From IMG/VR virus record IMGVR_UViG_3300043395_001970, positions 1 to 64,000 of that record: DNA of 64,000 bases; one strand, given 5' to 3'. The position numbers and the translations under genes are program-made. Source of the stretch: a virus. Within the stretch, counting starts at the first letter, position 1, and every line of letters begins with the position of its first letter. Under the pieces are notes generated by a model. It had not been told where the DNA came from. It did not search any database and worked only from the letters and a program-made list of their open reading frames with translations. Positions 1-64,000 of this stretch are shown in pieces.

Positions 1-1339
1 ATGCCATAGATGTACCACTAATGTTTGTTTGTTTAAAAGATGCGTTTTTAAAATAGTTACCCGTTGCAAATTGAGTTGTCTGAGAACACGCTCCCATAAT
101 AGCTGTACCAGGTGCGTAAATATCTACACCCGGACCTGTTTCCGATGATGTTGATTTTTGGTCAGTATTTGCATCATAAGATGCACTATCAGCATTTCCA
201 ACTTTTATTGCCCTAGTTGAATATGGAGATGAACCTCTATGGTAATAGTATGTTCCACCGTTTCCGCCTGTTGTTACGATTTGATTATTATAATCTGCTC
301 CACCACTAACATCAATTTTAAAACCAAAGTTTCCAGCTGCTATACAAACATGAATTCCTTCAGAAATCATTTCATCAATATCAGTATCAGTTGATGATAT
401 CCTACTATTAGCGTAATAATAAGAACCATCATAATTTTGAACAAATCCATAATTTGATTCTCTTTGAGCAGCGTTAGTTGCGGTTGAGTTTGTATAAGTT
501 GTACCTCTATAAGTTAAAGATGTTACTGAAGTAAAATAATGAATATATCCCCAACTCATATTAACCACAGTTGGTCTTTTAGCTCCCGTTTTAGGGTCTA
601 TTGGTTTATTTCTATGCCAAAGTTTTATGGCATCAAATGCATCCGTTACTGAAATACCAGTACCACTATCTCCACTACCTTCCAATCCACTAAGTTTTTG
701 AGAATATACTCTTGCTTTTTTAGCCCAACCAAAATATTTTCCAGCTACAGTTGAAGCAACGTGTGTACCATGTCCATCGTAATCTCTATAATGATTTGCT
801 GATTGAGTTCCGCTTATTCCACTTTCGGTGTACCAATTTATTTGCTGTACTCTACTAACCCCAAATTCGTCTTGAAATTCAGGATGGTCTACTTGCAACC
901 CACTATCCTGAATTACAACATCAACCCCATCACCTGTTAATGAATATTCATAAGAAGAAGTTGTTGATGTTCCAGTACCATAACAATTAAAATCAAAATT
1001 AGAGCGTATCAATCCCCAATTTGTATAATCACCAGAATCAGTTGTAGAAGGAACTTTTGTAAAATCAGTATTTTGAACTGCTCTCAAAATCATTTTTAAG
1101 TCATCCCTCTTTTCGGGTGGAATTTCTACATCAAATACTCTTTCATCTAATTTAAGTTGCTCTGCTTCTTCATCGGTAAGCAAATACCAACATTGACGAA
1201 GAGAACCAGGTCTTTCGTTTGTAAATTCTACTTTACGATTTGGAATATATAATTTACCACCATCGGTATCACTTTCTATATCATTCCAAAACTCATCGTA
1301 ATCAATTCCTTCTTTTAAGATAACATTAAATTCCCTCAT
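1..1339 (-). CDS. Subtilisin-like S8 serine protease (runs off the left edge; missing from the ORF track)
   Basis: Manual translation from ATG at 1339 (MREFNVILKEGIDYDEFW...) shows the whole catalytic triad: VVIQDSG (Asp), DGHGTHVASTVAG (His) and ISGTSMA (Ser, at about nt 2-22), plus VVNMSWG and the oxyanion motif IAAGN. Confidence 0.93.
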   Translation of the reverse strand, partial: MREFNVILKEGIDYDEFWNDIESDTDGGKLYIPNRKVEFTNERPGSLRQCWYLLTDEEAEQLKLDERVFDVEIPPEKRDDLKMILRAVQNTDFTKVPSTTDSGDYTNWGLIRSNFDFNCYGTGTSTTSSYEYSLTGDGVDVVIQDSGLQVDHPEFQDEFGVSRVQQINWYTESGISGTQSANHYRDYDGHGTHVASTVAGKYFGWAKKARVYSQKLSGLEGSGDSGTGISVTDAFDAIKLWHRNKPIDPKTGAKRPTVVNMSWGYIHYFTSVTSLTYRGTTYTNSTATNAAQRESNYGFVQNYDGSYYYANSRISSTDTDIDEMISEGIHVCIAAGNFGFKIDVSGGADYNNQIVTTGGNGGTYYYHRGSSPYSTRAIKVGNADSASYDANTDQKSTSSETGPGVDIYAPGTAIMGACSQTTQFATGNYFKNASFKQTNISGTSMA

Positions 1340-1345
1340 ATTCTA

Positions 1346-4237
1346 TTAATATAATGCGTTCCATGCACTTCCATCATAGAAGTATGGTTTATATACTGCT
1401 CCAGATCCAGAAACTGCAAATGTACCTGCTTCAGGAGTTGCTGGTAATGGATTTGATGGTGCTATTTTTACAAGCGATGAAACATGTAATGATGATGTTA
1501 CTTGTAAAGATGTTCCAGAAAATGTTAATGATGATAGTACACTTGCGTTAGCACCACTTCCATCATATCTTACCAATCCATTTGCTGTTGTTCCAGTAAG
1601 TGATAGCAATCCAGAAGTACCAGATGTACCCGAAGTTCCCCCACCAGCTCCACCTACAGATGAACCAGAGGTGAAATCAATCCAGCTACCACTTATTCTA
1701 CCCATAAATTTATTGGTAGTTGTATTATAATAAATATCACCATTTGCAGGTGCTAAGCTTGATGTTTGCCCATCACTAAATGATGCCAATCTTAATGATG
1801 ATGAAGTTATTACTACAGCGTTACCTGCGTTTAAATTAATATTTGTTGAAGAATATATTTCAGGTGTACCAGGAGAAGTTACGGTTATTGCAGATGCTGT
1901 TATTGAACCGCTAACTCTAAATGAACCAGTTACATATAAATCTCCGTTTGCTGAATAATATGAACCCGTTTGTGCAAATACGCTACTTCCACCACCACCT
2001 TGGAATGCTATTCCGTTTTGATACAATGAACCACTAAAGTAAATTGAACCAGTAAGAACCATACCACCATCAACCCATAGAGAACCGGTGTGTACAATTC
2101 TACCATCTTTAAATTGTGTTCTTCTTTGTCTATCTTTAATATAAATAGGTCCACTTAATGCTGTATTTGCAGAACTACAATAAAATATGGTTGAACCCGG
2201 AACTGAACCACTTGTGTTATATGTTACAGTACCATTTGTTGCACCATTATTATTTACCCCCGTTACTCCCTGTCCCGTACCAGACGTTACTGATGTTTTA
2301 ATATAGAATGGGTGAGATGCTGCTACTACGTTAAATACAATTGTATCACCATGATAAACCCAAATATCAACATCTTCGCCTCTTTCCAAAGTTGGGTCAT
2401 TTGATGGAGTAAATACATATCCACTATTACCATTATTTACCACACTCCAATCTCTAACCATTGATTGGGTTACAATGAAATCTTTAAATATTCCAGATGA
2501 TGATTGAACAAATCCAGCATCTAATATTTGTGCAGAACCTGTAATCCATCCGTTATATGATGCCGATGAGAATGATGATGCGTTTCCTCCTGTTAATGTT
2601 ACAATAACTCCAGAAGAGCCGGAAGGTGTTAGTATTATACTTCCACTAAAAGATATATCACTAACTCCATAAACCGTAGTTATTCCACCACTATCTCTTA
2701 CTCCCAATTGAGTTGTTATACCAGATGTTCCAGATGAACCAGCAGAACCATTTGAACCACCTGAAGTACCAGAAGAACCAGACGTTCCACTAACACCAGG
2801 TGAGCCAGATGTACCAGACGAGCCTATTGCAGAAGTTCCAGAAGTACCATTTGTACCTGCTAAGCTACTACCGCTAGTTCCGCTTAATCCAGATGTTCCA
2901 GATGTACCTGCGGTTGATGTAGCACCAGATGTACCAGAAGAACCAGCTGTGCCGTTTGTACCACCACCACCTCCACCAACTACATCAAATGATATATTAC
3001 CACCCCCTAAGTTAGTTACACTAAAATTAGAACTATATGTAAGTGTACTAACGCTTGTATATGTATTTACTCCTCTAACTACACTTATAGAACCACCACC
3101 ACCACCTAAAGAAGATGTAGCTATTTGACGATTATTTTGATTAGTATCACCACCAACCCAAACATAACCTTCTCTTAATGATGCGGTTAAAGGACCGGCA
3201 GTTGATAAACCAGCAGCTCCAGATACAATTCCACTTGCGTTTACAGCACCTCTAATAAATGCAGAACCAGTAAGTTCTAATGAACCTGTTATAATAGCTG
3301 AACCGGTGTATGGGAAGGTTGACCCTCCACCACCTCCACCAAATCCTAATGCAGTAATTTGTGCTGCTCCGGAAATTAATGTTGTTGCTTTTAAAGATTG
3401 TGTATATGCTTCCAATCCATTTACTTCACCTCTAATTGAACCAGTAAAAGTATTTAATGCACCCGTTGTTGCATTTAACGATGCTGTAGCAAGGTTTAAA
3501 GAACCTGTTACCCTTGCTATGTTTAAATTAACATTGGTTTGTGAAGATGTAAAAATTGCTACACCCAATATACTTAAATCAGTTGAAGCTGTAAATATAT
3601 GTATAGATGCCGTTGTTTGATAAAATCTACTTAACGAACCTGTAAAAGTATTTAAAGAAGCTGTTGCTTGTTGTAGTGATGCTGTTGCTTGTTGTATTCT
3701 TGGTACTAAATCTGCACCTGCTAATGTACCATCTTGTCCAGATGTACCACTAACCCCGCTTGTTCCAGCAGAACCATTTGTGCCACTAACACCAGACGTA
3801 CCTGCTGTACCAGTTGAGCCAGCCGTACCGGTTGTACCATTTGTGCCAGATGTTCCCGATGTGCCATTTACACCACTTGTTCCCGAAGTTGCCGATGTTC
3901 CAGATGTACCTGATGTTTGGATACTACCAGATACTAAACTCCAACCGATAGCACCATCTGCTGGGTCATAAACTACTACCTTATCGGTTGTATTCTTAAA
4001 AGATATTGATGCAGAAGTGAACTTTAGACTACCAGAAATTAAAGCACTTCCGGTAAATTGTCCACTTAAAGTTCCTTGTAATGTTGATAAATTAGCTACC
4101 GATGATGATACTGCTAAAAAAGAACCTGTCATAAGGGCCGTAAATGAGCCCGATGTTTCTTCTAATATTGTTAGGTTTGCATCCATCTCTCCGGCGGTAA
4201 GCGGAGAACCTTTGGGAATTCTTTTAATTATTGCCAT
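1346..4237 (-). CDS. Probable virion structural/fibre protein with Gly-X-X (G/S/T) tracts and a degenerate cupredoxin-like domain
   Basis: 963 aa. The N-terminus KGSPLTAGEMDANL is typical of phage fibre/baseplate-attached proteins. It has SGTSG repeats and a GDTIVFNV..SHPFYIK..IFYC segment. Confidence 0.7.
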   Translation of the reverse strand: MAIIKRIPKGSPLTAGEMDANLTILEETSGSFTALMTGSFLAVSSSVANLSTLQGTLSGQFTGSALISGSLKFTSASISFKNTTDKVVVYDPADGAIGWSLVSGSIQTSGTSGTSATSGTSGVNGTSGTSGTNGTTGTAGSTGTAGTSGVSGTNGSAGTSGVSGTSGQDGTLAGADLVPRIQQATASLQQATASLNTFTGSLSRFYQTTASIHIFTASTDLSILGVAIFTSSQTNVNLNIARVTGSLNLATASLNATTGALNTFTGSIRGEVNGLEAYTQSLKATTLISGAAQITALGFGGGGGGSTFPYTGSAIITGSLELTGSAFIRGAVNASGIVSGAAGLSTAGPLTASLREGYVWVGGDTNQNNRQIATSSLGGGGGSISVVRGVNTYTSVSTLTYSSNFSVTNLGGGNISFDVVGGGGGGTNGTAGSSGTSGATSTAGTSGTSGLSGTSGSSLAGTNGTSGTSAIGSSGTSGSPGVSGTSGSSGTSGGSNGSAGSSGTSGITTQLGVRDSGGITTVYGVSDISFSGSIILTPSGSSGVIVTLTGGNASSFSSASYNGWITGSAQILDAGFVQSSSGIFKDFIVTQSMVRDWSVVNNGNSGYVFTPSNDPTLERGEDVDIWVYHGDTIVFNVVAASHPFYIKTSVTSGTGQGVTGVNNNGATNGTVTYNTSGSVPGSTIFYCSSANTALSGPIYIKDRQRRTQFKDGRIVHTGSLWVDGGMVLTGSIYFSGSLYQNGIAFQGGGGSSVFAQTGSYYSANGDLYVTGSFRVSGSITASAITVTSPGTPEIYSSTNINLNAGNAVVITSSSLRLASFSDGQTSSLAPANGDIYYNTTTNKFMGRISGSWIDFTSGSSVGGAGGGTSGTSGTSGLLSLTGTTANGLVRYDGSGANASVLSSLTFSGTSLQVTSSLHVSSLVKIAPSNPLPATPEAGTFAVSGSGAVYKPYFYDGSAWNALY

Positions 4238-4303
4238 TTTTTATATATCTTGTATAATTCGAATTGTTACACAAGTAAATATAAATAAAAGGTAAAAGAA
4301 TAC

Positions 4304-4777
4304 TTATTTATAATATTTGAGAAGGGTTTCGGTTGTAAAAGTAACTTCATCTACACTTTTAATTCCACCCAACGTATATGTTCTATATGAATCGGGTTCT
4401 TTATCGTAAATTGAATCACCTTTTAAAAAGGAACTGAACAACTTCTTTCCCCCTTTATCTGATAAAACTAGCAGTTCTTCTAATTGTGTTGCCGATTTTA
4501 CTTTATCTTCGGCTAGCCCTTTTATAAACATTTTCTTTAAAAATTTAAAAAATATATCAGGCTTTATTAAACTAATCTTAACACAAGAAATCTTTTTATC
4601 AGGGCTAATACCTAATACAAAAATCAAAGCACTTTCTACACCACTTAAAGTTTTTGTTTTTCCATCAACATATTTGTATGTGTTGATTCTATAAACGTTT
4701 CTTGGCCTAATCAAAGTTTTTGAAACACTTTTTTCGGATTGAATAAATTTATTATATTGTAAAGTAAATGCATTCAT
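4304..4777 (-). CDS. Hypothetical protein
   Basis: 157-aa ORF translationally coupled to the upstream glycosyltransferase; no recognisable motif. Confidence 0.7.
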   Translation of the reverse strand: MNAFTLQYNKFIQSEKSVSKTLIRPRNVYRINTYKYVDGKTKTLSGVESALIFVLGISPDKKISCVKISLIKPDIFFKFLKKMFIKGLAEDKVKSATQLEELLVLSDKGGKKLFSSFLKGDSIYDKEPDSYRTYTLGGIKSVDEVTFTTETLLKYYK

Positions 4778-6069
4778 TATACTTTATTTAATTTTGGTAT
4801 TTGCATTTTAGAACTATTCACTTTTGGCATATTAAACGGAACTAATTGAGGCGCTTTCTTTACATAAGTATCTAAAATCTGAGTAAATCTTTCATGCATT
4901 TTTTCCAAAGTAAACTTATTTAAAGTATTTTCTTTCAAACCAGATGATTTTTTTAAATATTCATTGTATTTGTTAAACACATCATAAATCTTATTAGCAG
5001 CATTTGAATAGTTTACTGTAAACCATTGTGCTTCTTTCATAATGAATTGGTCCGCCGCTGATTCATCAATTGGTGTTAGAGAACCTTCCAACAAAACTGC
5101 GTGCTCTGCTGGTAGAAAATCCGTATGTCCACTCCAACCACTAACTATAATTGGTTTTCCCGTCAAAGTAAATTCAGCCATAGGTCTACCATATCCTTCC
5201 CCCTTAGTAAAAGAAATCATTGCTTTCACTTTTGGATGATGATAAAGGTTACTCATATCAGTTTCTTCCAAATCACCATGTATCAAATAAATTGGTGGAC
5301 ACTTATCACCATAGGTTTTTAGAACATCATCTATTTTTTGGCGAGTTGTTTCTCTATCTATTACACTAAAACCAGCATGCGATGTTTTTAGTAACAAAGC
5401 AGGTTGCTTATCTTTTGGAAGGTATTGGAACACCGTTGCGAATGTTTTAATTACCATACCAATATCTTTTCTATCCTGTCCTAAAGAACCTTTTAACCAA
5501 TGTCCAACAGTTAAGAAACAAAAATCTTCTTTTACATTTGATAATATATCTTTACCACTTCCTTTAGAAAATATTTCAGTGTCCACTCCTTCAAAAAGAA
5601 CTTCAATTGGTGTATTTGTTTTTATCTCACCAACTATTTGTCCAGTAGCTTGGTCTTTTTGTTGATAAACAGTACCACCCACATTTCCTTTTGTAAACTC
5701 AGATGGAACTATGATTAGATTCATTTTATTAGAACCATCAATAAAATCTTTTGGGCAGATTGTAGTTTCAACACCAGCAGTAATACCAATATTATAGTGT
5801 CCTTTTGGTTCAAACTCATTTGCTACCGAAACCTGCATGAAAACATCTGGCTTTTCTCCAATCTCTCCAATTACTCTTTCTAACATCCATCTTCCAAATT
5901 CATCTTGGTCACTTACCTGATTTTGTGGAGTGTTACCCCAACGAAGTGGGATAATCTTTATATCGTATTTATCCATCTTACGAAGTGATTTCATCAAATC
6001 TCTACAATGGTCACCATATCCACTTCTAGTAAAAATAGGTCCCTGAAATACTAATGTTGGTTTATTCAT
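4777..6069 (-). CDS. GT-B (GT4-like) glycosyltransferase
   Basis: N-terminal TRSGYG, DRKDIG, and C-terminal GEGYGRPMAE (E-x7-E) with GKPII..SGH. Confidence 0.9.
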   Translation of the reverse strand: MNKPTLVFQGPIFTRSGYGDHCRDLMKSLRKMDKYDIKIIPLRWGNTPQNQVSDQDEFGRWMLERVIGEIGEKPDVFMQVSVANEFEPKGHYNIGITAGVETTICPKDFIDGSNKMNLIIVPSEFTKGNVGGTVYQQKDQATGQIVGEIKTNTPIEVLFEGVDTEIFSKGSGKDILSNVKEDFCFLTVGHWLKGSLGQDRKDIGMVIKTFATVFQYLPKDKQPALLLKTSHAGFSVIDRETTRQKIDDVLKTYGDKCPPIYLIHGDLEETDMSNLYHHPKVKAMISFTKGEGYGRPMAEFTLTGKPIIVSGWSGHTDFLPAEHAVLLEGSLTPIDESAADQFIMKEAQWFTVNYSNAANKIYDVFNKYNEYLKKSSGLKENTLNKFTLEKMHERFTQILDTYVKKAPQLVPFNMPKVNSSKMQIPKLNKV

Positions 6070-6079
6070 ATTCTATAAC

Positions 6080-7462
6080 TTATTTAACTTTAAATACCTC
6101 AAATCTTTGGCGAGGTTTCCAATTTTGGAATGTAGATTCAATTCCATCCATTAATGTTTGACACATATTTGTATGATTCAATCCAGCTTCATTAATAAAG
6201 AACTCTCTACCTTTTAATGCATTCACTTTTCTTTCTTCTTTAGGTGTATTATACATTTTTTCAATAGCATCCGCTACATCATGCAAATCAACTCTATCAT
6301 CCCAAATATAGGGTGTAGGTACTGAACCTGCTAATGCTAATGCTCTACTCCAAACAGGTATAGCCCAAGGACCCGCTTCTGCCTTTCCTTCCCATTTTCT
6401 CCATTCATGCAAAGAACCTATCTTAATATAATCATCTGCAACTAATACATTACCATTTACTTTAAAACCACATTGGTCTTGCAATCCACCAGTTACATTT
6501 ACAATGATTGGTGTACCAGCCATTACCGATTCTGCAGTTGCTAATCCGAATCCTTCGTTATTAGCAATGTTAATTGTACAATCTGCGATATTATAATTCC
6601 AATTCAACTCATGTTGTAATCTTCTCTTTTCTGAAAACTTAATATTACAATCAGGTGCTACAGCTTCTATAACGGCTGGAAGGTCAGTTCCATTATCATC
6701 AACAGGCTGTGTATGCATTAATAACAAACACTTATCCGCTTTTTCTTTACCAATCTTTTCACAAAACAATTTGAAAGCATAGATTACATCAGCTGGTTGT
6801 TTTCTTCTAATATTACGATTACTCCAGTAAAGAACAAAATCATATTCTTTACCACCTAAAATTTCATTACGATATTCAGTAGGAACATCTGTTGGTTTGT
6901 ATATATCAGTATTAATACCATGTGGTACATAACTTACTTGCCAATCTTTTTTTGGAATCCAAGTTGGTTTATCTGTTCTTTGACCAATTCTACTTATAAT
7001 ACCATAAGTTTGACGAGATATACAACCAATCCAATCACAACTTTCATAAAAGTTACGGTTGTACATTGGGTCTGGTAAATCATCCCAAATTGCATAAAAC
7101 AATAAAGGAATATTTTGTCTTATTTCATGCTCTATATCATATAACCAAGTCCAATAGCGTGGGTCAGTAAAGTGTAGGATAGCATCTGGCTTTTCTGCAT
7201 TAATTAATTGACGAATCAAATCAGCATTACCATATCCATTCCAAGGAAGTATTTTTACACTAGCATCAGCTATTCCATAATTTTTTTGAATGTCTTCGCT
7301 TACATCTAAAACTCTACCTTGCTCTGGGTGGTTGATTGCTGCACCTACTTGAAACCAATCATATTTGTGAACTGTCCCTAATACCAATTCTTTGGACATA
7401 GTGGCGATACCACTTGCCATTCTTAAATCATCTGAAAGTAACAATATTTTTTTCTTTGCCAT
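6080..7462 (-). CDS. GT-B (GT4-like) glycosyltransferase
   Basis: KKILLLSDD..SGIA, VPHGIN, NRNIRRKQ, NEGFGLATAE (E-x7-E), GTPIIVNVTGGL. Confidence 0.92.
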   Translation of the reverse strand: MAKKKILLLSDDLRMASGIATMSKELVLGTVHKYDWFQVGAAINHPEQGRVLDVSEDIQKNYGIADASVKILPWNGYGNADLIRQLINAEKPDAILHFTDPRYWTWLYDIEHEIRQNIPLLFYAIWDDLPDPMYNRNFYESCDWIGCISRQTYGIISRIGQRTDKPTWIPKKDWQVSYVPHGINTDIYKPTDVPTEYRNEILGGKEYDFVLYWSNRNIRRKQPADVIYAFKLFCEKIGKEKADKCLLLMHTQPVDDNGTDLPAVIEAVAPDCNIKFSEKRRLQHELNWNYNIADCTINIANNEGFGLATAESVMAGTPIIVNVTGGLQDQCGFKVNGNVLVADDYIKIGSLHEWRKWEGKAEAGPWAIPVWSRALALAGSVPTPYIWDDRVDLHDVADAIEKMYNTPKEERKVNALKGREFFINEAGLNHTNMCQTLMDGIESTFQNWKPRQRFEVFKVK

Positions 7463-7470
7463 AACTAATT

Positions 7471-7671
7471 TTAAAATTGTGAACCTGAAATTTGTAATTG
7501 TAAGTACTCATTCATTTCCTTACGAAATTCTTCATCTTTAACATATCTTTCAACGGTACGATTTACCAGCTTTTGAAGGGTAACATCTGAATCAAATGAT
7601 ACTTTTTTAAATGATGAATAAACATCTTTCAAGATTTTCACTGTAGTAAGCTTTGTGTTTTCTTGAGTCAT
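7471..7671 (-). CDS. Small ribbon-helix-helix-like DNA-binding protein
   Basis: 66 aa with a beta-strand (LTTVKI) followed by two helices (YSSFKK; TLQKLVNRTVERY). Confidence 0.55.
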   Translation of the reverse strand: MTQENTKLTTVKILKDVYSSFKKVSFDSDVTLQKLVNRTVERYVKDEEFRKEMNEYLQLQISGSQF

Positions 7672-7748
7672 TGTAATATTAATTTATATATTTGTATATA
7701 TAAGTATATTACAATTAGAAAAAACAATAATTTTTAAAGAACTATTTT

Positions 7749-8618
7749 TTATTTATCTGCTTTACCATCACAATGCTTACCTAAGAACTCACACCATTTA
7801 CAATTCTTTTTGTTTTGACCTGGTACTTTTGGAAACCTTATATCTTTAAACGTACCATCATCATTAAACACAGTATTGATAAATTCCATAAATTCATCAT
7901 GTGCTTTTGTTACAGATGGTGCTCCGTGAGATGGCGCATGTTTAGAAATGTAAGGTACTGGAAATGCTGAATCTTCCGGCAACTTCCTTCTCATAATTTG
8001 ATATTCAACTCTAATCTTTTGTAAAGGAATATTGAATAACTCTGAATAGTATTTCTTATATAGTAAGATTTGTGCGTTCTTAAACTTGTCCGCCTTTTGG
8101 TATTGATTCCAACCCTGCGTAGAAGTTTTAAGGTCAATAATTACAATTGAATTCTCAGCCAAATCTCTCAACACAATATCAATGAATCCAATAAAGTGTA
8201 CACCTTCTTTAATTGGTGCGTTTAGTGGAATTTCAATACCAACTAATTCATAGCCGGATTTAGAATAAAACTTATTAAGGTTTTTCTTTAACCATTCTAA
8301 GATTCTTCTACCATCACCATAAAATTCTTCCAATTCTATTTGGGAACAAGGTGTACCTTCACTAAGAGCTTGTTTCTCTTTAGTAAAGTTTTCTTTAAGT
8401 CTTTCCAATAAAAGCTTATCCAAATTAATTTCATCAGCCTGCTTTTTAGAAACACCATACATCACCGAAAGGTAGTGTTGAATAGTTTCATGCATTGAAC
8501 TACCAAAGATAGTATGAATGTTGCCTGAACTTTCACCTAACTTATCTATGTAATTTAACTTATATTGTTGTGGGCAGCTACTCCACATTGAGTACTGCGA
8601 AAATGATACTTTTGCCAT
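7749..8618 (-). CDS. PD-(D/E)XK exonuclease, Cas4/AddB-like with Fe-S cysteines
   Basis: SFSQ..CPQQY, G..MHE, E..L..GFIDIV..IIDLKTS, QILLY and C-terminal CKWC..C. Confidence 0.88.
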   Translation of the reverse strand: MAKVSFSQYSMWSSCPQQYKLNYIDKLGESSGNIHTIFGSSMHETIQHYLSVMYGVSKKQADEINLDKLLLERLKENFTKEKQALSEGTPCSQIELEEFYGDGRRILEWLKKNLNKFYSKSGYELVGIEIPLNAPIKEGVHFIGFIDIVLRDLAENSIVIIDLKTSTQGWNQYQKADKFKNAQILLYKKYYSELFNIPLQKIRVEYQIMRRKLPEDSAFPVPYISKHAPSHGAPSVTKAHDEFMEFINTVFNDDGTFKDIRFPKVPGQNKKNCKWCEFLGKHCDGKADK

Positions 8619-8622
8619 AATG

Positions 8623-8654
8623 TAAAGATACGAAAAAATAGTGAATATACCAAA
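8623..8654 (-). promoter_or_regulatory. Bacteroidota-type sigma promoter
   Basis: Minus strand TTTG-N20-TATCTTTA; the ATG follows after only 4 nt. Confidence 0.8.
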
Positions 8655-9104
8655 TTAAACTTTAAGTTTTAATTTAGTAATTTGCTTAGGGTCAGTACCA
8701 TAAGCCTCCGCAATTTCTTTGATGTGTAGTTTACCAGAAGTTGTTTGGTGTAATATTAAATAATATTCTTCAGCTTGTGTTGTTGATACATTATAATATC
8801 TTGCAATCAATTCAATAATCCAATCTTCATACTTTTCCGATGAAGTTGGTTTCATATATTTTAGGAATGCTCTTGTTTTTGGAATTAGTCCTATTAGGCA
8901 TAGGTACATTGATTTAGGTGATACTTCTTGCAAATATGGTTGTACATCTGCAATTAATTCTATCCATTCAGGTTTCATAGAAAGAAAACGGAGTATCATA
9001 TAGTTACTCCATGTCTTTTTATCACTCTCATCAAGAGTATCCCAATATTTAGGATTCTTATCTTGCGTTATTGCGTTAATATGGTCAAATAATGTTTTAG
9101 CCAT
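8655..9104 (-). CDS. Clamp loader small subunit (T4 gp62-like)
   Basis: LFDHINAI...YMILRFLSM...FLKYMK...IARYYNVS pattern, located next to the RFC gene. Confidence 0.75.
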   Translation of the reverse strand: MAKTLFDHINAITQDKNPKYWDTLDESDKKTWSNYMILRFLSMKPEWIELIADVQPYLQEVSPKSMYLCLIGLIPKTRAFLKYMKPTSSEKYEDWIIELIARYYNVSTTQAEEYYLILHQTTSGKLHIKEIAEAYGTDPKQITKLKLKV

Positions 9105-9408
9105 TTTTAATATCCAAATCTAATGAACGAGTTTCTGCTGCTTGTAATTTATCTTTTTGTTCTAATGCTCTTAGTTGAACAGGCTTCATAAGTTCTTGCT
9201 CTGCTCCACAATCACCACAAAGATACACTTCAAAAGGTATCATCATATCCTGGTCACCCCCATATGCTAATTTAGATAACTTTCTCATCTTCATAGCTGG
9301 TAAGAATGTTTTACCACCACACTCACAAAATACTGGTACTGATGCTGATATATCTACTTTTGGTTGTGGTTGTTGTGGCATTTCGCCTTGTCCGATAATG
9401 TTTGCCAT
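9097..9408 (-). CDS. Small zinc-ribbon protein
   Basis: CECGG...CGDCG cysteine pairs. Confidence 0.7.
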   Translation of the reverse strand: MANIIGQGEMPQQPQPKVDISASVPVFCECGGKTFLPAMKMRKLSKLAYGGDQDMMIPFEVYLCGDCGAEQELMKPVQLRALEQKDKLQAAETRSLDLDIKNG

Positions 9409-10347
9409 TTATATTATATTTAAAATTTGTATTAAAGTTGCAGCAGTTGGTATTTCTTTATCAATTGCTGAAAAGTGTTTAAACTGCCCATCTGCCAAAA
9501 GAAGAATTACACCAGATGTATTATCCGCTGCATATTCATCCACCTTATCATAAAGTAAAGTAAATAGGTCAGTAAAATCAGTTACCTTACTATCTATAAG
9601 TGCCTGTCTGATTTTCATATATTTGTTTCTCTTATCATCGTTTGATTTAAGAATATCTAATACTTTCATTTTGTAATCATTCTCTAATAGATTTTGTACA
9701 TCCACTTTTAACTTACCTTTTGTAGAATTCATTTGGCAAGTATTAATTACTTTACGAATATCAGGATATGATGAATCAATAATAGGAACTAAATCTTTTG
9801 GGTCAAACTCAATACTTTCAGCTTTCAGAATTTTACTCATTTGAATTGCCACATCCTTTTTAGTTGGTGGGATGATTTGGAAAGATTGACATCTACTTTG
9901 GATTGGTTCAATTACTTTCTCTACATAGTTACAAGTCAAAATGAATCGGCAGTGTGAACTGAAAGTTTCCATAATATTACGAAGCATTGGTTGTGCTAAG
10001 TAACTCATGTAATCAACCTCATCCAATACTACCACTTTCCATTTTTTGAATCCCATAGATGAAGCAAACCCTCTTACCTTATCTCTGATTGTATCAACAT
10101 TTCTTTCATCGGATGCGTTGATAATCATATAATCACAATCAATTGATTTTACAATTAACTTAGCAAGAGTTGTCTTACCCGTACCAGCTTTTCCGTACAA
10201 CAATAGGTGTGGTATATCATTATTTTCAATGAATATTGAAACTTTTTCCTTTAGGTGTTCATTACCCACATAATCTTCTAATTTAATTGGGCGATATTTC
10301 TCAACCCAAAGACTATGATTTACATTTTCTTCTTGATATTCAAACAT
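9409..10347 (-). CDS. Clamp loader AAA+ ATPase subunit (RFC-small / T4 gp44-like)
   Basis: LWVEKYRP, Walker A GKAGTGKT, INASDER, LDEVD, FILTCN, SRC. Confidence 0.96.
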   Translation of the reverse strand: MFEYQEENVNHSLWVEKYRPIKLEDYVGNEHLKEKVSIFIENNDIPHLLLYGKAGTGKTTLAKLIVKSIDCDYMIINASDERNVDTIRDKVRGFASSMGFKKWKVVVLDEVDYMSYLAQPMLRNIMETFSSHCRFILTCNYVEKVIEPIQSRCQSFQIIPPTKKDVAIQMSKILKAESIEFDPKDLVPIIDSSYPDIRKVINTCQMNSTKGKLKVDVQNLLENDYKMKVLDILKSNDDKRNKYMKIRQALIDSKVTDFTDLFTLLYDKVDEYAADNTSGVILLLADGQFKHFSAIDKEIPTAATLIQILNII

Positions 10348-10353
10348 ATATTT

Positions 10354-10818
10354 TTATTTTCCAGTTGAACCAAATCCACCATCACCTCTTTCCGAATCTG
10401 AAAGTTCATCAACTTCCTTAAATTCAATTGGTGGGTACGGTATAATCATTATTTGTGCAATTCTATCGCCTACCTTATAGAAGTCATTTGATGTATCTTC
10501 GGTGTTTTTTGTCTCATCATAAAAACGTTCACCACCAAATATTTTATTAAAGGTAGCTTGGAGTTCACCTCTATATCCACTATCGCATACACCAACTGCA
10601 TTACTTAAATCCAATCCAGTCTTTCTAACGGATGAACGAGGAAATATTAATCCTACAAACCCTTCAGGTATTTCTAAGGCAATACCCATGCCATATGTAA
10701 TTTGTTCAGGTGTATCTTTTATAATTGTTGTTGCTACCAAATCCATTCCAGCATCACCAACTTTGGCGTACTTTGGAATTACTGCATTAGGATTGAGCTT
10801 CTTTATTTTCACTTCCAT
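10354..10818 (-). CDS. dut: Trimeric dUTPase
   Basis: AGMDL, PRSS, GVCDSGYRGE, GDRIAQ, RGDGGFGSTG. Confidence 0.97.
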   Translation of the reverse strand: MEVKIKKLNPNAVIPKYAKVGDAGMDLVATTIIKDTPEQITYGMGIALEIPEGFVGLIFPRSSVRKTGLDLSNAVGVCDSGYRGELQATFNKIFGGERFYDETKNTEDTSNDFYKVGDRIAQIMIIPYPPIEFKEVDELSDSERGDGGFGSTGK

Positions 10819-11167
10819 TTTGTAATTGTTTAAATGATTCTCTTTGTTTTTCTCTTAACTGCTTACCTTCTTCAGTAAGCTCTCTAGCAAATAATTTAAA
10901 TAATTTTCCTGTTTTACTATTTTGAAAAGTAATATAAGAATTTTCAAGATTTGTAATTGAAAAAACTACTTTAGGATTTTCATCTGATGGTAGGTTTGAA
11001 TCAGTCCATGCAAATATTTGTGGTTCATCTTCATCAAATTGAAAACACCATTCGCATTCTTCATATCGTTTTTGTTGTAAATTAATTTCACCAATTTGTT
11101 CTAATTGTTCAGATTGGTCTTCAATCTTTACTTCTTCTACTTTTTTTGTTTTTTTAGCCTTTGCCAT
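10787..11167 (-). CDS. Hypothetical protein
   Basis: 126-aa ORF within the operon; no motif recognised. Confidence 0.7.
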   Translation of the reverse strand: MAKAKKTKKVEEVKIEDQSEQLEQIGEINLQQKRYEECEWCFQFDEDEPQIFAWTDSNLPSDENPKVVFSITNLENSYITFQNSKTGKLFKLFARELTEEGKQLREKQRESFKQLQNGSENKEAQS

Positions 11168-11179
11168 ATTGTTTTGTTT

Positions 11180-12391
11180 TTATCTTCCCACTTCACCTAA
11201 ATACTTTTCCTTCATTTCTTCCCAACTCATTCCAATAGCATCTATGTAAAATAAGTGTTCAGGTTTTAATCTGCCTTCTTCATGCAGTTTTGTATATCTA
11301 CTAATAGCATGTTTCTTCCACCATTTGTTGATGTAATCCACACCTTGCGCAAATTTATCTTTTAGTACTAATTGGTCTTCAGTAATTCTATCACAAAGGA
11401 AATCATTACCATTCTCATACATCATTGCCATATAAACACCTCTCTTAAAACCATGATGATATTCAGTTGCCTTAATACCACACTCCTTAAAGATTTGTCC
11501 TAATATCTTTTGTTTGATACCACTAACAGGTCCGTTAGCTTCATATCCCATATTAGCACCATTACGAGCTCTTTCTCTCGTAATATTTTCCATATACCAA
11601 TCAGCTTTATTTTCTTTTAACCATTGATGCCAAGGGTCATAGAATTTATCATCGGGTTTAATACTAATCTTACCTGCTGATTCACCTAAAGTTTTGAAAA
11701 GTGGGATACCATTATATTGCGAATGAATTCCGTATAGTGACGTTGTACCAACTGCAATCAATACGTTATCGTATTTTGTTTTCCAATAGTTTCTAACTTC
11801 AGGTACGGTGGTCATCATAGCGATTAACTTACCACCTAAGAAGTTATAACCCAATGGTTGAGTACATACAATTGTAGAAGCAATAGTTGTATTATTTAAC
11901 TTACCTTTTACAAACTTATCATCTTTAGTCCAACCAATGTAGTTATCTCTTACACCTAATGCAGTTACATCAGATGCTAAAGAAATTTGCCCCAATAGTT
12001 TTCCACTCACTCTATCCTTAACATTAATCTTAACGTTACGGCCAGGGTTTGCTGTGAAATCCATTGTGTGAATCATTCTACGGATTTGTGACCATTTAGT
12101 TGCTTCTTTGGCATCTTCTACTATTTCAACGTAAGGGTCTAACGCTTCAATTTCTTTTATCGTTAGCTCCTTATCGTTGATATTAGTTGGCCTCCATTGA
12201 GAATCATAGTAAGCTGCTATTTGGGATTTAGCCTGAATCATTGTAGGGTCTTGCAACTCTACCCACTTCTTATACAAAGTTTGCTCCTGCACAGACATCG
12301 TCATTAGATAGTCCATGTTTTCTTTTAACTTTTCTTTTTCAGTATCAAAGTCAAAGACAGGTTTTTGCGGTTCAGTATCCCAAAAGCTCAT
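11180..12391 (-). CDS. Druantia DruA / DUF4338-like protein (orphan)
   Basis: PGRN..VKD..GKLLG.I.L.SD...RDNYIGW, YNFLGGKLIA, TTSLYG..SQYN..LGESAG motifs, which I recognise from the DruA family. Confidence 0.78.
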   Translation of the reverse strand: MSFWDTEPQKPVFDFDTEKEKLKENMDYLMTMSVQEQTLYKKWVELQDPTMIQAKSQIAAYYDSQWRPTNINDKELTIKEIEALDPYVEIVEDAKEATKWSQIRRMIHTMDFTANPGRNVKINVKDRVSGKLLGQISLASDVTALGVRDNYIGWTKDDKFVKGKLNNTTIASTIVCTQPLGYNFLGGKLIAMMTTVPEVRNYWKTKYDNVLIAVGTTSLYGIHSQYNGIPLFKTLGESAGKISIKPDDKFYDPWHQWLKENKADWYMENITRERARNGANMGYEANGPVSGIKQKILGQIFKECGIKATEYHHGFKRGVYMAMMYENGNDFLCDRITEDQLVLKDKFAQGVDYINKWWKKHAISRYTKLHEEGRLKPEHLFYIDAIGMSWEEMKEKYLGEVGR

Positions 12392-12393
12392 AA

Positions 12394-13089
12394 TTACTTA
12401 ATTTCTACGAGGTAATAGTTAGATGTGTAATCACCATCAGTAAATGATACGTGTGATAATCCTTTAGATGAAATCTTCAATGAAGAAGTTTTAGAACCTT
12501 TGTTAGCCATTAAGATAGCTTTCAAATACTTTGCTGAGAAAGCAATTGGTTCAATATCCTCTTTACATTTGCAATCCACACCAATAGAGATTCGGTTAGA
12601 GTTAATTGAAGAATAACCCAAAATAACTTCACCTTTCTTATCTTTACAAGTGAATGTAAATGTATCAGCGTCAGCCAATGCACCTTTTGATTTGATGAAC
12701 TTATTTACAAAGTCATCATTCAATGTAATCTCTGCATCAAATTCAGGCAAAGCCTTCAAATCAGGTACCGCAGGAATTACTGAAGGAGCTGCTAACATGT
12801 ATTGTACCTTAGTTCCTTTATCAGAGAACTTAACTGCTCCAGTTGTTTCTTCAACTGAAATTGCTTCATCCAATACACTCAACAATCCTTTCAATTGTGA
12901 AGTTGTATAGATACCGAATTCACCCTTTGGGAAATCATTTTCAGCTACAATAACATCACCTAAAAGGGTCTTGTCATCTGAAATCATTCTTACTGACAGA
13001 TTCTTACCATCTGCCTTAATCATAACGGATTCAATCTCACCACCAAGGTTATAACGATTGATAAAACCATCAAATTTACTTTTGTTCAT
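12394..13089 (-). CDS. DNA polymerase sliding clamp (T4 gp45/PCNA-like)
   Basis: 231 aa; EFGIY..SQL, FSAKYLK, LKISSKGLSHVSF..YYLV; lies between PolB and the clamp loader. Confidence 0.82.
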   Translation of the reverse strand: MNKSKFDGFINRYNLGGEIESVMIKADGKNLSVRMISDDKTLLGDVIVAENDFPKGEFGIYTTSQLKGLLSVLDEAISVEETTGAVKFSDKGTKVQYMLAAPSVIPAVPDLKALPEFDAEITLNDDFVNKFIKSKGALADADTFTFTCKDKKGEVILGYSSINSNRISIGVDCKCKEDIEPIAFSAKYLKAILMANKGSKTSSLKISSKGLSHVSFTDGDYTSNYYLVEIK

Positions 13090-13122
13090 AATATACTTTT
13101 TATAGTTTAAGTTTTAGAAATA

Positions 13123-13154
13123 CAAATATACGAAAAATTATTCAATCTACCAAA
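13123..13154 (-). promoter_or_regulatory. Bacteroidota-type sigma promoter
   Basis: TTTG-N20-TATATTTG upstream of the clamp gene. Confidence 0.82.
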
Positions 13155-15671
13155 TTAAAATGAAAAGAATTTTTCAGCCGTTTTAGCTGCGGAAAGAACC
13201 TCTCCCCAACCCAATGCTCCATAAAAATCCTCTAATTTCTTTAGGAGTTCTCTTTCAAAGATTTTATCATAATCTATATATTGGGTTACCAATTCAATTA
13301 CTTCAGGTGCATCATTGTGTCCTTTGAATGCCAATCCTTCCAATCCATATGGATTTTGTTTTAGATATACCCATTTTATTTTATCACCATCTTTCATAGG
13401 TTCGTATTTAGATGGACAATTAAAGTGAATCAACAATTGATTATGTGCAATTGCTGCCTTAACGTGTGCAGGTGTTGCTGATTTAAATTGGAACATAGCC
13501 GTTTGTTCTTTTTTCTTTGGAAGATATTTAGATAACTCCTTAACCGCAGAATTCTTAGCTATACTAACAACATCCATTTTGGAAAGAGATTTTTTGAAAG
13601 CTTGAATCTTATCTGTCAAAATATCTTCAGTATCACCTCTTAGAATTTGAATAAGAACTTCACTCATAAACTTACGGAACTCCGCAGGGTATGATGAACG
13701 AACCACATCCAAACCTTTCACATCCAATCTATCCATAGGAATACCATTCTCCGCAATAATCCATTGAGCATATCTTTTCTTAGCAATCCATATACCACTT
13801 CTACTAACAAACTCTTTCTTAATTTGGAAACGATGTTTATCTACATTGAATATTTTTTTACCCAACATGTTATAGAAGTTATTGATATAGTCTTGCGTTT
13901 CACCAGCAATCTCATCAACTAATAGGGCAATCTCTTTATCATCCTTTTGTTTCCACTCAGGATACCTATGTTCTAATAAAGGTACTGCTGAAAAGAATAC
14001 GGAATCAGTATCAATGTAAATGTTAAAATCTTTACCTTGCGTTCCTAACTCTTTGTTATATTTTATGTTTACCATTTCAGCAGTTGATTTAATCACTGTC
14101 TGACCTGTTAAGGTTACAGCTTCAGCGTTATCAACATCATAGAAACGGAAAGCAGGTAATCCCAGTACTCCATATAAAGAGTTCAATAAGATTTTTTGTA
14201 CTGTCTGTCTTTTCTTATAGAATGCATACATCTCTTTATTACCTTCCTGTCCATATTTCTTTTCCAATTTACGGAATTCAACCCTTTGGTCAAACCACAA
14301 ATCCAATATATCAGGAATACATCCTACTTTTTGTGTTGTATAGAGTACACCATTTGATGATACTGCGTATTTACTTTCATCAAATAGCTTCTTTAGATTT
14401 TCTTTTGAAATTTGCCTACCACCAATTGAATACATATCAACTTCACCTCTTAGGAATTTCTGAGCATCCCAATCATCAATCTTTGCCACCTTCGTTTCAG
14501 GTGATATGTTTGTTGTCATAATGATTGATGGATATAGTGAAGTTAAGTCCAAGTCATAAATCCATTCGTACTTACCAACGATAGGTGCCTTAACGTATGC
14601 TCCGATAAACTTTTCTTCGTTGTTCTCTCTGATAGCTTCCATACGTTCTTGTCTATCCGCAGGTTTGTTAGGTGCTACAATATTTTTACGTTTAAGGTAA
14701 CATAGCATCGCACCTTCTAAAAATTTAGATGAATAAACAAAATCTTCGTATGGTACGTGTCCAGCATGGCATATACCTCTACAAAGGTCTACAAACTGCA
14801 ACTTACGTTCCATATCAACCACCAATTGTACATCCACTAAGTTATACTCAATGAACTTCTCAATATCGTTATGAAACAATTCATCTAATTTACCCTGATA
14901 TTCAACCTTACCTCTACCCAACTCTTTCATAGCTACCGTATCCAAACGATAGTTATCTAATTCAACATAGGTATATGCTTTGTATAATCCGATGTAATCC
15001 AAATAGGATACACCAGCCATAAAGAATCTCTTACGATAGGGTGACCAGAAACACTCACCAATAGGTGATAATCTATTAGCATGTCTTGCACCTAATAATC
15101 TTTTAATACGATTGTACAAATAAGGAGTATCAAAGTAATCAATGTTCCATCCCGTAACGATTGATGGATTTATCATTTCATATAATTCCAAATACTTTAG
15201 AATCAAATCTCTTTCATCTCTAAATGGGATTACACTACGATTACCGGTATTACTCTCTTTCATCTTACCGGCTTTATCCATAATCAAAACCCAATAGTGG
15301 TCAGTTGCAGAATCATGCAAACCAATAGCGGTTAATTCATTCTCTGCCTTTTCCATATCCGGCAGACCTGTTTCCATTTCAACTTCAATATCAAAGGTTA
15401 GAATAACGTGTCCATCTGAAGGTATATCCGAATCGGTATAGGTATCAACTAAAATACGAGTTGTTTCCGGTACATCCGATTCAAATAATTCAGGATCATC
15501 CTTTTTAAATTTGAATATTTTTGTAAGCTTATCACCATAAAGGGAAGTGTATTCGCCTCTGTCAGCTTTTTCGTATGCATATCTTACATATGGAAATGAA
15601 CGATAACCAAGCCTATCATCCCACAAATGTACTAAATTCTTCTCTCTTTGGTAATATACGTTTTGATACAT
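13155..15671 (-). CDS. Family B DNA polymerase (T4 gp43-like)
   Basis: Exonuclease motifs FDIE, GWNIDYFD, YNLVD; polymerase motifs DLTSLYPS, KILLNSLYG, YIDTDS, KKRY; C-terminal clamp-binding FFSF. Confidence 0.97.
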   Translation of the reverse strand: MYQNVYYQREKNLVHLWDDRLGYRSFPYVRYAYEKADRGEYTSLYGDKLTKIFKFKKDDPELFESDVPETTRILVDTYTDSDIPSDGHVILTFDIEVEMETGLPDMEKAENELTAIGLHDSATDHYWVLIMDKAGKMKESNTGNRSVIPFRDERDLILKYLELYEMINPSIVTGWNIDYFDTPYLYNRIKRLLGARHANRLSPIGECFWSPYRKRFFMAGVSYLDYIGLYKAYTYVELDNYRLDTVAMKELGRGKVEYQGKLDELFHNDIEKFIEYNLVDVQLVVDMERKLQFVDLCRGICHAGHVPYEDFVYSSKFLEGAMLCYLKRKNIVAPNKPADRQERMEAIRENNEEKFIGAYVKAPIVGKYEWIYDLDLTSLYPSIIMTTNISPETKVAKIDDWDAQKFLRGEVDMYSIGGRQISKENLKKLFDESKYAVSSNGVLYTTQKVGCIPDILDLWFDQRVEFRKLEKKYGQEGNKEMYAFYKKRQTVQKILLNSLYGVLGLPAFRFYDVDNAEAVTLTGQTVIKSTAEMVNIKYNKELGTQGKDFNIYIDTDSVFFSAVPLLEHRYPEWKQKDDKEIALLVDEIAGETQDYINNFYNMLGKKIFNVDKHRFQIKKEFVSRSGIWIAKKRYAQWIIAENGIPMDRLDVKGLDVVRSSYPAEFRKFMSEVLIQILRGDTEDILTDKIQAFKKSLSKMDVVSIAKNSAVKELSKYLPKKKEQTAMFQFKSATPAHVKAAIAHNQLLIHFNCPSKYEPMKDGDKIKWVYLKQNPYGLEGLAFKGHNDAPEVIELVTQYIDYDKIFERELLKKLEDFYGALGWGEVLSAAKTAEKFFSF

Positions 15672-15684
15672 GTACTAAATATAA

Positions 15685-17358
15685 TTATATAGCTGGAGCT
15701 ATTTTCTTTTTACCTAATTTTTTATTTACTGTTGCATTTCCGACTAATGTTGTACTACCACCCTCAACAAAGTTTTTACCAAAATGGTTGTCAGATAAAT
15801 CAGTGCCTTCTGCCAATTGTATTGGGGTAAACTCCTCATCTAAATATGAGTCCTGATAGTTTTGTATTACAACTGCGTTATACAGAGATTCAAGATTATC
15901 AGTACTACGATTAGCATCTATGTAGTTAATAATACCTCTACGAAGCCAATCTTCTTTAACTTCTTCAAAATAAGTTTCCATCATTTCCAACCTAAGATTT
16001 AACTTTCTAGTATCAGTACCAGCATTATGACCAGCGAACCCATGCTTATTTACCAAATTATCCTCAACAACTTTTTTACCCACTGTTGTTTGAATTTTTG
16101 CAATCTTTGGTTCTAATATTCCCGTATCGGGATTTTTAACTTTAACTGCTTTAGATACATCAGGAGTTATATCTCCCTTTTTATCAATATAGATATATGC
16201 AGTTTTTGCTGTAATTGTTTGTACCATTCTAATTAATTCCTCTGCATATAGAATAGGATTCTTTATATAAACACGCTTACCACTATCTTTAAGAGACTTT
16301 AAACAACCATATACAATAGCATGAGTAAATACAAAGAAATTTAATACATTAGACCAGTTACTACTTTGACCAGGTATAATTTTAATTACCTTCTTTTTGT
16401 TTGTTAAATCGTATTTACTAACAAACGCATTTGAAACAATAGACCAAACATTACTAACCTGAGTTAGTGTATTTGTACTTACTTTAGATGTGTAATCGCA
16501 TATTTCATCCAATCCATTATCATCACTCCAATTTGAATACTTTGATTTACTCAACCATCCAATAGATGTGGCTATCATTTTTTCAAAACCACTTTTAGTT
16601 TCAACTTTATCAGCAGCCTTTTCACCACTCAATATATTAGATAAAAATCTTCTAATTTCTATGTTTCCAATTTTAGCAACAGGATTAATCAAATCTCTAA
16701 TAAACTCAACAACAGGTGCCATTGAAATCATTCTAATACTCATCTTTTCAGGCATAGTTGATGAGTTTACAACTTTAAATGCCTTTTGTATAATTCTAAG
16801 ATGCCCCTCAACGAACATAATTACAGGAAGTTTAGCATCTAAGAAATAATTCTTAACATTTTCATCCAAATCACAAAAAGCCTGTTCAGCTATTTGTTCG
16901 AATTTCGGTCTCTTTCCATCCGTATCGGCGAATAATTTATTCAATTCATCTGATTCAGGATAATATCTTTCTTCTTCGGTAGCCGGTTGTATCCACTTTA
17001 CAAGGTGTTTAAACCTATGCTGTCCATCCAATAACACATATTTTCTACCTTTATCTTTTATGTCTTGAAATACCTCAATTGATTTTTCAATACTTTCAGT
17101 TGTGCCTTCGTTTTCTTTTATATCTAACAAAGACTTTAATACAGCATCAACATCAGCAAGAACTAATGGAGTTGCCCTACCAGTACCTTCATATAAGGCA
17201 ATTAAAAAAGAATCCACTCTTTCAGCTGGCCATTGGTTAAACATTCTCTGCATTAACTTATCATCAATGTGAATTAGGGGCACCCATGTCATCAGGTCTC
17301 TAACTGTAATACTTTTAGGAATTGGAATACTTCTTTCTGCGTAAGGTCTAATAGCCAT
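15685..17358 (-). CDS. DUF262 (GmrSD-like ParB/Srx) protein with a possibly degenerate C-terminal HNH
   Basis: MQR..W, SFL..LYEG, LLDGQHR and F..VNS motifs; C-terminal NH..FVEGGST..N..VNKK. Confidence 0.7.
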   Translation of the reverse strand: MAIRPYAERSIPIPKSITVRDLMTWVPLIHIDDKLMQRMFNQWPAERVDSFLIALYEGTGRATPLVLADVDAVLKSLLDIKENEGTTESIEKSIEVFQDIKDKGRKYVLLDGQHRFKHLVKWIQPATEEERYYPESDELNKLFADTDGKRPKFEQIAEQAFCDLDENVKNYFLDAKLPVIMFVEGHLRIIQKAFKVVNSSTMPEKMSIRMISMAPVVEFIRDLINPVAKIGNIEIRRFLSNILSGEKAADKVETKSGFEKMIATSIGWLSKSKYSNWSDDNGLDEICDYTSKVSTNTLTQVSNVWSIVSNAFVSKYDLTNKKKVIKIIPGQSSNWSNVLNFFVFTHAIVYGCLKSLKDSGKRVYIKNPILYAEELIRMVQTITAKTAYIYIDKKGDITPDVSKAVKVKNPDTGILEPKIAKIQTTVGKKVVEDNLVNKHGFAGHNAGTDTRKLNLRLEMMETYFEEVKEDWLRRGIINYIDANRSTDNLESLYNAVVIQNYQDSYLDEEFTPIQLAEGTDLSDNHFGKNFVEGGSTTLVGNATVNKKLGKKKIAPAI

Positions 17359-17402
17359 AATTAATTGTTTTAAGTTTTAAATTTTTTATGTTTTATACTA
17401 TG

Positions 17403-17434
17403 TAAAGATACAAAAAATACCCGAAACTGCCAAA
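17403..17434 (-). promoter_or_regulatory. Bacteroidota-type sigma promoter
   Basis: TTTG-N20-TATCTTTA upstream of the DUF262 gene. Confidence 0.78.
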
Positions 17435-17451
17435 GAATTATCGGGTATTTT
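17412..17451 (-). terminator. Putative intrinsic terminator overlapping the promoter
   Basis: 11-bp inverted repeat AAAATACCCGA / TCGGGTATTTT ending in a T-run on the minus strand, about 20 nt after the GT stop codon. Confidence 0.55.
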
Positions 17452-17471
17452 CATAAGTGATTGATAATCAA

Positions 17472-18812
17472 TTAGTTGCCAATCCACTCATATCCGTTCT
17501 TAGTGAATTTAATCTCAGGAATCAATCTTAAAGCGTTCCTATATCCGGTCCATTTGATTCGTACACCCCAACCCATATGCTCTAAAATTTCAAATTTATT
17601 GGTAACTCCTTTCTTCTTTATGAAATCTTTTATTTTCAAAAGAGATTCAGTTTCGTTCATTGCCTTCAATTCAAATACACTATCCCATCCGTTAAACCAT
17701 TTTGAAATACGTTCTTCCCAAACCATATTCTTAGCAAGTTCGGTTGTATCATATTCAATTGGGTTATCCAACATTTCATTAAACTTCTTAATAAAATCAT
17801 CTCTATCTTCATAAAGGTATGGATATGGATTTGATGCTACACTAACCATTTCAGGATAACATAATTTATTTGGAAGTAAGTAAGGGCAACCAACCGAAAA
17901 TCCATCAGTAGTTGATATACTCCAAGCTGAATATGTTTGGAATGTACCTACACCAAATTTAATTTTGGAAAGGAAATCCATATACTCATCTCTACCTGTC
18001 AATTTTACTCTTTCATTCCAAGGCCTATCCACTTGTGCTAATGTAGTATATACTTTGAAATCTTGTCTCTTTTCCCAAATCTCATCTACACACTTCACAA
18101 ACCATTCCCATCCGGTATAACCAGCATCTCTATGATTGAATATAACAGTCTTATCTTTATAATCAGAAACTTTTCTTGGATTAACTCTATCAACCCCCAA
18201 ATAATGTGGTTGAATAATTTGTTGTAATTTATCCAAAACATTTTGATTATAATGATTTGCTGCATGTTTGATTGTTAATTGCTTTAACCAATCACTATTA
18301 ACTCCACACTCATCCATTTGTAACAAACCTGCTACTGAAGCATCTAACATATGTTTTGCATATGGTGCGTTTTCAGGAACTTCAAACCAATGTGAGTAAC
18401 CAATAATTTTTGGAGCTATGTTTGTATTATTGAATACACAATTTGCAATCTGATTTGTGTGTTCAGGCAAATGTGTATAGATAATATCCCAATCGTTATG
18501 TTTCCACTTAATATACTCCATAAATTGAAGTGAATCAAAGTGGGTACGCATTTGATTAATATACGTTGGAAGGGTATATATCCGTTGGTCCACATTTGGA
18601 AAGTTTAGTGACTTTACAAATTCAGGAATAAGGATTGTAAAATGTACTTTCCATCTTTTACTTATAAATGGAATAACTCTACGAAGAACTTCTACCAAGC
18701 TATCAGCTTCTAAATTTTCTCTATATGTGTAATTTCCATAAACTAATATTTTGTAATCATATTGTTCATTCTCATACTTGTCTACTAAGAAATCAGTAAT
18801 GTCTCTTGCCAT
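17472..18812 (-). CDS. GT-B glycosyltransferase, probably DNA-modifying, with a C-terminal winged-helix-like extension
   Basis: DIIYTHLPE, YSHW, VIFNHR..GYTG, WSISTTDG..GCPYLLP..YPEM; basic C-terminal segment LLKIKDFIKKKG..EILEHMGWG. Confidence 0.78.
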   Translation of the reverse strand: MARDITDFLVDKYENEQYDYKILVYGNYTYRENLEADSLVEVLRRVIPFISKRWKVHFTILIPEFVKSLNFPNVDQRIYTLPTYINQMRTHFDSLQFMEYIKWKHNDWDIIYTHLPEHTNQIANCVFNNTNIAPKIIGYSHWFEVPENAPYAKHMLDASVAGLLQMDECGVNSDWLKQLTIKHAANHYNQNVLDKLQQIIQPHYLGVDRVNPRKVSDYKDKTVIFNHRDAGYTGWEWFVKCVDEIWEKRQDFKVYTTLAQVDRPWNERVKLTGRDEYMDFLSKIKFGVGTFQTYSAWSISTTDGFSVGCPYLLPNKLCYPEMVSVASNPYPYLYEDRDDFIKKFNEMLDNPIEYDTTELAKNMVWEERISKWFNGWDSVFELKAMNETESLLKIKDFIKKKGVTNKFEILEHMGWGVRIKWTGYRNALRLIPEIKFTKNGYEWIGN

Positions 18813-18835
18813 ATTTTATTTTGTTTAATTTATTT

Positions 18836-19636
18836 TTACCAAAAATTTTCAGTACCTTCCGGCACTTCGTATGTTGTTAAATGATGTACAACTTCAGTAT
18901 TAAAATCCACACTATTTTTTGGATAGGGTTTGATTTCATGCTTCAGTGCTTTCATCAATTGTTTTTTTTCTTTCTTATCTTGCGCCAATATTTGAATGTA
19001 TCGGTGCTTTGGTGGCTCCATTCTTCTCCAAAACTCTTTATATCCCTGCTTACCAATTTCTCTTTTAAGATGGTCTAAGTTACCACTACCCCACATTGAG
19101 AATACAGTTCTACTATGAATCCAATCGTATGGTTCTTTTTGTAGTGAGATACCCCAATTAGGCATCAATGCAATATCAGATGAAATACCCTGATATATCC
19201 AATTGGTTGCTTGATATATTCCACCCAAATGCTCTTGTCCAGCATCTGCATAGGATAGTAACAACTTAATGTTCTTATCATTTTCTTTCAACCACTTAAA
19301 GGATTGTGATATAGCAAATGATTCAATATTAGAACCATACCCATCATCACAATACAAACGTGTCAACTCTAATGCATTATCTTTCGTCAATCCTTCACAA
19401 ATAGAAGTTGCTGCTTTTGCTCCAACAGGAAATCCATAAATGATACAGCCAATTAGTTTATCACCATCAAAGGTACTAGCATCCTCTGCTTTGTAATAGA
19501 TACCTAATGCGTAACGGCAAGAAGTCCAAGCGTGAGTGTAGTGTTTCTTAACAATAATATCCTTAGCGATATTCTTTGCTATTGGTGCTACATACACTTT
19601 ACTTACATCACAATATTGTTTACCTTCAACTTTCAT
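18836..19636 (-). CDS. Mom-like (GNAT-fold) DNA base modification protein, paralogue 1
   Basis: KHY.H, LIGCIIYG.P, LELTRL, NIES.AI, LSYAD..Q.H.G.IYQATNW.Y.G, KHRY. Confidence 0.88.
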   Translation of the reverse strand: MKVEGKQYCDVSKVYVAPIAKNIAKDIIVKKHYTHAWTSCRYALGIYYKAEDASTFDGDKLIGCIIYGFPVGAKAATSICEGLTKDNALELTRLYCDDGYGSNIESFAISQSFKWLKENDKNIKLLLSYADAGQEHLGGIYQATNWIYQGISSDIALMPNWGISLQKEPYDWIHSRTVFSMWGSGNLDHLKREIGKQGYKEFWRRMEPPKHRYIQILAQDKKEKKQLMKALKHEIKPYPKNSVDFNTEVVHHLTTYEVPEGTENFW

Positions 19637-19877
19637 TTTTCTTTTTATTGGCCATAGCCTTTTCTAAGGTTGATTGCTTCTTTACTAATCTAGCTTCCTT
19701 CATTTGCTTCTTCATCATCTTATCATAACCTGGAGGAAATTTGTTCTCAACTGAAATTGGTCCATTTGGAAATTTCTTTAAATCATATTTCCAAATTGAT
19801 TCAACCCCATCATCATCTTTATACACATACTCAAACTTAGTTGGTTTATCTATTGGTTTTTCGGGCCACCTTCCCAT
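19626..19877 (-). CDS. Hypothetical small basic protein
   Basis: 83-aa ORF between the two Mom-like genes, preceded by its own promoter. Confidence 0.7.
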   Translation of the reverse strand: MGRWPEKPIDKPTKFEYVYKDDDGVESIWKYDLKKFPNGPISVENKFPPGYDKMMKKQMKEARLVKKQSTLEKAMANKKKNES

Positions 19878-19891
19878 ATAATAAATTTATA

Positions 19892-19923
19892 CAAATATAC
19901 AAAATTATTTTGAATCTACCAAA
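19892..19923 (-). promoter_or_regulatory. Bacteroidota-type sigma promoter
   Basis: TTTG-N20-TATATTTG. Confidence 0.8.
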
Positions 19924-20678
19924 TTTATCGGGTCCATTTTATAAACTTCATCAATAATATCTAATTCTACCTTCGGATATGGTAAGACCTCATGTTTAAG
20001 CGATTTTAAGAGTGCTTTACGTTCCTTCTTATCTTTGGTTAGAATGTACACATATCGGTGCTTACGGGGTTCTCTTTTAATCCAGAATGGGCTTGTAACC
20101 ATTGTCTGAATTATCTTTGGGTCATTCGTTCCGTACTTCACATAGGATGTTCGAGAATGATGCCATTCATCATCCTCACTCCATTTGAAACTCCAACTAT
20201 CTGACCATCTGATTTTGTTACCCTGATATATCCAATTGGTAGCTTGATATACCGTTCCTAAGTGTCCAGCGTTTGGGTCTGAATAAGATATTAGTGCTTT
20301 GATGTGTAGTGCGTTTTCTCTTAACCAATCAAATGTTCTTCCAACAAACCAGCTCTCAATATTACTACCATACCCATCAAATACAAAAAGGCGTGTCAAT
20401 TCTAACACACCATCTCTTGGTAGTAATTCAGAAATAGATGCACCTGCATTTCTACCAACCGGGTCACCATAACAGGCAACTCCAACTAACTTTTCATTTA
20501 CACCACTAAAAAAAGAATGTTCTTCATCAGACATATAAAATAATCCTATGGCATAGGATACCTTTGTCCATATACCACTATAATGGTTATTGACAATAAT
20601 ATCCTTTGCTATATTCTTATTGATTTCTCTTATTGAGAATTTGGATATGTCACAATATTGTTTACCTTCTACTTTCAT
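19905..20678 (-). CDS. Mom-like (GNAT-fold) DNA base modification protein, paralogue 2
   Basis: NHYS, LVGVACYG.P, LELTRL, NIESW, ISYSDP..GH.G.VYQATNW.Y.G, KHRY. Confidence 0.88.
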   Translation of the reverse strand: MKVEGKQYCDISKFSIREINKNIAKDIIVNNHYSGIWTKVSYAIGLFYMSDEEHSFFSGVNEKLVGVACYGDPVGRNAGASISELLPRDGVLELTRLFVFDGYGSNIESWFVGRTFDWLRENALHIKALISYSDPNAGHLGTVYQATNWIYQGNKIRWSDSWSFKWSEDDEWHHSRTSYVKYGTNDPKIIQTMVTSPFWIKREPRKHRYVYILTKDKKERKALLKSLKHEVLPYPKVELDIIDEVYKMDPINLVDSK

Positions 20679-20878
20679 AAGCTACCAGACCAAAATTCAT
20701 TTAGATGTGCCCAAGTTTTACGTTGGATTATCTTCATTACATTGGCTGGAGAAACTTTATTGTTTCGCGCAATCACCTTTATATTTCGGTGACCCATACT
20801 CCATAATCTTCTGATGTTTAGAACTTGCTCATCTGTCAACTTTGCAGCTGGATGAGTTTGTCCTCTTAAAATAGCCAT
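20675..20878 (-). CDS. Small helix-turn-helix DNA-binding protein
   Basis: G.THP.AKLT.EQV..IR ... IA...VS...V..I...KTW.H, the HTH module usually seen at the C-terminus of HNH homing endonucleases. Confidence 0.75.
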   Translation of the reverse strand: MAILRGQTHPAAKLTDEQVLNIRRLWSMGHRNIKVIARNNKVSPANVMKIIQRKTWAHLNEFWSGSL

Positions 20879-20897
20879 GTAACCTTTATTATTAAAT

Positions 20898-21164
20898 TTA
20901 TTTTATTGCTTCGTTGATAGCATTTTTGTAAGCCATCTTTGAAGTTAGGCCTTGAAATCTTTCAATTATCACACCATCTTTTTCAACAACTACCAATGGA
21001 ATTGATGTTACACTATATTGTTGTGCTTCATTTGGAGAATTATCTACATCATATTCAATGAAAGTTGCCTGTCCATTAAATTCTTCTTTTAATTGTTCCA
21101 AAACAGGTTTTAGCATTCTGCATGGTCCACACCATTCTGCTCCAAATTTTTTAATCGTTACCAT
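20898..21164 (-). CDS. Thioredoxin
   Basis: WCGPC active site and cis-Pro SIP. Confidence 0.95.
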   Translation of the reverse strand: MVTIKKFGAEWCGPCRMLKPVLEQLKEEFNGQATFIEYDVDNSPNEAQQYSVTSIPLVVVEKDGVIIERFQGLTSKMAYKNAINEAIK

Positions 21165-21375
21165 TTTCTAAGTGTTTAAATTGTTTTTCTATTTTTATGT
21201 TACCAGCCTCATGCTTTGGTTCGTAAGGACAGTGTCTACATCCACTTCCACAACAGTAGCCACGCTCTATGTGGTATTGTGGAGTAAACACAATCCTACT
21301 ACCCTCAAAGTAATACAGCTCCTCTCTTTCTTTATTTAACTTCACAAGCTCCTCCTGCACACGCAGCCTCCGCAC
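21151..21375 (-). CDS. Small Cys-rich protein (DUF5522-like); true start is probably internal
   Basis: VFT..YH..RGYCCGSGCRHCPY. Confidence 0.75.
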   Translation of the reverse strand: MRRLRVQEELVKLNKEREELYYFEGSRIVFTPQYHIERGYCCGSGCRHCPYEPKHEAGNIKIEKQFKHLENGND

Positions 21376-23188
21376 TCAAGTCGGTGTTATCTTCCAACTC
21401 TATAACTTTACTTAAATCAACATCTGATAATGTTTTTAAAAGTTCTTCGTATTTTTCTTTTGTACAATCTTCAAATGGTGCTTGAATATAAGTTCCACCA
21501 TCATAAGGTAATACTGATAATCCGTTGTAGAAATCTTTATTTTCCCACATCCATTCACCAACTGCTTTCCACTCATGCTCTCTGATAGAAATTGTAGCAG
21601 ATACGTTGTGTGTATTGTTACCACTTCTATGGCCAGGCTTAACCCACTCACCATGCACCTTCTTAACTCTTTCTAAAAGTTGAAGTGGTGATTCGGTTCT
21701 AAAGATTGAACCTTCCGGTGCTTTTTGTGGAATACCAATTACTGCGGTATCATGTGGTCTAAAGTATTCATCTTCTACCAATTCAGGATGATGCAATACT
21801 AAGTGTGAATAGATACTTTCGTTTTTACCTACTCTTACTCTACGAATGTAATACTCATTGTGCCAAGCGTGAATACCAGATGATGTACCCAAAGTTAATG
21901 ATGTAGTTCCAGCAGGCTTTACAGTTGTACATCTTGCTGAAGCGTTGATACCAATTATTTCCGCTACTCTTTTATTTTCTTCTTTCACAACTTTAGCTGC
22001 TGCTTTCATATCATGCTTTAGAATAGCACCACTACCAATACCTGTCATAGATACACCAATAAGTGCATCCTTTTCAGTTGTTCTTTGCCAAATTGGTCTT
22101 AGGTAATGGAAATCAGTATAGCCGGCTTGTAATGTTCCGATGAATGATGCTGCTTTTACTCTAGCTTCTAAATCAGCTTGGTCTATAATATCACTTACAT
22201 TTACTTCACATAAGTTACAAAACTGATAAGGTCTTAATGCAATCTCACAACAAGGATTAGTTCCCCAATCTTTATCGTTTGATAAGTAGATACCAGGTTC
22301 ACCTGCTCCACTTGCTTCAATTCTTTTCCACAAATCCATAAAGTATTCTTTTGTGATTTTGTGTCTCATCAATACTGCTGAGTTGTTTGCTCTACCTCTT
22401 TGTGGATTTGTTTCCCACCATGCACCACTCTTACAACTAATCATCTTCTCATCGGTTGCTGAGAATAATGAAATAAGAGCTGCTCTACGAATACCACCTG
22501 CTAATACAGCATCAGCGATGTGGCAAATAATATCATGCACTTCAATTGGTTCTAATTTATCACCATCTTTGTGTGCATCTAAAATACCTTCTACTTTAAT
22601 CAAACACTCTTTAAGTGGTTGTGGACCAGGTGCTTTACCACCCGATGTAATTAATCTTGCTCCTTTTGGTCTAATATCTCTGAAATCAAATACAGGCTTA
22701 CTACCACCAAAGAAATAAGCTTTTACCAGTACCTGTACTGCATCTGCCCAACCTTCAATAGAATCACCTACTAAAAATCTTCTTGTCTTATCAGCGTTTG
22801 GTTTTCTGATTTCAGGCAATTGGTCTACATGATGTTTTTGAACTGAATAACCTACACCAGTACCACCCAATAATAAGAACATAATTTCTGCAAATACTCT
22901 CCAATCATCAGCTGGTGCGAATGCACAATTATAAATTCTATTTGGGGAAATTTCAATTGGTTTGCCTGCAAATTGCATAGAACGCATTGAAGGTAAAACC
23001 TTTTTATCGTACACAAATTTGTAGTTCTCTTTAATCTCTTTCTTTAAGTTTGGATACTTCTTAATATGCATTTCCATATTACGAGTTACCAATTCTTCCC
23101 ATGTTTCCCTTCTTTGTAATTCAGGAACGTACTTAGCGTATTTCATATACACTGTAATGTCCGATAAAATTTTTGTTGAAATGTCCAT
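21332..23188 (-). CDS. nrdJ: Class II (adenosylcobalamin-dependent) ribonucleotide reductase
   Basis: RRETW.E..R, LPSMR, NCAF, GTGVGYS, RRAALI, NPCCEI, TVKPAGT and C-terminal ACAGGAC. Confidence 0.92.
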   Translation of the reverse strand: MDISTKILSDITVYMKYAKYVPELQRRETWEELVTRNMEMHIKKYPNLKKEIKENYKFVYDKKVLPSMRSMQFAGKPIEISPNRIYNCAFAPADDWRVFAEIMFLLLGGTGVGYSVQKHHVDQLPEIRKPNADKTRRFLVGDSIEGWADAVQVLVKAYFFGGSKPVFDFRDIRPKGARLITSGGKAPGPQPLKECLIKVEGILDAHKDGDKLEPIEVHDIICHIADAVLAGGIRRAALISLFSATDEKMISCKSGAWWETNPQRGRANNSAVLMRHKITKEYFMDLWKRIEASGAGEPGIYLSNDKDWGTNPCCEIALRPYQFCNLCEVNVSDIIDQADLEARVKAASFIGTLQAGYTDFHYLRPIWQRTTEKDALIGVSMTGIGSGAILKHDMKAAAKVVKEENKRVAEIIGINASARCTTVKPAGTTSLTLGTSSGIHAWHNEYYIRRVRVGKNESIYSHLVLHHPELVEDEYFRPHDTAVIGIPQKAPEGSIFRTESPLQLLERVKKVHGEWVKPGHRSGNNTHNVSATISIREHEWKAVGEWMWENKDFYNGLSVLPYDGGTYIQAPFEDCTKEKYEELLKTLSDVDLSKVIELEDNTDLSAEAACAGGACEVK

Positions 23189-23352
23189 AATTGTTTAAAT
23201 GTTAAAATGTGAGTAAATATTTTTTCAGGAAAACCTGAAAATAAAAAAATAAATATGTGGTCACTCACCAAACAACATACTTTTGTGGATAAAAAATCCA
23301 CTTTTTTTAAAATATTTTTAGGTGTCAACAACTGACCCTATTAAAACATATG

Positions 23353-23373
23353 AAAGGGGAGAGTTACTCCCCT
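23353..23373 (-). terminator. Hairpin/terminator after the histone-like gene
   Basis: AGGGGAG-N5-CTCCCCT stem immediately after the stop codon; short U tail. Confidence 0.55.
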
Positions 23374-23377
23374 ATCA

Positions 23378-23551
23378 TTATGCTGCCTTTTGCTCTTCTG
23401 TTGAAGCTTTCTTATACGCGGTTACTAATTTCTTCAACTCACCAATTGCTTTTCTAGCTCTTGCTTTGTTTACTTTCTTAGTACCATTGTGCTCAGTTTC
23501 AAAAGTTGTGAATAGAGCTTTCATTTTTTCGAATAGTTCTTGACTGTTCAT
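23378..23551 (-). CDS. Histone H1-like (Hc1-type) small basic protein (missing from the ORF track)
   Basis: Manual translation MNSQELFEKMKALFTTFETEHNGTKKVNKARARKAIGELKKLVTAYKKASTEEQKAA (57 aa); the RARKA..EL.K...Y.K.S pattern matches Bacteroidota Hc1-like proteins. Confidence 0.78.
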   Translation of the reverse strand: MNSQELFEKMKALFTTFETEHNGTKKVNKARARKAIGELKKLVTAYKKASTEEQKAA

Positions 23552-23570
23552 AGTTTTTGTTTTTAAATGT

Positions 23571-24965
23571 TTATCCTAATCCCGTATTGGTATTTGTTTT
23601 ATTACCAATCGGCATTGCTTCCATATACTTTTTATGTAACAATTGTCTTTCCATTTCGGCACCATTTGCACTTTCCTTAGTTGCTATCATTCCATCTGGC
23701 GATGTTGCTGTGTAAACATCTAAAGTACCATGCGTAGTATCCATCTTCGCTGGGAAGGTGATACCATCTTGTCCGAAACGATTCTTCATAATATGCACCC
23801 TAGCGGTATTGTTCAATTTATCTTTAGCTTTTCTACTCAAACTCATAATAAAATCTGCGTTCATTACTTTAGCGTAAGAATCTGCAATCTTATCTGCTTC
23901 AATAACTTCCGAATCAATTGCTGAACGATTGGTTTGCGATGCTGTCCAAATTGGAATTCCTAACTCACCACTCATTCCTCTTAAATCAATATACACACCA
24001 CCTTGCTCAGCGTATGTACTATCGGTTTTGTTAGAATGTGATAATAGTAAATCGGCGTAATCCACAATAACTAAATCGGGCTTATTACCGGCTGCCATCA
24101 TCTTTTCTAAATGAGCTTGAATTGTTTTTGAACTTGCTGCTTTAGGTGGGAAGTATTTTATTTTGAGTTTACCTCTCAACTTCTTTAATGCGGAAAGTAC
24201 TTGTTCTTTTTTCTCTGCTAAATCATGCGATGCTATGTGTGAGAATACGGTATCGTATCTCAAACCAACATACTCTTGTGATAATTCCAAAGAATAATGT
24301 GCAACGGTCATACCAGCTCTTACAGCGGCTGCTCCTAAAGCACATAATACCCAAGTCTTACCAACACCAGAAGGTGCTACTACCACTCCTAATTCGCCAG
24401 GTCCTAAACCACCATTCATTAATTCGTTGATACATTCCCAATCAGTTGGTACAGTATCACGTTTTGTTTCATCGTATCTCTTTTCAAAATCAATAAGATA
24501 ATCCATTCCCAAATCTGAATCAACACCTACTTTCATTGCCTTATCAACCAAGTCTTTGATTTTATCATAGTTGCCCGATTTCAACAAATCAATAGATTGT
24601 ACAATTACATTCTTTAAGTTTTGGTTTATACAAAATGATGTGAACTCATCTTTGATATATGCTAAATCAGTATTACCAATTTGTCCATATACTTCTTTGA
24701 GTTGAGTTACGATTGTCTTTTGTAGAGATTGGTTTTCAAGTTTAGATACTTGAACTTTGAATACATCTAACGAAGGTACTTTATTGTAATCTTTATGATG
24801 CGATACAATTTCATCCACTATCCATTTATTTGCTTCGGATTCAAAGAACTTCTTATGGATTACATCTGAAAGTGTATCCATCATTCGTTCATCCGTAAGC
24901 AAAGCAGATATTACTTTGGTCTGAAATGATTGCCCATATTTTGAAAGTGTATCTTCGCTGTGCAT
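23571..24965 (-). CDS. Replicative DnaB-like helicase (T4 gp41-like)
   Basis: APSGVGKT, YSLE, VDYADL, WTASQTNR, MKNRFG. Confidence 0.95.
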   Translation of the reverse strand: MHSEDTLSKYGQSFQTKVISALLTDERMMDTLSDVIHKKFFESEANKWIVDEIVSHHKDYNKVPSLDVFKVQVSKLENQSLQKTIVTQLKEVYGQIGNTDLAYIKDEFTSFCINQNLKNVIVQSIDLLKSGNYDKIKDLVDKAMKVGVDSDLGMDYLIDFEKRYDETKRDTVPTDWECINELMNGGLGPGELGVVVAPSGVGKTWVLCALGAAAVRAGMTVAHYSLELSQEYVGLRYDTVFSHIASHDLAEKKEQVLSALKKLRGKLKIKYFPPKAASSKTIQAHLEKMMAAGNKPDLVIVDYADLLLSHSNKTDSTYAEQGGVYIDLRGMSGELGIPIWTASQTNRSAIDSEVIEADKIADSYAKVMNADFIMSLSRKAKDKLNNTARVHIMKNRFGQDGITFPAKMDTTHGTLDVYTATSPDGMIATKESANGAEMERQLLHKKYMEAMPIGNKTNTNTGLG

Positions 24966-24980
24966 AATTTAATTGGTTTA

Positions 24981-25012
24981 CAAATATACAACAATTTAGT
25001 GATTACACCAAA
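24981..25012 (-). promoter_or_regulatory. Bacteroidota-type sigma promoter
   Basis: TTTG-N20-TATATTTG upstream of the helicase. Confidence 0.82.
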
Positions 25013-26056
25013 TTATTTTACTATTATATTTGTATAAGTTGATTTTAACCAATCGTTTATGTCTTTCCAGTTCTGAAGGATTTTATACTTCATAGCGGCT
25101 TTGATAAATTCCATCTTATCAAACTTTTTGTTTGGTTCAGCGAATCTATCATTTATTTTCAACTTCGTATTTGTATTGATATGTGGTTCTTGCAATTGCA
25201 TGATTTGTCTATTTCGTAACACATCATTTTTTGATGCAAGTATATCTTCATAGATTTTGGCTTCTCCCTTTTTATCTTCACATATTTGAAAGAACTCATC
25301 AAAAGTTATTTCTCTATCTTCAGTTAATTCAGGAAATCTTTTAAGAACAGTCTTTAATCCACATCCCTTAACGCCAGGCACATTATCAGAGTTATCTCCA
25401 TCTAATGTTCTGAATAGTAAAAGGTTTTGTGGATACAATCCATATTCTTCTTTAACCATTTCTCTATTGTAAAGTTTCTTTTTAGTTGGTGAATAGACAA
25501 ATGTCTTTTCATCCACTAATTGTAAAAAATCTTTATCGGTAGAAACAATGAAACATTCTTCACCTTCACCAAGCACATGCTTAGCAATGTGTCCAATTAC
25601 ATCATCTGCTTCTATACCATCATATATCATTGTAGTGATTGGTAAACTATCTAATAGGTCTACTAACCACACAAATTGTCTTTTCATTGAAAGTTGCTCA
25701 TCTTCTTGAGACATCATTTCTGGGTATTGTCTATTAACCCTAAAACGATTCTTACCTCTATCAGCTTTATATCCTTCAAACAATTCTTTCCTACCTTTAG
25801 AACCACCCTTACCATCAAAGGTTAAGATAACTCTAGTTGGATTGAATTGGCGGATTGAATATCCGATTGAATTTAGTGAACCAATAACTCCACCCGTATG
25901 GTCACCATCCTCATTCATTGTGGGGTTGGTAGTCCAGCTACGGATGAAGGTATTGAGTCCATCTATGATAAGAACTCTACCATTCCTCACCCTTTGGATG
26001 TTGGCAGTATGTTCTACTTCTACTTCATTAAGTAATTGTTTGTAAAGTTCTTTCAT
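25013..26056 (-). CDS. 5'-3' exonuclease / flap endonuclease (T4 RNase H-like)
   Basis: IIDGLN, FDG, YKADR, EADDVIG, STDKDFLQL, GDNSDNVPGVKG.G.KT. Confidence 0.95.
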   Translation of the reverse strand: MKELYKQLLNEVEVEHTANIQRVRNGRVLIIDGLNTFIRSWTTNPTMNEDGDHTGGVIGSLNSIGYSIRQFNPTRVILTFDGKGGSKGRKELFEGYKADRGKNRFRVNRQYPEMMSQEDEQLSMKRQFVWLVDLLDSLPITTMIYDGIEADDVIGHIAKHVLGEGEECFIVSTDKDFLQLVDEKTFVYSPTKKKLYNREMVKEEYGLYPQNLLLFRTLDGDNSDNVPGVKGCGLKTVLKRFPELTEDREITFDEFFQICEDKKGEAKIYEDILASKNDVLRNRQIMQLQEPHINTNTKLKINDRFAEPNKKFDKMEFIKAAMKYKILQNWKDINDWLKSTYTNIIVK

Positions 26057-26071
26057 TTTTTGTAACCTTTA

Positions 26072-27193
26072 TTAATCACCTATTACTTCTGAGTCTGTCA
26101 CCAAACTATCAGTATCAAGTGAATCTTTTTTGTATTGTGAAATTGTTGCTTCGCAAATCCTTTTATAGATTTGCTCCCTAACTTCATTGTTAGCATCTAA
26201 CGTTGAAGGGAAATCTTTGGATTGGAATTTAATCACTTCACCAGTATCAATATCAGTATATTCATACCAAGCTCCTGATTGTTTTACAATACCATTGTCC
26301 TTCATTATTGCTAACCAAGCTCCATAGTTATCAATTCCTCTGTCAAAGAAGATATCGAAATCGGCGGAACGTAACGGCGGTCCCATCCTATTCTTTACTA
26401 CCTGACAACGTACTTTGATACCTACGATTCTTTCGTTACCATTCTCCTTAGCCTTAATAGTTCCCATACTCTTTAATCTCAAACGAACTGAAGCATGGAA
26501 AGCGATTGCTTTACCACCACTTGTTGTCCAAGGGTCAGAGAAAGGCATTGCGTTCATTTTCTGTCTTAACTGATTTGTGAAAACCAATGTGATTTTCTGT
26601 CTACCAATTAAGTTAGTGATTTTACGCATTGCTTTGGAAATAATGATTGCCTTATCGGTAGCGTAACCATCTTTACCATAATCTGCTTCCATTTCTTTTT
26701 CAGTAGATGCGGCGGCAACGGAATCCACCACAATCGTTACATACTTATCTTTGGATTGCGTTCTTACTTTTTCGATGATTGTTTCGGTGTACTCAAAACA
26801 TTGTTCAACAGTCTCAGCTGCTACATACAACATCTTAGATACATCAACTCCGATAGCTTCTAAGAACTCTCTACTTACGGCATTTTCAGTATCAATCAAC
26901 ACAGCGATACCACCTAACTTTTGTGTTTCGGCAAGTAAGTGTGCTGAAAGTAATGATTTACCACTTTGCTCAAGTCCTGTCACTTCGGTAATTCTACCAA
27001 CAGGCAAACCACCATAAGGTCTATTGGAAATAGCAACGTCCAACAACGATGCTCCGGTTGAAATCCAACCATCTACATTTGTTGGTGCTTCATCAGAATC
27101 CAAAAAGAATGCTACTCTTTGGTCCTTTGATTGTTTGTTTAGTGACTCGGCCAGCACTGCTGCCAAATCAACTTCTTTAGTTGCTTTTGCCAT
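26072..27193 (-). CDS. uvsX: RecA/UvsX recombinase
   Basis: GGLPVGRITE.TG.EQSGKS, IDTE, VVDSVAA, FTNQLR, TSGGKA..FHASVR, VKNR. Confidence 0.95.
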   Translation of the reverse strand: MAKATKEVDLAAVLAESLNKQSKDQRVAFFLDSDEAPTNVDGWISTGASLLDVAISNRPYGGLPVGRITEVTGLEQSGKSLLSAHLLAETQKLGGIAVLIDTENAVSREFLEAIGVDVSKMLYVAAETVEQCFEYTETIIEKVRTQSKDKYVTIVVDSVAAASTEKEMEADYGKDGYATDKAIIISKAMRKITNLIGRQKITLVFTNQLRQKMNAMPFSDPWTTSGGKAIAFHASVRLRLKSMGTIKAKENGNERIVGIKVRCQVVKNRMGPPLRSADFDIFFDRGIDNYGAWLAIMKDNGIVKQSGAWYEYTDIDTGEVIKFQSKDFPSTLDANNEVREQIYKRICEATISQYKKDSLDTDSLVTDSEVIGD

Positions 27194-27210
27194 ATTCTTT
27201 ATAACTTATT

Positions 27211-28032
27211 TTATGAATTGAAAAGGTCATCAAATGCTGCTGCTACATCATCTAATTTCTTAGCTGGTGCTGCCGCTGGTTTTGATGGAGTTGTATCAAA
27301 TGGTGCGTCATCCTCATCTTTCGCTGTTGAAGAAAGGGTTTCAGCTGATGCTGATTTCTCATCTTCAGAAGCTGCGTTAGATGGGTTTAACCAACCTTCT
27401 AATACATTCTTCAATTCTGCATAAGTTAATTCAGAATAAAGTTCGGTGATTTCTTTTTGCTCAGAAAGAAACTTATCATTTTCAGCTTTAGTTGTTGCTA
27501 ATGGTGTTTCTTTTGGCTTAACACGAATTGTTGTTACAGGGTAAGAAGTACCACTGTCTTCTGCGGATACAACTTCAACGGTAATATCTCTACCAGTTTC
27601 AGGATCGGTAATATCACCATAATCAGGATCAGCCATATAACCAAGAATTTCTTGATATACAGTTTTACCAAAGCCCCAGAATCTTACACCTTCACCTTCC
27701 TCACCTCTTACCAATACTGGTACGAAGGTTCTAAGTTTCGGCTCCATTTTCTTTGCAGCTTTCCAATCTTCCTTATCACCCATTCTTTTAAGTTTATCAG
27801 CAAACTCAACGATTGGGTCAGGTCTGCCAAAACTCATTGGAGATAAGTAAGTTTTGTTGTTGATGTTGTAGTGAAAATAAAGTTCAATAAAAGGATTCTC
27901 TTTATTGAATTTGTACGGCACCAATCTGATTGTGTGTTTGCCTGGTGCTGGCTTCCAAAGTTCTACTGTGGTTCTTTGGGTGTTTTGCAGTTTGTTAAGT
28001 CTGCTCTTAATTGCGTCTAAATTAATAGCCAT
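27211..28032 (-). CDS. Single-stranded DNA-binding protein (T4 gp32-like)
   Basis: IRLVP, PF..YFHY, W.FGKTVY, DITDPETG.D and an acidic C-terminus ending FDDLFNS. Confidence 0.9.
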   Translation of the reverse strand: MAINLDAIKSRLNKLQNTQRTTVELWKPAPGKHTIRLVPYKFNKENPFIELYFHYNINNKTYLSPMSFGRPDPIVEFADKLKRMGDKEDWKAAKKMEPKLRTFVPVLVRGEEGEGVRFWGFGKTVYQEILGYMADPDYGDITDPETGRDITVEVVSAEDSGTSYPVTTIRVKPKETPLATTKAENDKFLSEQKEITELYSELTYAELKNVLEGWLNPSNAASEDEKSASAETLSSTAKDEDDAPFDTTPSKPAAAPAKKLDDVAAAFDDLFNS

Positions 28033-28138
28033 TTTCTTTTAAGTTTTAAGAGTTTAAGTTTTAAAACGTTTATGTTTTAAGGTTGGATTATAGTGTCTTT
28101 CCTACACTTCCGTTACACATATAAATATAAAGGAGATA

Positions 28139-28239
28139 CAAATATACAACAAATTTCTGAGATTTCCAAATCTTTTTTTGCGGTATATTTTATCATAAAA
28201 GATGTAACAAATATAGGAAAAATTTGTGACAAATCCAAA
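28139..28239 (-). promoter_or_regulatory. Two tandem Bacteroidota-type promoters upstream of SSB
   Basis: TTTG-N20-TATATTTG at 28139-28170 and again at 28208-28239. Confidence 0.82.
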
Positions 28240-28240
28240 T

Positions 28241-28266
28241 AAAAAAGGGAGTATTTAACTCCCCTT
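28241..28266 (-). terminator. Intrinsic terminator after the endolysin
   Basis: Minus strand GGGAGT-N5-ACTCCC followed by TTTTTT. Confidence 0.75.
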
Positions 28267-28269
28267 CTT

Positions 28270-29100
28270 TTATGCTAACAAATGATAGTATTCTTTAAAG
28301 TGTTTTATACGGTCTGCCAATCCAATTGTACCACCATTTACTCTTTTAGTAATAGATGTTACTACCGCATCGGTTGCACCACCATCAGCCATTATATGTA
28401 ATTTATTCTTATTGAAGAACCATGCTGCTGAAAGTAAAGCATATTTAGATGCTACTACATCAGGATTAGATGGAATATCTTCACCGATTGCTTTACCAAA
28501 TGCGGTATAGTTATCCTTTCCTGTCAATTGGATATAACCACGTCCTCTGAATTTGTAGCCTTCGCCACTCGCCTCATCACCATTACCCATACGAGATGCA
28601 TATACTTTATTTGCAATCTTTTGTGGGTTTCTTTGATATGCGTTTGCTATAGCTTCAGTTGGGAAATACTTTTTGAATATACCCATTAAACCTTTTGCTG
28701 AATAGTTTAAGTTTTCTTGCGTTGCTTTGAATCCGCCACTCTCATGTCCACATTGTGCTAAGAAGTGTGCCAATCTTAATGGAGTGTTAATTTGGAATTT
28801 AGCTGCCGTATCAGGAATCATTGCGATTACTGCATCTGGAATATGACCTTTTAATTTATCTAATTTCAATCCACCAACAGGTGCAATAGGTGCAGGTGGT
28901 GCAGGCGCTGGTGTGTTTTCACCCATAATTTTTGCCCAGGTTCCATCTCCTACAATACCATCAGGATTTAATCCATTTTTTAATTGAAATGCTTTTACAG
29001 CTTCTTCAGTTTTTGGACCGTAGTTTCCTATTGGTTCTAAACCTAATTTTGTTTGTAGTTGTTTAACGTGTTCGTTATTATCACCTCTTTTTAATAACAT
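28270..29100 (-). CDS. Endolysin: peptidoglycan-binding domain plus GH19 lysozyme/chitinase domain
   Basis: LKRGD..VKQLQ..FQ..GL..DGIVG; FLAQCGHESGG, ENLNYS, FRGRGYIQLTG..NY, VNGG..GL.DR. The start is more likely the MLLKRG ATG at 29100. Confidence 0.93.
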   Translation of the reverse strand: MLLKRGDNNEHVKQLQTKLGLEPIGNYGPKTEEAVKAFQLKNGLNPDGIVGDGTWAKIMGENTPAPAPPAPIAPVGGLKLDKLKGHIPDAVIAMIPDTAAKFQINTPLRLAHFLAQCGHESGGFKATQENLNYSAKGLMGIFKKYFPTEAIANAYQRNPQKIANKVYASRMGNGDEASGEGYKFRGRGYIQLTGKDNYTAFGKAIGEDIPSNPDVVASKYALLSAAWFFNKNKLHIMADGGATDAVVTSITKRVNGGTIGLADRIKHFKEYYHLLA

Positions 29101-29107
29101 CCTAATA

Positions 29108-29536
29108 TTATTTATTTTCGTTAGATATAACTTCTTTACCTTCACCAAAATCAATTACTTCAAAAACTCTTGTCTGAATTTTCTTAGTACCTTCAGCGTT
29201 GGTTAATATTATTGAATTTTTAAATTTCTGCCAATTGATGACAAATGAATTATCCAATACACCACCATTTTCTTCTTTTACCAGTTCGTTAAGTGCGTTG
29301 ATAGTATATAGTGTATTTGATTCTTTCTTTCTGTGTATTAAAATAGTGTTTTCCAACGGAGTATCCGGTTGGAAAGCTGTATCAATATTGTATGTGATGA
29401 ATAACTCATCTAAATTACTCTTATTTTGGAGTATATAGATGTAGTTATACACTATGTGGTAAGTTTCACGAATTAATTGTAATGTATTTTGTAACTCACC
29501 TTTCGTTGTAAACGTACATAGTAACTGTGTTTTCAT
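29108..29536 (-). CDS. Hypothetical protein
   Basis: 142-aa ORF (QLLCTF, IHRKKESNTLYTINALN) preceded by the putative late motif. Confidence 0.75.
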   Translation of the reverse strand: MKTQLLCTFTTKGELQNTLQLIRETYHIVYNYIYILQNKSNLDELFITYNIDTAFQPDTPLENTILIHRKKESNTLYTINALNELVKEENGGVLDNSFVINWQKFKNSIILTNAEGTKKIQTRVFEVIDFGEGKEVISNENK

Positions 29537-29607
29537 CCTCTTTTTTCCCTTTTTCTTTTATTATCTATAAATATGAAAATTCGGATGAAAGGATATTTTC
29601 AGTTATT

Positions 29608-32600
29608 TTATCCGTATATATTTTTGTTAGCTGCTTCTAGTATTTTTGCAAATCTTTTATCTAATTGCATTTCAAACTTAATTTGGCCGCCATATCCAAC
29701 ACCATCTTCTCTAGCAACAATAGTGGCAATTGGTATTACTCTACCTTTTTTACCAGCTTTGTATGCCAAATATGGTGGTTCTTCATTGGTTACCGCAAAT
29801 AAACCTTGTTTGATTTCTTCAAAGTTTGATGTTTGGAATATATTTTGCAATACAGCTCTATCTAAAGAATTAGGTCCAATTGCCATAGATTCTTCACCTT
29901 CACCAACTGCTTTCAATGGAAACTCCTCTCTAATAGCACCCAACATACCTTGCTTCAACTTAGGATTACTTCCCAAAGAACTAATTACAGCTTTTTGGTG
30001 AGCTTTGTGTACATCTTGTACATTTTGTAGATATTTAACTGCTCCTTTATCTCCCTTCTTTGCTAAAGTGGTAATTGCTGATAATACTACTTTATTAATA
30101 TCTCTACTACCTTTACCTGCTTGCAATTTAGCTACTGCTGTTACTAAATCTATTTTTTTAGATTTAACAATTGCTTGGAATTCTGGGTCATTAGCTACTG
30201 CATTTTGTAATTTTTTAATATTAGCTTTTCCAAAATCTCCTAAAGCCTTTCTTTGATTCTTTTGATATACATTTGGATTAATATCATCAGGAATATTCGG
30301 GTCCCATTCAAACAATTTACCCGTGCCAGAATTTAAGAAGTTTACTGCTGTTGATTTCTTTAAAGATACTTCATCTAATATTTCTTGTCCATCTTTGGTT
30401 TTAATTTTGAAATATGCATCAGTTGAAAATCCTTTATTCTTTTTATAATCAGCCAATCCCATTGCTTCAACCTCACCTTGAGTATCCCAACTACCAGCCT
30501 CAATTGTTGCGCCAGGATATTCTTTAGCTAATCTATTTCTAATAGCTCTTCTGTTGTTTACTGCGGCTTTAATCCAACTTGTACCAACAACCCTACTACC
30601 TTCAACTTTTAATTTAGGGTTTGCTGCTATTTGTTGCTTTTCATGCTCTAATAAAGAGTTAAATAATGCTGCCGCTTGTTTATCATCTAATGTAGTTGAA
30701 ATCATAGTCATCAACTCACCCGCTTGTGCTGATATTTGTCCAGCTCCACCAGGTAAATCTGAAAAATGTGACCACTTTGCTGTTTCTGTTGTTGCTCTAG
30801 TGTTCATCATTCTTTCCAATGCTTTTAAATGTCTTGGTGGAACTTTTGCATTAGCATATAATTCTTTTGGTAATTTATATGGAGCCGGTGGAGGTCCTAT
30901 TTGGAATTTTTTATTTTTTTCTGCAAATTTAGCATCATCAGGTTGTTGCTTCTGAAGGAATTCTTTTGATTTTAAAGTATCTACCTTAGAAAGTGTTTTG
31001 TCTTTACCACCAATAATTCTAGAACCTTTGGTTGGTTTAGTAGCTTTTGCGGTTGGTTCTAAATCTTTTTCTTTTGTTTTTCTAAAACCCAAACCTTGAC
31101 CAGGAATTTCTTTTGGTTTTTTTTCAGTTGCTCCTAATTCACTATTACTAACGCCTGCTTTTTTAAGTAATCCAACTGCTGATTGATATGCTTGTATTTG
31201 TCCTTTGTTTTTAGAACCTTTGTATTTTAGTGCAGATGCTACTTTAATATCTTTTCCTGTTTCTGGATTTTTTACCGTTTGATTCAAAACATCATCTGCT
31301 TTTTTTATAGGATTTTCATTTAAAATCTCTAATATAATTCCATCAATTATTGAAATTTCTTTTTTCATTGTATCTTTTTCTTTCTTTTTATTATATGAAT
31401 CAATCATTTCTTCCATTTGTTCAGGACTAATTTTCATATTTTCCAACCCATCAGCAATCATTTCGGTAAACTTAATAAATTGTGCATCCATTTCAGCTTC
31501 ACCTTCAGCATCCGCAAATAATGCTGCTCTACCAGCTCCTTTTAGGAAAGTTTCTGCAATAACATGTGGTACAAATTCAATAGCAACGTGCTTAGCAAAA
31601 CCAACTGCACCATAGGATAATCCACCCATAGCTGCACCAAATAGTGCGGTGGTTACTATTTTAGTACCAACTGATTTAATTGCATCTTTTTCGTGATGTG
31701 ATAGAGAATTCCATCCACCCGCTTCACTAAATAGTTTTCCAACAGCAACACCAGCTGTTTTGAATTCTTTTACTTCATGTTTAAACCCATCTTTTACTGC
31801 TTTCCAAGCACCAGAAGCTTTATCTCTTAACCTTTCACTAATACTCTTTCTTGCCTCAGAACCAGGCTTATGATACCCCATATTGAAGTATTCCTTTTCT
31901 TTCTTATTCCAATTTTTTAACTTTTCTTTTATTCTAGATAAAGTTGATGGTTTTGTAGAAGTTGCTGGTTTTGGTTCATCTTTTTTCTTTCCCTTACCAC
32001 TCATTGTTTCAATACCCATCTTTTCAGCAAAAGCATTTGCTCTTGGGATGTGTGTTTCAATATCCTCATCAACAATACGAACTTTCATTTTAATTGGTTC
32101 TTTATCACCATTAGGCGGAGTATGTTTCATATTATACGCCTGAATTGTTGCCCATCTATGGTGCCCATCAATTACATATCCATCTCGTGTCACCATTATA
32201 GGTGCTGTAATAAATGGATTGTTCGGGTCTTGCTCTAAAGAATTTACCATGCCCACAATTTGCTCGCCAACTAATTCACTTTGAGTTGCTTTTAGTGATG
32301 ATGCAGGTACTTCAACAGGATCACTTACATTTATACCTTCTGATTTTAAATAATCTTCAAATTCTTTTTCTACATTAACATGCTGAGTGTTTTCTTTTGC
32401 ATACAAATCATCATACTCTTGTTTCTTGTCTGCAGGGATTTCACCATCGTTAGGTAATCCCATTTTCTTTCTTACATTTTGGTCAGCAATTCTTTTTGCT
32501 TTTGCTTCACCCTCAGAACCAGGTTTTGGTTTACCACCTAATTGTGGCATTTTATCTCTTGGTATTCCTATATTTTCATCACAGAATTTATTTGTACCAG

Positions 32601-35589
32601 GAATTGATACTTTACATAAATCCCAATGTGGTGGTTTGTTTTCATCCTTAACTGCAGCAGAAAATTCTTTTTGTAATTCAGGATTATCTTTTAATGCTGG
32701 GTGTTTGAATCCAAATGGTAATGGATGTACTTCTTTAAAATCTGCTGGTAGTTTACCCTCAGCTTTCATTTTTTCAATTACTGCCTTTTGTGCTCTTTCT
32801 TCTTCATCCAATACATCTTTGTAAAAATCATCTAACTTTGTAGAAACTTTATTTACAAATTTAGGATTTGGATTTTCTTCATTTTGAGCAGGTATATCAG
32901 TTCCCTCAACATTACCCTTATCATCAACTTTTGGTTTTAACTTTGGGTCAGGTTTATATTCACCCTTTGGATTACCAGGTTCCGCCGGCTCCTCTTTTCT
33001 AGTTGGGGGAGCAACTTTTTTATCTGTTGGTGGTGTTTCACTCTTAGGAGCTTCTGGTTTTTGTTCGGGCTCTTTGTATGATGCCGCTGCTGCTTTAGCT
33101 TTTTGAGTTGCTTTTTTTACATCGTTTGGTGGTAATTCTTGAACTTTAATTTGTTTACCATTTGATAAAGTTGCCGTAATTGTTTTTTCAAATAAAGCAA
33201 ATACATCTTCAGTAATAATATCCGAAAATGCTAAATCAACAACCCACTCCGTTCTTACATATTTTGCAGGTCCATTTGGCTTATCGGAATAATAACCACC
33301 ACCTACACTATAAATTTTATTTCCAGAAGATGATGTTGCCTCTTGACCAGGCTTTTCTTTTTTAATATCTTCTTTATCATCTTTCGTATCTTCCGGCTTT
33401 TCTTTTGGTTGCTTTGTATCCTTTGATTTTTTTGACATTTTATCAACAAGCTCAACATGACTTTCACCGGCAATTGTAATAGGTATTTTACCTTGTGCAG
33501 TTAATTCTTTATTTTTTTCAATTAAATTTTCATCTCTAATTTCATTAAATGCTACTTGAATATCATTTATTTTTGTTCCTTTATCGCCATTATCTTCTGG
33601 AAATGCTAATCTATATAATGTTCCTTTATCTCCACTACCTTTTGGATTTTCTTCACTTGGAGACTCTCCAGTTGGGTTATCCCAATTTTCTATTGGTGGT
33701 AATCCTGCTTCTTTAGCTGCATCTTGTAAGAATTGTTTACCATCATCATCTAAAAAATCATTTGGTGACATTGTATCAGTACCCTCACCCTGTCCAATCA
33801 TACTAGCCCAATTACCAGCTTTAACTTGAGAATCGTTAAATCCAGTTTTTTCTTTTTGTTTTTGGTATAGTTTGGATTGGTCATTATGTACATCCATATC
33901 ATCACCATCCCATGTATCTACACCAGCACCCATTTCTTTAAACTTCGGAGCTGCATATTTCATCTCATCGTTAAATTCTAACTCACCTGCATCATTAGTT
34001 GCTCCGCCTTCACCTACAAACACAACATCTTTCCATCTTTCTTTTGGTATCTTAGATTTAACATCATCCAATATATCATCAACCATTGCTGTGTTTCCGT
34101 GCTTTGTTCCATATACGAATCCACCACCTTCCATTTCCATTGTTTGGATTTCTTCACCGGATTTCTTTCCTTTAAATTTTTGTGCTTTAGATTCCGGGTC
34201 ATCATTGGCAGGTTCTCTCTTTGCTGGTTCAGATGGTTGTTGTTCTCCGGCAGTACCAGTTGTTTCACCTTGCTTTTTAGGTGCAATTCCTATATCTTCT
34301 GCAAACTTATTACACATTGGAATTGCATCTTTAATATCCATATCAACAACTTCACATTTCATTGGTATTTGCTTATCAGGATATTTTGCGTTATATGCTG
34401 CTATTGCTGCCCATCTATGGTGTCCATCAATTACAAATCCATCTCTACTAACATATATAGGACCTGTTATACCTGGGTGGTTAGGGTCTTTTTCTAAAGC
34501 TCCCATCATTCCAACTACTTTATCACCACCCAATTCAGATTGCGTTGCTTTTAATTTATCAGCAGGTACTTCAGTTTGAGTTGTTGTAATTCCTTTTTCT
34601 TTTAACATTTCTCTAAACACAGGTTCAGTATCTACTTCACCATCTTTGTTTAGTGGCATTTTTTCTGCTTTACTACCAGGAACCGGCTTACCTTTGAATT
34701 GTGGCATTTGGTCTCTTGGAATACCTAAGTTATCATCACAATATAAGTTAGTACCCGGCACAGTTATATCACACAAATTAATATCAGGTGCTTTTTCACC
34801 TTTAGCTTTTGCATCAGCAACAATTTGCTGAACTTTACTAATATCCGTATTGAATTTTTTTAATTCTTCTTTACCAATTCCATCTGGAATATCAGATGGT
34901 GCTCCAAATGTATCAGGATCTGCTTCAGGTATTTCATTCTTTACATCTTGTGCTGGTATTGGTTCAAACCCGTCCTTCTTTTTAGGTTCTTCTTTTGGCT
35001 TTTCAGCTTCTTTATCTTTTTCAGCATCTGCAGCTAACTTAGCTTGAGTTTCTTTTTCTTTATCCAAACGAGCAGCCATAGCCGGGTCAACTTTAGGGTC
35101 AAACATAGCTTGTGCTTGCTGTTGTTTTTCTTTTTCAGCAGCTTGTTTATCTTCACCACTTTTTGGTTCTTCTTCTCCTTTTTTACCACCCTCACCACCT
35201 AATTCTTGATTTAAGGCATCTCTTTCAGGAGAACCCTCTGGTGGTAAAACCTTTTCAGCTGCATCTCTTGCAGGTGTTCCTTCTGGTTGTCTTAAAAGAT
35301 TACCAACAATACCATCTTTTTGATTACCTTCTTTATCTTTATAAGAAACTTTTTTATTAAGGATAGGATTTGAAAAAGATTTTTCTTCTTCTTTTACAGG
35401 TTGAGGAGTTTTTCCTTTTTCAGTAATAAGATTTTGGACTAATTCTTCTTTGATATGAGACAATCCCATTTCAGAAAGTACAATACTTAATTCTTTCAAA
35501 TGAGATGGGTTTTGTGGGTTTGGCATACCATCATTTACTCTATATGCCCATTCTTCAATTATTAAATTAACAATACCAGTTACGTTCAT
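29608..35589 (-). CDS. Giant multidomain protein with two ParB/Srx-like domains and a C-terminal putative PD-(D/E)XK nuclease; possibly an internal virion protein
   Basis: Duplicated module DLC..PGTN..C..N.GIPR..MPQ..LKATQSEL..PI.V.RDG.VIDGHHRWA; C-terminal STDAYF..DEVSLKK; K/E/P-rich linkers. Confidence 0.7.
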   Translation of the reverse strand: MNVTGIVNLIIEEWAYRVNDGMPNPQNPSHLKELSIVLSEMGLSHIKEELVQNLITEKGKTPQPVKEEEKSFSNPILNKKVSYKDKEGNQKDGIVGNLLRQPEGTPARDAAEKVLPPEGSPERDALNQELGGEGGKKGEEEPKSGEDKQAAEKEKQQQAQAMFDPKVDPAMAARLDKEKETQAKLAADAEKDKEAEKPKEEPKKKDGFEPIPAQDVKNEIPEADPDTFGAPSDIPDGIGKEELKKFNTDISKVQQIVADAKAKGEKAPDINLCDITVPGTNLYCDDNLGIPRDQMPQFKGKPVPGSKAEKMPLNKDGEVDTEPVFREMLKEKGITTTQTEVPADKLKATQSELGGDKVVGMMGALEKDPNHPGITGPIYVSRDGFVIDGHHRWAAIAAYNAKYPDKQIPMKCEVVDMDIKDAIPMCNKFAEDIGIAPKKQGETTGTAGEQQPSEPAKREPANDDPESKAQKFKGKKSGEEIQTMEMEGGGFVYGTKHGNTAMVDDILDDVKSKIPKERWKDVVFVGEGGATNDAGELEFNDEMKYAAPKFKEMGAGVDTWDGDDMDVHNDQSKLYQKQKEKTGFNDSQVKAGNWASMIGQGEGTDTMSPNDFLDDDGKQFLQDAAKEAGLPPIENWDNPTGESPSEENPKGSGDKGTLYRLAFPEDNGDKGTKINDIQVAFNEIRDENLIEKNKELTAQGKIPITIAGESHVELVDKMSKKSKDTKQPKEKPEDTKDDKEDIKKEKPGQEATSSSGNKIYSVGGGYYSDKPNGPAKYVRTEWVVDLAFSDIITEDVFALFEKTITATLSNGKQIKVQELPPNDVKKATQKAKAAAASYKEPEQKPEAPKSETPPTDKKVAPPTRKEEPAEPGNPKGEYKPDPKLKPKVDDKGNVEGTDIPAQNEENPNPKFVNKVSTKLDDFYKDVLDEEERAQKAVIEKMKAEGKLPADFKEVHPLPFGFKHPALKDNPELQKEFSAAVKDENKPPHWDLCKVSIPGTNKFCDENIGIPRDKMPQLGGKPKPGSEGEAKAKRIADQNVRKKMGLPNDGEIPADKKQEYDDLYAKENTQHVNVEKEFEDYLKSEGINVSDPVEVPASSLKATQSELVGEQIVGMVNSLEQDPNNPFITAPIMVTRDGYVIDGHHRWATIQAYNMKHTPPNGDKEPIKMKVRIVDEDIETHIPRANAFAEKMGIETMSGKGKKKDEPKPATSTKPSTLSRIKEKLKNWNKKEKEYFNMGYHKPGSEARKSISERLRDKASGAWKAVKDGFKHEVKEFKTAGVAVGKLFSEAGGWNSLSHHEKDAIKSVGTKIVTTALFGAAMGGLSYGAVGFAKHVAIEFVPHVIAETFLKGAGRAALFADAEGEAEMDAQFIKFTEMIADGLENMKISPEQMEEMIDSYNKKKEKDTMKKEISIIDGIILEILNENPIKKADDVLNQTVKNPETGKDIKVASALKYKGSKNKGQIQAYQSAVGLLKKAGVSNSELGATEKKPKEIPGQGLGFRKTKEKDLEPTAKATKPTKGSRIIGGKDKTLSKVDTLKSKEFLQKQQPDDAKFAEKNKKFQIGPPPAPYKLPKELYANAKVPPRHLKALERMMNTRATTETAKWSHFSDLPGGAGQISAQAGELMTMISTTLDDKQAAALFNSLLEHEKQQIAANPKLKVEGSRVVGTSWIKAAVNNRRAIRNRLAKEYPGATIEAGSWDTQGEVEAMGLADYKKNKGFSTDAYFKIKTKDGQEILDEVSLKKSTAVNFLNSGTGKLFEWDPNIPDDINPNVYQKNQRKALGDFGKANIKKLQNAVANDPEFQAIVKSKKIDLVTAVAKLQAGKGSRDINKVVLSAITTLAKKGDKGAVKYLQNVQDVHKAHQKAVISSLGSNPKLKQGMLGAIREEFPLKAVGEGEESMAIGPNSLDRAVLQNIFQTSNFEEIKQGLFAVTNEEPPYLAYKAGKKGRVIPIATIVAREDGVGYGGQIKFEMQLDKRFAKILEAANKNIYG

Positions 35590-35595
35590 AAGTTA

Positions 35596-36204
35596 TTAAA
35601 ATTTGTGGTCAGGTTCTTCACATATCATTTCTAACTCATACCAATGAAATTTTGGTCTTTCGTTAAGGAAAACAAAACACTTCCATTTTTTTTGTTTTTC
35701 AAAGTAGATGTGTTTTTGAATGTGTGATGGAACTGCTGCACCTGTTGCTACTCTTTTTGCTGGAGTATCAAAGAATGATTTTATTAAAACAGTCAAAGGT
35801 TCTACATCATCCCATTTTCTTTCTTGCTCTTCCAACAATCTCCACTCACCTCTATTAAGGTATTGGTCTTGCATTATTGAATTTAAATATGAGAATGTTT
35901 GCTTTAAGTTCACTTCGTTATCAGAGAATGTTGCTGCAGGAGCTCCATGTCCTTTATCGTAAATGTTTGCTTTGTAATCTTCACCATCTGATGTTTTGAT
36001 TCCCTTTTCAGTATAGAAATCCATATGTCCTCTATTAACATTTGTAGGCCTGTTTGTAGAACGATACTTAATGATTAGGGGTTGTTCTAAAGATTGTGAA
36101 TAAAGTACATCAAACACTTCATTTTTAATTCTAACATCAGGCAATTGTGCCAAAGAAGTTACCGAAACTAAAAGAAACGATAATAAAACAAAGATTTTTT
36201 TCAT
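35596..36204 (-). CDS. DNA/RNA non-specific endonuclease (NucA/EndoG family) with a signal peptide
   Basis: YDKGH.APAA, TF.YLN..Q..LNRG.W..LE; likely start MKKIFVLLSFLLVSVTSLA-Q at 36204. Confidence 0.88.
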   Translation of the reverse strand: MKKIFVLLSFLLVSVTSLAQLPDVRIKNEVFDVLYSQSLEQPLIIKYRSTNRPTNVNRGHMDFYTEKGIKTSDGEDYKANIYDKGHGAPAATFSDNEVNLKQTFSYLNSIMQDQYLNRGEWRLLEEQERKWDDVEPLTVLIKSFFDTPAKRVATGAAVPSHIQKHIYFEKQKKWKCFVFLNERPKFHWYELEMICEEPDHKF

Positions 36205-36242
36205 ATTATAGCATATTTTTGTATATACTATAAATATACCCA

Positions 36243-37523
36243 CTAAAGGTTTCCGTAAGTTTTTCCCCAGCTTGCTTTGATTGGAAACCCACCATCTTCC
36301 AATATTCCTTTCAATCCCTTAATTAACTCCTTATCCACATCAACAGGCACATCAAATAGGAACGAGTCATAAGTGTATAGATTCAATGAGATTCCAGTTC
36401 CCTTAATGTAATCCAACACCCTACGCATTTTCTCAACGTTTACTTCAGTTTCAAATGCCTGAAGGAGATAGTTAAATACCTTTTGTGGATTTGCCTGTTC
36501 TACCCAACTTAGTGGAATCAATCGGTTTGGGGTACGGATACAATCACACTCTACACTCTCATCCCAAAAATGGTCTATGAAATCGGCCACCTTATCAAAG
36601 TATGGTATTTGGCGGAACTCATCATCAATACCACCATATAGTAATCGGAATGTAACACCCTTAGCCTCATCAATTCCACAACCATATTGGTCAGCTAACC
36701 ATTGGTGAACGTTTCCATCCGGCATATCGTATCCCACCAACTTACCAATCAATCGAGGGTGATAAGCGTTATAGTCCATTTGTAGGAATATCCCATCGGC
36801 TATGAAACAATCTCTACTACCATCCGATTTGTTTAGGGCGGCATAGTTCACACCACCATGTCTATTGGAAGGTCTACCTGTCACCGTAAATGGATTGTAT
36901 TCGGTGAATACGGTATCACCTTTTAAGTGTTTGGAAGCTTGAGGCCATCTATCAATAAATTTTTCCCCAACGACACGGATTCCGAATCCTTCAATCTGAG
37001 AAAGGGTAGGAATGAATATATCGTTGTACCAATTATAAGTTTTACTCTTTTGGTTTGTATGTTTTAGTAATTCGGGTTCTACTGCTTCCGCAAGTTTAAG
37101 AATGGGAATGGATTGAATGATGTCTTCTCTATAACCTTTGTGTAATAAAGGAGCTACTAAGTGTTGTAATGGTTGAGAGTAGTCTATTGTTTCACCGGTC
37201 TTTAAGAAATAAGCGGTGTCAACATCATTCAGTCCTTCCCTAAGTGTAACAAAAGATTGGAGTAGCTTTTTCTTTTGAAATACCCACTTTTCACCGGCGG
37301 TATTCAACACACCTTCTATTTGCTCATTAGAGAGTGATAGAGCGTCTGTGTGTTGTTGTGGTAGTATATACCTGTCCGATTGGGTTCTTACGAATATAAA
37401 CGAAATAGTGGTGTTTAATGGGTGCTTATCATTATCTACCCATAGCGGATACCAAAGGGATACTTCAGTTTCCAACTTTACCTTTAATTCGTTTAATTCA
37501 TCAATAGACTCAACAATTCTCAT
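36243..37523 (-). CDS. Minimal, divergent family A DNA polymerase
   Basis: TVTGRPS, motif A MDYNAYHPR, motif B AKGVTFRLLYG, NYLLQ, motif C YDSFLFD; likely start MRIVES at 37523. Confidence 0.85.
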   Translation of the reverse strand: MRIVESIDELNELKVKLETEVSLWYPLWVDNDKHPLNTTISFIFVRTQSDRYILPQQHTDALSLSNEQIEGVLNTAGEKWVFQKKKLLQSFVTLREGLNDVDTAYFLKTGETIDYSQPLQHLVAPLLHKGYREDIIQSIPILKLAEAVEPELLKHTNQKSKTYNWYNDIFIPTLSQIEGFGIRVVGEKFIDRWPQASKHLKGDTVFTEYNPFTVTGRPSNRHGGVNYAALNKSDGSRDCFIADGIFLQMDYNAYHPRLIGKLVGYDMPDGNVHQWLADQYGCGIDEAKGVTFRLLYGGIDDEFRQIPYFDKVADFIDHFWDESVECDCIRTPNRLIPLSWVEQANPQKVFNYLLQAFETEVNVEKMRRVLDYIKGTGISLNLYTYDSFLFDVPVDVDKELIKGLKGILEDGGFPIKASWGKTYGNL

Positions 37524-37528
37524 AACTA

Positions 37529-37560
37529 CAAAGATACAAAAAAAATCCCAAACTACCAAA
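37529..37560 (-). promoter_or_regulatory. Bacteroidota-type sigma promoter
   Basis: TTTG-N20-TATCTTTG; the ATG follows after 5 nt. Confidence 0.8.
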
Positions 37561-37576
37561 TAATAGTTCGGGATTT
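37538..37576 (-). terminator. Intrinsic terminator of the tmRNA
   Basis: Minus strand AAATCCCGAACTA-N8-TAGTTTGGGATTT followed by a T-run, directly after the CCA end. Confidence 0.75.
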
Positions 37577-37577
37577 G

Positions 37578-37953
37578 TGGTGGAGATGGTGGGATTCGAA
37601 CCCACGTCTTACGAAGTAACCATAATACCAGCGTTTCACACGTTTAGGATAAGGTTTAATCTTATTCACCTTCCAAAATAATTGGGGCCGTTTGGTTAGA
37701 ACAGCGCTACCACCAACCGATTTAGAGTTTCGGTAAACTTAGGTTTCACTTCTTGTTAAATTCCACGAGTGATGCGGAAGGTGATTAGGCTGCTACAGCG
37801 TAATCAGCACCTACGAATGCCATAACGTCATCGAAGGTCCAAGTAGATAATTCTACATCATTTATTGTTTGATTCCGAGATTTAAGTGGTTTGAGAACCT
37901 TCCCACTACGTGTGATACTACAATTCGCATCGCAATCAATTCCAGTCATCCCC
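37578..37953 (-). ncRNA. ssrA: tmRNA (transfer-messenger RNA)
   Basis: 5' GGGGATG pairs with 3' CATCTCC-A-CCA, including the G3-U70 alanine determinant; T-arm GTGGG-TTCGAAT-CCCAC; internal tag reading frame ending ...DYAVAA-TAA; 376 nt. Confidence 0.96.
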
Positions 37954-37959
37954 ATTATG

Positions 37960-37991
37960 TAAATATACAAAAAAGTATTTACATTTCCAAA
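37960..37991 (-). promoter_or_regulatory. Bacteroidota-type promoter of the tmRNA
   Basis: TTTG-N20-TATATTTA ending 6 nt before the mature 5' end. Confidence 0.82.
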
Positions 37992-38362
37992 TTTTGTTTT
38001 TGTTTAAATTGCAAATAATTTGGTAAGTATTTTATAAGAAGTGGTATTTTTTTCATACCAATCTTAACTGAATTAAAGTTAGATTCTTTCAATTCTTCGT
38101 CTGTTCCAGTTATTTTCCATCTCAATGTAAGTACTGTAAAAAATGGATTTGTAAGTAGTGTTCCATATACTGCTTCACTTATTTCATAGATATATCCATT
38201 TTTATCATTTGTTCTTTGAGCAAAGTATCTTTTTATAAATCCCATTTTATAATCATTTTCCGTTGGAGTAGGGCAAAAAGTACTTATTTGACCATCTTTT
38301 TCACGAAATGGATATCCACCAGCTCCATTTAACTTATTATAATCATAATTGTAAATAGCCAT
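37979..38362 (-). CDS. Hypothetical protein, last gene of the baseplate operon
   Basis: 127 aa; P.PT..DY..GFI.RYF..W.ITG. Confidence 0.7.
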   Translation of the reverse strand: MAIYNYDYNKLNGAGGYPFREKDGQISTFCPTPTENDYKMGFIKRYFAQRTNDKNGYIYEISEAVYGTLLTNPFFTVLTLRWKITGTDEELKESNFNSVKIGMKKIPLLIKYLPNYLQFKQKQNLEM

Positions 38363-38365
38363 ATA

Positions 38366-41083
38366 TTATGAATTTTGTTGTCTATATTCACCTGTCACAC
38401 TTGTTTGCCATTCCATCCCATTTAGTTCATGTTCAATTTGTGTTATTTGAAATAACCCATGTGCTGCATATTTATCCGGAATTCCTAAAATGTTAAAAGT
38501 ATCTCCCCTTCGCAACCCACTAACACCTATTGTTTTAAAATTGTATTTGATAGGAAGTGGATGCGATAATCTATCGTTACCCGAGCCATTGGGGCTGAAA
38601 GCGTCATTTCGTAATCTATCAAAATAATTTCCATCATTTAAAGTATAGATTCTTAATTCCCCTGCTGTATCAAAAACAGTGGCACTTTTGATGACACTTG
38701 TATCCATTGTAATATTTGCTCTTGAAGGGTTTGCTACTAATGAAATTTTTTCAAAATTTTTGCTCAAAGCTGCCTGCTCTGCTGCTTTAGCATCTTCCGC
38801 TGCCTTTTTTTGGGCTTCATATACTTCTAAGCTTTTCTCATATGATTTATTTTGTAAATCAGATATTATTTTATCGTTTGCATCAATTTCATCTTGTTTT
38901 GCTTTTATTTTTGCATCACGTTCCTCCTCCAAAGCTCTTATTCTAGCAAATTCTCTATCTCTAGCAGCATCTGTTGCAGCGTCTGTAAAAATAGATGCTA
39001 TTGCACCACCAAATTCTCTAATACCTACATTAACAACTCCTTTATTAATATATTCTGTACGTATGTCACGTATTTGGCTTGCTAATTCAGCATTTTTAGT
39101 TTGTAAAGAAGTTTTTTGTGTATTAATATCTTCGTATTCTTTAGTTAGTCTTTCAACTGCAGTCATTTCGGGTTCTGTTTGTGCAGCAGAACCAGATGTA
39201 CCTCCTGTTCCCTGAGTTGTTACCAATTTCATAAATAAATCAGTATTACTATTAAATAATTCTCCTGTATTTACAATTGCAGAGTCTGGATTGGTTGCTA
39301 AACTTAATCTTTTTGCAACAAGCATACTTGTCATATCTTGTGGTATGCTAATGTCCAAATCCGCAGATAAAAATGCAGATTCAATTCCAGCATGTATAAA
39401 TTTAGTAGGAGGTTCTGTATTTGCGTTTTTACCTACCCAGTTTTCATCAATAACTGTGATAACAATATCACCCTCATTCATTCCTTCAACTGGTTTATCT
39501 TTTGTAACTGTTGTTTCTACTATCTGAAAATTCCAAAAAGAATTCACTCCTGATGATAATTCATTTAGTATATCTAAAAATATTTCTCTAATTGTTTTAT
39601 TTGTTTGAGTTATTTTTGGATAAAAAACTTGGTCAAAATTAACAAAAAGATTTCTTAAATATCCCCAATAATTTGCGGACTCTTTGTGACCACTACTATT
39701 TAAATCAGTAGTTTCAGGAAATTTTTTGTCTCCAGTTGAATAATCCACTGGTACTTCATCGGATATTTTCCCATCTGCTTGCTGTTGTACTTCTATCGTA
39801 CTTAAAAAATATTTTTTGAATGGTGGTAATGAACTACCAGGAATAATTAGTTTATCCGGCTTTGTTGAAAACATATGAGGAAAGGCTCCTATAATAGTAT
39901 TAGATATATCAATCTTAACTTTTATAGTTTTTCCACCTACAGTAAGTGTATTTAAACCTCCATTTAGATTTAGAAGTTTTGCACACAATCCCATACTAAA
40001 ATATCTATCATTATTAAAAAGTGATTCTTTGGCAAGTGTTGCATTTCCAACACTTATATCGTTTGCTTCAAAAAGACCTACCGATTCATAATCAAGTAGT
40101 TTTTGGTTTACAACTTCATCAAAATTTATAAAATCATATTCACTATATTCAGTTGAGCTTAATTCTTTAATTTCTTTTATTTGTTTTTCAGCAGGAAGTG
40201 CGTTAAACATTGCTTTAAATCTTCTACGAGCGAGAGGACCATTAACTGTGCCACCCATAGCACCTGCAACGACAGCGGTACCTGCACCAGCTGGTGCAAC
40301 TTCTTCTTCTAATTCAGAAATTGGAAATGGATGTACTGTTGGTAATTCTATAATTTTTCCGCTTGCATCTAATTCTTGTGTCTTTTTATGAGTTTGTAAA
40401 AATGTAGGTAATCCGGGTGCTCCTTTACATTTAATTGTTAATTGAAAACTTTCTCCGTCCGATGTAACATTTCCACCAACTATAAAACCTAAAAATATAT
40501 CATATTCTCCAGCCGAACTTTTTCTTGCGTTATGTATATTGTCTTGATTTAAACATCTACTGGCTATAGAATTTAAAATTTCATCCAAACTTTTTGTAGT
40601 ATCTATCATTTGTGATAAAGCATTGGTTGTATTAAATCCCCACTCTACACACAAATTATAGCCCGGCTCCATTAAAAAAGCTTGTAGTAATTCCATTTGG
40701 TCTTTGGAAAAACATTGTAATGTCAAATTTAATTCTCTTGATATTTGGTCTTTACCTTCTTTTGAAGTTAATGCTTTTATAATTGGAGATGGTCTAAATC
40801 CTCTACCTTCACCAGATGCTCCAATTGCAGCTTTATTTGCTAAATCATAACCTATTGCTCCCGATTCAGATTTACTTCCATAAATTGCTCCAAAATTTTC
40901 GTCAGCTGTTTTAAATAATTTAAAATCATTATTAGATGCTATAACTAATCCCTTAACACCACTTACTTCAGCTCCAGAGATAATTCTAACCCATGGATTT
41001 AATTTTGATGCTACTTTAGTATTAGATCTTGACTTTATCGTTGCCGATATTTCTTTTTCTATGTTTGTTAGTTGTGGCCACAT
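38366..41083 (-). CDS. Putative baseplate hub protein
   Basis: Follows the LysM/gpX-like gene; N-terminal M.PGY...EWG and C-terminal G..G...GDTF.I..P....GLFQI..I.H.L...W.T; internal coiled coil. Confidence 0.6.
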   Translation of the reverse strand: MWPQLTNIEKEISATIKSRSNTKVASKLNPWVRIISGAEVSGVKGLVIASNNDFKLFKTADENFGAIYGSKSESGAIGYDLANKAAIGASGEGRGFRPSPIIKALTSKEGKDQISRELNLTLQCFSKDQMELLQAFLMEPGYNLCVEWGFNTTNALSQMIDTTKSLDEILNSIASRCLNQDNIHNARKSSAGEYDIFLGFIVGGNVTSDGESFQLTIKCKGAPGLPTFLQTHKKTQELDASGKIIELPTVHPFPISELEEEVAPAGAGTAVVAGAMGGTVNGPLARRRFKAMFNALPAEKQIKEIKELSSTEYSEYDFINFDEVVNQKLLDYESVGLFEANDISVGNATLAKESLFNNDRYFSMGLCAKLLNLNGGLNTLTVGGKTIKVKIDISNTIIGAFPHMFSTKPDKLIIPGSSLPPFKKYFLSTIEVQQQADGKISDEVPVDYSTGDKKFPETTDLNSSGHKESANYWGYLRNLFVNFDQVFYPKITQTNKTIREIFLDILNELSSGVNSFWNFQIVETTVTKDKPVEGMNEGDIVITVIDENWVGKNANTEPPTKFIHAGIESAFLSADLDISIPQDMTSMLVAKRLSLATNPDSAIVNTGELFNSNTDLFMKLVTTQGTGGTSGSAAQTEPEMTAVERLTKEYEDINTQKTSLQTKNAELASQIRDIRTEYINKGVVNVGIREFGGAIASIFTDAATDAARDREFARIRALEEERDAKIKAKQDEIDANDKIISDLQNKSYEKSLEVYEAQKKAAEDAKAAEQAALSKNFEKISLVANPSRANITMDTSVIKSATVFDTAGELRIYTLNDGNYFDRLRNDAFSPNGSGNDRLSHPLPIKYNFKTIGVSGLRRGDTFNILGIPDKYAAHGLFQITQIEHELNGMEWQTSVTGEYRQQNS

Positions 41084-41382
41084 TAAAATTGAACATTTTT
41101 GAAATCTCTGATTATAGATATATAAGCTTCTGGAATTCTTAAAATAGTTCCTTCGGCAAGTCCTATCTGTCCATTGTGAATATTATTTGCAGATGCTATA
41201 ATCCACCACAAAGAAGAATCGCTATAAAATTGATGCGCTAAGGTATCCAATCTATCACCCGTTTCGGTTGCTATATAAAAATCAGTATCCCTAAGTTCTA
41301 TATTAGGATATATTTTTGATTGGTAAACCTCTCTACCATCAATTGTTTTTTTAGTTGGATTGTTTTGATATCTACTAATCAT
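41083..41382 (-). CDS. LysM-like / tail X baseplate protein
   Basis: GDRLDTLA.QFY.DSSLWWIIA.AN..G.ILRIP. Confidence 0.85.
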   Translation of the reverse strand: MISRYQNNPTKKTIDGREVYQSKIYPNIELRDTDFYIATETGDRLDTLAHQFYSDSSLWWIIASANNIHNGQIGLAEGTILRIPEAYISIIRDFKNVQF

Positions 41383-41388
41383 AATTTA

Positions 41389-43467
41389 TTATTTTCTTAA
41401 TCTATTAGCTAAATTATCTACACTTCCCAAATTAAGCTCTTTCTGAATTATTGGATTTTGTGTAACTCCGCTAAATCTTTGTTTAAATTGTTTATCTATT
41501 GCTTCATCAGATAATTGAGCTAACTTTGAATCAATTTTTATTTTTGCAATATCGCTGTTAATACTAGATTTAGATTTTCCAATATCAACTGGTTTTTGTA
41601 ATTCTCTTTTAACCAATGTACCATCTGGGTTTGTTTCAGTACTTGTAGCAGGAACTCTTAATTTTTGATTTTTACCAACTCCACCGTATGAATAGAATCT
41701 GTTTGCTATAAAAGTTCCTTCTTTACCCGTTTCATCACTAATACCATACGAATCACCCATAGTATCCAAAAATTTATATGTAATATTAACATTTATAATT
41801 CTTGGTAGTTTCCAATATTCTAAATCAACGGATTGGTCTATATCAAATCCAATTTCCCATGGAGAGTTATCATCAATATCATAACTAAGAGATTCAATAA
41901 ATCCTTCTGCGTTCTTAAACATATCACCCAATGTTAATTTTAAAAATGGTGGAGTAATAAATACGCTACCAGCCACACCAATACCATTAGCAGGATAAAC
42001 TAATCCAGTCAAAAAATTAATCTTTTCCCATGCCACCTTATGTTCTTTTGCATTTAAAGAAAAAACTTTAAATGTAAAAGTAATACTTCTTTCAATTCCA
42101 GAGTATGTATAATAACTAAATGGATTTCCTAAAGTTTTATTAGTATCCCAAGTTGGACTTAAATTTTCACTAATACCAGATAATGTTGCTCTGAAAGATA
42201 CTGCTGTTTCTTTTGCAATAGAATAAAATCTTAATGGAATAAAATCGTAATCATCATAATATTTACCAGCTGCATCTTTTTGACCTCTACTATCGGTTTT
42301 AAGGTCTGCTTCTGTCAATGAATACGTTCCCAATGAATTTAGGTAATCACTACCTTTTGTCATACCTCTTAAAACTTCTATATTTTTTTCTAACTCATAT
42401 CCACTACCACCGGGAGTTGAATTTTTTGGATATCCCCTTCTTTTTGAATATGGTTGGAATCTACCACCATTATCATAATTTTCATTAGCTGTTATATCCG
42501 GTTTAAAAGTTCCTATATCTGCCATTAATCCACCATCTAAAGCAGATAATTCAGTATATCTTTCTGAATATATTGATGCTAAATCATTTTGTTCAGGTAC
42601 AGTATCAGCTCGTGCATCAATACTTTTTGAATACTTTGGTAATTCTCCTTTTAAATTTTTTTCAGCTACCGATGTTTTATCTTTGTTTGTATATACAGTT
42701 TTAGGTTGTATTTGCCCTAAAGGACCTAAATTAATCTTTTTTCCTCTACCAATTCCAATATTAGGTTGAGCTACTATACTTCCAAGATTTATTTCGTTTA
42801 CACCAAAAATTGCTTTTTTAAATTGTTGTTTTCCTAATCGTAAAGCCTCACCTACAATTTTATTACCTATTTGATTTGGTGTTGAACTTTTTAATGCAGA
42901 TGATAAAATTCGTCCAGGTAAATTACCTTCTGATTTTGCTTTTATTTTTTTAAGCGTATCTACTAATTCATGTGGACTTGCATTTGTAAAATCTAAATCG
43001 TTTACAACTCTTGTTGGAATCTTAGTTTCAGGAAAATTAATACCTAATTTATCAGTTACTTTTTTTACAGTTTGTTCTGCCTTTACTTTAAGTTGTTGTA
43101 AACTATTTATTTTACCGCCTGTTAATTGAGATAAACCTTTACCAACCAAACCACCATCTTGAGTTTGAGTACCACTAGCTGCCAATTTCATATCGTTTAA
43201 AACTGGTGTTGTTTTTTCTTTAAATCTCAAAATGTCCGTACCATACAATGTAGTACTTCTCAAACCTCTAATTGCTCTAATACCAATTAATTCTTCTTCT
43301 ATTCTTGTTTCTCCCAATCTATTAGCTACTCCACTTCTTCTAAGTGCGTTAATAGCAAATCCATCAATTACACGAATATCTTTACTATTACGAATATCGT
43401 ATTTTTGCTCTGCGGTTAGATTACCATCAATTTTTTTGGTTTTAAATAATTCTTGTAAAGTTGGCAT
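41389..43467 (-). CDS. Putative tail tube initiator / baseplate protein
   Basis: C-terminal half FRA..SE..SPTW..G.P..YTY.G.ER.I.F.F..LTLGDM..GFI.SL; sits after the tape measure gene. Confidence 0.65.
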   Translation of the reverse strand: MPTLQELFKTKKIDGNLTAEQKYDIRNSKDIRVIDGFAINALRRSGVANRLGETRIEEELIGIRAIRGLRSTTLYGTDILRFKEKTTPVLNDMKLAASGTQTQDGGLVGKGLSQLTGGKINSLQQLKVKAEQTVKKVTDKLGINFPETKIPTRVVNDLDFTNASPHELVDTLKKIKAKSEGNLPGRILSSALKSSTPNQIGNKIVGEALRLGKQQFKKAIFGVNEINLGSIVAQPNIGIGRGKKINLGPLGQIQPKTVYTNKDKTSVAEKNLKGELPKYSKSIDARADTVPEQNDLASIYSERYTELSALDGGLMADIGTFKPDITANENYDNGGRFQPYSKRRGYPKNSTPGGSGYELEKNIEVLRGMTKGSDYLNSLGTYSLTEADLKTDSRGQKDAAGKYYDDYDFIPLRFYSIAKETAVSFRATLSGISENLSPTWDTNKTLGNPFSYYTYSGIERSITFTFKVFSLNAKEHKVAWEKINFLTGLVYPANGIGVAGSVFITPPFLKLTLGDMFKNAEGFIESLSYDIDDNSPWEIGFDIDQSVDLEYWKLPRIINVNITYKFLDTMGDSYGISDETGKEGTFIANRFYSYGGVGKNQKLRVPATSTETNPDGTLVKRELQKPVDIGKSKSSINSDIAKIKIDSKLAQLSDEAIDKQFKQRFSGVTQNPIIQKELNLGSVDNLANRLRK

Positions 43468-43481
43468 TTTATAATTTTATT

Positions 43482-45794
43482 TTATCCTTGAGCCATAGCG
43501 TAGTTGTTTCTGGTACTACCCTCTACAACTGTACCAATACCCGCTGAAACCTTAGCACCATCCATTCTAACAGCTATTTTACCTGCTGCCAAATCTGCTC
43601 TTAATGCTTTTAATTCTCCAATCATTGTATTTAGTGGTGCAGATAATACTGCCAAATTTCCTCCTGACCCTCCATTCATAGCTTTTGCTGCTCCAGGTGC
43701 TGCTATTAAATCATCATTTGGAGATAATTCAAATAATCCACCTTCTTTTGTTGAAACTTGAGTTTTTCCATCAGCTGGGGAATACATATCTCCCGCTTTT
43801 TGTTGAGACTTTATAAAACCAATACCACCTGCAATAGCAGCAATTGCTAAAGCAGGTCCAACAACAGGCAATCCACCTAATGAAGTCCATGCTCCTTTAA
43901 TAACACTCATTATTGCTAATGCTTGTGTTTTTATCCACATAGCGTTAAAAATAGCTAATATTGGTAGTAATACAGGAGCCATAGCAGTAAATCCTTGAAT
44001 AATATAAGAAACAGCCTGACCAATTAGTTGGACTGGATATAATATGGCTTGAATTATTGGTATTAATGCATCTAATAATGGAGTTAAAGCATTACCAACT
44101 GTGGCTGCAATTGATGTAAAAGTATTTGCTAGCTTATCTAATGATTTTTGATTTTCTTGCTGAACTTTGAATTTTTGTGTTTCTGATGCTAATTGGTCTG
44201 CGCTTATATTTGTAATATCTAATCCGGCATTAATAGCTTCTTCCGCTTGTTTTCTTTGCTCAGATGTTAAACTATTTAATTTATCTTGCGCATCTAATTG
44301 TTTATTAATTTCCTCAACACTCATTCCAGCTGCCTTAGCTAATTGTCTTTGTGTAAAATAATCTTGCTTTCGAAAATCTCCACTTCTTTGTAATTGAGCT
44401 AATGTTTCTTTTTGAGCATCAACTATATTACCTTCCATTGCTAATGCCCTAGCTCTACTTAAATTAAATTGACCACCAACATAAGTTGCAGCTACTAATT
44501 CATCTTCAATACTACCTTCAAAATCTAAAAGTTTTTCAGCCGTTGCGGCTACATCTTTTAAATTAGTTCCAAGCCTTCTAGCCTCAATAGCATTTTTGGT
44601 TAATTTAGTTAAATCTCCTTTAAATAATGTTGATGCAACTTCTGCGTTTTCTGCTATATCTTTAAATACTTTTGCAGGAGCAACTCCAGCCAACTTAGCC
44701 ATATTTGCAGCTTGCATTTGTACATTAGCTGCTGTTTCGGAACTCAATCCTCCAATTTGTTCAAATATACCTTGTACCTTTCCGGAATCTGCTGCAGCAA
44801 TACCAAAGTTTTGATTCATTACTGTAAGTGCAGCAGTTGTTTCTTTTGAGACATTGTATATATCACTAAATTCAGATTTTAAAGCGGCTACAGTATCAAA
44901 TGCTCCTTTTGCTGTTACACCCAAATCCCCAAACTCTCCTGCAATTTCACTTGCATTAGAACGAATTCCCTCCATTTGAGAATTAGTCAATCCTGTTGTT
45001 TCTCTAAATTCTCCCGCAGCATCATCTAAATCTTTAAATGCTGTTATTCCTGCAATTAAAATTCCCGCTAGCAACGTAAATACTATAGCTTTTGCACTAG
45101 CTGTTTTTATTGCATTTCCTAATTTTTGCGCAAATCCAACTGCTCCTTTTAAACTATCAGGTAAAGCATTAAACATATCCTGCTGAGATTCTCGTATTTG
45201 TTTTAACTTTTGTTCTTTTAAATACATTTGTTCTTCAAGATTAACAGCATCCATATCTCTTTTAATTTGAGCTTCACTCAAACCTAAAACATTTTCTTTA
45301 ATTTTTAATCTTTTTTGCTCAAACTCATTTAATCCTTTAGCATCTGCTTCAGCTTTTGCAGTAGCTTGAGCTTGTTGTAACATATCATTACTTATTTGAG
45401 TAAGATAATTTTCCCTTTCTATTTCTGCTTGTAATTCTTCACCAGTTAATTTTGTTTGCTTTACTTTACTTTGAATGATGTCTTGATTAATTGAATGATA
45501 AATTGAAGTTTCCGAGTTTTGGTCTGCAAGTAATTTTTTAACTGCTGGAGATAATTTTGCAAATGATTTAGCGAACGCAGATTGTTCTTTTTGTAATTTT
45601 TTTTGTTCGTTTACTCGTTTTTGTTCTTCTTTAAGTAAAGCCTGTTGTTCCTTTTTTTCGGCTTGATAATCTTTTAACTTTCTTTTTGAATATGAACTAC
45701 TTAATTTCGCATAATGAGCTATTCGCTCATCCGCATGAGCAATTCTTTCTTTAATTTTTTCAATTTCTGTAAGTTCTCTTAAATTTTCAGCCAT
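43482..45794 (-). CDS. Tail tape measure protein
   Basis: 770 aa, Ala/Gln-rich and helical with a hydrophobic segment; canonical position downstream of tube and chaperones. Confidence 0.82.
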   Translation of the reverse strand: MAENLRELTEIEKIKERIAHADERIAHYAKLSSSYSKRKLKDYQAEKKEQQALLKEEQKRVNEQKKLQKEQSAFAKSFAKLSPAVKKLLADQNSETSIYHSINQDIIQSKVKQTKLTGEELQAEIERENYLTQISNDMLQQAQATAKAEADAKGLNEFEQKRLKIKENVLGLSEAQIKRDMDAVNLEEQMYLKEQKLKQIRESQQDMFNALPDSLKGAVGFAQKLGNAIKTASAKAIVFTLLAGILIAGITAFKDLDDAAGEFRETTGLTNSQMEGIRSNASEIAGEFGDLGVTAKGAFDTVAALKSEFSDIYNVSKETTAALTVMNQNFGIAAADSGKVQGIFEQIGGLSSETAANVQMQAANMAKLAGVAPAKVFKDIAENAEVASTLFKGDLTKLTKNAIEARRLGTNLKDVAATAEKLLDFEGSIEDELVAATYVGGQFNLSRARALAMEGNIVDAQKETLAQLQRSGDFRKQDYFTQRQLAKAAGMSVEEINKQLDAQDKLNSLTSEQRKQAEEAINAGLDITNISADQLASETQKFKVQQENQKSLDKLANTFTSIAATVGNALTPLLDALIPIIQAILYPVQLIGQAVSYIIQGFTAMAPVLLPILAIFNAMWIKTQALAIMSVIKGAWTSLGGLPVVGPALAIAAIAGGIGFIKSQQKAGDMYSPADGKTQVSTKEGGLFELSPNDDLIAAPGAAKAMNGGSGGNLAVLSAPLNTMIGELKALRADLAAGKIAVRMDGAKVSAGIGTVVEGSTRNNYAMAQG

Positions 45795-45806
45795 TTAGAG
45801 TTTTAT

Positions 45807-46016
45807 TTATAATGCTCCGTATTTTTTTAATATTTTTACAAATTCAGGATCTAATTGACCGCTTTTTTGATGTAGCTTAGCTATGTTAGCATCAATTTTT
45901 TTTAATTCAGGATCATTATCAATCACATATTGTAAATCTTTTGGTTTTTTCTTTTTTCCAAACCAACCAAAAAATTCTTTTAAATTTGACTTTGATATTT
46001 TATATTTTTTCCTCAT
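45807..46016 (-). CDS. Hypothetical small protein
   Basis: 69-aa ORF preceded by the putative late motif. Confidence 0.6.
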   Translation of the reverse strand: MRKKYKISKSNLKEFFGWFGKKKKPKDLQYVIDNDPELKKIDANIAKLHQKSGQLDPEFVKILKKYGAL

Positions 46017-46068
46017 TTTATATTTGTTTATTTGATATAAATATCCTATAAAACAAAAAGTTAGGATT

Positions 46069-46299
46069 TTATCTAATCCTAACCTTTGGAAGTTTTGGTG
46101 ATTTTGATGCGGTTGAAGCTTTTATTTGTTCATTTTCCTTCTTCTTAGCATCCACCAATTTTTTATAATAAAAGTTTCTTAAATAAGTTGGCATCTTATA
46201 TAATTCCATCATTGTAAACCCATTCCCATAATGAACCATATCAAAAATTTGGGAATGTAGATTTACACTATGGTTTATCGGAAGGCCAAAAAAACCCAA
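46069..46299 (-). CDS. Tail assembly chaperone second ORF (gp51-like / lambda T analogue), probably made by frameshifting
   Basis: IF.MVH.G.GF...ELY.MP..LR.FY..KL; overlaps the upstream ORF across GGGTTTTTTT and has no ATG at its 5' end. Confidence 0.7.
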   Translation of the reverse strand: MGFFGLPINHSVNLHSQIFDMVHYGNGFTMMELYKMPTYLRNFYYKKLVDAKKKENEQIKASTASKSPKLPKVRIR

Positions 46300-47029
46300 C
46301 TCCTAATACTATATTGACGTCCTCCACCTCGCCACTATCGTGCTCATATTTAATAGTCATATCCATATCAGGGGACATATTTTTTACATAATCTCTAAAT
46401 GCTTTACTATCTCTAGCTAACATTCCGTTTATAAATTTACTAATTGCACCTATACTACTATCACCATCAACAGATTTAATCATATATCTTAATCTAGTTG
46501 TAATATCAGCAGATGCATCTTTATTCATCTTTTCTAAAGCAGCTATATCTTTTTCAATCATTTGCTCATCGCCATGAGTTAATAACTTAAATGTAATTTT
46601 TTTACCATTTGATGGTAGTGTAAAACTAAACTCATTTTTGTTATTGAATAAAGAGAAATCAACTTCTTTTGTTTGTATTTTTGATAAATCAACATCAGCT
46701 TGTGCTGTATCTCTTAATACTGATGAATAAAATTTAAATGAGTATTCAGGTCCATATCCTAATAATCTTGTTGCCAAAATTATGGCATTCTTGTCTCCGA
46801 TTACAATATCGTTAATATTAATATTATCAACAACAATAGATTCAAATAACTTATCTAAAACAACACCTTTTTTAATAAGGTTTTGGTTAGAAAGAATATC
46901 TTCTTCCTTTGCTGTCATATGCTTAATTGTAATTCTACCCGATGCTAATGGGTGGTCTTTTGGGTACACTAACCCTTTTGATGGAAGGTCTAACACTTCC
47001 GTTGGAAAATCGTATTGTTTTTCTTGCAT
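46268..47029 (-). CDS. Baseplate hub assembly / tail chaperone (T4 gp26-like)
   Basis: LPSKG..Y, MTAKEEDIL, GD..AI..A.R...YG, F.LP..K.ITFKLLT, ending FFWP. Confidence 0.78.
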   Translation of the reverse strand: MQEKQYDFPTEVLDLPSKGLVYPKDHPLASGRITIKHMTAKEEDILSNQNLIKKGVVLDKLFESIVVDNININDIVIGDKNAIILATRLLGYGPEYSFKFYSSVLRDTAQADVDLSKIQTKEVDFSLFNNKNEFSFTLPSNGKKITFKLLTHGDEQMIEKDIAALEKMNKDASADITTRLRYMIKSVDGDSSIGAISKFINGMLARDSKAFRDYVKNMSPDMDMTIKYEHDSGEVEDVNIVLGVGFFWPSDKP

Positions 47030-47081
47030 AACGTAATTTGTTTTGTATATATAAATACATTAATTTAAAAAAGTTGGAAAT

Positions 47082-47112
47082 AAAAAAGGGATACCTTTTG
47101 AGTATCCCTTTC
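47082..47112 (-). terminator. Intrinsic terminator after the tail tube gene
   Basis: AAAAGGGATAC-N7-GTATCCCTTTT. Confidence 0.8.
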
Positions 47113-47132
47113 TTTTTATATCTTTTCTTAGA

Positions 47133-47627
47133 TTAGAATTCAAGAATTGCGTAATCGTAAGATAGTGTTAATTCAATTGTTGCAGGTTCGTTAGAATCAA
47201 ATGCAACATCACCAAAGTTTGCTTGATTGATAAATGCACCTTTTAATTTCCACTGCTCAATCTTATCACCAACAGGTCCTAACATATAAAAATCAATATC
47301 TTTTTTGTAGAACTCTGCATATCCATCTCTACCAGTAATAGATTCATGTGATAATCTCACCCATTCCATTACACCTTGAGCTGCTGAAGGAACGATTGGG
47401 TCATACAGAGTGATAGTGATATCTTGCCACTCACCTTTACCCTTCAACTTTCTCTTTACGTTGATGTGGTCTAAAGTTACTACTTCAAATTGAATAGTAG
47501 GTCTATTAGCTGCTTTTACAAGATACGCAGGTAATCCGACTTCGCCGAACTCCATCACATATCTATTTTTCATCTTAGGTTCGAAGTTCGTATAGAACAT
47601 CTTATCAAACTCTAGTATTTCTGCCAT
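47133..47627 (-). CDS. Tail tube protein (T4 gp19-like)
   Basis: EPK..NR, W.DITITLYDPI, V.EW, W.LKGAF, I.LTL.YDYA; follows the sheath gene. Confidence 0.92.
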   Translation of the reverse strand: MAEILEFDKMFYTNFEPKMKNRYVMEFGEVGLPAYLVKAANRPTIQFEVVTLDHINVKRKLKGKGEWQDITITLYDPIVPSAAQGVMEWVRLSHESITGRDGYAEFYKKDIDFYMLGPVGDKIEQWKLKGAFINQANFGDVAFDSNEPATIELTLSYDYAILEF

Positions 47628-47678
47628 TTTATTATTCCTTTATTTTATTAATAAATATTTCTTCGTTACGTTTTTATA

Positions 47679-50072
47679 TTATGCTGAGAAACTTGCTCCA
47701 GTTGGAAGAATGTTGAAATCAATTACGATGAATTCTGCAGTCTTCGCTGGTTGAAGGAATATCTGTCCAGCTAATATGTTTCTATCAATCACATCAGGTG
47801 TATTGTTAGTTTCATCCATTACAACTCTGAATGCGTATAAACCTTGTCTTTGTTGAATTGCTTCTAAGTAAGGATTTACAGTATTCAAGAATCTTCCTCT
47901 AGTTGTAGAAGTATTTTGTTCAAATACTAAGAAACGAGAAGTAGATGCGATGAACTTCTTAACAGTGATAAGTAATCTTCTTACGTTGATTCTATCTAAT
48001 GCCGATGCTTTATCTTGTAGAGTTTTTTGTCCGAATGCTACAATACCTTGTCCAGGGAATGCTGCGATTGGGTTTACTTTGTTCTCATATAGAGTATCTC
48101 TTTCAGAGTGTGTTAATCTATTCAATACACTAACTGCTCCAGTAATACCACCTCTATTCAAACCAGCAGGTGCGAACCATTCTGCTGCTAATCTATCATT
48201 CTGAGCGAATACCGCTGGAAGTAATACTGAAGGTGGAACAGTTGTAAGTTTGTTTGTGTTAGTATCAATTGTCTTAACCCAAGGATAGTAAGTTGCTACA
48301 TAGTTTGAATCTACTGCGTTAGCTGCTTCAGTTGCTTCAGTTATTGTATCATCATAATCGTTGAAATCAGCGATATAGAATGCATCTTGTCTATCTTCAA
48401 CCATATCAATAGCCTTTGTAGTTACTGATGGGTGAAGGCTTCTTACAATACCAGGAGTTACAACCATATTGATATCCCATTCATCAGGATTAGATACAGC
48501 GTTGATACCTCTAGCATATGATAGTGAACCAGATGATGTTGAAGTTGAACAATTAAATCCTTGCGTATTTGCTGCTCCCCATTCAGTATCACCAGCTTTT
48601 GCTGCTTTAACAGTTGGGTTCATACCATCATATCCACTTTGGAATGCTAATACAAATTGTCTTTTGGCCATATCACCAGAAGTAGAACCTGTCATTTCGT
48701 ATTGATAATTTGGATAAATAGCCGAATTATCAAATGCGAATATTTTATTATTACCCGTTGCTACACCTTGTGGCAATGGTTTTAAGTATTGTTTGTTATC
48801 CAAAGAAACACCAGAAGTTTCAAAATCAAAACCTGCGAAATAAACAGGAGATGATGATGTGTTTACTGCTGAACCAGTTTGGAATACAACCGCAGGAACT
48901 TTTGATTCATCTGCTGTTGCTACTTTGATTGGGTTGAAATAAGCTGCATGTCCAAATGGTGCTGCCGATACAGGAAATGCTCCTGCTTCTTTTACTTCAA
49001 CTCTAATATATTTTGACCTAGCTACATAATCACCATTTTCAGTAATCTTACCATCAGAATCAATTGTTAAATATCTATCACCAATTCTTCTAGCAATATA
49101 GTTTGGAGAAGCAGGGTCTAAGTTTACGTTATTATATGTTTCTAATACAACTTTTCTTTTATCAGTGTCAGAGAATGAACGGATTGTTACAGTAAATGTA
49201 GCGTAATCAGTTGCTCCATCTTCACCAGCTGCTTTTACATTAGAAATACCAACTTTAAATTTAGTATTATAATTTGTACCATGTCCTAATGTTGCAAAAC
49301 GGAAAAGGTCATATCTTTCACCACTTATGTTCTGAGATTTAACCCAAGGAGTAAATGCTTCAGAATAAGCTGGTGAAATTTCATTACCACTATAATTTTG
49401 GTCAGGCAATTCTTTTACAAAAATTGATGCTGAAGCGTATGGTGAAGATAATGCAGAACCGGTGTTTTCAAAGAAAATGTAAGTGTAAGCTTTCTTTGAA
49501 GTTGATGCAGATGTTACAATTGGAGAAGTACCAAATACATCAGAAAGGTCATTTACATCCGAATTATTTATAGAAGCAGAAATTGAATATCCACTTTGTA
49601 ATAGGTTTGAACCAGAAAGTAAGAATGCTCCACTTCCAGTTAAATCAGCACCAAATATTGGCATTATGTTAGCTGCAGGGAATCCTACATTTTGTTGTCC
49701 TAAATTAGTATTATAAAGAACACCAATTAAAGTTGGAGTTCTTCCACTAGCTTCTGTCCATGCGGAAGATGATGCAAATATACCCATAGGTTTTACTTGA
49801 GTATAACCACCAACTCCAGCTACTCTTACGATTGTTGCTGAACCAGCTTCTCTTAAATAGTTTTGTACTGCATATTCAGTATAATATGTCCCATCAGGTG
49901 TTCCGAAGATATCTTCAAATTCTGATTGTGTTCTCACAATAGTTGGAACAAATGCAGGTCCTTGTTTGAAAGGTCCTATAAATGCTGCTCCAATTTCTCC
50001 AATTCCTTGCGCTAAGAAGGATAGGTCATTTTCTCTTGTGAATACGCCAGGTGATACGATTCTTTCTGCCAT
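47679..50072 (-). CDS. Contractile tail sheath protein (T4 gp18-like)
   Basis: SPGVFTRE.D, GPAFVP, YYPW, WFAPAG.NRG, VNPI, GQKTL, DRINVRRL, P.KTAEFI. Confidence 0.96.
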   Translation of the reverse strand: MAERIVSPGVFTRENDLSFLAQGIGEIGAAFIGPFKQGPAFVPTIVRTQSEFEDIFGTPDGTYYTEYAVQNYLREAGSATIVRVAGVGGYTQVKPMGIFASSSAWTEASGRTPTLIGVLYNTNLGQQNVGFPAANIMPIFGADLTGSGAFLLSGSNLLQSGYSISASINNSDVNDLSDVFGTSPIVTSASTSKKAYTYIFFENTGSALSSPYASASIFVKELPDQNYSGNEISPAYSEAFTPWVKSQNISGERYDLFRFATLGHGTNYNTKFKVGISNVKAAGEDGATDYATFTVTIRSFSDTDKRKVVLETYNNVNLDPASPNYIARRIGDRYLTIDSDGKITENGDYVARSKYIRVEVKEAGAFPVSAAPFGHAAYFNPIKVATADESKVPAVVFQTGSAVNTSSSPVYFAGFDFETSGVSLDNKQYLKPLPQGVATGNNKIFAFDNSAIYPNYQYEMTGSTSGDMAKRQFVLAFQSGYDGMNPTVKAAKAGDTEWGAANTQGFNCSTSTSSGSLSYARGINAVSNPDEWDINMVVTPGIVRSLHPSVTTKAIDMVEDRQDAFYIADFNDYDDTITEATEAANAVDSNYVATYYPWVKTIDTNTNKLTTVPPSVLLPAVFAQNDRLAAEWFAPAGLNRGGITGAVSVLNRLTHSERDTLYENKVNPIAAFPGQGIVAFGQKTLQDKASALDRINVRRLLITVKKFIASTSRFLVFEQNTSTTRGRFLNTVNPYLEAIQQRQGLYAFRVVMDETNNTPDVIDRNILAGQIFLQPAKTAEFIVIDFNILPTGASFSA

Positions 50073-50141
50073 TTTATTTCTCCAATTAGATTTTTGTTAT
50101 AATTTGTATTCCTATAAAAATACACATATAAATATAAACAA

Positions 50142-50176
50142 AATATCCAAAACACAATAATGATGCTTTGGATATT
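50142..50176 (-). terminator. Possible terminator after the fibre-accessory genes
   Basis: AATATCCAAA...TTTGGATATT inverted repeat with a T-run on the minus strand. Confidence 0.5.
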
Positions 50177-50199
50177 ACGTTTGATTAATTCTTTAAAAA

Positions 50200-50589
50200 T
50201 TATATAGGTAAAGAACCCGAATTAGAACCAGATACAGGTGACCAAGGTAAATCAAAAGTGTCTACATTTTGTATCACATTTCTTTTTCTATCTATATCTT
50301 TTTGAATTCTATCACTAATATGGTCCCAATATGAAGTGTTTGAAGAACCACTTACATAGCTCTTAATCCACCCCAAAACTTGCTCTTCTGTAAGTTGTGT
50401 ATAATCAACAAAGTTTTCAGGATCTACTGAACTTAAATCAAATGGTGTAGCTCCTACAAATGCTCCAGAAACATTATCTGAAGTATCCGTTCCAGTACAC
50501 TCCCAACGAGTACCTATAATTACATTATCTAAACCATTACCACTTGTTTTTGATAATGCTGTAATTTTCCATGTATAATTTATTGCCAT
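50200..50589 (-). CDS. Small fibre-associated protein
   Basis: YTWKI, F..Y..LTEEQVLGW, LPW; a small-protein type commonly found after phage fibre genes. Confidence 0.65.
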   Translation of the reverse strand: MAINYTWKITALSKTSGNGLDNVIIGTRWECTGTDTSDNVSGAFVGATPFDLSSVDPENFVDYTQLTEEQVLGWIKSYVSGSSNTSYWDHISDRIQKDIDRKRNVIQNVDTFDLPWSPVSGSNSGSLPI

Positions 50590-50627
50590 TTTCTTTTTAT
50601 TTTAATTATAAATATTTGTTTTTAAAA

Positions 50628-50915
50628 TTAACCATTTTCTTGTCCTGTCACTTTAAAATCAAAATCTTGACACATTTTTTCTGCTAAATAGAAATTACTA
50701 CCACTCCATGCATTTAAAACATTTTGTGGTACTTTCCATTCACCTGTTGATACTGTTGTATCTGGTATTGCAACCGATTCTCTATTTGGGTCTCTATATC
50801 TTAACTCATATCTTAAAATACAATCATCATCATTCAAATCATATCTTAAAATGTTTGTAAATACAGTGTTTACTTTTTTACCAAATAAATTTTTTTCTTC
50901 AATAAAAGTTATCAT
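50628..50915 (-). CDS. Hypothetical protein
   Basis: 95-aa ORF in the fibre operon. Confidence 0.65.
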   Translation of the reverse strand: MITFIEEKNLFGKKVNTVFTNILRYDLNDDDCILRYELRYRDPNRESVAIPDTTVSTGEWKVPQNVLNAWSGSNFYLAEKMCQDFDFKVTGQENG

Positions 50916-50929
50916 CTTCTTTTTTGTTT

Positions 50930-51355
50930 TTAAACATCAACTAAAACAGTTGCTGATTGGATTACATTTCTTTCTATCAAATCTGCCGCTATCTTTTCTT
51001 TTAGTAAAGGATATGCTTTTGCAAATATATCACCACCTTCCAATACAGTAAAATCAGGAACCTTTTTTTCATAAACTCTACCATCAATAACTTCTTGTTC
51101 CGTTCTTGTCATTGGTAAAGAATGCCAATGTGGTATAGCATCTATCTTAGCAAGAAATCTTTCTTGAATAGGCGCTCCCATACGATTTGAAATATTAGTT
51201 TCCAACAATCTTGCTGTTTCTTCGTTTTTAAATACATTCACATAAAGTTCTAATGCTCCTTTGTTTCTATCTACCACATAACGATAAATTCTAACATAAG
51301 CTTCATCAGTTATTCCCTGCGATGTACCTACTTGTGCTGCTATTTTAATTGCCAT
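50930..51355 (-). CDS. Hypothetical fibre-associated protein
   Basis: 141 aa; T..G....AYVRI ... AY..LK pattern. Confidence 0.65.
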   Translation of the reverse strand: MAIKIAAQVGTSQGITDEAYVRIYRYVVDRNKGALELYVNVFKNEETARLLETNISNRMGAPIQERFLAKIDAIPHWHSLPMTRTEQEVIDGRVYEKKVPDFTVLEGGDIFAKAYPLLKEKIAADLIERNVIQSATVLVDV

Positions 51356-51388
51356 AGTTATTTTCCTTTAATATATATAAATATATAG

Positions 51389-54300
51389 TTACTTATTCAA
51401 ACCTAATTTTTCTTCCAAAATTTTTATTTTAGCCTTTAATTCTTCAATCTGAGTTTGTTGTTCTTTCATAGCGTTTACTAATAATGCAGGCATTGCTCTA
51501 TCTCTTATTGCTAAATATCCAGCATCATCAGGTCTTACTAATAATGGTTCAACATCTTCAACTTCTTGAGCGATAAAACCAATATCATGTCTTAGATTTG
51601 TTGTTTCATATTCATCAGTACCCTCTTTCCAATCAAATTCAACACCTCTCAATTTCAGAACTTTATCTAATGCATTTTCGTAAAACTTAACATTATCTTT
51701 TAATCTTCTATCAGATGGAGAACCATATGCAATAATATTGTTTGATGCAATAATCACACCATCATATCTCAAGTTAATGTTTGCACCACCACCTCTATTA
51801 CCAGAGAAGATTCTCAAACCATAAGAAGCACGAAGTGATAAATATCCGTCATTCACGTCTGCCAAATCACCATCATCGGATACCCACATACCACCACCAC
51901 CATAGTTATCAAAGTTTGCACGAACTACATATGGAGTACCAATAGTATCATCATTCAAATAGTATCTCTGCCATCTAGAAGACCAACCACCCCATCTTAC
52001 AACGTTATCACCATCCAAACCTAAGTTCAATGCGTAGTAACCACCTTTGTGGAATGACATGAACGCACCATTGTTACCAGTTGAGTATGGTTGCAACATT
52101 GCCGAATCGGTTTGTGTTGCGTAGTATCCTCTATTGTAAGTAAAGTAAACTCTTGAATAGTGATTATAATCGTAAGTTGGAATACAATATTCACCTCTGT
52201 TGTTAGAGTCAACCATTGCTTTCCAACCACTATTGTTTGGCCAAGAGTTTCTAAACCACAATCTATCTACAGGTCCACCAACTAATTGCCATCCATATCC
52301 TGCATTATAACTCCAAGTATAGTGGTATGATTGAACACCCACCCAGTGAGATGTACCAGGAGGTTGGTTAGCCGGGTTTGACCAAGTATCAATATCACCA
52401 CTACCCCAATCCATTACCCAGTTGAAGTCCGTAGTACCCCAACCCATATTACCTGTCCAATAATAAACATCACCAGTGTAATCTTGTGGTCTTCTCCAGT
52501 TTGACCTACCTGTCAATGATATATTACCTTTACCTCTATTTTCTAATCCTAACCATTGAGAACGAGAGTTAGGATTCATATAGTATCCAGTATCATCTCT
52601 ATCATAGTAAATGTATGCTCTTGCATCATTCATATATGTGATACGATACAACTCCATATGGGCGTTACCATATTCAATACGAATCTGCCAGTTTCCGGAG
52701 TTATTTAACATACCGAAACCACTACCATCCCAATATCCAGCGTATCCTCTTAAATCAGATTCGTAGTTGTTGTAGAATACTATACCACCATATCCATATC
52801 CACCACCGGCTGCTTTCCAATATCCGTTATTAGAATACCAGTGCATTCCTCTATTGTTATTATACAAACCTTGTCCAGAGTTATTATTTCTAAACCAAGC
52901 ATTTGAATATATGTCATTGAAAGTTGGAGAAGCATCGGTTCTTACGTTTTGGTTGATGTAGTTACTCATCCAACCCATATATCTATTCCAATAGTTACCA
53001 TCTCTTGCAAACTGATGAGATTCTAAACCATCAGAACCATATCTCATAATATGGTAACCATTTGCGTAAGCTTGTAGATATAAGTGAGAACTATGCCATT
53101 GTATCTTATAGTATTCACCCGTCCAACCACCAGGATCAGAATACAACATATAACCAGGATTGATGTATATGTTATTTGCATTTACAAAGTTTAATCTATT
53201 TGTAGAAGCAGGGTCACAATAATATCCTGAATTATTTGTATCATAGAAAATAGTTGCGTAGAAATCACCACCACTACCTAAGTACATATTTCCAACCCAG
53301 AAGTTGTACATCGCCAAACGATATCCATTGGCGTACATTTCATTTACGTTGAAATAGAAGTTAGAACGGTCAGTATAAATGTGAGCATGTCCAGTATTTG
53401 CCGGTCCAAACTGAATCCATCCAGAAGGTGTATAATGTCTCCATCCCCAATCACCGGCACCAAAGTAGAATCCACTATTACCATAATCTATCGTTGAAAG
53501 ACGAGAACGTCCATTTGGGTCAACAAAGAATGCGGAGTTATTTCTATCATAAAGTATTGGTGTGTATATTTGACCAGGAACGTGAAATTCAGGTCCATAG
53601 AAATATCCATCACCTTCTATGTTTCCAGTACCGGCCGCAGATATATAATCGTTTACGTTTCCATATGTTCCAGTTGAATCGAATACAATTCTACCAGTTG
53701 CTGCAATTCTTATACGGTCATGTATAGTTGATGTATCAGGATCATTACCTTTAAAGATTAACAATTCAGATTCATCACCATTTCTCCAAATTCTTTCTAT
53801 AAGAGCAGTGTGGTTATATGAACCAGGATTATCACCAACAACTCCATAGAAATATAATCCATTTGATGTTGTTGAAATACCACTTAAATAGATACCGCTA
53901 AATCTAGAATCACCATTAGGATTGACGTAATATGTAGTATCATTTGCATCATAATAGATACCCGCTCTCATTTGGTCTCTTACCCAAAGGTGTCCATCAG
54001 GGTGGAACTGAGCCACACCTGTCCATCCAGAAGTTAAGATACTGAATGATTTTGATGAACTCATATGGATACCAAAACCTTCTCTACCCCAATATCCTCT
54101 TGATGTTGAGTGTTTAATCAAACCTTCATCCCATGTACCAGCTCTTAACCAATAAATGTAAGGCCATTGGTCAGCGTTTGATGTATCATATGCAGTACCA
54201 TTAACATAGAAGTAACCACTTTGAAGTGCTACTATATTTGATAAACTTGTTGGGTCTACATAATATGCTGTGTTGTTATAATCATAGAAAATTGGAGAAC

Positions 54301-57300
54301 GCATTTGATTGTATGCGTAGAAAATACCACTACTAAATTCACCCCAAGCATTATTAGAACCTCCACCAAAATAGATTACGTTACCGTCATAATAATTCAA
54401 ATACAAACCATATCCACTACCAGCATCTAAGTGTAAATTACCATTTGTTGTTGCTACTGATGCAAATGCCGAATCAATATATCCATTTCTACCATCACCA
54501 CCAACTAATAAATAAGCTCCCCAAGTGTTATTTGGACCAAATAATGCACCACCTCTCATTCTCAATGCAGTCATTGATGTTGAGTTAGGGTCTATGTAGT
54601 ATCCACTATCATTTGCATCATAATAAATTGTACCATAAACACGTCCACCAAAATATAATATTGGGTCTCCACTCTCTCTACCGATATAAGCAAACTGATT
54701 ATTACCGGCGGTGTTATCCATAAATCTTACATAAGAGTTGTTATTATTATCATTAGCATCAACTCTTAGGATAATATCGTTAAATGAGTTTATAGATATT
54801 GAATCGGTAAACGTACCATTCAAGTCAGTAGAAGCAATACCATGAAACTGATACGAATCATATGAAGCGTTCCAGTCAAATGAAACATATGCTAATCTGG
54901 TCATATATGAACTCCACGAACCATAGTTAGCCCATATAGAACGTTCACTATTTAATCTAAACGAGTTATCGGAACGAATGTAGTTATCATTGTAAAGAAC
55001 TTTTGAACCTCTTACTCTTAAATAAGTTCCATCAACCATATACCAGCCACCACCCCAACCAAATCCAATTTCCTCATCTCTCATAAATGATGCAGCACCT
55101 CTACCAAATACGATTGCGTCTTGGTTTCCTAATAATTGAAGTGAACCATTTATGAATACTCTGTTATTTGTAATTGTACTAATTACTGAAGCGTTATCAG
55201 TTGCGGTATATGAAAAATCAGTAGTTGCAATACCCATTCTTTGGTCGGATGAGAAGAATGCTGCCAAACCACCATTTATTGAAGTAAAATCAGAAGTGTT
55301 ATTAGTATAAATGTATAAAGAACCTCCTGTATTTGTTCTACCAGCTACTATATAGTTACCACCATTATTACCTAATTGTAAACCATACCAACTCAATGAG
55401 CCGTGATAGTTATTTGAACCATCATATCTAGCTCTAAAATAATTTCCACCAGGAATATATATGTCACCAGTTGCAACATTTCCTCTACTTGTTACAGTAG
55501 CTAATGTTTCCGAACCAGCCGTACCAGTAATATTTCCTGTTATATTAGCTGTAGTATTATCTAAATGGAATGCTGCTCTTGGAATTGTTACAGAATAACT
55601 TGAGTGATTTGAGTAGGTGAATGGACCATGCGTCATATTCAAATTAGAATATGAAATCTTAACATTATAGCTTAACCCAGCTCCACAATTTGGATTTACA
55701 ATTAATCTTAATACCCAACCTGTTGATACATGGTCACCATTAATACCCAATAAACCATTTGCGTTACTACCATTCCACAATCCAACATTATTGTTAGAAC
55801 CTGCTGATAATATCAAATTAGATGAAATTCTATCACCAATGTAAACAATCCATTTTTTATATTCAACATAAGAAGTTTGTGTATAACCTCTATGAGAACC
55901 AATTACTTCAATTACAATAGAACTATCATAACCACCATATGAATTAATCGTACCAATTGTATAAATTCTTGCATTTTCATTACAAGCCGGCCAGTTATCA
56001 GGGGTTGAAACAACACCTTTAAATTCAGTATAGTTATCACTAAATGTATGAGAACCATATAATCTTGAAGACCTATTATAAAGACTTCCACCAGCATTTG
56101 GGTCTAAGAAGTATGAAGTACTAGCTACATCATATAGTATAGGTGTATAAAATGCACCATTTTGAGAATCAGGAGTTACATATACATCCTGATTTAGCAT
56201 TCTTAATGTTGTAAAATTACTATTTCCTTCTGTTCCTGTATTTAAATTAATTCTTTTTGATGAACCTCTATTTGAAATATTCATCGCACCAGCACCATCC
56301 AAATTCAATGATAAACCATCTGTAGCATATGCTGCATAAGAACCGAATGATTGAGTTCTACCACCTAAACCAAACCATGCTCTTTGTGAACCTTGGTCAT
56401 CATACATTCCTAATAACAAATAGTTACTAGCAGATGTATTGTCCCATCTCATAAATGGAGCGCCTGTATTATTAAAATCAGCCAATCCATTTATTACTAA
56501 TCCGGCAAATGTTACCGAATCCGATGTTCTTATATTTTGGTTCATTAAGTGAACTTCGGTCAAACCTTGTCCAGTATTAACCTGAGCAGATACTAAGTTT
56601 CCAGGTATTGTAAATGTACCTGCGCTATCTAGTCTACCAATTTGAGTCCATCCTATTGTTCTACCTGCTGTTGTAGTTTGGTCATTGTAGAAAGTAAATC
56701 CTTGGTTAAAATTAAGATATGTTGCTGTATCGGTTAGTGGGGCAATTAGTTGACCTGATGTAGCTGTATGCCTTACATTATATCCAATACCGCCATACCA
56801 TCCACCACTATAACCAGCAACCATACCTCTACCCTCAGAACCACCACTACCTAAGTTTACGTTGTATGTACCATTAGCATCATAAAAATTAGCAGCTCTT
56901 ACATTTGCATAAATTACAGTATCTGTAGTTCTTAGATTTTGGTCCATTAAGTAAACTTCGGTAGCACCTTGTCCAGTATCAATTGTACCACTAAGAATTA
57001 CATTACCATTAACCTGTAATGTATTATCTGCATACCATCTATCAGTTGATTCATCCCAATAGAATGAAACATTTGCTGATGAACCTCTCCTTACTTCAAT
57101 ACCAGCATTTTCAGATGGTGCTCCAGAAGTAAAGTTTGAATTTAATGTAATTATATTATCAGCTAATAAAATAGTTTCAGTATTGATTGTGGTAGTTGTA
57201 CCACTTACAGTAAGATTACCTGTAATTGTTGCATTACCTGTTACTGTCAATAGTGTACCATCAAATGTTAAGTTTTGTTCTACTGTACCATTTGGTGCCG

Positions 57301-59779
57301 TTCCATTTAATGTAATCACACCATTATCAGTATTTCCAGTTAATGCTAATAGGCCCGATGTACCACCACTACCGCTTGTGCCAGACGTTCCACCACTTCC
57401 GCTTGTGCCAGACGTACCACCACTTCCGCTTGTGCCAGACGTACCACCAGAACCACTAGAACCACCACTGCCAGAAGTACCTCTGGTGCCAGATGAACCA
57501 GCAGAACCAGATGAGCCTGATGTGCCACCACTACCTGCGCTTCCAGATGAACCACCACTACCTGATGTACCGCTTGAACCACCGCTACCAGATGTGCCTG
57601 TTGTTCCTGATGTGCCACCACTACCTGCGCTTCCAGATGAACCACCACTTCCCGCAGAACCAGATGTTCCTGATGTACCACCACTACCTGCGCTACCAGA
57701 TGAACCTCCACTACCAGATGTACCTGTTGTGCCAGATGTACCGCCAGAACCAGAAGTTCCACCATCACCTGTTCTTACAAAATCAATAACTAATTGTGCG
57801 TTATTTGAAGGAAGTGTACCACTTACATAAGAAACAGGAATTTTAAAATAGCCTGATGCATTTGTTACTGCACCATTAACTAAAAATATGTTATTAACAG
57901 TACCATTATCTCTTGAAGATAATACTACATACCCCCTTGCTGAAGATGTTGTACTATCATCCCATGTATTATACCATGCTAATTGATTATTACCATTTTG
58001 GTCTAAAATATCAATGTATATGAATGTTACCGAACCAATCGTAGCATTGTTATAAGCAACTTTACCATTACCAGGATCGGCATCAGTTGTTGATGTATTA
58101 AAATCAAATTTTATACCACCACTCTGTCCGCTTGTACCACCACTACCAGCAGTTCCAGCTGAGCCAGAAGTTCCAGATGTGCCTGCGGATCCTGATGTAC
58201 CAGTTGTTCCTGATGAGCCAGCTGAACCAGTTGTACCAGCTGAACCGGTTGAGCCGCTTGTACCACTTGTGCCAGATGTACCTCCTGTACCAGCAGATGC
58301 TGAAGTTCCAGAAGAACCTGATGTTCCTGATGAGCCTCCGCTTCCGCTTGTACCACTTGAGCCGCTTGTACCACTTGTGCCAGATGTACCAGCTGTACCG
58401 CCCGTTCCACCAGCTCCACTTAATCCTGATGAACCTCCGGACCCGCTAGTACCACTACTTCCCGATGAGCCGCTTGTGCCAGATGTACCACCACTTCCAG
58501 ATGTACCAGCCGAGCCACCAGCCCCACTAATACCTCCACTACCCGATGTACCACTTGAGCCACCACTACCAGGACTACCAGCTGTTCCTGAAGAACCATT
58601 CGAGCCAGAAGTTCCTGATGTACCACTTATACCGCTTGAGCCAGTAGTTCCTGACGAACCTGTTGTGCCAGAAGTTCCCGATGAGCCAGTTGTACCAGCC
58701 GAACCCGTAGTACCAGCTGAACCAGTAGTTCCTGATGAGCCTCCACTACCTGACGTACCGCTTGAACCGCTTGTGCCAGATGTTCCACCACTACCCGAAG
58801 AGCCATTTGTACCACTTGTGCCAGATGTTCCACCACTTCCGCTTGAACCACTTGAGCCTCCACTACCTGACGTACCGCTTGAACCGCTTGAGCCAGAAGT
58901 TCCCGATGTGCCCCCACTACCCGAAGTACCTGCTGAGCCAGTTGAACCAGACGTACCACTACTACCGCTTGAGCCGCTTGTGCCAGAAGTTCCTGATGTA
59001 CCTCCTGAACCGCTTGTGCCAGACGTACCACCACTACCGCTAGAGCCGCTTGAACCCCCACTACCAGAACTACCAGATGAGCCACCACTTCCAGATGTTC
59101 CCGAAGTACCAGATGTTCCCGAAGTTGCTGCCGCAAATCTTCTACCTACTCTACCTGTTGTTAAGTTTACAACCAAAACTTCGTTTGTTGTATTATCAGT
59201 AGGTATAGTATCGCCAGTAACTCCTATTGAACCACTTACTGAAAGTGAACCTGTAATTTCTTGTCTATCAGTTACAGAATCACCAAATTTATTAGAACCT
59301 GTTGCATATATTACAGACGATGATATAAATGTTGTATGTAATTCGGTAGATGTAATTTTACCAGCTACAGTAATATCACCTTTAAAAATTCCACTTCCTG
59401 TAACAACTAAAAAATTATCAATTGTAACACCAGTGTTTACAATTAATCCTTTATTTGGGGATACATTTGCTATTGCAGAACCAGACTTAATCTGATTTAA
59501 ATCTCCGATTGATGATGCATTAATATTTGTTAATCCACTACCATCTCCAATAAATAATGATGATGATACTGAGCCACTTACTCTTACGTTTGCATTTATT
59601 TGAATAGAATTTGTTGGAGAACCAATCAAAGATGTTTGGATACCAGAAGCAGTAAAATTACCAACTACTTTTACCGATGCGGATGAAAAGTCAGCTATTC
59701 TACTTCCACTTACATATAACGCAATTAAGCTTGAGCTTAATTGATTTAAACCATTAGGGTTACCACCTAAATACTCCAT
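51389..59779 (-). CDS. Long tail fibre with Gly-X-X tracts, repeated modules and a C-terminal peptidase S74 intramolecular chaperone
   Basis: 2796 aa; SDRRLKDN...GFIAQEVE...coiled coil at the C-terminus; repeated YD.N...YY.DP modules. Confidence 0.9.
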   Translation of the reverse strand: MEYLGGNPNGLNQLSSSLIALYVSGSRIADFSSASVKVVGNFTASGIQTSLIGSPTNSIQINANVRVSGSVSSSLFIGDGSGLTNINASSIGDLNQIKSGSAIANVSPNKGLIVNTGVTIDNFLVVTGSGIFKGDITVAGKITSTELHTTFISSSVIYATGSNKFGDSVTDRQEITGSLSVSGSIGVTGDTIPTDNTTNEVLVVNLTTGRVGRRFAAATSGTSGTSGTSGSGGSSGSSGSGGSSGSSGSGGTSGTSGSGGTSGTSGTSGSSGSSGTSGSTGSAGTSGSGGTSGTSGSSGSSGTSGSGGSSGSSGSGGTSGTSGTNGSSGSGGTSGTSGSSGTSGSGGSSGTTGSAGTTGSAGTTGSSGTSGTTGSSGTTGSSGISGTSGTSGSNGSSGTAGSPGSGGSSGTSGSGGISGAGGSAGTSGSGGTSGTSGSSGSSGTSGSGGSSGLSGAGGTGGTAGTSGTSGTSGSSGTSGSGGSSGTSGSSGTSASAGTGGTSGTSGTSGSTGSAGTTGSAGSSGTTGTSGSAGTSGTSGSAGTAGSGGTSGQSGGIKFDFNTSTTDADPGNGKVAYNNATIGSVTFIYIDILDQNGNNQLAWYNTWDDSTTSSARGYVVLSSRDNGTVNNIFLVNGAVTNASGYFKIPVSYVSGTLPSNNAQLVIDFVRTGDGGTSGSGGTSGTTGTSGSGGSSGSAGSGGTSGTSGSAGSGGSSGSAGSGGTSGTTGTSGSGGSSGTSGSGGSSGSAGSGGTSGSSGSAGSSGTRGTSGSGGSSGSGGTSGTSGSGGTSGTSGSGGTSGTSGSGGTSGLLALTGNTDNGVITLNGTAPNGTVEQNLTFDGTLLTVTGNATITGNLTVSGTTTTINTETILLADNIITLNSNFTSGAPSENAGIEVRRGSSANVSFYWDESTDRWYADNTLQVNGNVILSGTIDTGQGATEVYLMDQNLRTTDTVIYANVRAANFYDANGTYNVNLGSGGSEGRGMVAGYSGGWYGGIGYNVRHTATSGQLIAPLTDTATYLNFNQGFTFYNDQTTTAGRTIGWTQIGRLDSAGTFTIPGNLVSAQVNTGQGLTEVHLMNQNIRTSDSVTFAGLVINGLADFNNTGAPFMRWDNTSASNYLLLGMYDDQGSQRAWFGLGGRTQSFGSYAAYATDGLSLNLDGAGAMNISNRGSSKRINLNTGTEGNSNFTTLRMLNQDVYVTPDSQNGAFYTPILYDVASTSYFLDPNAGGSLYNRSSRLYGSHTFSDNYTEFKGVVSTPDNWPACNENARIYTIGTINSYGGYDSSIVIEVIGSHRGYTQTSYVEYKKWIVYIGDRISSNLILSAGSNNNVGLWNGSNANGLLGINGDHVSTGWVLRLIVNPNCGAGLSYNVKISYSNLNMTHGPFTYSNHSSYSVTIPRAAFHLDNTTANITGNITGTAGSETLATVTSRGNVATGDIYIPGGNYFRARYDGSNNYHGSLSWYGLQLGNNGGNYIVAGRTNTGGSLYIYTNNTSDFTSINGGLAAFFSSDQRMGIATTDFSYTATDNASVISTITNNRVFINGSLQLLGNQDAIVFGRGAASFMRDEEIGFGWGGGWYMVDGTYLRVRGSKVLYNDNYIRSDNSFRLNSERSIWANYGSWSSYMTRLAYVSFDWNASYDSYQFHGIASTDLNGTFTDSISINSFNDIILRVDANDNNNNSYVRFMDNTAGNNQFAYIGRESGDPILYFGGRVYGTIYYDANDSGYYIDPNSTSMTALRMRGGALFGPNNTWGAYLLVGGDGRNGYIDSAFASVATTNGNLHLDAGSGYGLYLNYYDGNVIYFGGGSNNAWGEFSSGIFYAYNQMRSPIFYDYNNTAYYVDPTSLSNIVALQSGYFYVNGTAYDTSNADQWPYIYWLRAGTWDEGLIKHSTSRGYWGREGFGIHMSSSKSFSILTSGWTGVAQFHPDGHLWVRDQMRAGIYYDANDTTYYVNPNGDSRFSGIYLSGISTTSNGLYFYGVVGDNPGSYNHTALIERIWRNGDESELLIFKGNDPDTSTIHDRIRIAATGRIVFDSTGTYGNVNDYISAAGTGNIEGDGYFYGPEFHVPGQIYTPILYDRNNSAFFVDPNGRSRLSTIDYGNSGFYFGAGDWGWRHYTPSGWIQFGPANTGHAHIYTDRSNFYFNVNEMYANGYRLAMYNFWVGNMYLGSGGDFYATIFYDTNNSGYYCDPASTNRLNFVNANNIYINPGYMLYSDPGGWTGEYYKIQWHSSHLYLQAYANGYHIMRYGSDGLESHQFARDGNYWNRYMGWMSNYINQNVRTDASPTFNDIYSNAWFRNNNSGQGLYNNNRGMHWYSNNGYWKAAGGGYGYGGIVFYNNYESDLRGYAGYWDGSGFGMLNNSGNWQIRIEYGNAHMELYRITYMNDARAYIYYDRDDTGYYMNPNSRSQWLGLENRGKGNISLTGRSNWRRPQDYTGDVYYWTGNMGWGTTDFNWVMDWGSGDIDTWSNPANQPPGTSHWVGVQSYHYTWSYNAGYGWQLVGGPVDRLWFRNSWPNNSGWKAMVDSNNRGEYCIPTYDYNHYSRVYFTYNRGYYATQTDSAMLQPYSTGNNGAFMSFHKGGYYALNLGLDGDNVVRWGGWSSRWQRYYLNDDTIGTPYVVRANFDNYGGGGMWVSDDGDLADVNDGYLSLRASYGLRIFSGNRGGGANINLRYDGVIIASNNIIAYGSPSDRRLKDNVKFYENALDKVLKLRGVEFDWKEGTDEYETTNLRHDIGFIAQEVEDVEPLLVRPDDAGYLAIRDRAMPALLVNAMKEQQTQIEELKAKIKILEEKLGLNK
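57350..59125. repeat. Degenerate 9-bp-period coding repeat (Gly-X-X; SGTSGSSG) in two tracts
   Basis: Repeated units such as gccagatgtacc / ccactacc at about 57350-57770 and 58115-59125. Confidence 0.9.
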
Positions 59780-59791
59780 TCATTACAACTT

Positions 59792-60124
59792 TTAAGTTAT
59801 CTCCAATACTGAAACAATTACATCCGCAGAACTAGCTAATGATGATGTTACTGAAAGAAAATCTCCAGCTTCCAAAACTAATTTTTGTTCACCACCAACT
59901 AATACATTAGAACTACCGGGTAAAATTAAAGAATCTTTTACAACATATACAGTTTTATTTGCTGAATTATCTCTAACCATTACACTAACTGAAATATTTT
60001 GTGAATTTACATTTGCCACACCAACACCAATTACAGTTGTTGATGTATTAGCAGGAGTTTCATAAACTTTAGCTCCTATTGTTCCAATTGAACCCGTTAT
60101 ACTATTTTTAAATGCGTTTGCCAT
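59792..60124 (-). CDS. Small structural protein (fibre cluster)
   Basis: MANAFKN..., L..GEQKLVLE.GD, S.LEIT; predicted all-beta. Confidence 0.7.
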   Translation of the reverse strand: MANAFKNSITGSIGTIGAKVYETPANTSTTVIGVGVANVNSQNISVSVMVRDNSANKTVYVVKDSLILPGSSNVLVGGEQKLVLEAGDFLSVTSSLASSADVIVSVLEIT

Positions 60125-60135
60125 TTTATTTTATT

Positions 60136-60417
60136 TTATCCTAATGCTATTGCAAATGCAATTGCAGAATCTAAAACATTCACCCCATCTACTAAATATC
60201 CACCAGCCGTTAAATTCATTGAACCTGTCAATTTTATTGACCCACTTACAGATAAACTATTATTTACTTGTAAATTATCAAAAGATGCTTGTTGTACATC
60301 AATTGTACCTTTAAATGAACCAGTAACTGAACCAGTAAAAGAACCACTCAAATTCGCATATGCGTTATTTTTATCTTGAATGATTGAACCTGAAAATATG
60401 GGGTTGTGAATTACCAT
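60136..60417 (-). CDS. Small structural protein
   Basis: SGS/TGS repeats and a C-terminal AIAFAIALG. Confidence 0.7.
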   Translation of the reverse strand: MVIHNPIFSGSIIQDKNNAYANLSGSFTGSVTGSFKGTIDVQQASFDNLQVNNSLSVSGSIKLTGSMNLTAGGYLVDGVNVLDSAIAFAIALG

Positions 60418-60458
60418 TATTTATTAAATCTTTATGTATAAATATAGTACAACCTTAA

Positions 60459-60902
60459 TTAAGGTTTTACAGGCCAAACTATACTAAACGGATTGCTTTG
60501 TGTTGTAACATCTCTTAATTCTTGTCTATATGATTGCCAAGCCGTTTTAATTTCGGTTGCAATATCATTTAATTGTGTCCAATCGCATTCTTGAAGTAAT
60601 TCATTTCTAATTTGTCTAATTTCTTCCCACTTAATTTGTATTCTTGAATTTATTTCAGATTCACTTGCATTTGTTTGTTCCCAGTTTTGATAATAAACAC
60701 CCTCTACTAATATTGGTGTTCCTTCCGATATATTTTTTGTGTAATCATTTGGTTTTGGTGTCTGTCTTACTTCATATATATTAAATTCATTCATCACCAA
60801 TTCAGTCATTTCCGATGGAAAGCTTGCTCTTGGATTATCTTCTTTTAATTTTTCTAAAGAGTAAGGATATGTTGTTTCATTATTTACTATTCTTAAATAC
60901 AT
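60459..60902 (-). CDS. Tail fibre assembly chaperone
   Basis: W..IR..RN.LL..CDWTQL.D...W..YRQ.LRD......WP.KP. Confidence 0.88.
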   Translation of the reverse strand: MYLRIVNNETTYPYSLEKLKEDNPRASFPSEMTELVMNEFNIYEVRQTPKPNDYTKNISEGTPILVEGVYYQNWEQTNASESEINSRIQIKWEEIRQIRNELLQECDWTQLNDIATEIKTAWQSYRQELRDVTTQSNPFSIVWPVKP

Positions 60903-60904
60903 AA

Positions 60905-61807
60905 TTACTTAAAGTTTAATGGTATTGATGCAAAGTTGGATAACCCCGTACAATTGTTAAAACAATCAGTTCCAGATGGTGTAGGTACTCTATTCCATAA
61001 TTGGGGAGCTGTACCACTTAATGCATTTGATGTACTACTCATATTATAACAGTTATTAAAAATTGTTACGGATGTATTAAAAGTAAATTGTAATACATTT
61101 GTTAATACTAAGCAATTTCTAAATGTACCAGAAAAGTTAGTTACTATTGTATTAAGGTCAAATAAAGTTGAAGGAACTGATGTTAATGCCGTACAACCAA
61201 AAAAACAGGATGCAAAAGTTGTTGCTCCAGTATTATTATTAAATAAACCAGATGGTGCTGTTGATATCGTTGGTATTGATGAAAATGTATCAGTAAATGT
61301 TGTTGCGTATAATGAATATGAAAATATATCCGAAGGTATTGAAGTTATACGAGTACCTCTCATAAAACTTGCATAACTACGAACTTCATTCAACCCACCA
61401 TATCCACCAACTGCGCTAAGTGATGCGCTAGATGGTATAGAAGTTAGATTTACACATCCATAAAAATTTAATGCTCTTAATCCAACCTGTCCAAATTGAA
61501 CAATTCCGGTTACTAAATTTCTAATTGATGATAAGTTATTAACTGTAAAGCCGGGCATAAACCCTGAAATTGTTATTGTATATGTTCCTGGTGAAACATA
61601 TGTATGAATTCTATTAATAGAACTTGATGATGTTATTAATCCAGAATTTCCCGTACTATCTCCCCAATCAATTACAACTTGCGGAGTTAATCCACCAAAA
61701 TCTGATAATGGAGTAGTCCATACAGTATTTGCTGATGTTGTTGTTATTTGAATTTTAAATGGAAATTGTTCTTCTCCACTTGGTATTAGTTTTCTTGCTA
61801 TACTCAT
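60905..61807 (-). CDS. PKD-like plus BspA-type leucine-rich-repeat protein
   Basis: IDWGD..H.Y..PG.YTITI.G followed by F.GC..LTS.PS.LF repeats. Confidence 0.75.
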   Translation of the reverse strand: MSIARKLIPSGEEQFPFKIQITTTSANTVWTTPLSDFGGLTPQVVIDWGDSTGNSGLITSSSSINRIHTYVSPGTYTITISGFMPGFTVNNLSSIRNLVTGIVQFGQVGLRALNFYGCVNLTSIPSSASLSAVGGYGGLNEVRSYASFMRGTRITSIPSDIFSYSLYATTFTDTFSSIPTISTAPSGLFNNNTGATTFASCFFGCTALTSVPSTLFDLNTIVTNFSGTFRNCLVLTNVLQFTFNTSVTIFNNCYNMSSTSNALSGTAPQLWNRVPTPSGTDCFNNCTGLSNFASIPLNFK

Positions 61808-61818
61808 AACTCTAATTA

Positions 61819-64000
61819 TTAACTAAGATTTTTTCCTACTACAAATCCATAATATGTTGTACCACCATTGAATGTAAAGAATGTTAATACATCAGTTCCA
61901 GTAGATGTTAATACAGGTGCTACTCCACCAACCCAATCAACGGAAACAGGCCATGTGATAACATATGCTCCAGCATTTATTGTTGTAATTGTAAATCCAA
62001 ATGCGTTAGAAGCAGGAGGGTTACTGAAAGTTATTGTTGCAGAACCATTAAATTGTCTTCTAAAATTGTTTGCTGTTGATAAATCAAATGTTGCACTTCC
62101 CCCTGTACCTAAATCTGAATATGTTTCTCTAAATGTTGTTGCAGATACAAATGTACTTGCTGCTACCGATGTTGTTACTATCACATTACCAGTAACACTC
62201 AATGTATTTCCATCAAAAGTTAAATTATTTTCAGCTCTTACATTTGGAGATGAACCTTCTAATGTTAATACACCATTATCTAAAGTACCACTTATTGATG
62301 CAAATGCAGAAGTACCATTACTACCACTTATACCAGAACTACCTGTGGTTCCCGATGTAACCCCCAATGCTGACGTTCCAGATGTACCGCTTACACCACC
62401 ACTACCAGAAGTTCCTGATGTTATGCCAGGTGTTGATGTACCTGATGAACCAGATGTGCCGCTGAATCCATCCGTACCAGATGTACCAGATGAGAATCCA
62501 GGTGCTGATGTTCCAGAAGTACCTGACGTACCAGCATCACCCTGCGTACCTTGTGCTCCGGAAGTTCCAGACGAGCCATTAGTTCCAAAGAATGTACCAT
62601 TTAATCCCGAAGAACCAGAAGAACCCGTTGTGCCAGAAGTTCCACTTGAACCTGCTGTTCCTGTTGAGCCAGATGTTCCTGATGAGCCATCGGTTCCTGT
62701 TGTGCCAGAAGTTCCATTAGTTCCAAAGAATGTACCATTTAAACCAGAGCTTCCAGAAGTGCCGCTTGTACCATCAGTACCACTTAATCCTGAAGAGCCG
62801 CTTGTACCATCCGTTCCGCTAGTGCCAGAAGTTCCATTAGTTCCAAAGAATGTACCATTCAGTCCCGAAGAGCCGCTTGTACCAGTTGTACCCGATGTTC
62901 CATTTTGGCCATCAAGTCCGGATGTACCTGCCGTACCATTAGTTCCAGATGAGCCGCTTGTACCACTACTTCCAAAGAATGTACCATTTAATCCTGAAGA
63001 ACCAGATGAACCGCTACTTCCTCCCGTACCATCAGTACCATCTACACCACTTGTGCCATTTTGTCCGCTTGAACCAGATGAACCGGAACTTCCTGATGAG
63101 CCGAAGAATGTACCATTTAATCCCGAAGACCCAGACGAACCAGAAGAACCAGATGAACCTGATGTTCCATCTACACCACTTGTGCCACCCGTACCAGAAC
63201 TGCCTGAACTTCCAGATGAACCAAAATAAGTTCCATCCAAACCAGATGTTCCACCACTTCCGCTTGTGCCATCAGTACCGGATACTCCACTTGAGCCGCT
63301 TGTACCATCTGAACCAGAGCTTCCGCTTGAGCCAGACGAACCACTACTTCCAAAGAATGTACCATTTAAACCTGATGTACCTCCACTACCAGATGTACCA
63401 TCCGTGCCAGAGCTACCAGAGCTTCCTGCGCTACCTGTTGAGCCAGACGAACCACTACTTCCAGAAGAACCACTACTTCCAAAGAATGTACCGTTTAATC
63501 CCGAAGAACCAGAACTACCTGATGATCCTGATGAGCCAGATGTTCCACCACTTCCACTACTACCATCTGTGCCACTACTACCATTTGTGCCGCTACTTCC
63601 GCTTGTGCCGCTTGTACCTTCTGAACCTGTTGTACCAGAAGAACCCGTAGTACCACTTGTGCCATTTGTGCCGCTTGATCCTGAAGAACCACTACTACCG
63701 CTTGAGCCATCTATTCCGCTTGAGCCAGCCGTTCCACTACTACCACTTGAGCCAGTTGTACCAGATGTGCCATCAGTTCCCGTAGACCCAGATGAACCAC
63801 TACTACCATCAGTGCCGCTTGTACCATCCACTCCGCTTGTGCCAGATGAACCTGAAGTTCCTGTTGTACCGCTTGTGCCACTTGAGCCTGCTGAACCAGT
63901 TGAGCCAGCTGAACCACTACTTCCATCAGTACCGCTTGAGCCAGAACTTCCTGATGTGCCAGAACTTCCTGACGTGCCGGTTGTACCGCTTGAGCCACTT
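61819..64000 (-). CDS. G/S/T-rich fibre-like protein (5' end lies beyond the right edge)
   Basis: The Gly-X-X frame continues to the window end; C-terminal beta domain ITWP.SV.W.GG.AP.L...DVL.F.T..GG..YYG. Confidence 0.8.
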   Translation of the reverse strand, partial: SGSSGTTGTSGSSGTSGSSGSSGTDGSSGSAGSTGSAGSSGTSGTTGTSGSSGTSGVDGTSGTDGSSGSSGSTGTDGTSGTTGSSGSSGTAGSSGIDGSSGSSGSSGSSGTNGTSGTTGSSGTTGSEGTSGTSGSSGTNGSSGTDGSSGSGGTSGSSGSSGSSGSSGLNGTFFGSSGSSGSSGSSGSTGSAGSSGSSGTDGTSGSGGTSGLNGTFFGSSGSSGSSGSSGSDGTSGSSGVSGTDGTSGSGGTSGLDGTYFGSSGSSGSSGTGGTSGVDGTSGSSGSSGSSGSSGLNGTFFGSSGSSGSSGSSGQNGTSGVDGTDGTGGSSGSSGSSGLNGTFFGSSGTSGSSGTNGTAGTSGLDGQNGTSGTTGTSGSSGLNGTFFGTNGTSGTSGTDGTSGSSGLSGTDGTSGTSGSSGLNGTFFGTNGTSGTTGTDGSSGTSGSTGTAGSSGTSGTTGSSGSSGLNGTFFGTNGSSGTSGAQGTQGDAGTSGTSGTSAPGFSSGTSGTDGFSGTSGSSGTSTPGITSGTSGSGGVSGTSGTSALGVTSGTTGSSGISGSNGTSAFASISGTLDNGVLTLEGSSPNVRAENNLTFDGNTLSVTGNVIVTTSVAASTFVSATTFRETYSDLGTGGSATFDLSTANNFRRQFNGSATITFSNPPASNAFGFTITTINAGAYVITWPVSVDWVGGVAPVLTSTGTDVLTFFTFNGGTTYYGFVVGKNLS
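62320..64000. repeat. Gly-X-X coding repeat punctuated by eight GL(N/D)GT(F/Y)FG units
   Basis: Copies of ttccaaagaatgtacc (or variants) start at 62583, 62721, 62841, 62970, 63099, 63219, 63348 and 63477. Confidence 0.9.

Follow-up and report, generated by a model that had tools for sequence, protein, structure and literature searches.

A lone DruA-family gene with a predicted GNAT fold in the replication gene cluster of an uncultured T4-like phage

Introduction

Why would a T4-like phage keep, immediately behind the gene for its sliding clamp, a single gene of the DruA family? DruA is the signature protein of Druantia type I, and the literature that we searched assigns it no biochemical function. 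Phage copies of it offer a simpler system than the five-gene defence locus for probing the role of the DruA fold, because they are solo, strongly conserved, abundant and found in culturable phages. Here we analyze one such copy in a window of 64,000 nucleotides, which is a portion of an 81.8 kb IMG/VR viral contig (CheckV completeness ~44%). An initial annotation, made from the letters of this window, had read the gene as an orphan relative of DruA and proposed either a third Mom-like DNA-modifying enzyme or a decoy against host Druantia.

The gene is a member of a known family and is not new as a kind, as PHROG 19197 and Pfam already include such phage proteins. DruA-like proteins in six Synechococcus phages are described in the Phold preprint, and a 2025 paper names the homologue in phage S-SCSM2R "mom" by structural similarity (PMC12801897). 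By our homology search this S-SCSM2R gene is a DUF4338 homologue.

Results

The gene lies in a clamp and clamp-loader cluster

The source of the contig is an uncultured T4-like myophage. The window encodes a tail sheath, a gp19-like tube protein, a baseplate protein, gp32, a UvsX/RecA homologue, a DnaB-type helicase and ribonucleotide reductase, as well as a family B polymerase, a gp45-like clamp and gp44/gp62-like clamp loaders. All of the identified structural and replication genes are on the minus strand. The genes that matter here are the following.

19905-20678, minus strand: Mom-family gene, one of a tandem pair (PF25680; the pair scores 156.5 and 147.6 bits)
18836-19636, minus strand: Mom-family gene, the other of the tandem pair (PF25680)
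13155-15671, minus strand: family B DNA polymerase, C-terminus ...KFFSF (ORF and translation; conserved synteny)
12394-13089, minus strand: gp45-like sliding clamp gene, directly upstream of the DruA-like gene (phrog_223, E 1.5e-13)
11180-12391, minus strand: DruA/DUF4338-family gene, 403 aa (ORF with ATG start, stop codon at 11180-11182; PF14236, PADLOC DruA, PHROG 19197)
10787-11167, minus strand: conserved 126-aa ORF without known family, 12 nt downstream of the DruA-like gene and overlapping the dUTPase start
10354-10818, minus strand: dUTPase (PF00692, 69 bits)
9409-10347, minus strand: gp44-like clamp loader (AAA/DNA_pol3_delta2/Gp44_lid matches)
9097-9408, minus strand: 103-aa ORF between the gp44-like and gp62-like genes
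8655-9104, minus strand: gp62-like clamp loader gene (Phage_clamp_A match)

As the initial annotation had it, the gene directly follows that of the sliding clamp: 2 nt separate the clamp stop codon (TAA) from the DruA-like ATG, and the clamp-loader genes lie downstream. A scan for promoters and terminators around the DruA-like gene gave no signal above chance, and the gene is thus co-transcribed with the clamp gene. The adjoining 126-aa ORF was found in nearly all of 80 related loci. A weak GmrSD_N/DUF262-like protein is also encoded near the DruA-like gene. The two tandem Mom genes, which are 49% identical to each other, lie 6.5 kb from it. Both of these genes, to which the initial annotation alluded, were confirmed by PF25680 (156 and 148 bits), and the presence of two true Mom genes in the window explains its wording of a "third" Mom-like enzyme.

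A DruA family member outside any Druantia system

The assignment to DruA/DUF4338 was borne out by the HMM search that had been proposed beforehand. The protein matches Pfam PF14236 with 65.7 bits (E 5e-18; cut-off 27), and the match covers nearly the whole profile (aa 82-332 against profile positions 46-295 of 297). When the genome was searched in six frames with PF14236, the DruA-like gene scored 59.3 bits. The PADLOC DruA models also match the protein (E 1e-15), as does PHROG 19197, which is annotated as of unknown function (E 2e-27).

The MZB/DUF1998 domain is the hallmark of the Druantia helicase DruE. Neither this domain (PF09369) nor the C-domain of SF2 helicases (Helicase_C, PF00271) is present in the 81.8 kb record, ~44% complete, and the claim that the gene stands alone, without druBCDE partners, holds for that record. 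MZB was also sought, and not found, in a 160 kb close relative and in the complete genomes of Mosig, HTVC008M, S-CAM9 and S-SSM7, all of which carry homologues. Given the absence of MZB from the record, from the relative and from these four genomes, and of the SF2 helicase C-domain from the record, we conclude that the gene belongs to the DUF4338/DruA family but is not a component of a Druantia system.

The predicted fold is that of a GNAT

An AlphaFold2 model of the protein, built from a 50-sequence alignment, has a pLDDT of 93.5 and a pTM of 0.90. From the N-terminus onwards, the model divides the protein as follows.

12344-12391, minus strand: disordered N-terminal peptide, aa 1-16 (MSFWD...PVFDFD), pLDDT ~56; candidate clamp-binding linear motif
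12143-12343, minus strand: N-terminal helical region, aa 17-83 (model helices 15-64 and 74-83)
11345-12142, minus strand: predicted GNAT-fold core, aa 84-349 (GNAT and Mom fold matches span residues 79-349)
11444-11671, minus strand: helical insertion between the last two core strands, aa 241-316 (model secondary structure; mildly basic, pI 9.1)
11183-11344, minus strand: C-terminal helical region, aa 350-403 (model; carries the family-invariant W358 and R365)

The core strands of the model are at residues 86-91, 119-126, 132-140, 168-176, 213-218, 233-237 and 318-323. In the same model, disorder at the N-terminus covers aa 1-14, and the helical insertion has ~75 residues. When the model was compared with the PDB using Foldseek, no match reached E<=0.001, and every match was an acetyltransferase, with RimI and 1y9k at a probability of 0.99. 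An independent search with VIA-align against 48,161 PDB representatives ranked Mom of phage Mu (8bv8) first, at Z 10.0 and an rmsd of 3.9 Å over 168 of 202 residues (model residues 79-335). The runner-up was AAC(6')-Ib at Z 8.8, followed by a continuum of GNATs. In total, 225 PDB representatives reached Z>=5, and the best 50 of the 225 all have GNAT-type or closely related acyltransferase folds. A canonical cyanobacterial DruA was folded as well (pLDDT 90.8), and its elements have the same order as those of the phage model.

We therefore regard the predicted GNAT fold as solid. It agrees with the published description of DUF4338 as a GNAT in a DndF fusion (PMC10853773), and the GNAT-like fold expected in the initial annotation is thus upheld by the model.

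The likeness to Mom is suggestive in fold and not detectable in sequence

Mom of phage Mu is a GNAT that takes glycine from Gly-tRNA(Gly) and places it on N6 of adenine in double-stranded DNA, and an HTH-like insertion at residues 175-209, ahead of the final strand, is essential to it (PMC13219725). The initial annotation had called the DruA-like protein possibly "Mom-like". What survives of this is the nominal first place of Mom in the fold search. As the closest fold neighbour in these model comparisons, Mom is only suggestive, since its margin is small and its lead is lost for the bacterial protein: with the cyanobacterial DruA model Mom is again nominally at the top (Z 9.3, 164 residues aligned), while ordinary GNATs score 9.0-9.2. 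In a structure search of BFVD, a Mom entry appears only at rank 33.

At the level of sequence, no relation to Mom was detected. The protein has no match to PF25680 at E<=0.1, where the two true Mom proteins score ~150 bits, and sequence and profile searches of the PDB returned nothing meaningful. We aligned the DruA profile, both whole and restricted to the GNAT core and in both global and local mode, to a single Mom and to a 13-sequence Mom alignment that includes D108 Mom. All hhalign probabilities were <5%. D108 Mom numbering agrees with all eight published functional residues of Mu Mom. The motif segments picked out by eye in the initial annotation do exist in the protein (GKLLGQISL at aa 130-138, SQYN at aa 224-227 and FKTLGES at aa 232-238), but in view of these probabilities their likeness to Mom is not significant and does not count as sequence evidence. 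The paired segments probably fall, in matching order, on equivalent structural elements of the two proteins: strand 3, then helix 4 and the next strand.

The DruA-like gene is clearly independent of Mom. Among complete phage genomes that carry a homologue, PF25680 genes are absent from Mosig, HTVC008M, S-CAM9 and S-SCSM2R, and the single one in S-SSM7 is ~70 kb from the DruA-like gene. Co-dependence of the two genes was accordingly rejected, as four of the five complete genomes checked are without PF25680.

A shared fold is uninformative about substrate, and the same comparisons bear on the main rival to a DNA-modifying role. The protein could be an ordinary acetyl-CoA GNAT that acetylates a protein (of the replisome, host or virion) or a small molecule (a polyamine or a nucleotide-related metabolite) and not DNA, with its position in the cluster reflecting early or middle co-expression. 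Hundreds of classical N-acetyltransferases lie near the score of Mom (Z 7.5-8.8), and the tie for bacterial DruA points the same way. The protein also has a conserved glycine-rich loop, QPxGxN..GGK, between strand 4 and the start of helix 3, as in CoA-binding GNATs, and Mom lacks these glycines. The position of the loop is right for the acyl-CoA pyrophosphate motif Q/R-x-x-G-x-G/A, and the fit is inexact. The net charge of the whole protein, which is near neutral, is a further point in favour of this rival. Two features speak against it. Typical small-molecule GNATs have neither the sizeable additional helical domains nor the insertion of this protein, and the family recurs in DNA-centred settings and fusions, namely with ParB_N, DndF, NurA-HerA and the Druantia helicase and in the replisome cluster. 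On balance we consider an ordinary acetyltransferase possible and somewhat unlikely.

An old and conserved phage subfamily

Relatives of the DruA-like protein are numerous: 3229 in a 90%-clustered database, the best 120 of which are all at least 88% identical, and 975 clusters at 50% identity (E<=0.001). We found 300 IMG/VR loci that encode it, and the order polB-clamp-DruA-(orf126)-dUTPase-gp44-orf103-gp62 is retained in all 80 of the 80 loci retrieved. The median dN/dS against 75 orthologues is 0.09, showing strong purifying selection on the gene.

The closest homologues in isolates are those of Pelagibacter myophages (32-33% identity), one of which is annotated as a DUF4338 protein. Homologues at 25-30% identity occur in ~25 T4-like Synechococcus phages, and Foldseek relatives are also found in Klosneuvirinae giant viruses. 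The tie to replication genes claimed in the initial annotation extends to distant phages. In the cyanophages S-CAM9, S-SCSM2R and S-SSM7 (25-30% identity), which represent three genera, the homologue is inside the gp45-gp44-gp62 cluster, where it sits between gp44 and gp62. The pelagiphage homologues follow a gp55-gp47-gp46 block, away from the clamp. The phage copies are solo genes that are very abundant in metagenomes and present in culturable cyanophages and pelagiphages.

On PF14236 the phage-type proteins score ~60-70 bits, compared with 212-238 bits for cellular DruA, and identity between the phage clade and cellular DruA is 20-25%. By these sequence comparisons the phage proteins appear to form an old, divergent and phage-specific subfamily. 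A scan of prokaryote genomes with the single protein turned up nothing but one 2.5 kb contig from the bin of a Cyanobium MAG, which is a weak hint at best as to the host.

Invariant residues favour an intact enzyme over a decoy

Thirteen residues of the protein (K131, G134, R148, P179, K188, L189, Y207, T216, G221, Y226, N327, W358 and R365) are identical in six of six cyanobacterial DruA proteins, and the same 13 are kept in at least 85% of phage-type members. The predicted GNAT core contains K131, G134, R148, P179, K188, T216, G221, Y226 and N327. In the model, K188 starts helix 3, T216 is in strand 5 and Y226 is in the helix-4 region. In GNATs these elements, helix 3, strand 5 and helix 4, hold the cofactor and the catalytic residues.

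The conservation bears on the decoy proposed in the initial annotation, in which the protein would mimic host DruA and so inhibit or poison DruA-containing defences. Phages do carry mimics of host immune components, and a role of this kind would suit a gene that is a solitary relative of a defence protein and is carried by a phage of lytic type. The phage clade, however, is deep and divergent (~60-70 vs 212-238 bits; 20-25% identity), and its spread over pelagiphages, cyanophages, the present lineage and giant viruses is too wide for a recent host capture. The invariant residues of the putative active site are moreover kept under strong purifying selection (dN/dS 0.09). Taken together, the retained invariant residues, the age and divergence of the clade and the purifying selection favour an intact, active enzyme with a putative active site over a recently captured decoy, which is the least probable of the readings considered here and one that we regard as very unlikely.

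A candidate clamp tether at the N-terminus

The disordered N-terminal peptide is conserved as strongly as the GNAT core, and its F3, W4, F13 and F15 are invariant among 54 unique orthologues. The nearest family representatives start with FFDI, FFDL or LFDF. Across the family, a related aromatic-acidic motif occurs within the first 25 residues in 5 of 69 representatives, a minority of the family, as against 0.6% of other windows; the motif was defined post hoc, after the data had been seen. Clamps of the gp45 type bind short hydrophobic-aromatic peptides such as LDFLF in T4 ligase and the tail of RB69 polymerase (PMC6212786). By analogy with these, the N-terminal aromatic-acidic peptide may tether the DruA-like protein to the clamp. 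The polymerase in the window ends in KFFSF, and one of the Mom proteins ends in NFW.

Genomic contexts suggest a DNA-related role

Members of the family are fused to ParB_N, DUF3102, HTH and homing-endonuclease modules, the last of which may represent inserted mobile elements and not functional fusions. In two cyanobacterial genomes the canonical DruA gene is the final gene of a cassette that encodes a NurA nuclease, a HerA ATPase and DruA, and no MZB helicase is found near these two cassettes.

Such cassettes raise the question of whether the phage gene belongs to a defence or exclusion module directed against competing phages, together with its neighbours (the 126-aa ORF and the DUF262/ParB-like protein). 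DruA domains do recur in several cellular conflict cassettes, and the phage gene has the conserved 126-aa ORF next to it and the weak GmrSD_N/DUF262-like protein nearby. There is, however, no adjacent nuclease or helicase effector, and the neighbours vary among the cyanophages, the pelagiphages and the present lineage, which have only the location in a replication cluster in common. We consider such a module highly improbable.

A role in translation is another alternative. The substrate could be tRNA or aminoacyl-tRNA, modified in the style of the TacT/AtaT toxins or of TmcA, so that host translation is reprogrammed or shut off. TmcA and TacT-type GNATs are among the fold matches, relatives have a bank of 27 tRNAs and this phage has a tmRNA. 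The TmcA and TacT matches are, however, no better than those to other GNATs, and the gene context is one of replication and not translation, with no tRNA gene adjacent. We judge this role to be improbable.

A Gly-tRNA gene beside the DruA-like gene was also considered and rejected. The 81.8 kb record has no tRNA genes, the tmRNA alone being present, and in the 160 kb relative the 27 tRNAs, which include two for glycine, form a general bank ~60 kb from the DruA-like gene.

Discussion

A probable acyltransferase co-expressed with the replisome as the best reading

Based on these results, the reading that we find best, at a rough probability of 0.4, is that the protein is an active acyl- or aminoacyl-transferase that is co-expressed with the replisome and acts on DNA or on a DNA-bound target. 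Under this reading the gene would be expressed together with the sliding clamp and clamp-loader genes, and the conserved N-terminal peptide may anchor the enzyme on the clamp. An acyl or aminoacyl group, taken from an acyl-CoA or a charged tRNA, would then be transferred onto phage DNA or a DNA-bound target during replication. The chemistry would be analogous to that of the phage's own Mom enzymes, yet independent of them. Family membership, predicted fold, conservation, synteny and the lack of Druantia partners are results of the analysis, and the enzymatic activity, DNA as target, the donor and the clamp tether are what this reading proposes. In its favour are the family matches, the modelled fold with Mom at the head of the ranking, the invariant residues kept under purifying selection, and the DNA-centred contexts (the retained gene order, the cyanophage clusters, the ParB_N, DUF3102 and HTH fusions, the NurA-HerA-DruA cassettes, the DndF fusion and the precedent of Mom, a GNAT that acts on double-stranded DNA). 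Weighing against it are the undetected sequence relation to Mom, Mom's narrow lead in fold, the pelagiphage homologues that do not adjoin the clamp, the lack of a nearby tRNA gene, the near-neutral overall charge and an N-terminal motif that was chosen post hoc and occurs in a minority of the family.

A wider proposal, which we put forward as doubtful, is that DUF4338/DruA may constitute, independently of Mom, a second family of acyl- or aminoacyl-transferases that act on nucleic acids. Its members in marine and freshwater T4-like phages would ride the clamp by means of the N-terminal aromatic peptide and write an undescribed modification on new DNA, and bacterial DruA would likewise mark or sense DNA in Druantia I, in the NurA-HerA-DruA cassettes and in the DndF fusion.

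Should the protein prove to modify DNA, the repertoire of DNA hypermodification would gain a second GNAT family, and a possible mechanism for DruA would follow. Should it prove an ordinary acetyltransferase, the outcome is a routine annotation.

Comparison with known systems

With cellular DUF4338/DruA proteins the phage protein shares the match to the whole-domain HMM, the predicted fold and the PDB neighbours, as well as invariant residues (K131, G134, R148, P179, K188, T216, G221, Y226, N327, W358 and R365). The phage subfamily nevertheless scores 60-70 bits on the Pfam model, where cellular proteins score >210 bits. Compared with DruA of Druantia type I, the phage protein lacks DruB-E partners, carries an additional conserved aromatic peptide at its N-terminus and is encoded in a replication operon.

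Other phage DUF4338 proteins (PHROG 19197; those of Mosig and HTVC008M and of S-CAM9, S-SSM7, S-PRM1 and S-SCSM2R, where it is ORF152) are 25-33% identical to the present one, and their N-terminal regions differ from its own. The slot in the replication cluster also differs. Here the gene lies between gp45 and dUTPase-gp44; the cyanophage copies sit between gp44 and gp62, and those of pelagiphages come after gp46/gp47. The present lineage has two true Mom genes, whereas of five complete relatives checked, four are without any.

Mu Mom (PF25680, 8bv8), which produces N6-carbamoylmethyl-adenine in double-stranded DNA, has a GNAT fold and a phage origin in common with the DruA-like protein, and it heads the ranking of solved structures, with more residues aligned than any other (168/202). 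In each protein a helical insertion precedes the last core strand, and the two insertions are probably equivalent in position. The DruA-like protein is ~170 aa longer, with extra N- and C-terminal helical domains, and keeps the glycine-rich cofactor loop that Mom does not have. For the catalytic S124 and R151 of Mu Mom, and for R111 and Y159, the sequence alignment is unreliable for placing equivalents in the DruA-like protein.

The DruA-like protein has no match to the Pfam acetyltransferase families. Classical acetyl-CoA GNATs such as AAC(6')-Ib, RimI and Naa50/60 nonetheless share its predicted core fold (Z 7.5-8.8), a loop rich in glycine that separates strand 4 from helix 3, and a conserved helix-4 tyrosine. 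What sets the DruA-like protein apart from them is its large extra domains, its insertion and its DNA-centred genomic contexts.

Genes around the DruA-like gene and canonical DruA in cyanobacteria

Directly downstream of the DruA-like gene of the window lies a short reading frame that is present in nearly all of 80 related loci. It matched no Pfam or PHROG family, and its product may act together with the DruA-like protein as a partner.

10787-11167 (-), 126-aa ORF, overlapping the dUTPase start by 32 nt

The distance from the clamp stop to the DruA-like start is ~190 nt rather than 2 nt in some relatives (loci L043, L044 and L048, around 5813-6001), where insertion of a small ORF or element may account for the extra length.

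In two cyanobacterial genomes, G051 and G054, a conserved cassette ends with the gene for canonical DruA (215-237 bits). No helicase with the MZB domain was found near either cassette, and the arrangement may represent an unnamed DruA-containing conflict system.

L119 9715-13743 and L120 8773-12816, genes for NurA nuclease, HerA (DUF87) ATPase and DruA

RNA genes and other genes of the window

A phage-encoded tmRNA located between structural genes, with a tag peptide ending in ...ADYAVAA (ARAGORN), is the sole RNA gene detected across the 81.8 kb record. The 160 kb relative G001 carries a bank of 27 tRNAs in which nearly every amino acid is represented, including three tRNA-Met genes and one unusual call whose anticodon, 'tc', has just two bases.

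37578-37953 (-), tmRNA (Rfam RF00023, 76 bits)
L104 17807 to L105 5231 (about 77.8-85.2 kb of G001), tRNA bank

The second of two adjacent glycosyltransferase genes also matches Pfam 'GT4-conflict', slightly under the cut-off. Giant ORFs (about 2000-2800 aa) with collagen triple-helix repeats occur in the window and in locus L100; one of this set ends in an endosialidase-chaperone (Peptidase_S74), and they presumably encode fibres.

4777-6069 and 6080-7462 (-), glycosyltransferases (phrog_2170)
29608-35589, 51389-59779 and 61819-63831, collagen-repeat ORFs of the window
L100 3-8408 and 9437-17632, collagen-repeat ORFs of that locus

Mom paralogues and their counterparts in other phages

The window encodes two tandem Mom-family paralogues that share 49% identity and are retained as a pair in the close relatives G001-G003. 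The C-terminus of the first, ...NFW, recalls the polymerase tail ...KFFSF. Between the polB and Mom genes is a protein with a weak GmrSD_N/DUF262 (ParB-like) match (E 0.02) and no PHROG match.

15685-17358 (-), 557-aa protein
18836-19636 and 19905-20678 (-), Mom paralogues (PF25680)

ParB-like domains are also fused with DruA domains in metagenomic proteins, and one adjoins Mom in Microbacterium phage Appa, where three features are consecutive.

L088 978-2237, ParB-like nuclease domain protein, Mom-like acetyltransferase and tRNA-Gly(ccc)

The position of the Appa acetyltransferase gene beside tRNA-Gly(ccc) is consistent with published work in which Mom uses Gly-tRNA (PMC13219725).

Among cyanophages, S-SCSM2R ORF152, named mom in a 2025 paper (PMC12801897), is a DUF4338 homologue, and no PF25680 match was found in the S-SCSM2R genome. 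The same paper states that mom was previously unidentified in cyanophages. Synechococcus phage S-SSM7, however, has a clear PF25680 match (112.6 bits).

NC_015287.1 216832-217392, Mom match in S-SSM7
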